A DNA stretch of 54,735 nt, filler included, from Jimgerdemannia flammicorona (Eukaryota): NCBI GenBank assembly GCA_003990765.1. It is 3 parts of 3 records of this genome, joined end to end, with 100 filler letters (N's around TTAATTAATTAA, not from the genome) between each part and the next. Parts side by side here need not be neighbours in the genome. Positions count along the whole stretch, not along the records: positions 36,562 to 54,735 come from RBNJ01002277.1; 2 more parts are not named here. One strand, 5' to 3'. How positions within the stretch are numbered: the first letter of the stretch is position 1; each line of letters starts with the position of its first letter. This document shows, in pieces, positions 1 through 54,735 of the stretch. The notes under the pieces were generated by a model. That model worked only from the letters and a program-made list of their open reading frames with translations, had not been told where the DNA came from and did no database searches. The position numbers were made by a program, and so were the translations under genes.

Positions 1-146
1 TTTTTTTTAGAGTCTCTTGGGCTGCTCTTTATTACTGAAGTCTATAGTTCTAACAATACAATATCACTCCCACCCTCACCCAATGCCCTGTAGGCCCAAT
101 CCTCCCCCCTCAATCTCCCTCTGCCTGAGCACCATCCAATTACCTA

Positions 147-3100
147 CTACCTGAATTCTCTCACCACTCTTCTGGGAGATACGCTGTACCAAACCCCTGT
201 AGTTCCCCCCACCCAGTCCCCAACCTCACCACCAGCTATTCGAAATGTCCAAAAGCAATCATTCCCAATGTGCCACCTTATCCCTAACCCCAACCCAATG
301 CCCTTCCTCAAAGACATGAATCCAATGCCCAGCCAACCCAACCCACATAGCCAAGGCCCAACCAAGGGTCAGCTATTCATCCCCAATGCCACCCACTAGT
401 TACTGGCGGAGCTCTCCCCATCTCCCCCCTCTCTCTTCCTCCAAGGTGCTCAGCCCTACCTGGTTCATAATATATCTCCAAAACTCCTCCAAAACCTCAC
501 ACTCACCAAACCTATGTTCAGGCATTTGTACTACTCCTCCCTCCTGACCAATATTGAAGCAGTCCTCACACTTGAATACTCTATTGGCTACCAAGTGCCC
601 AGACCAATAGTTCAATATCACATTCCGCCATAGGACATGCCACCATACCACCCAGATCTTGGGGGGCAGCCACTGCCTCACCCTTTTGCTCCAAAGCCAG
701 AGTCCATTCCAATCCCACTCCTCACCAATTTCAACCCTCTGCCAGACTTCAGGCTACAGGTCTCCACCTAGGCCTCACAGATACTCCAGACCCTTGCCAA
801 GCTGAAAGTTCTCCACAGGAACACCACCCAGTAGCAGCCTGTCCCACCACCACATCCATGGTCCCCAATCCTCCTTGGCTTCATCACCTTGCTACCGAAG
901 TCCAATCTTCTTAGTGCCATCCACCACTCTCTACCAGAAGCCTATAAACCACATCCTTCTACTCCTCTCTATGTCCACCATCACGAGCAGGTCACCTGAG
1001 ACACCATATGGGGAGTATTGAACCTCCCACAACCTCTGCATGAGTGGTACCCACTCCTGACTCCAAAGCTCACATGCCCTTCACAACCACCAAGCTTGCA
1101 GACATAGAAGCTGCTTAGTAAAGTCCACTAAGCCCAACCCACCTCTTTCCAAGAGAGATCCATGATCTCATCATCTTCAACAGCCCCTTGACCACTCAGG
1201 TTGGGAAATCTAAATGATATCCCACATACCACAGCTTCAGCATCCAATACACATTCAGCACCATCACCCTTCTGGCTAGGGACATCTGCCGGCCTCCCCA
1301 TCGCAGCAGAACATTTCCCCACTCCAGAAGCTTATGGTCCCACTATGCCTGGGGAAGGAGAGATCCGAATACTGAGAAGTAGATCCCCAAATAACACACT
1401 GGTTCACCAGCTGGTACCACTGTCCCAATGATATCGCCACTAATAATTCCAGCACCCAGCACCAGCATCTCACATTTGTGCCAGTTTAGTTTAGTATCAG
1501 AACCCCTCTCATACCATTCCACAGACCTCTGTAACTCCCCCACATCCACCAAGGAGCCCAGCCCGACCACCATATCATCAGCAAAGGCCCCCACCTTCCA
1601 ATTAATCCCTAAAATGTCCAAACTCCCAATCTGATGCCGAATTCTGTCCAGTAAAGGCTCCAGAGAAAGGGCATACAATATGGGTGACAAGGGGTCCCCC
1701 TGTGGAACCCCATGTCCTAGGGGAAAGGTCACTCCTCTGTGGCCATTAATGACCAATGCTGCCTGACTGTCCTCCAAGAGGCTGATCAACAATCTTCGGA
1801 ACCTAGGGGAAATACCAATCCATTTCAGCTCTCTCTCTAGCCATATCCTCTGCACTCTATCATAAGCCTTCTCCTGGTCCAGAAACACTAATCTGCCATC
1901 TACCCCTGTCACCCAGGCACCTTCAATCACTCCATGAACCCAAGCTGTCCCATCTCAAATCAACTGACCACCAACAAACCCACACTGCTCCACACCAAGC
2001 ACCTGCTGAGTGATTCCTTGCAGCCTCATCACCAAGATCTTTGTCACCAGTTTGCGGTCCATATCAAGAAGCATAATTGGCCACCAGTTCTTCCAGTCTT
2101 CTCACCTCCCCTTATTCTTGTAGAGCAAGGAGACTAGCCCTAAGCACTGTCCCCCAATCCAGACACCAGACCAGAGAACTCCATCACACATAGCAGTCAT
2201 TTCCTCTAGCATCTCGCCCACCCCAGCCATCTTCTGCCAAAAATCCCAGGGAAGTCCATCCTCTCCTGGGGCCATCCCTTTACTCAATGAGGCCACAACT
2301 CTGCAAATTTCCTTGCCACTCACTGGGTCCCCCAATGCCCCAAGTCCTATTGCAGAGTCAGGGTGCCAATTTCCCAACTGCCTTTCAATGTCCAGAGTGT
2401 CCATTCCTCCTTCCTCCTTACTCTATAGATTCTCTCACCAGGTTCTCAATAGGCCCAGAATCGCTGGAGACCCCACCACCAGCTCACTGTTCACATCCAT
2501 AACCCCTTCCCACCACTGCTTCATTTGTTGTGCTTGTAACAACCACAACAAAAACCTAGTAGGCCTCTCTCCCTCCTCAAGCCCTTGCCACCATAGGTGG
2601 GCCACCATTCCCTGCAACTTCACCTTCTCCTCCCTTCATAACACTCCTTTAAGCTCTTCAACCTCCCACCAGATTCTCACAATATACCAATCGGTCATGT
2701 CCCCATCCTCCAGCACACCTGCCCATCTCTCCATAAGTACTGCCAGACAACGTGAGGCCCACAGCACTCTCTGCCTTCGCTGGGTACACTTTTCTTTTCC
2801 TGCTTCCCTCTAATACCTCTGAGCAGTCACCTTCAGTCTTCTCCAGTGGTCCCCAATCCCCAGGCCCTGTTCCCGCCACCTACCAATATTTCCAACCACC
2901 TCCATTTCCCAACCCTCCCACAACACCTTATTCTCCAATAAGGCAGAATTTAGTCACCAATGTCCAGGCCCATCCTCATTTCCCCCAAACCTCCCCCCTC
3001 CAAGCAACCCCCAGTGATCAGACCACGGACACCATACTACTTCTAGCACCAACCAGACATCTGCACCCCAATACTCCACCATCAGCACCCAGTCAATCCT

Positions 3101-3694
3101 GGAGCCCAGCCCTGCCACCCAGTGGGTGTACACCCGCCGATCGGCCCAAAAATATCTTCCTGAGTCCACCAAAGAACACAACCTCTCTGTCTCTAACCAG
3201 TCACCCAACCCACTACTTTCGCCCTGTATGCCTCTCCCACCATCTGTTCTATCCATCTCCTTATCCCATACCATATTGAAGTCACCCCCCATACAGTCCA
3301 TTCCAACTTCTCCCAATACACCAGCCTCTTTCAATCTGCAAATCAAATCCACCCTCTCCCCTCTCTCAGCTGGGCAGTAACAAGACCCAACCATCAATGA
3401 GCCCCATCCAGGTCTCTTCTATATTCCCCACACCACCTGAGACCCCTAATGTCCAATATCCTCAATGTCCCCCATCCCTTTCCGAACAAGAATACACACT
3501 TTTCCCCTCCATATCACTGCACCCCCCCATTCCTTAGTCCAATCCTGTAAGTCCACATCTGCCTTATAATGAGCATCCTGTAACAAAAAGAGGTCTACAT
3601 CCAGTCCCTTAAGCCATCCAAATATATACTTCCTCCTAGCCACCCCCCATAAACCATTAATGTTTAATGAGAATATCTTAGTTGTACTGTTCAT
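147..3694 (-). pseudogene. LINE-A ORF2 (AP endonuclease, reverse transcriptase, C-terminal CCHC zinc finger), many stops and frameshifts
   Basis: APE: IFSLNINGL...LFLLQDAH, GGDFN, SRIDW, SDH. RT: APGEDGLP, FLDQEKAYDRV, GVPQGDPLSP, AFADD. C-terminal CEDC-x13-H-x4-C. Confidence 0.95.
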
Positions 3695-3826
3695 ATTGAA
3701 AAATGTTATAATAATGATTCCAGCCTAGTACTCCATGCTCATCTCATCTCCAGCCAGATACAAGCACTATTCAGCTTTCAAGTCACCCTCTACATTAGTC
3801 TGAGCATCCAGTGCCTCTAAGATTTC

Positions 3827-5647
3827 CTAACATTCCACCCTGTCCACTACCTCCATATCTGACTGATAGTCTAAGCAGACTGCATGCCACTTCTCCAGTC
3901 TCTTCCTCAAGTTCCACAAGAAAAGTGCCCTGTCACTCGCAATCTTCTGAAGCTCCTCCTCCCTCTGATCATCAACTTGATATTCAACTGACTCCAGGAG
4001 GATAGCCAGGATCTCATTCCTCATCTTCCTCAGCACCTCCTTCCCCCATAGGATCTCCTCCCAATGCCTCTCTTCCATCACCCTGAAATCCTCCCCCCCC
4101 AGCTCTTCAGCTGCTACCCCTTCCAGGGTTTTCCACATCCACTTCTCCTCATCCACTGCCTCTGCTGCACTCTGAGCGATTCATCCCCCATCTACCTCGG
4201 GGTCCATCAGTGTGCTCCTCCTCACTGACTCATCCCACTCCTCATCCAGTACATCTAGCAGCTCCTCCTCCCCCTTGGCTCCATCTGGGACACTATACTG
4301 AGAGTGCACACCCTCACTCATTTCGGCATCTGCCTCCAAATCACCTTCCCTCTCCTCCTCCACTCTACTCCAGGCCCCACCCTGGGCCATTTCTCCCCCC
4401 TCAGCCCAGGCACTCTCTTGCAACCCTGCAACTCCCTCCCCTGAGCTTCCACTGGCCCTACCCCCACCCAATTTTACCAGCAGTTCCTTCTGGATTTTCC
4501 TCTCCTACATTTTCTCCCAAGCCCTCTTCTCTATATGGACCCTCTTCCCATCCACCTCCCCCACCACTGTCCTGGCCTCAAACTTCTTCCAGACCAATCT
4601 CCTCCTCACAACTGCCCCTTCCAGATCCTCCAGAGCCTCCAACAGATCCTCCTCCTCCTCCTGGATCCCCTTCACCCTCGTGACCTTGCACTCTACTGGA
4701 CCCCACCTCAGTGTCACTGGCCAGTCCCTCGACTTCCCCATATTCTCCTTCCCAGCCAGCCTCACCCTGACATCGATGTCACCAGTCCTAAGCTTCATAC
4801 CCTCCCAGACCTTGAACCCAACATCCACAATTTCTCCATACTCCTTGATCGCCTCCACAACTAACTCCCTGGTCCTCTCCTTCAATATGGTAGGGAGATC
4901 CAACACCATCAACTGCACCACTTAGGGGTCCCAGCACATACACCAGGCCATAGGAACCACCACCCCACCAACTGTCACCCCCTTCTCCATGGCTGCCAAC
5001 AAGGTATCTTCCTCCTCAAACTCCACCTCAATCCCTTCCTTTCCCCTCAAAAACTTCACTGATGCTGCTCCCTTAGCCTTCTGCACCACCAGCCTCAAAA
5101 TCATCCTCGCCATCACTGCCAAGTCCTGGAAACACATAGTGACCATGAATTCCAACCTCGACTTCTTGAGTAACAGGGCTGACACCATACCCATTACACT
5201 ATCTGCCAGGTCCCCAGACCTCATGCCCACTCCTAGTCCCAAATTGCCAACTGCTATCACATCTGGATTTTTTGCCAGATCCCCAGTCACAGCCCCATCA
5301 ACAGTCACATCTCTATCTCCAGCCCCTACTCCTGCTCCTCCCCTGCCACCTGAGACTCCCCTGGGTACACCTCCCTGTCCCCCATCAGCAGCTGTCGACA
5401 CCTTCCCCAGGCCCAGCCAACTATTAAGGCCTGAGGCCATCTTCCCCATTCTGACCTTATCAGTGAAGGTCGATCTCTCCCCACCTCTCTGCCTCATCCC
5501 ACCCCTTCCTCTACCACCAGGACCTTGGCTAGCCATTGAGGCTTCTGACATTCCCAAACCATCTCTCCTCCTCTCCACCTGCTACCAGCCAAAGGCGCTG
5601 GTACCCCCCTGACCAGTATGCTCACTAGTTTGATCATTGCCATCCAT
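3827..5647 (-). pseudogene. LINE-A ORF1 (Gly-rich N-terminus, RRM-like core, acidic C-terminus)
   Basis: ORF pieces 4922-5578, 4505-4921, 4181-4471 and 3827-4156 lie upstream of ORF2. An ATG at 5647 is in frame with the 5578 piece. Homologous to the other ORF1 fragments in the window. Confidence 0.8.
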
Positions 5648-5740
5648 GTTGATAGTCACTTGACACTGAAAACATAGTAAAAAGTGTTGTCTGAGTTCTT
5701 GTATCACCTGAATGTTACCAGTGAAAGATGGACTGTCAAT

Positions 5741-6856
5741 GTTTATTCACTCTATCTGTGTTACCTCTATTGGAGAGTGACAGATGCTTCATCTGAACTC
5801 AAGAAAGCCAATATTATCAAAACCAATCTCAAGCTATCCATGTGATAGATATTACTACTAAAAATTGTCTCAGATTACAGAAAATATCATTTCTGAGAGG
5901 TTTGAACCCCCAGCCATAACATTGGAAGCCCTTGCCCTAGACAAGGATGGCTAGTCCTTGCAAATGTACCAGTAGGCCAAAAAAAAAGAGAACCAAGATC
6001 TGTTATCCTTGTATAACCACTACTACCAAGAACAGTCATAATTTTGCAAGAGATAGAAGTGATGACACCTTTGAAACTAATGATATCAGAAGTCAGAAAA
6101 CTGCTCAGACTTTGCCAGTAATGATGTTATCAATAGTGATATTATCAAAGACTGACCAGACAGTGTCTAAACCTATAAATAGCTTAACAGTCATAGTATA
6201 GTTAGATTAGCCTTATATGATATGACTGTGAACTGACTCAGCAGTCAGATGATCCCTTAACATGTCAGATCATCCTTATACTATATAACTGCATTCTAAC
6301 TCAGTAAGGTACTAAGTGCTATATCCATATCTAGCATAGTCTAGATAGCCCCTCACTAGTGTAAATACTCCCTCTCCCAGACCTCAGAATCTCAGACTAG
6401 AATACTTGAACAATCTGAATACAACTTCTGAGCACTTTCCCACAATATCCCTTCATACAACTGCTCTTAGTATAGCAATATCATAAATAGTGAATAAATC
6501 TATTTAATAATCCACAAACTACTCTTAAGTAAATCTGGTTCTTGTTAGGTCTCACTCCTAACCCCATCATGAAATTTCCTAATTGGGTATTGTCTGCAGT
6601 GATATGTCAATTCAACTAAGCTGGCCTTAGTTTCTTAAACTTCCTGAAATATAGAAAATTCTAAACATCCAGAACTAGTCCAAAAAAGGACTTTGATTGA
6701 GATGTTAACCTGAACTTGAAATCAATAAGCATAGAGGATATACTCCATATGAAATTGATCTTGACCTTAAGAAAATGGTCTTCCAGAATATCCAGAACTT
6801 CCAGAAAACCCTTCCGGAACTATGTAATGATTACTCTAAAAAGTAACCCTCTTATA
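5741..6856 (+). repeat. Truncated solo LTR of the Gypsy-1 family, inverted relative to 10566-11660
   Basis: Reverse-complement match to about 10566-11665 and 15442-16555. It ends CCTCTTATA (the LTR end CTTACA, mutated). Confidence 0.9.
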
Positions 6857-7596
6857 CTGCTGCTTGAAATCTACCATATACCTCTACTCCCCAATAATCA
6901 GACCAAGGACACCAATGCACCTCTGCAATGTCCAGCACATTGCACCAATACTCAACTATCAGTACTCAATCTATTCATATCTCAACCAATCCTTTACCAA
7001 CCAGATACCACCAGGTGAAAGGTCCTGACTCCTCCCCCTGATACTGATAAATACCATCTACTAATTTTATATCATACTCCACCTGAGGCCATTGAGATAG
7101 TCCAGAGGACACCATAGCTCCTGTCTCACTATCAGACCTATCTAATGTTTGATTATGCACCATATTAAAGTTCTCCCCCAGAATGTCCAAAACAACTACC
7201 TCCTAACCTTCTCAAGTCTGCCAACTCTCAATCCATTGCTTTCACTCTCTACCAACTATAAGGAGGTAAACTGAGCCTACTGTCAAACCATCACCTACTC
7301 CTCCTTTTAGTCTTCCCCACACCAATCTGTCACCATAGACCTCTATCTCCACTAGCTTGCCTTTGCCTATACTAACCAAGATGCCCACCTGTTTATTCCA
7401 ACCTGCTCTACTATACTATTCTTTACTCTATATCTCATAGTCTTACTCCCCATAAGCCTGAATATCCTGAAGAAAAACAATATCATATCTCCTGACTTTA
7501 AGCCATTGGAATAGTCGCCTTCTCTTAAGATCATTATGTAATCTATTAATATTGATTGATAAAATATATAAACTATTCATCATTATCAAAGAAATT
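6857..7596 (-). pseudogene. LINE-B ORF2 endonuclease fragment
   Basis: Minus strand from about 7583 reads MMNSLYILSINI...FLQDIQ, then ILGENFNMV, which are APE motifs. Confidence 0.8.
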
Positions 7597-9598
7597 ATTG
7601 GGTGTATGGCATCATTGAAGGGGTACAGGCTTATGGACTAGATGGAAGACTGGTCTTTTTGGATCAAGAGAAGACCTATAACCATGTTCAGCAGATATGG
7701 CTGGGAAAGATGCTGGATAGAATTGGTGTTCTCACACATTTTCAAGCTGCTATATTGAATCTATTAGAGGGCAGTAGAGCTGTACTGATGTATAATAGTT
7801 ACAGGGGTTTGATGTTTCTCTTAGGAAGAGGAGTTTCTCAGAGAGATCTGCTGTCTCCTATTCTTTATACTCTTTTATTGGAATCTTTGATGGATAGAAT
7901 CTGATAGAAGGTGGCAGGGCTCTCTATATATAGTGTGGTGTGAAAGGTAGGGGCCTTTGCAGATGATATAATAGTTAGACTTAGATCAGTGGTAGATGTT
8001 GAGATACTTAAGGATATGGTAGAATGGTATAAGGCACACTCTGGGGCAAAACTCAACTGGCATAAGTATGAGACAATGGTTTTAGAGAATAGGCTAGTGG
8101 GAGGGGACATCATTAGAACAATTGTCTCCACAGGTGAGGTGGTGTGATATCTTGGTATCTTCCTTTCTATATATGAATCTGTTTTGCCATATGGATGGTG
8201 AGAAAAGAAGGTGGCCATGTAGAGGGAGGCCCTTTGAGATTAGGAAGGTTACCACATCTCCCTTACAGGTCAGGTGTTGATTTTGAATGTCTACTGATTC
8301 CCTAAGCTATGGTATGTGACTTATTACTTAGACTTCCCAGTTTGGGTAGTAAAGAGATTGACAAAACTGGCTAAAGATTGGATTTGGGCAGGAAGGAGGT
8401 CCCAGATCAGTTGGGATACTTTTTCAGTACCAGTAACTAGGGGAGGTCTAGGCCTTGTAGATTTTTCTAAGAGGCTACACTATCTGTAAGCTTGGTGGCT
8501 AAAAAGGGCTGCTGAACTATATGGGGGTGGGGTTAGGTACTACTGATACAGAAGGTATGAGAGATGAGATTCTCCCCTTGGGGGTCATCAGGAGATTTGC
8601 TATCTCTAGTGGACCTGGATGGTAGCTGCCAACTGTGGTATAAGGGCTTTTAGTGTGGAGTGGTAGATGGAGTGCACTGTATTGGCCTATGCTGGAGGAG
8701 TAATGAGGGGAAGATGCTGTAGAGACCAGCTATGTGGAAATGAGACAGGCTGCTTCTGGGGGGTGTTCTACTTACTGAGTTTATTATTAGTGATGGAGTA
8801 GAGTGTCAGTGAGGTCTTGGTTAGGATATTTGGCCAAGTAGTTGGCAGGTAGTAGAGATTGGTGAGGAGTGGAACTGGGCAGAAGTCTGGTCATAGAGTA
8901 CTGAGGTGAGGAGATGGCTTTCTCCCAAGTTCTGAATAGTATGATAGCAAATACTGTGGAGGAATATAATGTTAAATTTTCATGCTGGTCATCTAGTGAA
9001 TGGTGACTAGCTAGACTGTGAGGAGTGTTATAATGTGAGGCAAGCTGGGGGTTTTGTGCAGATGCCAGAATATTGGCTGAGAGAGTGTGAGGTTCTGGGG
9101 GACTTTTGGATAATAGTGGGGATTTGGTTGGGTGTGGAGAGGAGGCCAGATAGAGAGCAAGAGTACTGGGAGAATTTGAAATCTTAGCTAGTGGGGGGTG
9201 TGAGAAATGAATGACTCACTATAGGGTGGGTGTTAGCTATTTGGGTAGGGCTGGCTGAACACTGGCTCTTCATTTTTAAGGAGAGGTAATAGTTAGGTCT
9301 GCAAGAGAAGTTGCTAAGATGAGAGGGGTTGATGGGTGATATACTGATAGAGTGGTGAGTGGGCTGAGGTCTCCAAAATGGATATTGTTACCACCTAGTG
9401 GAAGAGGTTTGTGAACAGAGTAGTGGGTGGGTTATAATAATTAATAATCTCATGATCTTTAATCAAGAAGGAGTAGAGAGTGGAGGGCCCCCTAGGGGGA
9501 TTGGATAGGAGTAGGATCAATATATTTATATGGGATAGATTGGTGTATTAATAAAAGAAGGAGTCTGAGTAATTAAAAAAAAAAAAAAAAAAAAAAAA
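7597..9598 (+). mobile_element. 5'-truncated LINE inserted in the ORF1-ORF2 spacer of LINE-B
   Basis: Starts mid-RT (FLDQEKTYNHV, GVSQRDLLSP). Ends in AATAAA and poly-A at 9575-9598. Flanked by TSD ATCAAAGAAATT (7585-7596 and 9598-9609). Confidence 0.92.
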
Positions 9599-9609
9599 TC
9601 AAAGAAATT

Positions 9610-10565
9610 GTTTAAAGCTCAGCTGAGACTGCTACTACCTTCTCAGCCCTTCCTCTAATGATCTCTCACTGGTCCTCACAAATTACCCTCCAGATACAAT
9701 CGCCATTCATACTGCTGCAGAAAAGATCTACTCTTTTAGCTGCTACCTTTCTGATGTCTGCCATTCTGCTCTCATCAACTTCATATCCTTCATCATCTAG
9801 AAGAGCTGCTACCATTACCATCACCAGCTTGGATTCCTGCATTACAATATTGAGAAATCCTTTCTATACCTCCTGAGATTCATGAAAAACATCCACTTCC
9901 TTAATATCTTCCTCCATAAGTTCTTTAAGTACTGTCTAATATCAGGTCTCCACTATCATTGCCAGGGGCTCAGGAGTTAATAGTCTAGAGATCCTGCTTA
10001 ACTCTTATAGCTGCTCTCTGTCTGCTGATACATCAGAGGCCATATCCACCAGCTTATCCTCCTTAGCAATCTTCTCTAAATACACTACCTCCCCAGCCTT
10101 AGGGTACTTCCAATAAACATTTGTCACTCTAGCCATATAGGTATCCTCTATCTGAGTCTCTAGTAATACTTTGATAATATCTTCAAAGCTCTCTCTCTTA
10201 CCTCCTCTTTATCTGCCCACTTTCCTCTCATTGGTATATACTCTGAGCTTCTCACACCACACATTTGGGAGAAGGATACCTCTGCAACTTCTACTCCTTT
10301 CATCTGATTCTTGACTATCTCTGCTCTTGTCTCCTCTTCCAATGCTCCCCCTGAAGGACTGCCTGCAGATGCTCACAATTCTCTTTCCTCTATCTTTTTT
10401 ACTTTCCATCAGCTTGAATCCAGACCCAATCCTTGGTGAACTCTTCCCACTTCCTCTTTTGTAGCTCCTTGGTAGTCTTCCTCTTCTCCAGAGTAATTGC
10501 TAGCTCTTTCTTCTCCTGTTTAGCTCCTTTTCTCCTTCATACCTTACACTCTTGTCCTCTAATTC
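9610..10565 (-). pseudogene. LINE-B ORF1, C-terminal part
   Basis: Glu/Arg-rich minus-strand frames sit directly upstream of the LINE-B ORF2 start once the inserted LINE is removed. Confidence 0.65.
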
Positions 10566-12053
10566 TGTAAGAGGATTGCTTTTTAGGGTAACTATTATAT
10601 AGTTCTGGAGGGTTTTCTGGGAGTTCTGGATATTCTGGAAGACTGTTTTCTCAAGGTCAAGATCAATTTCATATAGAGTATATCCTCTATACCTATTGAT
10701 TTCAAGTTTGGATTGATGTCTCAACCAAAGCCCTTTTTTAGACTAGTTCTGAATGTTTAGGATTTTCCATATTTTAGGAAGTTCAAGAAACTAAGACCAG
10801 CTTAGTTGAATTGGCATATCACTGCAGACAATACCCAATTAGGAAATTTTATGATGGGGTTAGGAGTAGGACCTAATAGGGAGCAGATTTACTTAAGAGT
10901 GATTTGTAGGTTATTAAATAGGTTTATTTGCTATTCATGATATTGCTATACTAGGAGTAGTTGGGTATGGGGAAGTATTCAGGAGTTGAGTTCAGATTGT
11001 TCAGATGTTCAAGTCTGAGATTCTGAGGTCTGGGGGAGGAGGTATTTATACTAGTGAGGGGCTATCTGGACTATACTAAATATAGATATAGTACTTAGTA
11101 CTTTGCTGAGTCAGAATACAGTCATATAATACAAGTGTGATCTGATATGTCAAGAGATCATCTGACTGCTGAGTCAGTTCACAGTCATATCATAGCTAAT
11201 TTAACTATACTATGACTGCTAAGCTATTTATAGATTTAGATGCTATCTGGTTAGTCTTCAATGATATCACTATTGATAACATCATTGCTAGCAAAGTCTG
11301 AGCAGTTTTCTGACTTCTGACATCATCAGTTTCAAGATGTTATCACTTCTATCTCTTGCAAGATTAAGGCTATTCTTAGTGGCAGTGGTTATACAAGGAT
11401 AACAGGTCTTAGTTCTCTTTTTTTTTTTGGTCTGCTGGTGTATTTATGAGGACTGGCCATTCTTGTCTAGGGTGAGGGCTCTCAATGTTATAGCTGGGAG
11501 TTCAAATCTCTTGGAAATGATATTTTCTGTAATCTGAGGCAATTTCTAGTAGTAATATCTATTATGTGGATGGCTTGAGATTGGTTTTGATGATGTCAGC
11601 TTTTTTGAGTTCAGATGAAGCATCCATTACTCTCTAATAGAGGTGATACAGATAGAGCAAATGAAGTTATTCAAATGTGTTTTGCTTCTGCTAAGTAATA
11701 AGGTCTTGTATAGTTGTGGTATATCTTGGTCTTGAGTTTGATAAGTGCAGTTCATGAACTCTTGATGGATGAGATAGGGTCCTTCTTGTCTCGGTTTGAG
11801 TTTGGTACTTTTAGTTTTCTTTTATAATAGTACAGTATACCAAACTAGTTATAGAGGTTCAGAGTCAGTCTTATGGTTGTAGTACTTCTTCTGGTATTCT
11901 TGTATCTTGGCAGTGGGTTCTTATGCTTGCTGGCATATTTTTGTGTAACCAGATAATCTCTTCAGTAACTTGTTTTGTAGTCTTACATATAGTTTCCAAA
12001 TTAGTTCTGAGGATAACATATGATTTTGGTGGCTTAGAGGTTGTACACTTACA
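10566..12053 (-). repeat. Gypsy-1 3' LTR
   Basis: TGTAAG...CTTACA, a direct repeat of 15442-16946. Confidence 0.92.
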
Positions 12054-12070
12054 ACTCTCTCTTTCTTAGC
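12054..12070 (-). promoter_or_regulatory. Polypurine tract of Gypsy-1
   Basis: Minus strand AAGAAAGAGAGAGT abuts the 3' LTR. Confidence 0.85.
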
Positions 12071-12469
12071 TTTTGATGTCCTCATCAGGGCCTTCTAATT
12101 TGTTCTGGTGTTGTTGTATCATTTGGATGGTTCTTGTAGCTATATTTGTTGAGGATTTGTTCAACTTTGTATTCTTCTTGATCATTGATAATGACAGGTA
12201 CAGGTGGTTCTGTAGTTTGGTTCAGAAATGTGTCTCAGACTTTCTGGAGTAGTGGTCTGACATAGCTGTCAACTTTGGAAAAGTCTTCTTCAGAGTTCTC
12301 AGATTCTCCTTTGGATGGATAGATTGAAATATCAAAAAGAGGATATTTCTTGGCCAATTTCTTGAGTTATAACTTATTGATGTAAGTGATCTTTGGTCCA
12401 GGGTCACTAGAGTTGAGCAGGTCCTTTTCACCTTGCAGTTTGAAGTTATGGCATCCTTTCTTAATAGTC

Positions 12470-12800
12470 AGAGAATAGTTCACCCAATCAATCATGGAGT
12501 TCTCTTATTCAACCATAGGGTTCCAAGGATAATTTCATTGTCAGGGAGTGGTATAATTTGGAGGGTAATATATACTCAGTAGTCACCAATTCAGAAGGGT
12601 AGATTGTAGACTTCCTTGCTAATAATATATGAGGTTCCATCAGCTGTAGCAACTGCTTGAGTTTGTTGTACTAGAGAGGTGAAGACCTTGAGTCTATTGG
12701 CTGTTTCTTCATTGATAAAGTTGCCTGAGGCACTACTGTCTATTATAATCTTGACAGGTGCTCAGTTGACAAAAGCTTGGAGTGTAAGCAGTTTGTCTGA
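12470..12800 (-). pseudogene. Gypsy-1 aspartic protease
   Basis: VKIIIDSSASGNFI (the DSGA active site, mutated) and NEIILGTLWL. Confidence 0.85.
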
Positions 12801-13009
12801 TCCAATGGTAGTGATTTCAGTTATCAGAGCTTTTCTTCTGTTAGTTCTTCTTTGAGCTAGTTCATTGACACATAAGAAGCAATTATCAATCATTCAGAAA
12901 GAGTATATTCCAATACAATGGGAGTATTGGCCACTTGGTATATATCCATCTTCAATTTTCTTATAGAATTATTCTTCTTTATTCATGGTAGGTTGGGCTG
13001 GAGCCTTGT

Positions 13010-13410
13010 TTGATGAGCCAAATTCTTTGGATCCTCAGATGGTAGATAGTAGTTCAGGGACTTCCTTAACTATCAGAGTTGACTCAATTTTCTCAAACAG
13101 GATCTGGGCAATATAGAAATCAATAGGGATCTTGAAGGGTGTCCAACTATGGTTTTGGATAAGGACAATAATTTCGCCTATATAATCTTCATCAATGACT
13201 CCTCCTTCTACTGAGAGTTCTTTCAAAACTAGGCTACTGTGATAGCATATTCTTCCAACATGTCCTTCAGGGATTTGGATGCTAATTCTTATATAGACTT
13301 GCTTGACTTCCAACTATAGCTTCTTTGGCTGCATACAGGTTATATCCAGCTGCCTTTTGACTTCCTTTAGTTGGGGCCTTGGCAGTTTGTCTTAACTTGA
13401 CAAAGTCCAG
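13010..13410 (-). pseudogene. Trimeric dUTPase domain of Gypsy-1
   Basis: APTKGSQKAAGYNLYA (motif 1), GGVIDEDYIGEI (motif 3), IAQILF (motif 4), RGSKEFGSS (motif 5). Confidence 0.93.
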
Positions 13411-13439
13411 TATTCTGGTAGTCAGGTTATTGAGGTGGT

Positions 13440-14480
13440 ACAGAGTAGTAACAGTTGCTCATGTTGCTGTTTGTGGTTTTCAGTTGGGGCAGGCACTGGT
13501 CATGTGTCCTGTCTTTTGGTAATATGTAAAAGCATACTCCACTTCTTCGAAGTTCATTTCTTTCTCCTTTAGTGAGTTTTTTAAAGGTACTTGGCTAGAT
13601 GGGTTTATGATTTCTGGGTGTTCAAGAGGTAGATGTGGAGGGAGCTCAGGATGCTTCATACTTGGGTTCTTCTTTCTTGGTCCAAGTCTTTTCCTTGTTA
13701 TTGAATTGTCTTCAGGGCAGAATTGGTCCAGCTATTAGAATTCATTTGACCATAGTCTTGATTCTTACTAGGCACCATTGTTGGTAGTCACAACCAACTG
13801 GGTGGCCTTGTTCTCAGATTTTTCTGGTAAGTCATTCAGATAGTACATTGAATAGATGGTCTGCTCTTGTACCATTTCATGCTTCATCATTGGCAATATA
13901 TCCTAGGCCAACAGTATTCAGGAGTGACTTGAGTTTTGTATAGAAGGTTTCAAATTCTTCTTTGCCATATACATCAAATTTGAGGTTGCAGAGTTTTACT
14001 CAAGATTTGGCAATCATGGTTTTGCTGCAGTATTGAGCAATTATGAGTTGTTTCAGTCCAGAGGCTGCAGGATGGGCTCCATATCCTGGGGTATTTTTTG
14101 CTGTATTCTGAGCAATTACTGCAAGTCAGGTATCCCATATAAGGGGTTTTTCAGAAAGGGTTCACTACCATTCTTTGGCAGGTCCTTGGAAGAATATAAC
14201 AACTTGGCAGACATAGGCTGTTGTGGTAGCAAAGAGTTGTTCCAGAGTGTGGTCTTGATTATTTGTCAGAAGGCAGTCAGCAACTCACTCATTGGTCCAT
14301 TAATTGGCTTCAAAGTTGGTGTCAACTACACTAATGAAGCTTTGGACTTCTTGTATAGTACCATTAAAGGTAGGTAGGCTCAGATTTTTAGTAGGTTGGG
14401 TCTGTTCAGCTAAGGCAGTAATAGTTGCTGCCATTATGGCTACCTGGGCTGTGAGGTCTAGAATCTATTAGTTTGCCATA
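13440..14480 (-). pseudogene. Gypsy-1 gag with degenerate CCHC zinc knuckle
   Basis: Capsid-like frames (FETFYTKLK) and C-F-x-..-QKTGHMTSAC at about 13490-13535. Coding-like sequence may extend to about 15400. Confidence 0.7.
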
Positions 14481-15428
14481 TTGTTTACTGGAGATAGTTA
14501 GACTACTGGTAGTGGTATTACTGGTACTACTTAAGGTACTGGTATAGAGTGTGATGGGGTTCTTTGGGTCTGTGTAAGTTGCTAGAGTAGTAGTTGTGGG
14601 TCTGGAGTAAGAGCTTGATAGATAGCTGTTTGTTGCTATATAGGTGTATTCTGTCCTGATGGAGGTACATCTCCTTCAATAGTATATCTGGGATTGAATT
14701 TACTGAAATACTCTTTCTCCTCTTTGATTTGGTTCCTGTATAGTTGGGTTTACTCAGCATCAAAATAGATAGAATCAGTTATATATCTGATTTCAGATAG
14801 ACTTAATTCAAAGTCAAGTTCTGGTTCAGTATTGGTTTCAGGTTCAGGTAGAGCTATAGTAGAGCTTACTTCAGGTTCAGGGTCAGATAGTTGATGAAGG
14901 GTTTCTCTTACTTCTTCTTTAAGAATATGGTGGACCTTGCTGTTCTGGAATCAGTAGTATAATACAGTCTTAGTTCTGGTATAGTGAAAGTCAGTAGAGT
15001 TGAGCCACTTGGCTACAGAGGCTTAGGCTTCATAAGGAACTAAGGCTAAAAAGACTGCTGCTGGTTATCCTAGATTGCTTGGATTTATGGAGCTGACAAA
15101 ACTCTTATTGAGAAGAGTAAAGAAGGCTTCAATAAGACCTTCTTTGTCTTGACTTACTAGGTGTAGTGCAAGGAGTTCAGTGAATAGGATTTTGCCTATT
15201 TGCTAATTTAATTGGAGTATTTCTTTCTTTGAGTGAAGTTTGTCTCACTTATTACAGGTGTGGAGGTCAAATTGTCCTTGTATATCAGGTTCAATTCTTT
15301 CTAGATTGTCAGATAGTTTAGGATAAATTCCAGTTCAGAGGTTGGGTTTTATACTAACTTATAGGAATTCTCAGAGAAGTTTGTAGCTAGGTGAGAAAGC
15401 ATCTTGAAGCAGAATTGAATTGTAAACT

Positions 15429-15438
15429 ACTGCTACCA
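15429..15438 (-). promoter_or_regulatory. Primer-binding site, probably initiator tRNA-Met
   Basis: TGGTAGCAGT lies 3 nt after the 5' LTR end on minus. Confidence 0.75.
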
Positions 15439-15441
15439 AGT

Positions 15442-16946
15442 TGTAAGAGGGTTGCTTTTTAGGATAACCATTATATAGTTCTGGAGAGTTTTCTAGGAGT
15501 TCTGGATATTCTGGAAGACTGTTTTCTTAAGATCAAGATCAATTTCATATAGAGTATGTCCTCTATACTTATTAATTTCAAGTTTAGGTTAATGTCTCAA
15601 CCAAAGCTCTTTTGCAGACTAGTTCTGAATATTCAGGATTTTCTGTATTTCAGGAAGTTCAAAAAACTAAGACCAGCTTAATTGAATTGGCATATCACTG
15701 CAGACAATACCCAATTAGGAAATTTTATAATAGAGTTAGGAGTGGGACCTAACAGAGAGCAGATTTACTTAAGAGTGATTTGTGAATTATGAAATAGATT
15801 TATTTGCTATTCATAATATTGCTATACTAGAAGTAGTTATGTAAAGAAATATTGTGGAGAAGTATTCAGAAGTTAGATTCAGATTATTCAGATATTCAAG
15901 TCTGAGATTCTGAGGTCTGAGAGAGGGGGTATTTATACTAGTGAGGGGCTATCTGGACTATGCTAAATATGGATATAGCACTTAGTATCTTACTGAGTCA
16001 GAATGTAGTTATATAATACAAGTGTGATCTAACATATCAAGAGATCATCTGACTACTGAGTCAGTTTACAGTCATATTATATAAGGCTAATCTAACTATA
16101 CTATGACTGCTAAGCTATTTATAGATTTAGATGCTGTCTGATTAGTCTTCGATAATATCACTATTGATGACATTATTACTGACAAAATCTGAGCTGTTTT
16201 CTGACTTCTGATATCATCAGTTTCAAGATATCATTACTTCTATCTCTTACAAGATTAAGGCTATCTTTGATGGCAGTGGTTGTCCAAGGATAGCAGGTCT
16301 TGGTTTTTTTTTTTTTTTGGTCTGCTTGTGCATTTACGAGGACTAGCCATCCTTGTCTAGGGCAAGGGCTCCCAATGTTGTAGCTAGAGGTTCAAATCTC
16401 TCAAAAATGATATTTTCTATAATCTGAGGCAATTTTTAATAGTAATATCTATCACATGAATAGCTTGAGATTGGTTTTGATGATTTGGCTTTCTTGAGTT
16501 CAGATGAAGTGTCTGTCACTCTCTAATGGAGATAATACAGATAGAGTAAACAGAGTTATTCAAATGTATTTTGCTTCTACTAAGTAATGAGGTCTTGTAT
16601 AGTTATAATGTATCTTGGTCTTGAGTTTGATAAGTATAGTTTATGAACTCTTAATAGATAAGATAAGGTCCTTCTTGTCTCAGTTTGAGTTTGGTACTTT
16701 TAGTTTCCTTTTGTAATAGTACAGTATACCAAACTAGTTATAGAGATTCAGAGTCAGTCTTATGGTTGTAGTACTTCTTCTGGTATTCTTGTATCTTGGT
16801 GGTGAGTTCTCATACTTACTGGTATATTTTTGTATAACCAGATGATCTTTTTAGTAACTTGTTTTATAGTCTCATATATATGTAGTTTCTAAATTAGTTC
16901 TAAGGATGATATGTGATTTTGGTAGCTTAGAGGTTATACACTTATA
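15442..16946 (-). repeat. Gypsy-1 5' LTR
   Basis: Direct repeat of 10566-12053, differing mostly by transitions. Confidence 0.92.
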
Positions 16947-17860
16947 AATCTAAATTTCTTCTGACCAATCTTGTTCCAGCCCAGTCACCTCTTTGTCTTC
17001 CAGTTGCAGCATTATCTTACAGTTGCTATTTCTCAATTTAGTACCCTCTCAAAACATAAATCTGAAATCCACCATCTCATCATAGCTCTCTAGTACCTTT
17101 ACTACTATCTTCTTAGTCTCTTGTCTGCCTAGAGTTGACAGACCTTTTACCACTAGCCATATAGCACATAGGTCCCATTTCAGACATCTTGCTATCTCAA
17201 TCCAAACACTCTTAACAGTCAGTCTTTTCTCCAGTGTCTTCATTATTACATCCTTCTCTACAAATCTAATCTCTATTATCTCCACTAATGGGATAAACTT
17301 CAAAGACTCTACCCCAGCCACTTCATCTCTCACCAGTTACAGAATCTCTCTAGCTGATATTATCAATTCTAGGAAATTTGCCAAAACTACTCATATTGAT
17401 ACTAACTTGTGAAAGAAGGGCTGCACTACTAGCTTGTCTATCCCAGCCACTAGAGTCATCTTCTCTTTAGTCCCAGAGATATCAGTAGTCATTTCACCAG
17501 CCACAACTATACTACTAGTAGTTCTCTCCTCAGTTACTGGCCTAGCTCAAAGAGAACTAGTCTCTAATATCACACCACCAGACCCCTGCCCCCTGCTGGA
17601 CACCTAACCCATTACCTGACCCATCACCTAACTCTTCTCTCTATCAATACTATGCTCCCTCTGCCCCACCTTCAAGGGCCTGACTGCAATTCTTCTACTC
17701 TTTACTATAATATATCAAATCTTAATTCCATCAGACCTCCCCTAACCACCAGCCTCTCCAGCAACTATACCAGTCCCTGCAATAGCTGCAAAGCTCTTGG
17801 AAAGGCCCAGACCAGGCCTCCTCCTCTCCAGACACTCAGAGCTAGAGAAACCTTAACCTT
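16947..17860 (-). pseudogene. LINE-B ORF1, N-terminal and RRM-like part
   Basis: ORF 17049-17333 (VESLKFIPLVEIIEIRFVEKD...KWDL) aligns with LINE-A ORF1 (AASVKFLRGKEGIEVEFEEED...CWDP). Confidence 0.8.
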
Positions 17861-17861
17861 T

Positions 17862-18183
17862 TTCGGACATCTCTCTCCACTACAATTCACGTTACACACA
17901 CTTTTCGACACACTTTCGAAGCTTTTATTGGAGAAAGATACTAAGGCAATGTCAACCAGCAAGCAAGCCGACACGCGTACTAGGTCGGGTGGACCTGGGG
18001 CCTTCGACTGGCAGACTGTCGGGAGAGGATATGGATTGGGGATGGGGTCCTTCGGTGGCTCGAGTGGGCAGGGTGGCTCCGGCAGTGGAAGTGGCACTGG
18101 AGGGGGGGCTGGAGAGAAGCAGGGGAGGAGCTTTGCGGACACGCTGAGGGGTGGGGGCTGGCCGTTGGGCACTCGTGGTGGAC
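17862..18183 (+). mobile_element. 5' end (UTR and ORF1 start at about 17949) of a young, CpG-retaining LINE running into a gap
   Basis: MSTSKQ...GAFDWQTVGRGYGLGM...RSFADTLR resembles the LINE-A ORF1 start. Many CpGs are present. A poly-A at 18284-18299 after the gap may be its tail. Confidence 0.8.
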
Positions 18184-18283
18184 NNNNNNNNNNNNNNNNN
18201 NNNNNNNNNNNNNNNNNNNNNNNNNNNTTAATTAATTAANNNNNNNNNNNNNNNNNNNNNNNNNNNNNNNNNNNNNNNNNNNN
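18184..18283. other. Assembly gap with artificial TTAATTAATTAA linker
   Basis: N-run, 12-mer with stops in all six frames, N-run; identical layout at 36462-36561. Confidence 0.97.
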
Positions 18284-18299
18284 AAAAAAAAAAAAAAAA

Positions 18300-19271
18300 G
18301 ATAAGCCTGAAGAATTCAAGTTTGCTACCCAAGTTCAAGGAAGAACTTTACCACCATTTCTAAGTTATCTGTATTCCCAGAAAGCCTAAGAGAAAGCTGC
18401 CTTACTCAAGTCAGTTTCTGATGCAACTTTGCAGTGAATCTGTTTGTACAAATAAAGCCAGTCTTTGATACAACTTTGCCAAGAGACCCTTTCCCAAAAG
18501 CTACCCATTTATATTCCTAGTTGAAGCTACTGATTCAGGAAGAATCTGAAACATCTGAGTTATCCATGCCATCTGAGTTATTATTCCCAGAAGAGTCTGA
18601 TTTGGAGGAACTCATGCCATCTAAGTTATTTCCCAGTTAAAGCGGCTGCTTTCAAGAAGCCTGCCAATTCAGGAGAACCTGCGACATCTGATTTATTCAA
18701 ATTATCCAAGTTATTAGAATTATCTGTAATATCTGAGTTATCTATTGTTCCCAGTGAGCCCGAGAAGAATCTGCTACCAGTATAATTCCCAATAAGAAGA
18801 ATCCATACCATCTTCTATTCTCAAACTGCTGATTTAGAAGAATTTGCACCAAATCGAGTTATCCACCAAATTACCAGATCCCACCACATAAGGAATCCAT
18901 TTATACTATACAGAGATCATCACACAGAAATTGCATACTTTTGGAGATTATCACTCAAGAAGGAGAACTGCCAAATCATCAGACCATCACACACAGAGAT
19001 CATTGTGCTATATACAAAATTCTACCAATTCCCAGATTGGCCCAAGAAGAAAACCCATCTATATACAAATCGCTGCTACATCCAGAGAACTGTCCCAATA
19101 AGGAAATCACTCACAGATATCCAGCTTTGACTATTATACCACTAAAAACACCAAAGACCTCAGGAATCTTAGAATATTTTATTGCTTTTTAATAAAGTAA
19201 CTGGGGGCTCAAGCCAAACTACATCAATCTCCAACCTTGTAATTTGCCTCTATTGAGCCAGGCACATTACA
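18300..19271 (+). repeat. Gypsy-2 5' LTR (5' part missing), with internal short repeats
   Basis: Homologous to 27385-28029, ends CATTACA, and contains repeated ATCTGAGTTAT/TTCCCAG motifs. Confidence 0.85.
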
Positions 19272-19273
19272 TT

Positions 19274-19292
19274 TGAGGGCTCAACTGGGAAT
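19274..19292 (+). promoter_or_regulatory. Primer-binding site, probably tRNA-Pro
   Basis: TGAGGGCTCAACTGGGAAT resembles the tRNA-Pro type PBS TGGGGGCTC...CCGGGAT after transitions. Confidence 0.7.
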
Positions 19293-19829
19293 ATTTCAAA
19301 ATCAACATGACTTTTCAGCTTACAGGAACCCACAGTCAAACTGAATATATTTGATACAATACCAATTTCTGCTACCACAGGAGAACCAGTTATCACCAGC
19401 ATCTGGACAGGAAGAGAAGTAATCACATCAAGACTTGCCAACTACCCAGCATTAATAGGATCTCAACCAGAACCAGAAACCAGTACAGCCCAAAATCCCC
19501 AACCAGATCAACCAGACAATATAGGTGGCTCTATTGAAGATTTTGAAGAACTTGCACAAGAACTAGAAGATCTTATTACACAAGCCCAAGATCTTATAGC
19601 CAGATACTCCATATCAGTCCCATGAATCTCACTAATAGAACCTTTACCACCAGCCTTTGCAGAATTGGAAGTAGCTCCTACAAGAATACCTAGGCTCATT
19701 CCACTTCATCCAAGATCCAGAACATCATCCTTGGGATACTCAAGCACCCCTATCTCCAGTAACAGCTCAGAAAGTGAATTAGAATCAGAATCCAGACAAG
19801 AACCAGAATCAGAAGAAAGTGATGATGAA

Positions 19830-20870
19830 ATGGCCACCTCATTACCAATCTTTGCAGGATATCCAGAGGAAGACCCCAGAGAATTCCTTGATGGAATTAA
19901 AGAAATCACAGCTCTGAGGAATCTCTCAGATGAAAGAAAAATCACCATCTATAAGGCTTAGCTCAGAGAACCAGTCAGAGGAATTTTCCACTGAACAGCA
20001 AATGATCCAAATTCAGAACTGGTAAGACAGATACAAGCAGCAGCATCTTATGAGCTAGAATATGTGGCCATGGTCCACTGGCTCATTGAAAAGTATGCAG
20101 GAAATGAAACCTGCCACAAAGCTCAAGAATCCATTATAGGGATGAAGATCAATCTTGAAGAATTGCCCAGAGCCTTCTTCACAAGAATCCAGAAGAGAAT
20201 GCATACAGCCGGGTTCAATGATACCAACCAGGACATCATAGATCCAATGACCTTCATGAATGGGATTCCCCTGAACATTGCCCAGCATGTCCGCACCCTA
20301 GGCATCAGAAGGTCTGAAGAGCAAGTAGATGCAGCCCAAGGATTCTTTGATGTCAGACAAGGAACTACCTGGAGTGATTATGACAAGAAAGAAGATAAAG
20401 AAGACATCCTGATCAAAGCCCTACAAGGACTCCTCTAAGGACAAGAAAGGTCCAAAGAAAGAAGACTAGCCAAAGAAGGAAAGAAGGACAAGAGTGAAAT
20501 CCAAGACCTCAGCTCCAAGTTGGACCAATTGGTTGAACAGATTGAAAAACTCACCACATACAAAAATTGGAGTTACCAAGATAACAGAGGATACCTACCA
20601 TAGAGGTGCCAAGGTTATCCACCAAGAGATAATAAGAGCTACCCATAAGAGGAAAGAAGGTATCCTGTCTGAGACAGAGCCCAAGTCCAATACTTTCACT
20701 GTGGACAATTTGGACACTATGCTACTAAATGTGACAATAAAAGAAGTGACCAAAGAGACTCAGAACCACCAAACTGAAGGAATGACACTCAGTACAAGAA
20801 GACTGAAGCCCATCCTGTTGAAGATTTTGAAGAAGCAAGCAACAGCAAAGACTACAGTAACCTAGACTTG
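19830..20870 (+). pseudogene. Gypsy-2 gag
   Basis: LPIFAGYPEEDPREFL, FMNGIP, and knuckle (C>Y)FHCGQFGHYATKC at about 20690-20735. Confidence 0.85.
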
Positions 20871-21339
20871 TACCCTACCAAGGTTACCACTTGGAAAATG
20901 GTCTATCCAGCAGAGAAAAGGATGAGACCTGTAGGAAGACCATCCAGGAACATCAGCAGAAGAATTATCCAAAAGGAAGATGAAAAACATGAAGAGGAAT
21001 AAGCAGAAACACCTTCCTGGACTCCCTCACCTTTTGTCCCTAAGACAAATGAGCTACCACTAGAGGATGAAGAAATAGAACAAGAAGAATGAGAACCTGC
21101 TGCTTCAAAGCCCAAGAAGAAGTACATCCCAAAGATCATGCCTAAAGACATCTACAATGAAGTCTGGTAGAAGATTCAAGAGGCCAAGATGGAAGTCCCT
21201 CTCCTGCAGTTCCTGCAACTGATATCAGCTGGAGTTTGAAATAAATTACTGAGAACCACCAGGTCTAGCACTGGCCAAGTTTCAATCCCACAGTAAGAAC
21301 CAGTTCCCATCTCTGTCCAAGCAGCTGAGAGACATGTCA

Positions 21340-21710
21340 GCACCTATCTACATAGAGATATTAGAGGACAAAAGGCGAAAATCCTCATAGATACAGGAGC
21401 AGCTGTCTGTATTATTGCCAAATGATTCCTGGATATCCTCCAATGGCCCATTGATGGACCATTCAACCTCAGCATCATACATAGTAGCAGATGGAGCCCA
21501 AACTTAACTCCTTGGAGAAGTATGAAACATCACTAGCTCTCTAGGACACATTCAGTTCTCTATCTCAAAAGCTGTTGTCACTGAAGCTGTCACCTATAAC
21601 ATGATTCTTGGCACCAACTGGATGAAGGAAATGAATGCAGTTGTTGACATTGGTCAACAGGTACTCAAGTTTGACTACTGAGACAAGAAGTATAGAGTTA
21701 AGGTGACCAG
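21340..21710 (+). pseudogene. Gypsy-2 aspartic protease
   Basis: KILIDTGAAVCII and MILGTNWM. Confidence 0.9.
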
Positions 21711-23019
21711 CTATGAGCAATTGAAGAAGAAAAAGAAGGTCACTATTCAGGAGAAATATGCCAGTAGCAAAGAATCTACCACAGATGAAGAGGAAGAATC
21801 TGAAGATGGAAATGATCTCTGACTTAATCCCCTAATTAACCTGGTGGATGACAGACCAGAAGACAACATATGGGTCAAGAATACCATCCCTATCACCATT
21901 AGAGCCATTGCAGGAGAAATCAAAGGATGCCCTATTTGTCTCAAGAGACACAAGTGTCCCAAGCATTCCTCCAAGATCATGGGAACAAGAAAATTGCCTG
22001 GCACAGCCTGCCCAGAGTGCAGAAGGAAGAAGAAGAAATGCAGACATATTCCCGAAATACCTGCAACTAAAGCTGCAGAAGTGCAAGCAATTTGGAGACA
22101 AGAATCATCTGAGGAAGAAGAAGTTCCTGACCAAGAAGTTCCTGAACAAGAAGTACCCAAAGAGGAAGAAGTCCCTGAACTCATTCCCTGGGATGACCCT
22201 TGCTGGACACCACCTGAAGATAATGACCCTTGGAATATGGAAGAAGAACCCAGCACAATCACCATTATTACCAAGAAAGAAACTTATCAAGAAAAAGCTT
22301 TTCAGCTAGGAAGATATCCACACCAAATGGTCTTCCACTCTCCCCGAGACTACTGCTATCAGTGTCACCTGTTGGACCAATAAGAAAGACAGAGACCCCA
22401 GAGACCAGAACCCCCAACTATACTTGTACAGTCAACCATCTTTCAAGAAGTTACCACAGATTACAAAGTCAATTTAGAGGACAAGACTTCTTCACCCAAA
22501 CAGAAATATACCCCTTGTCCACTCTTCCCCCAACTTATGATCAAGATGGGTACTGATTCCTGAGACAATAAGAGATAAACAGCCAGGAATATCATTTCCG
22601 AGCAATGGGATATTGCAACCATAGGAGACACCCTGACTGCTGAGACTGCAGACATCAGAAGATTCACCTCAGTTATGATGTTATAGTCCATACTTTAAAG
22701 AGAGGAGACAACAGAGACCAGATCCAAAAAAGCCAGACCAAGAAGTCAGGAAGAAGAATCCTCAAGATCTACAATTTGGGAGAAGACATCCTAGCTCTCA
22801 TCAGACATACAATATACCAAGGATAGGCAGAAGATGCTACCAACTTCATGAAAGCCCTACAGGAAGAAGAGGAATCAACTATCTCTGAGACCCCTCTACT
22901 GGAGCCAGATGGCCACACCTCAACCTCAGAACCTAGAGGCTCTATGCTAGTGAAGCTTCAGCTCTAGGATAGCCTGAACTCAGCAGGGATATTGCCCAGT
23001 ATGCCCTGCTACATTCCAA

Positions 23020-23402
23020 GGCCAAACCCCCATCCAAAGCTCTCCCAGAAGATATAGGATATGATCTTCACAGTCTAGAGGATGAATCCATTAAGCCTGG
23101 AAAAACCTTCATGATCAGAACTAGATTAGCCATGCAGCTACCCAAAGGAGCTTACATCTAACTAATCTTAAGATCTGGACTTACTAGACAAGGAATAACT
23201 GTAGAAGGAGGAATTATTGATCTAGGATATACAGGCGAAATCAAGGTTGTTTTATACAACAGTAGTACAGAATGGCACTGAATTATTAGAGGACAGAAGA
23301 TTGCCCAAGCAGTCTTCATGAAGGTCAAGACTCCACAATTGCAAGAAGTCTCTGAACTAACTGAAGGAACAAGACAAGCCAAAGGATTTGGAAGCTCAGA
23401 CA
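23020..23402 (+). pseudogene. Trimeric dUTPase domain of Gypsy-2
   Basis: DIGYDL, RSGL, EGGIIDLGYTGEI, KIAQ, RQAKGFGSS. Confidence 0.92.
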
Positions 23403-23819
23403 AGAAGGAAGTACATCTCCTTCAAGTCAACCACCTCAAGAGGAATGCTCTCCAACAAGTGTACCAGCAACCAGTCAGACTGCACAAGAATCTCATCCTG
23501 GAGCCTGGAGAACAAGCTACCTTCGAAATCTTTGCACCACCTGACTCCAGGAACCTTTTCTTTGAACCCAAGGAAGATATCCCACACCTGAACATAGAGG
23601 GACACACATTCCCTGACAAGATGAATCCAGTACACTCCCAAGCAACCAACCAAAGTTGGGAGACCATCATCTTGCTGAAAGGAACCATCATAGGACATCT
23701 AGTGCCTTTTCTCAACCGAACTCATAGGGAAGTTTATGAACTAAACCTATTGGGAAATGGAAAAAGGTCTCAGAAGAAAGGAAAGGCCCCTCTGTGACCC
23801 AGGAGACAGTGAAGCCTTC

Positions 23820-26280
23820 CACAAACATTGGAGAAGACTTGACACCCCAACAACAGCAATAACTAGTAGAACTTCTCAATAAATATCAAGATATCTTCAC
23901 CACTGATTATGGCAACCTGCCATACAACCCATCATATCACCACAGCATAAATATAGGAGATGCAACACCCATCTGGCAGAAACTCTATAGAATACCCCAT
24001 CACTTGAAAACATTCGAAAAGAGCACATTCAAGAACTCTTAGACAATGGAGTCATCCGACCCTCTACCAGCCCTTGGGCCAGCCCTATACTTATTGTACC
24101 AAAGAAAGGAGGATGGAGACTTTGTGTGGATTACAGGAAACTCAATTCAGTCACCAAAAAAGATGTCTATCCTTTGCCCAGAATTGATGACCTTTTGGAC
24201 TAGTTATAAGATGCCAGATACTTCAGCAGTATGGACCTCTTTGCAGGATTCCATGAGATCCCCATGGACCCCAAAGACATTCAAAAGACAGCCTTCCTTG
24301 CCCTAGAAAAACTGTTTGAATACCTCTAAATGCTCTTTGGACTTTGCAATGCACCCCCCACCTTCTAGAGGATGATGAATTCAGTCTATGCCCCTTTGAT
24401 CCACCACTGCCTAATTGTATACATGGATGATTCCAATATCTATTCAGCAAATTTCAAAGAACACCTATACTATCTAGAGGAATTCTTTAAGCTCACCCAC
24501 AAGAACCACTTGAGATTGAATGCAAAGAAATGCTACTTTGGGAAATAGAAACTTGAATTCCTTGGATTCATAGTTTCGAAAGAAGGAACCCATGCTGAGC
24601 CAAAGAAAACTGAGAAGATCAACAATTGGCCAGTACCCAAGACCCCAAAGGAAATACTATCATTCCTAATGCTAGTATCCTACTACAGAAGGTTTATCAA
24701 GAACTTTGCCCAAATTTCCACCCCAATCTGGATCCTTCTTAAGAAAGAAGTGCTATTCAAATGGACAGAATCACAAGAAATAGCCTTCAGAGAACTCAAG
24801 AACCACATAACCACAGCACCAATCCTTGTGTGCCCCAATCTACAGAAGCCATTCATTCTGTATACAAATGCTTCCAAAGATAGCCTAGGAGTAGTTCTAG
24901 CCCAAGAAGGACCCAATCAACAGCACCATATAATAGCTTATACAAGCAGAGCTACCAATCAGCAGCAGATGAACTATGGTAGCACCAAACTGAAATGTCT
25001 TACAGTCATATGGGCAGTCACTCTGTTCAAGCATTACCTTATCAGAAAAAAGTTCACCCTGATCACAGACCATGCATCCCTCAAATGATTATTCAACTAC
25101 AAAGAACCCACTGGAATCCTAGCCTGCTGGATCCTTATCCTTCAGGATTACAAAATCACCATCATCTACAAAGCAGAGAAAGCTCACAATAATGTTGATA
25201 TACTTTCCTGCCAGCAGCAATGAACCAGAAGAAGGGTGTCCCAAGGAATTACACCCTAAAGAAGGCTCCTCAAATCATCAAGGCACAAGAAGATCTCATC
25301 TGAAAAGAATACCAGAAAGCTCACCAAGAACAGATAAGTATAGAAGACAAGATTTGAAAATAATATCAACATTGGCCCCACCTTAGAGTATAAGTCTGAG
25401 ACATCATTTGGAAATGTGACACCTGCTAGAAGTACCAAGAAAAGAAGAACTATCAAGTCTCTCTGCAACTAATTCCCCCACCTACTCACATCTTTCAAAT
25501 ATGGGAAGTAGACGTAATAGGACCTCTGCTAGTAACACCAAAACCAAACAAGTACATTCTAGTATTTGTTGAACATCTGACCAAATGGCCCAAAGCATAC
25601 TCCATGGAGATAGCAGATGCCCTGACCATTATTGGACATCTCCATGACCTTTCTCTCCAATATGGACCCTCTGAAGAACTTATCTCTGACTAAGGAACTG
25701 AATTTGTGAATAACATAATTTCAAGCTATGCACAAATTCATGGAATCCACCTGAAGAGAATCATCTCTTATTATCCACAGACCAATAGAATAACTAAAAG
25801 AATGAACCATATTATCAAGAAAGGACTTTCCAAGGTTAATCCTATCAATTGAGACCTCTGCCTATCTGAAATTCTGTGGGAAATCTGAAACACCCCTGCA
25901 GCCTCAACTAAACAAACCCCATTCAAAATGATATTTGCTGAGAAGACCAGAACTGCTGACCATGAGAACCTCAAAAAACTTCTTAAAAAAGGAGATCAGC
26001 TGAGAAATGAAGCCTGAAATCAGATTATCAAGGCCCAGGAAAGACAAAAGAAGTATTATGACCAGAAGCAGAAGGATCAGAAGATCAGGATTGGTAATTA
26101 AGTCCTAGTTTGGAGAAGCATGATTGAGACAAACTTTGCTACCAAGATGGAATCAAAATGGAAAGGACCTTATCTTGTATACAACATCAGAGGAACCAGC
26201 ATCTATTTAAGGAGTATGGATGGATGTGTCTTGAGGACTCCATTCACATCAACTGACTCAAGATATACCTGCACAAACCA
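23820..26280 (+). pseudogene. Gypsy-2 RT, RNase H and integrase
   Basis: [33 protein letters not shown](D>N)TNAS, ITDHASL, DVIGPL, YHPQ-like YYPQTN, KWKGPY. Confidence 0.95.
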
Positions 26281-26785
26281 TGACCCAGAGAATAGATCAG
26301 TATCTTCAAACCCTCATCATCAGTTCCTTTCAAGCCCTACCAATTCCCCTACCCCAGTTCCACCAACTTGAAGGAACCCCAATATAATTGATCCAGAAGC
26401 ACCAAGAGAACCTCGCTATTGCTCAAAGATTGTTACAGATCCACCATCTACAGGTCTTCTATAATATCAGAGAACTACTTCAAGAACAGCCATATATTGG
26501 AGGACCAGCTGGCATAATCTGCCAAGAAGCAAGAACTGTCAAACAAATCTAAACCTTGTACAAACGAAATGTTGGAGTCCTGGTGCAGTCTCACTTCTAC
26601 CTCAATGATATTCATCAGATGAATGAAACCACCTTTTAGAGTATTCTTCAACAAGTAGACATTCTGTTTCCCGAAGAACAAGAAGAAGATCCAGAGCTAG
26701 AATGGAGTGACTCAGATACAGAGAAGATGATGATAGAACAGGCATAGATGCAGAAGATGTCTATGCTTATTGGAATGATGACTAA
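26280..26785 (+). pseudogene. Gypsy-2 extra ORF (ORF3) between integrase and PPT
   Basis: ATG at about 26280 overlaps the integrase end. The frame contains ARTVKQI*TLYKRN...DIHQMNETTF*SILQQV and an acidic tail, weakly similar to 37189-37650. Confidence 0.55.
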
Positions 26786-26824
26786 AGGATAGTCTGGGAC
26801 AGACTACCCTTTAGTGGGGGCTGA

Positions 26825-28029
26825 TGTGACAAACTACAAAACATAGCAATCTCAAAACCTAACCAGGTGATGTGAACATTAGTATAGTATAGTAACTAGC
26901 AATCATTACTGTGGAAAATGTATAAATAACCAGATAGTCAAAGAAAGGAATAATGTGAACAGTGGCTGTTCCCTGGACAGTAGCTGTCTGCCAGACAGTA
27001 GCTGTCCACCCAAACACATCATAAATAGCAATCTATAGTTAGCCAGATAGTAACCAGATAGCAACCACAATGTATAAATTACCCTAGAGATGAGAGTAAA
27101 TAAACCTCAGTCCAAAATTGAATCCAAAAAGCAAAAGACATGTCTGCCTACTACACTTCAAGGGATATGCCTGCCAAAAGCCACTAGATCTAAGAAGGAT
27201 TACAACACTTAGAAGAAACACCTGCTCTAAAGCCACTATTAGGAGATTGTAAGCATTGGTTCCCTTTTTCCACTCCAGTCCACTTTCCAATATAAAGAAG
27301 AGTCCATTTTTGGTTTGCTTGCCAGATAAGCCTGAAGAAAAGTCCACTGCTTAAGGAATAAGCTGCTATATTTAATTTGCTTACCAGATAAGTCTGAAGA
27401 TTTGCCACCCAAGTTTAAGGAAGAACTTCGCCACTATTTTCCAGTTGAAGCTACTGATTCAGGAAGAATCTGCATCATCTGAGTTAATTCCCAGTTGAAG
27501 CCATCATTTCCAAGTTATCTGCTATTCTCAGTAAAGCCCATTGCCTGAGTTATTGTTCTCAGAAAGCCCACTACATTCTTATCTGAGTTATTCAAATTAT
27601 CCACCTTGCCTGATTTATCCGAATTGCCTGCCAAATTGAGTTATCTGCCAGATTGCTGCATTCCCAGTTGACCTGTATAAGGAAATCCACTTGCACTATA
27701 CAAAAGATTGTCATGCCAGAAATCACATACTTTTGGAGATTGCCTCACTATACAAAATTGTGGTATTCCCAGTTGACCCAAATAAGGAATCTGCTTGTGC
27801 TACACACAAATTGACTACCATCCAAGAAGGAAACTGCTCACACAAATTACTGCTACACCCAAGAACCTGTCCCAAAAAGGAAACTGCTTATATAGTATCC
27901 AGATCTTGACTATTATACTGCTAAACACCAAGAACATTTTGTTGCTTTTAACAAAGTAACTGGGGGCTCAAGCCAAACTATATCAACCCCCAACCTTGTA
28001 ATTTGTCTCCATTGAGCTGGTATATTACA
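26825..28029 (+). repeat. Gypsy-2 3' LTR
   Basis: TGTGAC after the PPT-like TTAGTGGGGGCTGA; TATA-like TGTATAAAT, AATAAA; ends TATTACA. Confidence 0.88.
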
Positions 28030-31000
28030 GTACTAAGTGATAGTTATTGGGAGGAGATTCTTTATGAAGAAGAAGTACCAAGAAAGATTAGAAATGAAAT
28101 CCTGATAGTGCTCTTGGAGTTGGAGGAATATCAAGTTGATGATCAGAGAGAGGAGGCCCTTCAGGGGATTGCAAATAACTGAGCAGCATACTTGTGAGGC
28201 TCAAGGAAGAGGTTGGAGAAGTGAAGAGTGGTATGCACAGATTATTAGATGGAAATAAAGATTGTGGATAGAGTGGAGTGTCAGAAAATCTTGGAAGCAC
28301 TGGATGCTCAGGCTGTAGCAGAGGATGATTTAGAGGCAGAGTAGCATTTGGATCTAACTGGGAATAGGATGAGTATAGAATTCTAGACTGGGCTCTCAAT
28401 ATCAAACATTTTTCAATATGAATAGTACAACTAGAATCCTTTCTTTGAATGTGAATAGGTTGAGGAGAGCAGCATGATGAAGGAATATCTTTAGCTGACT
28501 GAGGGGACTGGATGCAGATCTCTTCTTACTGCAGAATGTATGATATGAGATAGACATAGACTTACTGGACTGGACTAGGGAATGGAGTGGGGCAGCTGTA
28601 TAGACTGGGTGGGTGGGCATTCTGGTTTGAAAGAGGATGGGGGACATTGGAGATATTGGACATTGGGAGAGTAGGTTGGTATAGGGAGTATGGAAGAGGT
28701 CTGGGTGGAACCCTTTGACTGTTGGGTTGTGTTATTGCCCAGCTGAGAGGGGGGAATGTGTAGATTGGGTCAGAGACCTGAGAGAGGCTGGTGTTATGGG
28801 TGAGGCAGGGATTGATTGTTTGGGGGGGGATTTCAACATAGTATGTGATAATGGGATGGACAGAACTAATGGCAGGAGAGGAATGAGAGGCAAAAGTAGC
28901 AGGTTAGACAATTGGATAAAGATTGAGAGGTTGAGCTCCTTGGTTAACTCAGGGCAACAGTTTTGGGTGGATTGTCGAATTTATACCCACTGGGTGACAG
29001 GGCTGGGCTCCAGGATTAACTGGGTATTGATGGCAGAGTGCTGGGAAGTAGATGTCTGAGATATGCTGGAGGTGGTTTGGTGCCCATAGTCAGATCACTG
29101 GGGTCTGATAGGGTGTGGGAGATTTGGGGGAAGTGGGGATGGGTCTGAACATTGGTGACTGAACTCTTCATTGTTGGAGGATGGTTCCTTATGGGCCAAT
29201 TGGGAGGTGGAAGTTATTGAGAAGATTAATGGATGGTGGGAGCAGAGATTGGTGATTGGGGATCACTGGTGGTGGCTGAAAATGAGTGCTCAGAGGTACT
29301 GGAGGGAGGCAGGGAAAGGAAGGAGTGCTCAGCAGTGGCAGCAAGTGCAATGGGCTTTACAGATATTGGCAGTACTTTTGGGGAGGTGGGCAGGGTCTCT
29401 GGAGGGTTAGAAGGCAGCTGATTGGCATATTCTGCAGATACAAAAGAAAGTAGATAAGCTTAAGGAAGTGCTATGAACAGAGAAAGAGGCTCGGCTGAAG
29501 GGGATGGTAGCAAGGTTGTGGTGGCAGAGGTTGGAGGAGGGGGAGAGGCCCACTAGGTTTCTTTCCCAGTTGCTCCAAGCTCAAAGAACCAGATAGCAGT
29601 AAGATGGTATTTTTGATGAGGATGGGGAGATAGTGGCAGGGACTCTTAAGATTCTGGAATTGCTGAGGACTCACTGAGAGAATTTATGGAGTGAGAAAGA
29701 AGGGGGTGAGAATGCCTTGAACATTGAATAGCAGTTGGAGGATTGGTATCCAGACCCAGTATTGAGCCTAGGGATACTGGGAGATCTAGTGTAGGGAGAG
29801 GAAGTTTGCAAGGTTTTGGCTTTGACAAGCAAGGGGACAGCTCTAGGAGAGGATGGACTTCCTTGGGATTTTTGGAAGAAGATGGTGGGGGTGGAGGTGG
29901 TATTGAAGGAGATGACAGTGATGTATGGTGAGGTTCTTCGGTCTGGAACTTGGATTGGGAGCCAGTGCCTAGGGTTGGTCTCTCTGCTCTATAAGGATAA
30001 GGGGAGAAGAGAAGATTAGAAGAACTGGTGACTGATCATGCTTCTTGATATGGACTGCAAGCTGGTGACAAAGATCTTGGTGACTAGACTGCAAAGAATC
30101 ACTCAGCAAGTACTAGAAGTGGAGCAGAGAGGGTTTGTTAGTGGTCAGTTGATCTGAGATGGAACTGTCTGGGTCTATGGGGTAATTGAAGGGGCTCAGA
30201 CAGCTGGGGTCAATAGTCAGTTAGTATTTCTGGATCAGGAGAAGGCATATGACAGAGTGAGGAGGATCTGGCTAGAGAGAGTGCTGAAATGAGTGGGAGT
30301 TCCCCCAGGGTTCAGGAGGTCAGTAATCAGTCTATTGGAAAACAGTCAAGCAGTATTGATAGTGAATGGGCACAGGGGTGTAACTTTCCCACTTAGTTGT
30401 GGGGTGCCACAAGGAGATCCTTTGTTACCTATCTTATATACCCTTTTCTTGAAACCTCTATTGGACAGAATCAGACATTGAATTAGGAGTTTGGATATTT
30501 TGGGAATTAATTAGAAAGTGGGGGCTTTTGTGGATAATATGGTGGCTGGACTGAGTTCATTGGAGGATGTGGAGGAATTAAGGAGGTCTGTAGAATGGTA
30601 TAAGAGGGGCTCAGATGCTAAACTCAACTGGCACAAATGTGAGACTCTGGTGCTAGGTGGCAGAATAGTTAGTGGTAATATGATTGGAACAGTGGTGCTG
30701 GCAGGAGAACCAGTCCATTACTTGGGGATCTACTTCTCAATATATGGGTCTCTCCTGCCTTATGCATGGTGGGAACAGCAGCTCCTAGTATAGGAAAATG
30801 TACTCTAAAGGTGGAGTGGTCAGCACATATCCTTGGCAGGAAGGGTGATGGTGCTGAATGTGTATTGGCTGCTGAAGCTGTGGTATGTAGAGTATTATCT
30901 GGACTTCCCAGTATGGGTGGTCAGAAGACTTCTGAAGATGGCAAGATCATGGATTAGAGCTGGGTGGTGAAGCCAGATAGGATGGGAGGTTCTGACCCTG

Positions 31001-32150
31001 CCTGTTGACAGAGGTGGGCTCAGCTTGGTGGACTTTACCAAATGTCTTCATTGCCTGAGAGAATGGTGGCTGAAGAGGGCAAGTGAGTTGAGGGGCTAGG
31101 AATGGGTACTACTTATGCAGAGGGTGTGGAAAGCCCAGTATTTCCCTTGTGGAGCAACTGGCAATCTGCTTGCAATGGTGGCCCTGGATGGAAGAAGAAG
31201 GATGAGATATAAAGGCTTTTGGTGGAGAGTGGTGAATGGTGCAAGGAGAATTGGACTTCAGTGACAGAGTGATGAGGGAGAGGAGGACTGGGGACCACAG
31301 ATATGGAGATGGGCCAGACTACTACTGGGTGGTGTATTGGTGGAGGATTTCCAGCTTGGCAATGGAATGGAATATATGTGGGGTCTAGGGGGGGACCTGT
31401 GACCTGAAGCATGGCAGAGGGTGGGTATTGGCAAGGAGTGAGACTGGAATGGTCTTTGGCCTTGAAGCAAGCAGGTGATACGATGACTTCCCCCCAAGTT
31501 CTGGGTAATATGGTGGAGGTTTCTAAGGCAGAATGTGATACTGAACTATCAGTCTGGATACTTGGTAGTGGATGGCATGTTTGAGTGTGAGGAATGTATG
31601 GATGTTGGCCAGAAGGGGGGAGTGGTACAAATGCCTGAACATTGACTTAGTGAGTGTGAAGTCCTGGAGGAGTTTTGGTACCACATTGCAAACCAGTTAG
31701 GACTGCAGGCCCTAGTGAAGGGGGAAGGGGGGAGATGGGGGGACCTCTGCTGAAGGCTAGTGGGTGGGATTGGGGATGAATGGTTGACCTTGGGATGGGT
31801 TCTGGCAATTTGGATTGAGCTGGCTGGGCATTGGTTACATATATTCAAGGAGGGCTGGCAGGCTGAGGTTGGAGCTAGGGCGGTATGATGGGAATAGTTA
31901 GTACTTGACATTTTGAATAGCTGGTGGAGAGGGTGGGGACCAGGTGGGGGGAGCTGATGGAGTTTGGTGAATTGTATTTGTTGAAAAAGTGGAGGGAGGG
32001 TTCAGATAGTGAGTGACTGAGTTATCCTCCAACAGAGAGAGATAGAGGATAGAGAAAAGAATCTGAGGGGTATCATTTGAGGGGTTGGGGGTGAAATTGT
32101 ATTATTATTTATAGATTGAGATAATAAAGGGAAGTCCAAGTGACTATAAA

Positions 32151-32193
<43 letters not shown>
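28030..32193 (+). mobile_element. LINE-C (ORF1 3' end, ORF2 from 28418, poly-A tail), degenerate
   Basis: MNSTTRILSLNVN, GGDFNIV, GVPQGDPL and AFVDN motifs, poly-A at 32155-32193. Close relative of LINE-A. Confidence 0.93.
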
Positions 32194-32197
<4 letters not shown>

Positions 32198-35100
32198 TAA
32201 GATGAGACTGTGAGTACAGGGGCTGATATCTCAATACTGGATGGAGGGCAGCCAGTGACTCCTAGGGAGAAGGAGGTGGGAAATCTGCTATAGATATATA
32301 AGATAATGAACAACTTTGCAGTAGAGGAGTTAGGGGAGGTGGACCTGTAAGTGATGAGTGATGAGTATTGGGTATATAACCTACATGGCAAGAGAGTGGT
32401 GGAGGTATGGAAGGCAGAGATTCTTGTAGTTTTTCTGGGAGAGGAAGGGTATGAGGTTGATAAGGAGAGAGAGGCTGAGCTGGCAGTTGCTGCTAGTAAG
32501 AGGGCTGCTTTCTGTTGAGCAGAGTGGTATGGGTTGCAGCTCTGGCAGGAGGCCTGTCTGAAATATTATGAGGAATTCAAGGAGAAGGAGGATGGGGAGC
32601 TTACAGAACTTCTGGTTGGACTGGAGGCTAAGAGGACTAAAGAGGAGGAAGCTGTGGAACATGATCTGGACCTGGCTCAGAAGGAGATGAATATGGAGTA
32701 GTAGAGGATATGCTTGCTATTATACATTATTCCTTATGAACAGTACAATCAATATTTTTTCTTTAAATGTGAATGGATTATGGGGTTTGTTTCATTGACA
32801 GAATATTTTTGCTTGACTGAAGAGATTGGAGGCTGATCTCTTTCTTTTGCAGGATGTCAGGTGTGAGGATAATTTGGATAAACTAGAATAGACAAAGAAA
32901 TGGGGAGGGGAGGCAGTTTGGAAGGACAAGGTTGGGATTCTGGTCAGGAAGAGCAGAGGGGAGGTATGAGATGTGTAGAACTGGAGAGATAGGCTGGTTT
33001 GGGGAGAGTGAATTTGCACTGGTCAGGAATTAGTTATAGTGGAATCCTGCTACTATCCTGTAGTATGGGGTGAGTGTATAGAGTGGGTGAAGAGTCTTCT
33101 GGAGAGAGGGACTCTGGCAGAGACTGGAGTAGACATGCTTGGTAGGGACTTTAATATGATCAGAGATGCACTGTTGGATAGAACTGATGGAGGGCAGGGG
33201 GCAGAGGGTAGAAGTGGAGGGTTGGAAGCATAGGAGGAAGTAGAGAGGCTGAGTGCTTTGATGGATGCTGGCAGGAGGTATTGGGATAACAGAAGGGTAT
33301 ATATACATTGAGTGAGTGGTCTGGGGACAAGGATTGACTGGATTTTGACAGCAGACTGCTGAGGTCTGGATGTTTAGAGGTCACTGGAGGCTGAATGGTG
33401 TACATGATCTGATCATTGGAGATTTCTGAGACAGGGCCATTTTGGGAGGAGTGGGGATGGACTGGGACATTAGCACCTCAACTCCTCCCTGTTAGACAAT
33501 AAGGTACTATAGGACAAGTGAGCTGAGGATATTCAGCAGAGGGTGGAGGGGTGGATACAGGAAGGTGCCTCAGTTGGAGCTAGGTGAATGAGGTTGAAAG
33601 AGGCTGCTAGAGTCTATTGGAGAGAGGCAAGTAAGATGGCTGATAGATAGAGGAGGAAGAAGAGGTTGTGGGCCTCTGCTAGATTATCAAGGCTGTTGGA
33701 AGATTGGGCAGATCTGTTGGCCCTGGAGAGGGTGGAGGATTGGAGATTGTTACAGATAAAAAAGGAGGTTGTGGAGTTGCAACAGGTATTGTGGGAGGAG
33801 AAGAAAGTGCAGGTGCAGAGAATGGTGGTACATCTATATTGGCAGGGGCTGGAGGAAGGAGAGAGGCCCTCTAAGTTTCTCATGAGGGCTCTTTGAGCAA
33901 GGAGGGTTCAGCAGAGGTAGGAGGGGGTTCTCGATTCTGAGGGGCTATTGGTGCATAGTATATAAGATATTCTCAGGTCACTGAAGGAGAAGTGGAGTGG
34001 CTTGTGGAGTGAGAAGGAGGGTAGGGCTGAGGCTGCTGCCATTGATCTTATCTTGGAGGATTGGCACCCACTATAGGTAGAAGGGTTGGGCAATCTGGTG
34101 ATACTGGTGCAGGAGGAGAAGATTTGTTAGATTCTTGCCATGACTATACTGAGTACAGCACCAGAGGAGGATGGCATGCCCTGGGATTTCTGGAAGAAGA
34201 TGGTGGATGTCCCTGGTATACTGGGAGAGCTGAGGGCACTATGCGACTTAGTACTGCAATCTGAGAGATAGGTAGATGAGCAGGATCTGGGGCTGGTGGC
34301 ACTACTGTATAAGAATAAGAGTAGGAGGAAGGACTGAAAGAACTGGAGGCTGATCATGCTACTGGACATAGACAGGAAGTTGATTACTAAGATAGTAATA
34401 GTGAGGCTGCAGAAGGTGGCCCAATAGATCTTATGGGTAGAGCAGTGGGAATTTGTCAGGGGCCAACTCATTTGGGATAGCATGGCTTGGGTACATAGCA
34501 TTATTGAAGAGGCATAAGCCTGTAGACTGGATAGGCACCTGGTCTTCTTGGATTAAGAGAAGGTATATGACCATGTTTGGAGGGTCTGATTGACAAAGAT
34601 ACTAGATAGAATTGGCATCCCTCAACAGTTTTGAGCAGTAATGGTCAGCCTACTAAAAGGGAGCAGGGCTGCACTCATGTGTAATAGGTATAGAGGGGTG
34701 GCTTTCTCTCTGGGTAGGGGTGTTCCCCAGGGGGATCCACTGTCTTCCATTTTGTATATGCTCTCCTTGGAGCCCTTAATGGATAGGATTTGACAGAAGA
34801 CAGGAGGGCTTTCAGTATTTAGCATTGAGTGAAAAGTAGGTGCCTTTGCAGATGATATAGTGGTAGGCCTGGGCTCAATTACTGATGTTGTGAAACTAAA
34901 AGAGACCATGGAGTGGTATGAGGTGCACTCTGGGGCTAAACTCAATTAATATAAGTGTGAAATAATGATACTGGGTAATGGCCTGGTGGGGGGGGATGTC
35001 ATCAGAACAATTGTCTCTACTGAGGAGGCAGTGAGATACTTGGGCATCTATCTTTCAATATATGAGTCAGTTCTTCCAAAACTCTGGTGAGAGCAGTGGA

Positions 35101-36461
35101 TTATTATCTGGGGAGAGGTCCTGTGGAGCTGAAGAGGCCACCACTTATCTCTGGCAGGGCATGTTTCTATCTTGAATACTTACTGGCTGCTGAAGTTGTG
35201 GTATTTGGCTTATCATCTGGACTTCCTGGCCTGGGTGGTGAAGAGACTGTTGAAACTAGCCAAGGAGTGGATCTGGGCTGGGAGGAGGAGTCAGATCAGC
35301 TGAGAAATCTTATCCTTACTAGTAACTAGAGGGGGACTCAGACTGGTTGACTTCCCAAAGAGGTTGCACTGCCTGAGAGTATGGTGGCTGAAGAGAGCTG
35401 TTGAGCTAGGGGGTGGCAGCTGGGTTCCTCTGTTAGAAAAGGTCTGGGAGATAAGGTTTTCACTGAGAGGCTCTACTGGAGATCTTCTGTCCTTGGTTAG
35501 ACTTCAGAATAATAGGCACATGTGGTTTAAGGGCTTCTGGTGAGGAGTTGCTAATGGGGCACACTATATTGGCATTCATTTGCAGAGAGATAAGAGAGAA
35601 AGACCTTGGGGCCTAGCAATGTGGAGATGGGACTGAGTGTTGCTGGGGGGTATCTTCTTTGGTGACTTTGATATTAGTGATGGGGTTGAGTATCAGAGGG
35701 AGTTGGGGCAGGATCTGTGGCCCAGCAGATAGCAGTTAGTAGGTATCAGAGAGAAGAGTGAAACTGGAATAGAATCTGGACATGGAGTGCTGAGGTTTAG
35801 CAGTGGCTACCACCAAAGTATTGGGTAATCTGGTGGCACATGTTGAGGAGGAATATTATGCTCAACTTTTACTCTGGCCACCTGGTGGAAGGGGGGAACT
35901 TTGACTATAAGGAGTGCTACAATTTTGGGCAGGAAGGGGGCTTTGTACAGATGCCTAAACATTGGCTAGAGGAGTGCGAGGTATTCAGTGACTTCTGGAT
36001 AGTAGTTGGGAAGAGGTTGGGTATCATGTAGAGAGGGGATGGTATAAGGGATCAGTGGGAGGATTTGTGGGATAGATTGGTGGGAGAGGTTGGGAAGGAG
36101 TGGCTTACTTTGGAGTGAGTACTGGCTGTATGGGTGGGGTTAGTGGGTCACTGGTTATTTGTATTTGAGGATGTGAGACATCTGGGCTTGGGAGTATAAT
36201 AGTTACAATGAGAAGGATTGATGGAGGATACTTTGATAGACTGGTAGCATGGTTGGAGACTGCAGGATGGTTGGCGGCATCATTTGGTAGAGAGAATATG
36301 TGGACAAAGTAGAGAGAGAGTTGGGGTTGTGAGAGACAGAGTGATTTTCAAGTATAAAAGAGTTGGAGAGAGGGGGGGTTCCCCTATGGAGATTGGGTAG
36401 TAGGAGGAGATAATGTAATTTTATGTATAAACTAGTAATAAATGATATAGTCTAAGTGACT
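32194..36461 (+). mobile_element. LINE-D (ORF1 3' part, ORF2 from 32736, 3' end at the gap), degenerate
   Basis: MNSTINIFSLNVNGL, GVPQGDPLS and AFADD motifs; family 3' terminus AATAAA...AGTCTAAGTGACT before the gap. Confidence 0.92.
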
Positions 36462-36561
36462 NNNNNNNNNNNNNNNNNNNNNNNNNNNNNNNNNNNNNNN
36501 NNNNNTTAATTAATTAANNNNNNNNNNNNNNNNNNNNNNNNNNNNNNNNNNNNNNNNNNNN
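36462..36561. other. Assembly gap with artificial TTAATTAATTAA linker
   Basis: Same layout as 18184-18283. Confidence 0.97.
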
Positions 36562-37199
36562 AAGTAACTACAGATAGAGGAACCGAATTCGTGAACCAGT
36601 TCTTCGAAGTTCTCTACAAGAAGTACAAGATCCAGCACATTCGGACCACAGCCTATCACCCTCAAGGAAATGGACAAGTAGAAAGAACCAACAAGACCCT
36701 CAAGAATGTTATCGCCAAGATCTGTGATAACTACGAGAACTGGGATCACTATCTGCCAATAGCATTATCTGCTCTCCGGGATATCCAATCACAAAGCACC
36801 CACTTTACCCCTCGAGAAATGCTGTTCAGAGAAGAATGTTCTCAAGGAACCCTATCATCCAATGGAGAGGCCATATGAAAACATGTGGACATGGAAATAT
36901 GGAGACTACACCAAATCAGGAAGAAGGCTGAGGATTACATAACCAAGGTGCAGACACTATAATGGAGGAATGCAGAAAAGACCCATAAGCTCTTGGAGAT
37001 TATCAAGATAGGAGACAAGGTCCTAGTGTATCGGAATATGGTAGAAGCTTCATGGTCACGAAAACTGGAGCCCAAGTGGGAAGGACCTTACCTTGTGCAA
37101 GATATAAAAGGGACTACCTTTTGGCTACGAAAACCCTCAGGCACAATAATTCCCACCACCATTCACTGAAACCGACTCAAGAAATATCATGGCCAGTAA
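36562..37199 (+). pseudogene. Gypsy-3 integrase core and GPY/F module
   Basis: ORF 36591-36878 and its in-frame continuation through a few stops. Confidence 0.93.
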
Positions 37200-37650
37200 C
37201 AAAAGTACTGCAATGGCACTCAAGATCACTAGTGCTGCCCAAAGAGCCATCGAAAGACAATGGCACACCACCGAGCCTCCGACCATAGAGCCATTTTACG
37301 AGGATATTCAGAGTATTGTGCAGACTCATCTCTCTCGGATCTCGTACTTTAGAGCCTATCAATACCGAGCAGAATTCCAAGAGTACTTCAAGCTTGGACA
37401 GGTACTCAATCAGGATCCAGCAAAGACCAAGGAGGACTGGATTGCCGAGTGTCAACTCTCTCACTCACAGATCACTATTGCCAAAAGGATCCACAAGTTA
37501 TTCCAAGAAGATGAAGCAGCGATAGACCACCTGAGAGGAGTAACCCCTACCGACTTCGAGAAAGTGAGAAGACATCATTGGGAAACAGTTATGCAGCAAA
37601 TTGCACAGTACAAGACCATACAGACCGTTGAAGCCTGGGAGTTTGAATAG
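37189..37650 (+). CDS. Gypsy-3 ORF3, 153-aa unknown soluble helical protein
   Basis: Intact ATG-TAG ORF that overlaps the integrase stop and ends just before the PPT. Homologous to the LTR-embedded ORF of Gypsy-4. Confidence 0.8.
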   Translation: MASNKSTAMALKITSAAQRAIERQWHTTEPPTIEPFYEDIQSIVQTHLSRISYFRAYQYRAEFQEYFKLGQVLNQDPAKTKEDWIAECQLSHSQITIAKRIHKLFQEDEAAIDHLRGVTPTDFEKVRRHHWETVMQQIAQYKTIQTVEAWEFE

Positions 37651-37687
37651 ATGCCTCAGAGATGAGACCATCCATTTAGGAGGAAGT

Positions 37688-38162
37688 TGTGATGGTACAG
37701 CCAGATTTGGAAGAAGGAAATAGGGAATAGAAACTTGATCACACCCATTCCCAAAGTAGTATAGCATTATAGTTAGCAGTCCTCGATTTCGACATTGTCT
37801 AATTTCTTAGACATTGTTTAAATTTTAGACATTATCCAAATCAAATACCCTGATTTAGTATAGCATTTAGACATTGTCCAAATGTTTCGACAAAGTCCAA
37901 ATGACTCATTTATTACTTAGCCACCCTCTCATAGCTAGCAAACTTGTATAAATAACCCAGTATCTTCGAGTGAATAAACCTCAGATCGAAATAGTTCAAA
38001 GCAAAGAGATAGCAAAGGAACTAGTAAGCCTGTGGGCAGATACACTTCGAACTCACCCACCCTCCCCTGCCACTTCAAGAGACTCTGCGAGAGTCAGAAC
38101 AGTCAAGTTTCAAGATACAGAAATCCGATGTACTTTCAAGAGTAAGTGTCCGCTACGTTACA
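37688..38162 (+). repeat. Gypsy-3 3' LTR
   Basis: TG...CA ends, short repeats TTAGACATTGTCCAAAT (37790-37900), TATA at about 37946 and AATAAA at about 37973. Confidence 0.85.
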
Positions 38163-40564
38163 ATAGATGTAATATATCAGGCTTAGTTCCACTCTATAAT
38201 TTTTTAGAAGTAAGATCATCATCTCTGGAATACTTGTTATTGCCAGAATTCTTACTCAGTGCTTGAGAAATATATCAATTATAGATATATACCACTGTAT
38301 TGATAGCTTCAGCCCAATAAGAATATAATAATCCTACTATATTAATCATTGTTCAAGCCATTTTAACAATCATATATATAGTTAAATTACTCAGTTATAT
38401 CATTTTGCTAGCATATATAGAGAGCTATCATTTGATGAAATATGTATGCTATATTTTCTCAGGAACTATCTGAATGTAATGTTGATATATTTACATTCAT
38501 TATCTAATTATATAGTATGTACTCTACATCCTGTCTTATTCTCAATAATTACTTTAAATTCTTTGAATTTTTCTAAGACTTCACTCATTACTAATAAGAA
38601 ATATATATATACTTTATACATATAATCATTAATGATATATGTTGGATACATCAGATATAGTTATTATATATATAGAGGCTTTTATACTATTTAGCATCTC
38701 ATTGATTATATAAAGATTACTATATTTTGAGACTATTATTAGCTTATTATTATGTAAATCATATACTATTATACTCTTTACAAATATATATATCTCTTTA
38801 TTGCTATATGATATTATCTTTTCCATCAAAAAGAGGTTTTTGCTGATTTCTGAAATATATAGTATATCTAGGAAAGTATCAGTAGATTCTATGATATTAC
38901 CATAGAGATATTATCCTGATATTTCTCTTTCCTTAAGTATAGATAATGTTGTTGTCTTCTAGTTTGATAGATATAGAGTATTTGAAAGGCTCATATGTAT
39001 ATAGAAAACCATTATCTATGTGGCATTATATATTATATGGCTCCAGAATCTATTGGTCAGATATTATTATTATTGGCTATATATATTTGTAGTAAATTCA
39101 TTGCTAGTAGTGCTTATATTATTGCTACTTTTTGTTAAGTAAAAAGTATTTTGCTGATCAGGATTCATAGATAATGAGATGGTGGATTTGATAGTAAAAT
39201 TGTAATCTATATATATTATTTGTATAAAGAATATATGTATTACTACTTTTATCAGTTTTAGTAATATTTGTATTATCATGCTTTTCTTTACCTTAATAAG
39301 TCTTTCCACTACCTTGACATTACTAATGCTAACCTCTATATTGTTGCTTATGATTTTCACCACTCTTCTTATCATTTTTCCAGTAATAACAATTGTACTT
39401 TCTGTATCTATACTTACTATAGTACTCACAGTAACTAATATACTTAGATCATTAAATAGACTAATTGTTATTATATTGATTTTGGGTTTGAATTTATTGA
39501 TCTTATTATTGTCCATACTTTTGATCTCATTTGATGCTACCACTATATCTACAGAACTTGTAAAAAGTATTTTTGCCATTATTACTACCATTTCCTTAGT
39601 ATATTTCCTCATTTATGAGACTTGTTAATATGTAGATATAGTCTATGAGTTTGTCACTCTTCTATATAGTCACTACTATGATATGATATATTTTACAAGA
39701 TTTCTTATAAGAGCTAAGACCTTGTCTTCATCACTTATACACTATACTGATATATTTAAAGAATTCACCTGATTTATCAGATTATCAATATAACTGATAT
39801 ATTCATAAATAGTCTTCTTGGGCTTTATTTATAAATTAAATAACTAAGATTTTAGATTGAATTGATTTGATGTAGATATTTATATAATAATTATATAGAG
39901 TCTTTTATATCTTATAAGTGATCATTATATTTATTATGAGCTTTGTTTGGAAGTTTGATAATATGAATATAATCTCTTATAAATATAATGGTCATTTGTA
40001 ATATTGTAATCTTGAATCAGTACTTGTGGCTTTATATACTCTGCTAAGTTACATTTATCAAGTAGATTTACTATATGAAATATCTAGATCATATAATATT
40101 TTCTGTTGAAGATTGAGATGGACCTCCTGGCTGTATTTATACTTAATAACTGAGACTATATTTCCTGTATCTGTTATAGTAATTATATCTATAGTATTAA
40201 TGGAGACTTGCAGATTAGTATATCTATTTTCATACTTACATTACAAGGCTAGTTGTTTGATATTTCTAGTATAGTATATTTAAAGAAGTGTATTGATATA
40301 CTATAGCTACTTAGCACTAGTAGGACTCATAACCTTTATTGTAAAGAGAGAGACATTTTTATTAAAGTTATATAGATTGCATATTTCACATATGTATTAC
40401 TAATAAATAATATAAAATTAATAGAATAGCATAATCATATATTGATATATTGAGTTGCTATCCCAATATATCTAAATGAAATAGATATAAGACTACTAGT
40501 ATTTTATAGATATATATATCTCTAATGAGTTAATTATTATCTTTTTTGATAATTTTGAGCAATA
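38163..40564 (-). mobile_element. Heavily decayed Ty1/Copia element (5' LTR, gag, protease, integrase)
   Basis: Minus strand: PBS-like GGTTATGAGTCC at about 40323-40334, *PIDSGA protease at about 39040-39060, integrase FKEFKVIIENKTGCRVHTI*LDNECKY and GLLYSYWAE. IN follows PR directly, as in Copia. Confidence 0.8.
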
Positions 40565-40659
40565 TACTACTATAAGAACTCTAACAGCAGTATAGTAAAT
40601 AGCTCTTATATCATTTAGTCTCTAAGAACTAGCAAGCTATATTTATAACTATAAATCAT

Positions 40660-41250
40660 ATTGGAAATAATGATGCTATAATCCTGATAGAACAGAAGGC
40701 CTGATTGCAAACCACCTATTATATTGATAAAATCAAATAGACTCTGAAAGACCAACTTAATATCATCTGGTAAGGAATAAATAAAGTTCCAAATACCTTT
40801 TATATATATCTGAAACCACTATTAGATAATCTTAGCCAACTATATTAATGTTATTAGAGATCAAGTAGCTGAAGTAATCTTTATGAAAGGAATTTACCTA
40901 GAGATAGTTATAGCAATCTGATGAATATCAATAGTTCTGAACTTAGTACAGAAGATAACTTATACTCAGTGATATTAAATAGCCAGATACTTTCAAGACT
41001 ATATAATGGAGAGAGTCACTAGAGTTAGGGTTAAAATATCTAAAGTAATTAGTATAATTTTCTCAACTATAGTCAATTGAAACATATCTCAACCAAAGAC
41101 TACAGAGTAATATAAGTATAGTAATCTTATAGAGAAACTTATCAAAAATTTTGCTAAAATAACTATATATCTGGAAGTTATAGTAAAAAAAATCAAAAGG
41201 AGAATTGCCTAGTTTAGAAGTTTGTAGCCACAATTTCTTAGGCTATAATA
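40660..41250 (+). pseudogene. Gypsy-5 gag fragment (old relative of Gypsy-4)
   Basis: LKDQLNII and VIFMKGIYLEI match Gypsy-4 gag LKDQLNTI and SIFLKGVHPEI. Confidence 0.75.
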
Positions 41251-41384
41251 TAGGTAAATTTGCCTGTAAAAAAAAATAATATATAATTTTTATTTAAAAA
41301 AAATATTTTACTAATTAAAATTTTTTTTCAAAAAAAGATTTTTTTTATACTTTTATTAATAAATATAAGATTAAATATATATAT

Positions 41385-42871
41385 TGTTATGTAGTGGTCG
41401 CTGAGTTCTTTAAATATACCAGATTCTCTTCAAGGTATATATCTTAGACTAACTCAAGTTTGTTATAAGCAAGTTCTTATTGGAGTACCTTCCCAAGGTC
41501 TTATAGTCCTCAAACTTCTTATTTTTAAACTATCTTATTATCTCTTAGATTGCTTATAAGAAAGTGTGTGTATTGCACTGAGAGGAACTGATTTTATTTC
41601 AGAGAAAATAAGTGGGGTATTTATACAAAATATAATTCAATGGTTGCTAAGATATAGAACTAAATATAAATTCCAATAACTAAAACTACTAAGTTCCAGG
41701 GTCAGTACTGGTGGTTGTACAGGTTCAGGATGCTGGTATAATTCAGTATCATATCAGAATACCAGTGCTGGAAAAATTTCATGTTACCTTAGAATACCAG
41801 TGCTGACATTATTCAGTGTAACAAAGAACTTAGAGCAGAAAGTTCAGGATCATAGAGGCTTCATCATCATCATCATCATCATCACTGAAGGAGATGAGAT
41901 CTGCAAATTTGTTGTTTTCATATACTTCAATATCACACAGGATGATGTCATCACTGATGATATCATCATGTTTGGCAGTGGGGAAGTCAGGGGCTCTCCA
42001 ATCTATGAGGTTCTCTTCCACAAAGTAAGGAACAAATGTGGGGTCTTGGGGAGGTCTAACCTGGATGTTTGGGCCTTAGAATACTGAGATCAATCCTTGT
42101 AGGAATTGGTCTGGGTTGTCCTGAAGAATGGGATACCAGAAGTCTTCTACTTTGTCACTATTGAGAGTAATAGTGGACTGGGCTTCTGTAGCCACCCTGG
42201 CTTCTAGTGCATTGATACAGCAGATGATAGGTCTCTGAAATCTGAGACTCTAACATACTCTAAGTTGGGGATTGACCATGGTGCATACCTGAAGATCTGG
42301 TGAATCTTCTTAGCTATTCTTGTCTCACATATATCCATGGGAGTAACATCTTATAACTCTTGAGGGCTGGCCTGTGGGAACTCTTGGCAGAGGAGGTTTT
42401 CTATTTCATACTCCTGCTATATTTGGAGGCATTCAGTAGTAATGGTGATCCTTGTTTCCATTTTGCGGCAGTAGAGGATAAAGTAATAGAGATCTGCACT
42501 ACCCAGGTTGATACTGAGAGTCCTTCTTGAGTGGGTCCTCATGGCTCTTCTGATGTCTTGGAACATCCTTTCCTCAACTGAGATGCCTTGGTGATTCCTT
42601 AACCTTGAGGTTTAGCAAGCAGCAGGCATTTTGTTTGTGGTAAGTCTTTGAACTATTTTGGAATTAGTAGTTCTTGTTGGTTGCTGCTACTGCAGTTCCT
42701 TGATCCTTCTTTTATATTCTTCAGAATGCTTGTACTGTAGTCACAATGACTCATAGTTGGTCATCATTGCTCATCTCATATGCCATATGATCTTCTTGTA
42801 CTCTGATCTGGTAACTTGTGAGAAAAGGCTGTCTCCTGTGCTGATGTCATCATTCTGATGTCACTGTTACA
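41385..42871 (-). repeat. Gypsy-4 3' LTR
   Basis: Direct repeat of 48542-50053. Confidence 0.93.
41830..42629 (-). pseudogene. LTR-embedded ORF (ORF3 family), 3' LTR copy
   Basis: MPAA...TRIAKKIHQIFRYAPWSIPNLEYVRVSDFR...DDDDDDDEASMILNFLL*; 800 nt with one 1-bp deletion. Confidence 0.75.
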
Positions 42872-43189
42872 TCTTCCTCCTGAATAAGGATCTCCTTGAG
42901 CATTCTTATTCATTGGTCCAGTCCTGAAAAATTTGCTGATCCTATAACCTCTGGCAAGGGGTCAAAAAGTAGTATTTATGGGCTGGCATCTTCCCTTTAT
43001 ATTTTGGCAAGATGGTGAAGAGTCACTCCCTTCATATAGAGTAAGGGCCTGATTCTGATCTTGATCAATCAGTTGATGGTTCAAACTCCTCTGACTTCAA
43101 AAGTCTCATGGATAAGTAGTTACCAGTACTGTATTCCTTAGAGAATAGTCCAGACAGATAGCCTGCTGGTTATGGGACATGCTGTTATG

Positions 43190-45880
43190 ATTTGCAGACT
43201 AGAACCTCACAGGTGGTCTTCACATTTTGCTTCTCTTATATAGGTTTGTGGTACTTCTTGAGTCCATTCCTATGTACCGTGGTAGGCAGTATGGTCTCTG
43301 AGATTTTTCTAAGCCAGAAGGTGGTTCTCTTGATATTTTGCATATAGAAGAGTCCTTCCCATTTGGGCTCTAGTTTTCATGACCATGAGGCTTCTACCAT
43401 ATTTTGATACAGTAGAACCTTTTCTCCAATTCAGATGGGTTCTAAGGCCTTGTGATTCTTTTCTGCATTCTTCCTTATCAGTGCTTGTAACTTGGTGATA
43501 TAATCTTCAGCCTTCTTTCTGATTTGGTGTAGTCTCCGGATTCCTGCATCAACCTGTCTCCAAGTTAGGTCTAGATTTATGACTGAGGTTCCATCAGAAT
43601 CTTCTTCTCTGAAGAGCAACTCTCTTGGAGTAAAGTGTGTGCTCTGTGACCATATGTCTCATAGGACAGAGAGAGTGGTTGGGAGATAGTTATCCCAATT
43701 CTCATATGTCTCTGATATCTTTACTAGGATGTTCTTGAGAGTCTTGTTGGTTCTTTCTCTCTGTCCATTTCCTTGAGGGTGGTATACAGTGGTCTTGATG
43801 TACTGGATCTTGTATTTCTGATATATTATCTTATAGAATCCATTGACAAATTCTGTTCCACAGTCTATTGTGATTTGCTTTGGTGTCTTGTAGCAGCAGA
43901 TAATTTCTCAGTACAGGAAGTCAGCTATAGAGAGGGCATTGGCTTCTTATAATACTCCTGCCTCTATCCATTTGGTGAAGAGGTCTATAATAACTATAAT
44001 ATAGTAGTTTTCTGATAGTGTTACTGGTAGTGGTCTAATGATATCTATTGTGATGTAGTGGAAGGGGATAGGCTCAATTCTTGATGACTTGGGTACCTGG
44101 TCTTACTGATCTTATTTCTGTTTTTGGTACTTGTTACACCCTTTGACAAATTGGCACAGGTCTTCTTCTATCTTGGGCCACCACATGGTTCTTCTTGCCT
44201 TATTGTATGTGTTGGTTCCTCCTAAGTATCCTCATTTGTATACTTCCTTCATTACTTGATACTTCTTGTGTTTGGGTATTACTAGCTTTTCTCCTTTTCT
44301 GAGTATAGTGTTGTCTAGTTTAAACTGTTTCCAAGTCCAGTTGATGATGGTGATTGTTCAGGGTTCAAGGTGGTTGGACATCTTCTGCTGCCCAAGATAG
44401 CTGATTAATCCATAGTATAGCTCCTTATTCATGTTGAATAGTCTTGATGGGGTGTTCCGGGGTATCCATAAGAGTGCATTGGTATTGGTGTTGGTCTTTT
44501 CTGAGTGGTGCTTAACAGTACAGTCATACTCTTGCAGCCTGTAGATCTATCTGACATATATTCCTTTGGGGTTCAGAGTGTGAAATAGCCAGACAAGAGC
44601 AGAGTGATCTGTTTGAATGATGAAGTATTTCCTGGCTAGGTAGTATTGGAACTTGTCTACTGCCCAAACTACTGCTAAGCATTCAAGCTTGTATGACTTG
44701 TAGTTCTATTCTGCTCTGTGGGTACCTTGGCTTGCATAAGAGATGACATATTCATGTCCATCTTTCTTCTGAGCTAGGACTGCTCCAAGTTCTATAGCAC
44801 TTGTATCTGTCTGCAAGATGAATTCTAGATTCCAATCTAGTCTTCTGAGGATAGGTGCTTGGGTCAATCTGGTCTTGAGTTCATTGAAAGTTTCTTGGTG
44901 CTCCTTGGTCTATTCGAATTTGGTTTCCTTTTTCAGTAGCTCATAGATAGGTGCTGTAATGTTCGAGTATCCTTTGATAAATCTTCTATAGTAGCTGGCC
45001 AGTTCAAGGAAGGCATGGACTTTTGTGATTGTCCTGGGTCTTGGGTAGACTGCAACAGCCTTGATCTTCATGAGGTCTGTGTGGATTCTGGTCTGGTTGA
45101 TAAGGTGTCCTAGGTAGGCGATTTCCTGAGCTACAAACTTGTATTTCTTAGGCTTGATGTAGAGGCCATACTCCTTGAGCTTCTTGAGAATTAGCTGTAT
45201 GTGATTGACATATTTCTGTATAGTATTGCTGAAGATGATCACATCATCAATATAGACAAAGAGCCATTTTCCAATCTTGTTGCTAAAGACTCTGTTCATC
45301 ATTTACTAAAAACTTGCTGGGATATTGCACATTCCAAATGGCATTTGCAGATAGATATAGGTGGTGTCAGATGTGATGAAGGCTGATTTCTCACTGGCAT
45401 CTTGAGTGAGACCAATCTGATGGAAGCCTGAGAACAGATCCAAGGTGGTGTAATATTTGGCTTTGCTTCTAAGGGTGGTAAGAATCTCTTGAATATTTGG
45501 CAAGGGCTGTCTATCCTTCTTGATAATAGCATTGAGCTTCCTGTAGTTAATGTAGAGTCTTAGTGCAAACTCTCCAGGCTTGCTTCCTTTCTTTGAGGCA
45601 AGGACAATAAGTGAGGCCCAGGGGCTGATAGCTTGCTTGATGATTCCAGCTTCTTCCATTTCCTTGAGTTCTGCTTGCAGCCATTCTCTATAGACAGATG
45701 GTATGGGTCTGGCTTTCTGGTAGATGGGCTTGGTATCACCAGTGTCAACTTCATGGTAGTACTTGGGTTCTTGATTGTAGATATCTCTGAAGTCAGTAGC
45801 AAGTACTCCTTCATTCTGATACAGGATCTTGAGAAGTTGTTCCTCTAGGGGAAAGTTTTCTCCAATGGTATATGTGTACT
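43190..45880 (-). pseudogene. Gypsy-4 RT, RNase H and integrase
   Basis: SPWAS, NYRKLN, TTLDLFSGFHQI, MPFGMCN, VYIDDVII, YYRRFIKGYS, YHPQGNGQ, KWEGL. Confidence 0.96.
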
Positions 45881-45939
45881 TATTCTGGTCCTTGTCTTTC
45901 TTGTGCTCAAGTTCGGTAATCTTGGTAGTGACATAGGCT

Positions 45940-46340
45940 CCTCTTCCAGTAGATCCAAAGCCTTGTTCTCCTCTCTTGGTCTTGATGAGTTTGATGGCTT
46001 CAATGATTTTGGGCTTCTTGACTTCGTGGATCAGCATCTGGCCAATCCTGTCATGCTTCTTGACCTTGAAGGGGGTGGTGTGGTTGTGATTTCTGACTAT
46101 GAGAAAGATCTTGCCAGTGTAATCAGGGTCAATTACTCCTCCTTTAACTGAGATTTTGCTTTTTGCCAGACTGCTCCGGCTCTTGATAATTCCAGCATAG
46201 TTCTCTGGCAGCTTGACTCCAATTCCAGTGCCAAGTAGGGTGGTGGTCTGTGGTTTGAGGGTAGTATCTTGAATACTGACAAGGTCCATTTCTATGGCTT
46301 CTTTGGTCTTGTATTCTGGGATCTTGACTTTAGGGTGAAA
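45940..46340 (-). pseudogene. Trimeric dUTPase domain of Gypsy-4, in frame with RT
   Basis: In ORF 45306-46289: KSRSSLA, GGVIDPDYTG, DRIGQML, RGEQGFGSTG. Confidence 0.96.
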
Positions 46341-46699
46341 CTTCTTGATCTTGAGGGTGATGTCAGATTCTTATTCCTCCTCATCATCACTGTCAGCCTA
46401 AAGCTCTGGGGGCTGGTTATCTTCTTTGGCTTTCCTTTTTACTTCAGTGGCTTCTTGCTCATATTTCTGTTGGTGGATTTTCCTAACTTCACTGATATAG
46501 GACCAGCAGTCATACAGGTGTTCAGAGCAGTACATCCTAGTACCATGGAGGCATCTTCCTTGAGAGGCATAGCCATCAATAATCTTGTTGTACCACTGCT
46601 CATCTGTGAGCTTAGGTGTCTTGTTCTTGTTCTTGTTCACTGAGTGCATGAAGACTTCTGTGTCCTCTTCATCTCCTTCCTCTATGTCTGGTAGAACTC

Positions 46700-47080
46700 C
46701 TTTGTGGATATTGATAGAGACTTGTACCTTTCTTCCTCTATAGTTGATCTGTATCTTCTGGGTATTGAGGTTAATGATGGCCTTGGTCTTGTGAAGCTAT
46801 TGGTTGCTAATGAGGATGTCATAGTTGGTGGTGCTTGTAATAATCACATCTACTGGGATGATAGCTCCTCCTATCTTGATGGGGACTTCTTGGATTTTGC
46901 CAAGGGGGGTAGCTCATGTACTATCTGCTGTAACATAGACCATCTTGGTGGACTCTTCAATGTCCCAACCTAGGCAGTCAATTTTCTTCTTGCTCATGAG
47001 ACATCCTCCAGCACTGGTATTAATGATGGTATCAAAGATATAGTCTTCAATCTGACATAGGGTATAGGCTGATATCTTGC
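46700..47080 (-). pseudogene. Gypsy-4 aspartic protease
   Basis: TIINTSAGGCLMS, which is IIDTGA altered by G->A transitions. Confidence 0.8.
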
Positions 47081-47399
47081 ACTGGTCTTTGGATTCTTTA
47101 CCTGAGTTCTCAGATTCTTCCTGTATATTGTGAGCTTCTACAATCTTATACTCTTGATTCTTGGCAGTAGTTGTAAGGCCTACTCTCAACTGCTGTCTAA
47201 AGGTAGGGACTTCAGCTAGTTGTCCAAAAGTAGCATTGACCTTCTGTTTCTTGAAGTCCTTGTAGATATCATACAAGTGGATCTTGGTCTTGTGCAGCTT
47301 CTGTTCCTTCTTGCTTTTGCTTTCTTCTGAGACTGAAGTAGTGTCTTCAATGATTTGGCAGACAGCTTCATCTAACTCCATATCTTGATCAATCTCCTC

Positions 47400-48421
47400 A
47401 GGTTGGGTCTTGCTTTGAATAGTAACACCTGGGGTCTTCTTTGGTCTTCCAACTGGCTTGCTGTTACTCTTCCTGTCATAGGGCTTAGACTGGGTTCTAG
47501 TGCCTTCAGTAGCAGGGTAGAATTCGAGCTCCTCATAGTATTCTTTATCATCAGTATCACTAATCTCCTCAATGACTACTACATTGGTTTGTTCTCTGGT
47601 TCTGCTAGCATTGTTTGGTTGGGCTTTGTATAGTGGCCTTCTTCTCTACATCTGAAGTATGTGATATTGCATTCTTCTGTAGCAGCTGCAAATCTCTGTA
47701 CTGGTCTCCTGTTGGCACTTCAGACTTCTCTAACAACATTACCAAGATGTGTAGTTATCTTTGCAAACTGCTTGGCAAGTTCTTCCACTGGGTCAGCTTT
47801 GGCTGTTTTGGGGGTAGGTGGGGTTGGTTGTCTGTTTACAACTGTGGCAGATATGATACTAGTTGGCTTTGATGGCTCCATCTTGATACCAGTTATCTTC
47901 TCCATTGAGTGTTTGGCAGGGTGTCTGGCAGTCCAATATCTCTGTGCAAAGACCACTTTCTGATCAAGAGTCAGTGTGGCTAGAGTAGACCAGATTGCTA
48001 GGGCAATTTCAGGGTGAACTCCTTTGAGAAAGATTGAATCTGCTATTTGTTCCTTGAGACAGTCATCATAGCCAGCCAAGATAATCTGGTAGCAGATTCA
48101 GATATAGAATGATTTGAGATCTTCACTAAGTCCCTGGCAGATAGTATTGAGTTGATCCTTGAGAGCTTGCTTGATCTTTTTGATATAATATGTTGTTCTG
48201 AGGAAGGCCTTCATGTTGGCAAGTTTGGCTGCACCAACATCAGCAATGGTAGCTACATTGAACTTGTCTCTGGCAGATCCTCTGAGACTGACTGGTAGAA
48301 GGGCCAATTGAGCATCTACACCAAGGGCTCATATGGCAGCGAATTGTTCAAAGTCTTCAATGAAGATCAGAATTGACTCTTCAGTAGTATATCCATAGAA
48401 TGTGGGGGGGTGCATTTCCAT
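47400..48421 (-). pseudogene. Gypsy-4 gag
   Basis: MEMHPPTFYG..., SLRGSARDKF, IFLKGVHP and a degenerate knuckle (C>Y)FRCREEGHY. Confidence 0.85.
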
Positions 48422-49021
48422 CTTGTCTTAAATTCTTATAGGGATGACTCTTGTAGTCAGGGTAGTTGTTGTGGGGGTTATTCATTTTTCAGCTTGAAAG
48501 TGAGGGATTCGTCTTGAATCACTAGCCAATGAGCACTAAGTTGTCATGTAGTGGTTGCTGAGTCCTTCAAATATACCAGATTCTCTTCAAGGTATATCTC
48601 TTAGACTAACTCAAGTTTGTTATAAGCAAGTTCTTATTGGAGTACCTTCCCAAGGTCTTATAGTCCTCAAACTTCTTATCTTTAAACTGTCTTGTTATCT
48701 CTTAGATTGCTTTCAAGGAAGTATATGTATTGTACTGAGAGGAACTGATTTTATTTCAGAGAAAATAAGAGGAATATTTATATAAAATATAATTCAATAG
48801 TTGCTAAGATATAGAGCTAAATATAAATTTCAATAACTAAAACTACTAAGTTCCAGGGTTGATACTAATGGTTGTATAGGTTCAAGATGCTGGTAGAATT
48901 CAGTATCACATCAGAATATCAGTGCTGGAACAATTTCATGTTATCTCAGAATACCAGTGCTGGCATTATCCAGTGTTATATTAAAATACTAGTACTGGCA
49001 TTATTCAGTGTAACAAAGAAC

Positions 49022-49811
49022 TTAGAGCAGAAAGTTCAGGATTATAGGGGCTTCATCATTATCATCATCATCATTACTGAAGAAGATGAGATCTGCAAAT
49101 TCATCATTTTTGTGTGCTTTGATGTTGTACAGGATGATGTCATCATCAATGACATTATCACATTTGGTGGCAGAGAAGTTGGGGGCTCTCCAATCTATGA
49201 GGTTCTCTTCCACAAAGTAAGGAACAAATGTGGGGTCTTGGGGAGGTCTAATCTGGATGCTTGGGCCTTAGAATACTGCGATCAATCCTTGCAGAAATTG
49301 GTCTGGGTTGTCCTGAAGGATGAGATGCCAGAAGTCTTCTACTTCATCACTATTAAGGGTGATAGTGGACTGGGCTTCTGTAGCCACTCTGGCTTCTAGT
49401 GCATTATTATGGTGGGATGACAGATATCTGAAATCTGAGACTCTAACATACTCCAAGTTGGGGATTGACTATGGTACTCTGGTGGATCTTCTTAGCTATT
49501 CTTGTCTCATATATATCCATGGGAGTAGCATCTTGTAGCTCTTGGGGGCTGGCCTGTGGGAACTCCTGGTAGAGGAGGTTTCTTATTTCATACTCCTGCC
49601 ACATTTGGAGGTATTCAGTAGCAATAGTGATCCTTGTTTCCATTTTACAGCAGTAGAGGATAAAGTGATAGGGATCTGTAGTACCCAGGTTGATACTGGG
49701 AGTCCTTTTTGAGTGGGTCCTCATGGCTCTTCTGATGTCTTGGAACATTCTTTTCTCAACTGAGATGCCTTGGTAATTCCTTGACCTTGAGGTTTGGCAG
49801 GCAGCAGGCAT
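49022..49811 (-). pseudogene. LTR-embedded ORF (ORF3 family), 5' LTR copy
   Basis: ORF pieces 49443-49811, 49268-49456 and 49022-49213 join into one frame after repairing an 11-bp deletion and one stop. Confidence 0.75.
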
Positions 49812-49891
49812 TTTGTTTATAGTAAGTTTTTGAGCTATTTTGGGATTGGTGGTTCTTGTTGGTTACTGCTACTGTAGTTTCTTGATTCTTC

Positions 49892-49898
49892 TTTTATA
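49892..49898 (-). promoter_or_regulatory. TATA box in the Gypsy-4 LTR (second copy at 42710-42716)
   Basis: TATAAAA is present in both LTRs, about 80 nt upstream of the A-rich AACAAAATG start. Confidence 0.6.
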
Positions 49899-50101
49899 TT
49901 CTTCAGAATACTTGTACTGTGGTCACAATGACTCACAGTTGGTCATCATTGCTCATCTCATATATCATATGATCTCCTTGTGCTCTGATCTGGTGGCTTG
50001 TGAGAAAAGGTTGTCTCCTGTACTGATGTCATCATTCTGAAGTCACCATTACAATATATATAATAATAAAAAGTTTAAAATTTTACAAGCAAATTTGTCT
50101 G

Positions 50102-52425
50102 CAAAAATATAGAATCTATTAACTATAAATAAGAGAGAAATCTGCTATACTTATAGAGAAGAAGGCTACTACTTCTACAAAATGTATGAGTAATATCAAG
50201 TATAATATTCAGCTAAGAAATACTATTAGAAACTATGAACAGACCAATACCATTATTTTCAAAGAGATTGAAGATTTAGAGGAAGAGTAAGAATGAGAAG
50301 CTTATCTTACTCTTATCTCTAAAAAGGATATCTATAAGAAACTCTATAAGAGATCACTGAAAAGACCCAAGAATAATTCAGTAGAATAGTCTCTAGAAGA
50401 ATAAATAGAAGTATCTATAGAAAGTAAAACTACAGCCAAAGAATTAGATCAAGATATAGAACTCAAATAAGTAGTCAAGAATATTATCTGAGACAATACT
50501 TTTGCTAATAAATGAGAGAAAAAGAAGTTACAAAAGAGTAAGATCTTTAAGTATAATATTGAGTCAGCAAAAAGTCATTGCAATCTTTGGATAATTGGCA
50601 GAAATTCCCATTTTCAGATAATAAATAAGACTGAAAAATACAGAAACAGTCAAGAATCAAGAATGGAAGATAGTAGAGATTGATAATATATAGAAAGACT
50701 CTATCAAAGAGTGTGAAGAAGATAACTACAAGATCTCTATCTATGCTATCTACTATATTAAGGACAGAATTCTTGAAGCCATCATTGATATAAAAGTAGA
50801 AAAATGTCTCCTCAGCAATAAAGCTATAGACTGCCTAAATTGGAAAATTGAAAAAAGTTATAAAATTAGTATTTATTATAGCAAATAGTACAGGAACTAT
50901 CCCTTTTGAGATATCTCTATTAAGTTTGAAGGAGCAATCATCCCAGTAAATATGATCATTACAAATACTACTAACTATAATATTCTTATTAGCAACTAGT
51001 GGCTTCACAAGGCCAAGGCTATAATTGATATAAATTTTCAAAAGATACAGATTGTCTACTGAGAATAAAAGATGTAAATTCTAATTAATGTTAACAAAGA
51101 AGTACTCTCTGAGATAGAGAAAGAAGTTAGTAAGCAAGAAGAATTCTATATTATAACTACTCAAAAAAAGAAGAAAAAGGTCAGATAGATCAGTAAAGAA
51201 GATTAGTATAAGAAGATTACTAAAGGATATACTCTATAAGGAATCTGTCCTTATAGAATTCAGATATACTATATAAAGTATATAGTTGAGTACTTCTAAT
51301 ACATTATTAAGATCTATAAAATTCATTATAAAGAAAAGAAAGAAGACAAAAGCATTAAGAAAAGAAAGCCCAGGAGGATGAACCACTAGCCCTTTTAGAA
51401 AATAGTAATAATAAAGAAAAAATTAAGACCAAAATTTAGAGGATTTAGTCCTGTTAGAATATAAGTCAGAAAATACAGCTAAAATGGATATTATTATAGT
51501 TAAAGAGACAGTTCTTGAACTATAGACAACTGCTCTACTTACAACTAACCTAGAGATGACTATTTCTAAGAACTATATCAGAATACTCAAGACAAAGAGT
51601 AGTCTAGCCAAGAGTGAAATTTCAATTGAAGGAGAAGTTATCAAATTCTGATTATATTGGAAAAATTCTACTTATTGTCAGAAATCACAACTCCACAATT
51701 CCATTTGTAGTTAAGAAGAAGAACTGACTCATACAAATACTGATCTTTCCAGTACTATAACCCAAGATCTTGAAAGTAAAGAAGCTAGAGAAAACAGAAA
51801 GAGGAAGAGAAGAAGTTAGATCTATAGGAAGAGAAGTTTTTATTAGTCAATATTACCAAACAGACCACAAGAAGGAGAAAATTATAGACAAGTATAGCTA
51901 TACTATTAGAAATGAATTTCTATTCAAAAAAGAACTCAGAAAACTATTGTATAAATTTGAAGATATTCTTATTACTGATTTTAAGAATATTAAAGAAAAG
52001 ATACTATACTACTATTATGATATGTATGGATATAGAAGACCTTAAGCCAATCTATCAAAGAGTAAGACCAATCCCACTAGTATATTGTAAATAGCTCAGA
52101 GAAGATATCAAGTAGATGGAGAAAGCTAGCATTACCAAGAAGATCATTAGTCCATAGTTCTCACCAATTATATTAATTCTGAAGAAAGAAAGAAAGCTAG
52201 AAAAATTCACCCCAAGACTCTATACAGACTATAGAAAACTCAATAAAGTTATCAAGAAGGATTACCTACTACTCCTTATTAGTGATATTCTAATAATACT
52301 AGAAAATAAAGTATAATACTATTCTATTTTAGATTTATACTCAGAATTCAATCAAATTGGTCTCACCAGAGAAGTCAGTAAAAAGTCATCCTTTATTACT
52401 CCAGATAGAACCTATGTCTATTATT
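50102..52425 (+). pseudogene. Gypsy-5 continuation: gag end, protease, dUTPase (about 51460-51830) and start of RT, very AT-drifted
   Basis: Collinear with Gypsy-4: AIID.., KSSLAKSEISIEG, KPIYQRVRPIP, DYRKLN, LDLYSEFNQIG. Confidence 0.82.
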
Positions 52426-52607
52426 ATAATTGATTGAAATAGACATTTGATTATGATACCTAAATCTAATTCCCAAATATAGTATAGCCTTATAAATAGC
52501 AATCATATTTCATAAACATAGAAATTCCATAGATATAGAAATTCTACAGATGTAGAATCTTTATGATTATAGAGATTTTATAGATATAGAGGATCTATAC
52601 TTGTAGA

Positions 52608-53212
52608 TAGTGCTCTGAACAAGTCAATCCGGATGGGATTCGGATGGATTCGAATCCCATCCGGATCAACTCGGATTGGATTCGAATCCCATCTGGATGG
52701 ATTTGAATCAACCATTGTTTTGATTTCCAAATTGGACAATTAAATGTTTACATCAATAACTCAATGAATAATCATCCAAATTTGATGATCTTGGTGTCAT
52801 TTGAAAGCCCTTAATAAGGCCTTTCTAATGATATCAAGAAAACATTAAAATCAGATTGCAAGTTGCCGAGATATTAAAGAAAACATTCTATTTGACGAAA
52901 TTTCCAAAATCGGCAAATCGAAGAATTTCCAAAATCGGCGATTCAGACGGTTTCCTTCATAACTCAGCAACGTATGTTCGGATTTCAATGTTCTTGATAT
53001 TATTAGATAGGCCTTATTAAGGGCTTTCAAATGACACCAAGATCATTAAATTTGGATGATTATTCATTGAGTTATTGATGTAAACATTTAATTATCTAAT
53101 TTGGAAATCAAAACAATGGTTGATTCGAATCCCATCTGAGTTGATTTGGATGGGATTCAATCCGAATCAATCCGAATCCAATCTGGATTAAATTGACTTG
53201 TTAGGAGCACTA
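52608..53212. mobile_element. Foldback MITE-like element, about 605 bp, with long inverted repeats
   Basis: Termini TAGTGCTC.../...GAGCACTA. About 52700-52875 is a near-perfect reverse complement of about 52960-53130. Subterminal GGAT/ATCC 5-mers; CpG retained. Confidence 0.85.
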
Positions 53213-53925
53213 CTAGAGCCATAGAGAGAAGGAGATTGATCTGGAAGGAATTTGAGATCAAGATAGTTATAGAGATCATGAATAGTAAGAAGGTACAGCA
53301 GGATTGGGCAGCCTAGGAGAGGGCACAGAGGAGGTACATTCAGAAGGAGCTATTGGCTAAGTTGGGAGAGGGGATAGCTGGGGGGACTACTATTGAAGAA
53401 GCTAGATCAAGAGTGAGTATCTGAGCTAGAGAGAAGAGAGTAGCACCAGAGGAGACCCCAGGAGAAGGAAAAGGCATAAGGCTGAGTGTCATTGTAGAGG
53501 ATACAAAGATGGTAGAGAAGAAGTACTCTCAATATGGAGTACTAGGTAGAGCTGAAGGAGAGGACAAATTGCAGGATATATTGGAAGAAGATTGGGATGA
53601 GTCAGCAAGAAGAAATGCAGAGGGTGAGCAGATGGAAGGGGGGAAGAGAGTAGTCTAGGAAGTGGCAGAGACTAAGGTCAAGGAGAAATAGCTATAGAAA
53701 ATACTTGAGAATATGACTGCTAAGGAGCTAGGGGGAGAGAGCTTCCAGATACTGAGTGAGATATACTGAGGTGAGATCTTATATAGTGAGGAGATATTAT
53801 GAAAACTCCAAGATAAGATAATAGTAGTATTGCTGGAGGCTGAAGTATATTAAGTAGATGATAACAGAGAGGTGTTACTTCTGGTAATTGCAAATGATAG
53901 GGCTGCATATATATGGGGCCTGGGT
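53213..53925 (+). pseudogene. LINE ORF1 C-terminal fragment
   Basis: LQDILEEDWDESARR and VLLEAEVY*VDDNREVLLLVIANDRAAYIWGL match LINE-A ORF1. Confidence 0.8.
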
Positions 53926-54464
53926 ATATATTTGAGAGTTATAATTATTATTTATTATAGTTCTCTATTTTGATATGTATACTGTGTATTTAGTATATAT
54001 ACTTTTGGTCCTAATTGGTAAGGTTCTGTTTTTGTAAATCTTATATTCTATGACTTCAAGTTGACTCAGCTTTGTGATCTGTAACTTCAGTTTGACTTAG
54101 CTTCATAATCTGACAGATGATTTCTAAATTTATTCTGAGAGTGATGTATAATTTTGATGACTTGGAGATTGTGCACTTACAACTTTCCCCTTCTTAGTTT
54201 TTGATATTCTCATCAGAGTCTTCTAATTTATTCTAGTATGTTATACCATTTGGATAGTCAAAAGTCCAGTAATATTCTTTTTCTTCAGAAAGTAGTATGC
54301 TTATAATATAGTTATCTAATATATTGAATTCATATATTAAAGGATCATATATTCAATACTGTATACTAGAAGTGATTCTGATATTATTTACTACTAAAGA
54401 ATTTCCTCTATATCTCATTTCTTACCAGTGGTATAGGGAGAATAGGCTGGCTTTCAGTTTTACT

Positions 54465-54735
54465 ATTTTTATTTTTATTTTTATTTTTTTTATAGTCACT
54501 TGGACTCCATTCCTTTATTAATACCCATCTATCCTATATAATTACAGCGATCCCACCCCCTATCCAATCCCCCTAGAGGGCCCCCCCCCCCCTACCCCTT
54601 CCCTATAAAAGACCACTTTGTCGAACACTATCCCCACCCTCCCACCACTCTGCTCACAGATCCTTACCACCAAACCATGATGTCATCCCCCCTGAGGACC
54701 CCAACCCACCCACCATCCAGTCAGCAGATCCCCAA
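54465..54735 (-). mobile_element. 3' end of another LINE with a (TAAAAA)n-patterned tail
   Basis: Reverse complement of the family 3' terminus (AATAAA...AGTCCAAGTGACT plus A-rich tail); runs off the window. Confidence 0.85.

Follow-up and report, generated by a model that had tools for sequence, protein, structure and literature searches.

Most LTR retrotransposons are taken to require no genes beyond gag and pol; in the few cases where a third gene has been proven to play a part, as for env and CERV, the view of the element changed with it. An intact open reading frame (ORF) of 153 amino acids (aa) that follows a broken Ty3/gypsy integrase in the genome of Jimgerdemannia flammicorona (GenBank assembly GCA_003990765.1) raises the question of whether it is a gene of its element and, if so, what its product does. 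We refer to this frame, which lies after the integrase of element 1 on the third contig, as ORF3, and to the whole 54,735-nt stretch of DNA that was analysed as the window. The window joins three contigs by artificial linkers (N44-TTAATTAATTAA-N44) at 18184-18283 and 36462-36561; no feature is to be read across either joint, and the contig that bears element 1 begins at 36562.

The ORF3 locus and other elements of the window

ORF3 runs on the plus strand from an ATG at 37189 to a TAG at 37648-37650. Upstream of it, the C-terminal half of a Ty3/gypsy integrase (36564-37199, plus strand) is recognizable from its translation and from weak, fragmentary matches to Pfam rve and rve_3 that cover this half only. 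The integrase frame is interrupted by stops at 36876, 36960 and 37167, and its regular stop is at 37197-37199; ORF3 reads in the +1 frame with respect to it and so shares its first 11 nt with the end of the integrase. Downstream, 27 nt separate the ORF3 stop from a polypurine tract (AGGAGGAAG; 37678-37686, plus strand), which lies one base before a 475-bp 3' LTR with TG...CA ends (37688-38162, plus strand). The same polypurine motif precedes the LTR of a second gypsy element in the window. Soil-metagenome contigs match through 38163 and then continue into a common sequence resembling a primer-binding site (PBS), which provides an independent marker of the LTR end. ORF3 takes up the interval from the integrase to the polypurine tract and 3' LTR, as a sequence-only reading of the locus had described. 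Because the contig starts inside the integrase, element 1 lacks gag, the 5' LTR and the greater part of pol and is reduced to a 1.6-kb 3' fragment.

The U3 region of the LTR contains five copies of a 13-nt motif with a GACA core (37790-37900, plus strand), 5' of a TATA-like core motif (GTATAAATAACC; 37946-37957, plus strand) that is common to the LTRs of related elements; an AATAAA is found at 37973. Written as GTATAAATA[AC]CC, the TATA-like motif has five matches in the window at no more than one mismatch, against 0.28 expected, with sites at 15927-15938 (minus), 26920-26931 (plus), 37946-37957 (plus) and 41615-41626 (minus), and it recurs in three metagenome loci discussed below (L001:7634, L002:997 and L004:752). 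Tandem short repeats stand upstream of this conserved motif in the U3 of the window element and of L001 and L004. The set of sites also includes an LTR-like repeat pair on contig 1 (10566-11898 and 15442-16787), the copies of which are 87-91% identical and 4.9 kb apart; this pair may be a short or non-autonomous relative.

The same sequence-only reading had noted that the frame stays open beside an integrase bearing stops. The observation is correct, the integrase having three of them, but it is weaker evidence than that reading took it for. Shuffling the 1.6-kb stretch of the element 2000 times yields an ORF of at least 153 aa in 9 cases. The integrase offers 27 sites at which a transition would create a stop and contains 3 stops, and ORF3 offers 24 such sites and contains none (P ~0.07), so for it to have stayed open beside the damaged integrase is no more than mildly unusual. 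The window's copy of ORF3 sits in a dead, truncated element, and its intactness may come from youth alone.

Metagenome contigs differ from the window at 153 positions across 36562-38170. Among the 40 differences listed, 13 fall in ORF3 (9 synonymous, 4 non-synonymous). The integrase accounts for 12, of which 6 are synonymous and 5 non-synonymous, and one affects a codon that is a stop in the window. At 25 of the 40 positions a T or A of the window stands against a C or G of the other copies, and at 10 it is the reverse, the other five being transversions; this bias indicates that the window copy has gained C-to-T and G-to-A changes. Along the element, the contigs gave no informative joint at ORF3 and a single, unrelated joint in the LTR. 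Two AT-rich flanks (38163-41383 and 50054-52700) have a GC content of 24-29%, and the second still encodes a protease-like peptide similar to that of element 2, so that the flanks are probably older gypsy copies that were heavily mutated by transitions in a RIP-like decay; a search for host genes in them found none.

Two further gypsy elements in the window, elements 2 and 3, share a dUTPase-containing architecture. Element 2, on the minus strand, is bounded by LTRs at 41384-42871 and 48541-50053 that are 87% identical, and its integrase has 74% nucleotide identity to that of element 1. Its 3' LTR (42871 to 41384) contains a decayed ORF3-family sequence with two stops (42222-42575, minus strand), and the same sequence is found more weakly in its 5' LTR (50053 to 48541) at 49479-49760 (minus strand). 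Direct comparison of ORF3 with the element 2 LTR copy by tblastn gives E 0.15, and the family profile described below gives E 4e-6, with an hhalign probability of 87% (E 3.9e-6); the 5' copy alone scores E 0.2-0.4 against the profile. This decayed copy accounts for the match of the ORF3 core to a "Gypsy-4 LTR ORF" that the sequence-only reading had pointed out. It lies wholly inside the LTR, in U3 and about 300 nt from the LTR start, and the U3 of element 2 exceeds that of element 1 by about 1 kb. Integrase and polypurine tract of element 2 are separated by a 370-nt spacer that gave no family signal, and no integrase remnant was found upstream of the LTR-borne copy. On the middle contig, a weak candidate family member with three stops (26280-26741, plus strand) follows the integrase of element 3, its ATG overlapping the integrase stop (ATGA); it scores E 0.04 against the profile and E 0.016 in hhalign, at a probability of only 2.9%.

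The remainder of the window includes LINE-like non-LTR elements at 1-6000 (minus sense) and 28000-36400 (plus sense), with an endonuclease at about 32760-33356 and reverse transcriptase (RT) at about 30017-30733 and 34329-35051. These elements show an extreme strand bias of G over C (GC skew +0.34 to +0.53, with the mirror image of -0.36 to -0.57 on the first contig); their AT skew is close to zero.

The ORF3 protein family and its carriers

A word-indexed protein search with ORF3 returned 14 candidates, nine of which reached E <= 0.01 at 64-82% identity; two of these close relatives share with ORF3 both the 153-aa length and the C-terminus. When cluster representatives were searched exhaustively, two further groups, P0011 and P0013, emerged at 26-27% identity, and a profile search placed 25 of 629 candidates at E <= 0.01, in three subfamilies reaching down to about 23% identity. 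With cluster members the family comprises 62 proteins, 29 of them full length (150-169 aa). All derive from environmental assemblies (JGI/IMG, ENA, Logan, NCBI and SRC), where the sole name attached to them is "hypothetical protein." Even at about 23% identity, the three subfamilies keep the N-terminal Met and a core of three motifs in the order EFQ..Y/F...G, TIA.R.Y/H.LF and A..H..GI. Of 23 listed sequencing runs, which span 12 studies, 20 contain parts of the window; most are metagenomes from soil, alongside one root metagenome and two coded organisms, and none of the listed runs is recorded as RNA.

Searches for known relatives gave little. Pfam yielded nothing but sub-threshold noise for ORF3 and 23 family members, and the Chromo profile had no match at E <= 1 in these proteins and none in the L001 and L004 integrases. 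The best hit of a sequence profile search of the PDB had E 0.058 and was judged unrelated, and the ESM Atlas returned only unnamed or unrelated clusters for ORF3; it includes P0028, but with no model. No longer relatives were present among 101 candidates, our searches found no host-like relatives, and scans of viral contigs and genome contigs gave no usable locus. ORF3 shows no similarity to the gag or the integrase of L001. A 776-aa repeat protein (P0012, E 3.6e-4 in the exhaustive search) that offered a helix-turn-helix (HTH)-repeat lead was rejected, its hhalign probability being 0.3% and its Pfam matches repeat noise.

To place the family in its genomic context, we scanned metagenomes with a narrow family alignment and obtained four loci, L001-L004. 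Two of these, L001 (7.9 kb) and L004 (8.2 kb), each represent a complete Ty3/gypsy element with the order gag-PR-dUTPase-RT-RNaseH-IN followed by a family member, the dUTPase lying between protease and RT; the CCHC zinc knuckle of gag was scored in L004 only. L002 holds an integrase end, ORF3 and a whole LTR, and L003, which starts within ORF3, is partial but open. Five members come with upstream sequence (the window, L001, L002, L004 and P0060), and each of them directly follows an integrase. The carrier is a Ty3/gypsy (Metaviridae) LTR retrotransposon, its full pol order being given by elements 2 and 3 and by L001 and L004.

The junction with pol is equally regular. In L001, L002 and L004, the ATG comes directly after the conserved integrase end NRLKKY, and ORF3 is in the +1 frame in all four junctions, with overlaps of 11, 56, 56 and 53 nt (11 in the window, 53-56 in the three loci). 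A Met occupies the aligned N-terminus in all three subfamilies. In P0060, integrase and ORF3 form a single chain; set against L002, it proves to be a frameshifted copy whose switch into the ORF3 frame comes 24 codons ahead of the Met. In the L family, the ORF3 stop falls 1-2 nt before the point matching the start of the 5' LTR copy of L004, and no separate polypurine tract is evident, so the purine-rich last codons of ORF3 may double as one. A short hairpin occurs at the LTR start, right after the ORF3 stop (L001:6897-6917, L004:7843-7863 and L002:639-661), where changes in both arms between L001/L004 and L002 preserve pairing; no counterpart was seen in element 1 of the window.

Each of the three complete ORF3 copies from the metagenome loci bears a lesion: one in-frame stop in L001, a stop three codons before the end in L002 and a frameshift near the 3' end in L004. 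L001 and L004 are 95-100% identical through gag-pol and 56-68% identical across ORF3 (L001:6400-6897 against L004:7360-7843), which points either to recombination that exchanged the ORF3 cassette or to a chimera made in metagenome assembly. The 5' LTR of L004 and the LTR of L001 are 96% identical. L001:1-99 repeats L001:7846-7944 exactly, from the LTR end into the PBS. This 99-nt terminal repeat indicates that the L001 contig is a circular collapse of two LTRs and not a transcript; its circularity is either an assembly effect or that of a one-LTR circle.

Across the four metagenome loci, pN (0.23-0.35) lies below pS (0.66-0.84) in 6/6 pairs, and the three pairs with unsaturated dS have dN/dS of 0.15, 0.20 and 0.19. 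These pairs come from loci of the distant subfamily, the window's own subfamily being represented only by the listed contig differences given above. The ORF3 family evolves under purifying selection. Because the family recurs downstream of other integrases, is under purifying selection and has no known match, both grounds on which the sequence-only reading could have been rejected fall away: a dN/dS near 1 in a frame that lacks relatives behind other integrases, and a match to an already characterised retroelement protein.

The protein itself has no membrane segment (highest 19-residue Kyte-Doolittle mean 0.03), and its 25 N-terminal residues have a mean hydropathy of -0.32; together with the Chromo result, these values bear out the earlier view that transmembrane segment, signal peptide and chromodomain are all lacking. 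Its helical appearance also recurs in the structure predictions, which contain 7-8 helices. AlphaFold2 with 44 aligned sequences predicted 8 helices at pLDDT 65 and pTM 0.58, an earlier model with 14 sequences having reached pLDDT 45. With the pLDDT 65 model as query, Foldseek found nothing at E <= 0.001 in PDB or BFVD, its top row being a transcriptional repressor at E 1.6 and probability 0.41, and an exhaustive wide VIA-align search gave a best Z of 6.0, to a generic helical hairpin. On these results, the HTH-like fold suggested by the sequence-only reading is a candidate fold for ORF3. ORF3 belongs to a real protein family that has no Pfam, PDB-sequence or fold match.

The family is acidic (pI 4.7-6.2). 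In two subfamilies the last 20 residues include 8-10 Asp/Glu plus Trp, Phe and Leu; the window protein has 3 acidic residues there, and the acidic/aromatic tail is shorter in its group. The resemblance to a Tas-like tail is one of composition only, an acidic C-terminus with interspersed aromatic or Leu residues. An Arg/Gln-rich patch is confined to one subfamily and absent from the window's group, and no basic RNA-binding stretch is conserved across the family. As an acidic protein of 150-170 aa, predicted to be all-helical and without a membrane segment, ORF3 is of cytosolic or nuclear type and is not an envelope protein.

Proposed role of ORF3 and competing explanations

ORF3 is a genuine accessory gene, maintained by selection, of a Ty3/gypsy lineage with the order PR-dUTPase-RT-RNaseH-IN and no chromodomain. 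The lesion in each complete metagenome copy speaks against the gene reading, and the intactness of the window copy is in itself weak evidence for it (P ~0.07). The whole explanation that we favour, at a probability of about 0.65, is that of a selected accessory gene that would be translated from its own AUG; a role of its product as a trans-acting regulatory adaptor is the part of this explanation with a much lower probability.

Translation would start at the AUG of ORF3, which is conserved in three subfamilies and located just after NRLKKY, inside the end of pol. By analogy with the third genes of other gypsy-type elements, a spliced subgenomic mRNA would be the likeliest template, with reinitiation after pol termination as an alternative; no splice signal for an ORF3 mRNA was established. 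The helical body might attach to the LTR of its element, or to a host factor on that LTR, and the acidic/aromatic tail might recruit host transcription machinery. A transactivator of this kind would exert positive feedback on its element, as complex retroviruses do through their 3' regulatory genes.

That ORF3 is a trans-acting regulatory adaptor, and most likely a transactivator, we propose tentatively, as one possibility that draws on three features: the gene has a 3'/U3 position, its product ends in an acidic-aromatic tail, and tandem repeats precede the conserved TATA-like motif in U3. However, the fold model, which is of moderate confidence, matched nothing, so that no DNA-binding fold was recognised; an acidic protein is unfavourable for nucleic-acid binding; and the tail is short in the window's group. 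Roughly a quarter of the probability goes to some other role, including roles that we have not imagined.

ORF3 could instead be an integration cofactor, a detached targeting module that takes the place of a chromodomain by binding the integrase or pre-integration complex and, on the host side, a factor of chromatin or of transcription. The start of ORF3 coincides exactly with the end of the conserved integrase, the lineage lacks a chromodomain, and the acidic/aromatic tail could be a docking motif. These arguments are positional, ORF3 is similar to neither integrase nor gag, and the family member of element 2 lies in U3, away from the integrase; we regard such a function as unlikely.

We consider equally improbable a factor that is the only product of a spliced mRNA and that either enables the unspliced genomic RNA to be exported, in the manner of Rev or CERV, or counters silencing by host RNAi, methylation or repeat mutagenesis. 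Export has a precedent in a non-env accessory protein of a gypsy-type element that is needed for genomic RNA export, as described in PMC10309623, but the ORF3 family is acidic and lacks a conserved basic RNA-binding stretch. An anti-silencing function would suit a host genome that shows heavy transition mutagenesis of repeats, but a dN/dS of 0.15-0.20 is unlike the signature of an arms race.

Extension of pol by programmed +1 frameshifting in the overlap, which would join ORF3 to the C-terminus of integrase, is very unlikely. It would explain the +1 frame at all four well-preserved junctions, the 13-26 codons over which the ORF3 frame is open upstream of the ATG, and the single chain of P0060. 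Against it, each of the three subfamilies keeps a Met at one and the same point of the alignment, the overlap varies from 11 to 56 nt with no common slippery site seen, and P0060 is by comparison with L002 a frameshifted copy whose entry is 24 codons early.

Finally, a chance or decaying frame or host-derived passenger with no function, for which one could cite the dead and truncated element, the P of ~0.07 for openness alone and the lesions in every complete distant-subfamily copy from the metagenome loci, is hardly credible given three subfamilies that retain length, start and motifs down to about 23% identity, pN far below pS, and a gene that is always element-borne and for which no longer or host-like relatives were found.

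Relation to known systems

A compact third gene, conserved across deeply diverged relatives, with a fixed start at the end of pol and found once inside an LTR, makes the ORF3 family a defined candidate for a regulator encoded by a retrotransposon. The host is probably a fungus of soil or roots in which repeats are strongly mutated. About 60 environmental proteins that lacked annotation gain a context as retrotransposon ORF3s, and the family helps to annotate metagenomes and repeat-rich genomes.

Among retroviruses, foamy virus Tas and Bet, MMTV sag and lentiviral nef are 3' genes that lie in or overlap U3, and sag and nef have moved into it. ORF3 resembles these genes of complex retroviruses in its place at the 3' end, in the element 2 copy that lies inside an LTR and in a tail composition like that of an acidic activation region; it differs in that no sequence or fold similarity to them was found and in that its host is not a vertebrate. 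We speculate that gypsy elements bearing a dUTPase are "complex retrotransposons," in which ORF3 would act like Tas or Tax on a repeat-bearing U3 and might be a cassette that moved into U3 once. The contrast between L001 and L004, near identity in gag-pol and 56-68% across ORF3, suggests that such a cassette may be exchangeable. This idea is doubtful; if it is true, regulatory complexity of the retroviral kind arose independently in a non-animal host.

The env gene of errantiviruses (Drosophila gypsy and its relatives) is expressed from a spliced RNA. ORF3 likewise occupies the "env position" after pol, but it has no signal peptide or membrane anchor and is not of comparable size. Like the chromodomain of chromoviruses, ORF3 is an extra module placed right after the GPY/F region of the integrase; unlike it, ORF3 has a separate frame and its own Met, is predicted to be helical and has no Chromo match. 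A chromodomain in this position is common in fungal Gypsy elements according to PMC2864245, where a figure legend for such elements also names an "add. ORF" without a known function.

Among LTR retrotransposons, additional ORFs to which no function has been assigned form a recognised class, as described in PMC5408684 and PMC11963269. In the account of PMC5408684, the Juno, Vesta and TelKA elements of bdelloid rotifers carry several types of ORF3, which are Env-like, GDSL esterase, DEDDy exonuclease or transmembrane/coiled-coil proteins, and have a dUTPase between PR and RT. Plant elements carry additional ORFs (aORFs) in sense and antisense, those of Retand being antisense and carrying TRP28 (PMC11963269). 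As these sources portray them, the bdelloid and plant frames share with ours a sense position between pol and the 3' LTR, family specificity and, often, the lack of a recognisable function; the family described here corresponds to none of these types, having no Pfam match and no membrane segment. CERV of the Caenorhabditis elegans element Cer1 is, as presented in PMC10309623, a 517-aa protein with a G-protein-like domain, made from a five-exon mRNA that overlaps gag and without homologues outside its host group. Like ORF3, it is a non-envelope accessory protein of a Ty3/gypsy-type element; unlike it, ORF3 proteins have 150-170 aa, follow the integrase and show no similarity to gag. Our search of the literature on additional ORFs of LTR retrotransposons did not bring up the ORF3 family. 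The proposal of an undescribed accessory family thus stands as regards its conservation and the lack of a Pfam, PDB or fold match, but not as regards the class, which was already known. To that class the ORF3 family adds a member that is present in distinct lineages and is not a one-off transduction.

Follow-up and report, generated by a model that had tools for sequence, protein, structure and literature searches.

A conserved accessory gene, decayed in both copies, within the long terminal repeats of a Ty3/Gypsy element of Jimgerdemannia flammicorona

Long terminal repeats (LTRs) are usually regarded as control regions devoid of coding function, and solo LTRs as a coding-dead residue of elements. 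A layout in which a gene lies within the LTR is known from a few retroviruses, namely MMTV sag and parts of nef and bel, and is unusual for Gypsy elements. The sag product is a membrane glycoprotein, and in foamy viruses the internal promoter is located in env, with only part of the bel region overlapping U3. According to excerpts of the corresponding reports, MMTV encodes Sag in U3, which makes up the bulk of its long LTR (PMC12548423), and the foamy virus transactivator Tas is needed for both the LTR and the internal promoters (PMC8670036). In plants, the excerpted text of a review describes the additional ORFs of LTR retrotransposons (Grande gene23, Retand, RIRE2) as conserved, family-specific and of unknown function, with Grande gene23 possessing its own promoter and encoding a nuclear protein (PMC7264820). 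Similarly, the Gypsy-like elements of bdelloid rotifers and basidiomycetes are described, in excerpts of the source, as harboring a dUTPase in pol and diverse, family-specific ORF3s after pol, and these ORF3s typically constitute separate transcription units (PMC5408684). A full-text literature search, covering main texts and few subscription journals, retrieved no description of a protein-coding gene in a Ty3/Gypsy LTR, an absence that constitutes weak evidence.

Here we analyze a stretch of 54,735 nt of DNA from J. flammicorona (assembly GCA_003990765.1), hereafter the window, in which a first-pass annotation had reported a gene embedded in both LTRs of an element designated Gypsy-4. The overall explanation that we consider probable is that of a dead Ty3/Gypsy element carrying in its LTRs a pseudogenised, real accessory gene of ~266 codons, positioned in U3 and encoding what we guess to be a regulator.

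The Gypsy-4 element and the interrupted frames in its LTRs

Gypsy-4 occupies positions 41384-50053 on the minus strand and presents LTRs of ~1.5 kb. Alignment of both repeats with blastn and MAFFT delimits a 5' LTR of 1513 bp (48541..50053, minus strand; TGTAAT...GACAA) and a 3' LTR of 1488 bp (41384..42871, minus strand), with 87.5-91.7% identity between them and TG..CA termini (TGTAA..ACAA). The sequence ATATA is found at both outer flanks (50054-50058 and 41379-41383), but these flanks both consist of (AT)n, so that a target-site duplication is only weakly informative. The polypurine tract AGGAGGAAGA (42872..42881, minus strand) abuts the 3' LTR. The nearest TGG lies 12 nt past the 5' LTR, with no clear TGG-type primer-binding site directly adjoining the repeat and no tRNA match, and Rfam and tRNA scans across the window returned no matches. 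The internal region (42872..48540, minus strand) is decayed and encompasses gag, protease, dUTPase, RT, RNase H and integrase. Pfam detects dUTPase, RVT_1 and RT_RNaseH in one frame, and tblastn locates gag at 48031-47633 and integrase at 44231-43611 (queries P0021 and P0024), with RT/RH at 45755-44445. The repeat pair, the polypurine tract and the domain order, with integrase last (gag-PR-dUTPase-RT-RNase H-IN), therefore identify Gypsy-4 as a Ty3/Gypsy element. Its closest relative in a pol search is a single protein with 85% identity, the second-best reaching 39%. The two LTRs are separated by 138 transitions versus 10 transversions, chiefly at CpA/TpG and former CpG sites, and the observed/expected ratio of CpG is 0.03-0.06 across the element. 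The insertion is old, complete but dead.

Both LTRs contain the reported gene as a pseudogene on the minus strand. The 5' copy (49022..49811) spans 790 nt, with an 11-bp gap after position 49479, and the 3' copy (41830..42629) spans 800 nt, with a 1-bp gap near position 42222. In both copies, the start context AACAAAATG leads into the ATG (49811 and 42629, respectively) and the frame closes with a terminal TAA (49022-49024 and 41830-41832). The ORF lies 240 nt into the LTR, and a further 240 nt separate its end from a conserved TATAAATA/AATAAA module. An acidic tail follows the core ...TRIAKKIHQIF...IPNLEYVRVSDF in its translation. The LTR alignment and the translation thus bear out the first-pass description of a TATAAAA box, AACAAAATG, gapped 790- and 800-nt frames inside the two LTRs, and a core followed by an acidic tail.

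The accompanying claim that the element had a single open frame when it inserted does not stand. At codon 185 (of 266), both copies read TAA in frame (49268-49270 and 42076-42078), and each contains further stops and an indel. The TAG at 49469-49471 is private to the 5' copy, and TAA (42612-42614), TAG (42417-42419) and TAA (42351-42353) are private to the 3' copy. Changes from CpA to TpA affect 16 of 136 sites per LTR copy, and the expected number of Gln codons struck in parallel is only 0.24; it is therefore likely, if not certain, that Gypsy-4 already had the shared stop at codon 185 at the time of insertion. If so, Gypsy-4 inserted with a nonsense-mutated gene, and the LTR gene is not required in cis for transposition. 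The dN/dS ratio between the two LTR copies is 0.43, versus 0.48 ± 0.13 in neutral simulations with the same substitution spectrum. The divergence between copies is hence neutral, as expected for post-insertion decay, and uninformative on function.

A rare gene family with a counterpart in Gypsy-3

Searches with the C-terminal piece of the LTR protein identified relatives at E ≤ 0.01 among 6 of the 17 scored candidates, with identities of 60-74%. Five of these six relatives are colinear to the C-terminus and share the same LNFLL or LNILL end. A profile search against 1.84 billion representatives resolved the family into five clusters at 50% identity, a number that argues for a family that is real but rare. 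At the DNA level, the gene was located in 1 of 92 candidate stretches in metagenome contigs, and in none of 91 candidate stretches in viral contigs and none of 217 in genome contigs. This metagenome locus (L001) encodes an intact version of 323 codons in the standard code, behind the same TATA box. Its sequence begins at the TATA box with GAATATAAAAG, followed by the start context ACAAACAAATG at position 69, and presents 68% DNA identity with Gypsy-4 over the ORF. The start MP[AP] is kept in four lineages.

Comparison of the two window copies with L001 yields in-frame dN/dS values of 0.176 (245 codons) and 0.163 (241 codons), versus 1.03-1.55 for the other two frames of the same alignment; dS is saturated in this comparison, which makes the ratios approximate, and the frame-specific contrast is clear. 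These results show that the LTR frame is, as had been proposed at first pass, a genuine and conserved accessory gene under purifying selection, which we place beyond chance because intact relatives exist and because in-frame dN/dS is low relative to the other frames.

The opposite reading, in which the frame is open by chance because the sequence is poor in T, or is open only in a ciliate-type code, retains a negligible probability. The coding strand of the LTR gene is indeed poor in T (24%) and in G (18%), and pol is open over 851 codons under table 6, which reads TAA/TAG as Gln (8 TAA/TAG, no TGA). We rejected the ciliate-type code on the grounds that relatives are intact under the standard code. 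The predicted proteins P0001, P0007, P0011 and P0020 are uninterrupted in that code, and the Gypsy-3 ORF3 discussed below is open for 153 codons up to a TAG stop that falls exactly at the end point of P0011 and P0016, and is thus conserved as the ORF3 stop. The shared TAA of the LTR gene aligns with Q in 6 of 9 relatives and with E in the remaining 3, 6 of 8 relatives have W opposite the TAG of the 5' copy, and wherever a stop is private to one LTR copy, its counterpart is a Q or W codon. This pattern argues for the standard code, and the surplus of TAA and TAG fits the expected product of C-to-T decay at CpA and TpG. The relatives, with their conserved start and end, the intact ORF of L001 and the frame-specific dN/dS refute the non-gene reading.

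The Gypsy-3 element, on the plus strand of the window, contains an accessory ORF of its own. Its ORF3 (37189..37650, plus strand) comprises 153 codons, is intact in the standard code, ends in TAG and is located between integrase and polypurine tract, outside the LTR. A TATAAAA box (37103..37109, plus strand), part of ATATAAAAG, lies 86 nt upstream of ORF3 within the C-terminal codons of integrase (..QDIKG..), the end of which reads ..GPYLVQDIKGTTFWLRK..TTIH. Downstream, the polypurine tract AGGAGGAAG, near-identical to the AGGAGGAAGA of Gypsy-4, precedes a 3' LTR of ~476 bp without ORF (37688..38163, plus strand), which starts with TGTGATGG and ends in ..CGTTACAA; its boundaries are drawn from termini resembling those of Gypsy-4, the 5' LTR lying outside the window. 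This LTR contains repeated TTAGACATTGT motifs, followed by TATAAATA (37947) and AATAAA (37973).

Similarity between ORF3, for which we identified 9 relatives among 14 candidates, and the LTR gene had been asserted from the outset, and it stands at the profile level only. Single-sequence comparisons are not significant (tblastn E 0.08 with 22% identity; hhalign probability 20%). Profile-profile comparison with hhalign (A4 vs A3), in contrast, returns a probability of 91.2% and an E value of 9.9e-7 over 114 columns, pairing residues 15-150 of the LTR protein with residues 28-141 of ORF3. In hmmsearch against the six frames of the window, the LTR-gene profile recovers ORF3 at E 4.8e-6, and the reciprocal search with the ORF3 profile recovers the 3' LTR copy at E 0.007 and the 5' copy only at E 4.1. 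Both profiles are shallow (Neff about 2), and with that reservation we accept the N-terminal ~135 residues of the LTR protein as homologous to ORF3, in agreement with the common domain proposed earlier. The C-terminal half of the LTR protein (~130 residues), to which belong the conserved FQGP..PQDPT.VPYFVEEN.IDWR block, the acidic tail and the terminal LNFLL, is without counterpart in ORF3.

The two elements differ in where they hold these genes. In Gypsy-3, the integrase stop is followed by ORF3, AGGAGGAAG and TGTGATGG. In Gypsy-4, integrase is followed by 377 nt, AGGAGGAAGA, TGTAAC and 150 nt, and then by a cassette of TATA box, leader and ORF. The polypurine tract and LTR start are thus conserved, with the TATA-plus-ORF cassette falling on different sides of them. 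The integrase ends of the two elements share 75-76% DNA identity (75% over 581 nt), up to the exact base at which ORF3 starts, in contrast to accessory proteins that are only about 18-28% identical and of which one has an extra C-terminal half. This disparity therefore marks ORF3 and the LTR gene as old paralogues exchanged in modular fashion, as opposed to the outcome of a recent hop. The 377 nt between integrase and polypurine tract in Gypsy-4 yielded no ORF3 remnant, since 33 of 500 shuffles match the local score and nothing is detected at the protein level. Likewise, comparisons of the 5' part of the Gypsy-4 LTR with the integrase end of Gypsy-3, the internal 3' end of Gypsy-4 and the Gypsy-3 LTR produced scores within those of shuffles. 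The original formulation, according to which the accessory gene moved into the LTR, is correct in locating the gene inside both LTRs and oversimplified in view of the age of the two paralogues.

The LTR position could instead be an accident of a single dead copy, arising for instance from recombination or template switching in one round of reverse transcription and not heritable. One full element with this arrangement was seen, and its gene probably had a stop codon at insertion, both of which are compatible with such a chimera. L001, at 68% DNA identity, nonetheless presents the same order of TATA box, ORF and TATAAATA/AATAAA, with no intervening polypurine tract or LTR start, and the LTR-type gene with its C-terminal half forms five diverged clusters under selection. 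We consequently regard a one-off event as improbable. A transduced host gene, captured by the elements without a role in their life, is more improbable still. Excerpts of a review report gene capture by LTR elements as known (PMC7264820), and Pfam offers no family assignment for the LTR gene. Against this origin, all three DNA contexts observed are retroelements (Gypsy-3, Gypsy-4 and L001), two paralogous forms occur in related elements, and no longer or cellular relative was found among the 1.84 billion representatives.

Putative promoter modules and the probable position of the gene in the LTR

The upstream TATA box of the LTR gene (TATAAAA; 49892..49898, minus strand) is situated 87 nt before the ATG, and its equivalent in the 3' copy maps to 42710-42716. 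The surrounding ATATAAAAG is invariant in the four sequences aligned (alignment A5), which comprise the 5' and 3' LTRs of Gypsy-4, L001 and the region upstream of Gypsy-3 ORF3, and its distance to the ATG ranges from 65 to 87 nt. The conservation of TATAAAA at this distance upholds the earlier view that the gene has a TATA box of its own, which presumably acts as its promoter. Directly after the stop codon of the LTR gene, TRF identifies a 35-bp tandem repeat with 3.3 copies (48898..49011, minus strand), which has one unit fewer in the 3' LTR and may be enhancer-like.

A second module is found ~240 nt downstream of the gene (48750..48782, minus strand), consisting of TATAAATA (48775-48782) and AATAAA (48750-48755), with its 3' copy at 41593-41625. 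The same module, with a spacing of 26-27 nt, is present in Gypsy-3 (37947-37978) and in L001 (1219-1250), and in the latter the polypurine tract and the LTR start are absent between the ORF and the module. Since TATAAATA is the sole TATA module of the short Gypsy-3 LTR, the TATAAATA-AATAAA pair is the likelier main promoter and poly(A) signal, and probably marks the U3/R junction. Under these motif-based boundaries the LTR gene would lie in U3, a placement that we favor with reasonable confidence over a layout with the gene in R as first cistron.

It is this last layout that the first-pass annotation had advanced in calling the gene the first cistron, and we find it unlikely. In that layout the upstream TATA box is the main promoter, R starts ~30 nt after it and, spanning the gene, continues for ~1.1 kb as far as the poly(A) site, and the gene is present at both ends of the RNA. 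The conservation of the TATA box and leader agrees with this arrangement. Poly(A) signals of the yeast type have two parts, an efficiency element and a positioning element, and the succession of TGTATAAATA and AATAAA could be such a signal, in which case the gene would be placed in R. However, the Gypsy-3 LTR lacks both the cassette and its TATA box, and contains only the TATAAATA module. The upstream TATA box of Gypsy-3 is embedded in integrase codons, outside the LTR, which indicates that this box accompanies the gene, as opposed to the LTR. Moreover, the constant spacing of 26-27 nt between TATA and AATAAA, common to three lineages, is what a start site located at the hexamer would require, and 1.1 kb would be an exceptional length for R. 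The conserved downstream module thus remains the likelier U3/R junction, with the gene putatively in U3.

The encoded protein, a proposed mechanism and comparison with known systems

The LTR protein has a basic N-terminus and an acidic C-terminal half, with a net charge of -4 to -9 per 20 residues. The acidic tail contains embedded I, L, F and W residues and ends in LNFLL. Acidic C-terminal regions are a feature typical of activators. A first structural model reached a pLDDT of 45.5, with a best VIA Z of 6.5 against generic helices. In a second model, built from 16 sequences for the core, a segment of ~100 residues is predicted to be helical at pLDDT 73-87, with an overall pLDDT of 67.9. Foldseek searches with this core model returned no fold match (best E 1.3 against PDB and 0.45 against BFVD). 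Sequence-based searches were equally negative: Pfam identified no family for the LTR gene at E ≤ 0.01 in pieces of the window and none credible at E ≤ 1 in 9 relatives, a PDB sequence profile search with the LTR gene returned nothing at E ≤ 1, and the best score in an atlas search with P0001 was 0.86, under the 0.9 line. Comparison of the LTR protein with the gag-pol of the element (hhalign, A4 vs P0021, gag-PR-dUTPase-RT-RH) yielded a probability of 0.1%, which speaks against a Gag/Pol-derived protein. Motif scans on the LTR protein are permissive. From composition and position, our best guess, made with low confidence, is that the protein acts in the nucleus to regulate expression of the element itself, either as a transactivator or as an anti-silencing factor; an adaptor for RNA export or packaging, a guess on the same basis, ranks second and is somewhat less likely.

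The arrangement described above suggests a mechanism. The cassette of TATA box, short leader and ORF lies 150 nt inside the LTR, and reverse transcription therefore copies it to both ends of each new insertion. With the gene in U3, the poly(A) hexamer would be positioned at the transcription start and be active only in the 3' LTR, R would be short, and genomic RNA would carry the ORF only at its 3' end, in the 3' U3, as in the case of MMTV sag. The upstream TATA box could in turn drive an mRNA of ~1.1 kb ending at the poly(A) signal of the same LTR. Each LTR, including solo LTRs, would then constitute a self-contained unit of TATA box, ORF, 35-bp repeats and poly(A) signal, and the protein might act back on U3 in a two-promoter circuit resembling that of foamy virus Tas. 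The earlier expectation that even solo LTRs would spread promoter and gene together agrees with the location of TATA box, leader and ORF, all inside the LTR. The gene was observed in both LTRs of one full element (Gypsy-4), the L001 sequence being cut at the TATA box. The stronger proposition, that every LTR is an autonomous TATA-ORF-poly(A) gene for a trans-acting family regulator, such as a feed-forward activator akin to Tas or a factor that counters silencing, is conceivable though doubtful. If true, each element would contain at least two copies of the helper gene, which would persist after recombination between LTRs had removed gag-pol, outnumbering and outliving the elements it serves. 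For annotators, the implication is that ORFs within long LTRs should not be dismissed. Gypsy-3, with its accessory gene before the polypurine tract, and Gypsy-4, with the gene inside the LTR, provide a natural pair for testing the effect of accessory-gene position.

Among described systems, the additional ORFs of plant LTR retrotransposons are, in the excerpted review, located in the internal region, past pol but before the 3' LTR, often in antisense, whereas the Gypsy-4 gene is in sense orientation and inside the LTR; that text of the review contains no mention of ORFs inside an LTR (PMC7264820). The excerpted report on rotifer and basidiomycete elements likewise places no ORF3 in an LTR (PMC5408684), and these ORF3s have no homology to the LTR gene. 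The foamy virus Tas/Bet system, as far as excerpts describe it (PMC8670036), resembles Gypsy-4 in possessing a second promoter inside the element for 3' accessory genes, akin to the candidate promoter of the LTR gene, but Tas and Bet are not homologous to the LTR gene, and an activator role for the LTR protein is putative. MMTV sag, on the evidence of the portions cited (PMC12548423), is similar to the Gypsy-4 gene in being a protein gene in U3, a position deduced from motifs for Gypsy-4, and hence occurs in each of the two LTRs as well as in solo LTRs. The LTR gene has no sequence or Pfam similarity to sag. In contrast to MMTV, Gypsy-4 is a Ty3/Gypsy element without env and its LTR gene has a conserved TATA box directly upstream, and, unlike Sag, the acidic, helical product shows no features of a membrane glycoprotein. 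If borne out, a selected U3 gene in a Ty3/Gypsy element would extend to retrotransposons the layout of retroviral sag and of parts of nef and bel, and would imply that solo LTRs can stay protein-coding. The LTR gene is thus sag-like in position and foamy-like in its dedicated, putative promoter, and a member of neither family.

Probable cytosine deamination and the insertion target of Gypsy-4

The transposon sequences in the window are nearly free of CpG dinucleotides, with observed/expected ratios of 0.00-0.06 across positions 6001-16000, 20001-36000 and 40001-52000. Comparison of the two LTRs of Gypsy-4, the old, decayed minus-strand Ty3/Gypsy element at 41384-50053, revealed 138 transitions and 10 transversions, and most of these changes affect CpA/TpG sites or paired TG/CA sites. 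Together, the near absence of CpG and the dominance of transitions between the LTRs point to a host with a strong cytosine-deamination process, which would be either methylation-driven or RIP-like.

The surroundings of Gypsy-4 are AT-rich, with a GC content of 26-28% (50721-52421 (+) and 38001-42000). A long palindrome of 441 bp, 84% identical to its own reverse complement, lies at 52696-53136. In tblastn searches, the AT-rich DNA adjoining Gypsy-4 matched P0021, a relative protein with gag, PR, dUTPase, RT and RH, with E-values of 1e-18 to 1e-21. This apparent background is thus a Gypsy relic in an advanced state of decay, and the target of Gypsy-4 insertion was transposon DNA that was older and more decayed.

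dUTPase domains in the Gypsy elements

The pol of Gypsy-4, at 44358-46913 (-), contains a dUTPase domain (Pfam E-value 8e-27), and the sole close relative, the protein P0020, carries the source name dUTPase. In another Gypsy element, at 21153-25208 (+), the dUTPase again sits between protease and RT. Searches with profiles of the Gypsy-4 LTR gene and its Gypsy-3 homolog, ORF3, identified no clear ORF3-like gene downstream of this element, the best match (26235-26867) having an E-value of 0.46. N runs of 44 bases each occur in two pairs, at 18184-18283 and 36462-36561, the latter within the Gypsy-3 integrase.

LINE-like copies and a three-copy repeat

Two LINE-like copies with RVT_1 and Exo_endo_phos domains, at 1199-4180 (-) and 28046-31968 (+), share 74% identity. 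Their coding strand has a strong excess of G over C, being rich in G and poor in C, with a GC skew of ~0.45-0.5. A 1.1-1.5-kb repeat is present in three copies (10566-12058, 15442-16951 and 5749-6854), two direct and one inverted, that are 86-88% identical. Because part of the translated sequence (..KPRQEGPYLIHQ..) resembles an integrase C-terminus, this repeat is not a plain LTR pair, and the three copies may constitute a tandem or recombined array.
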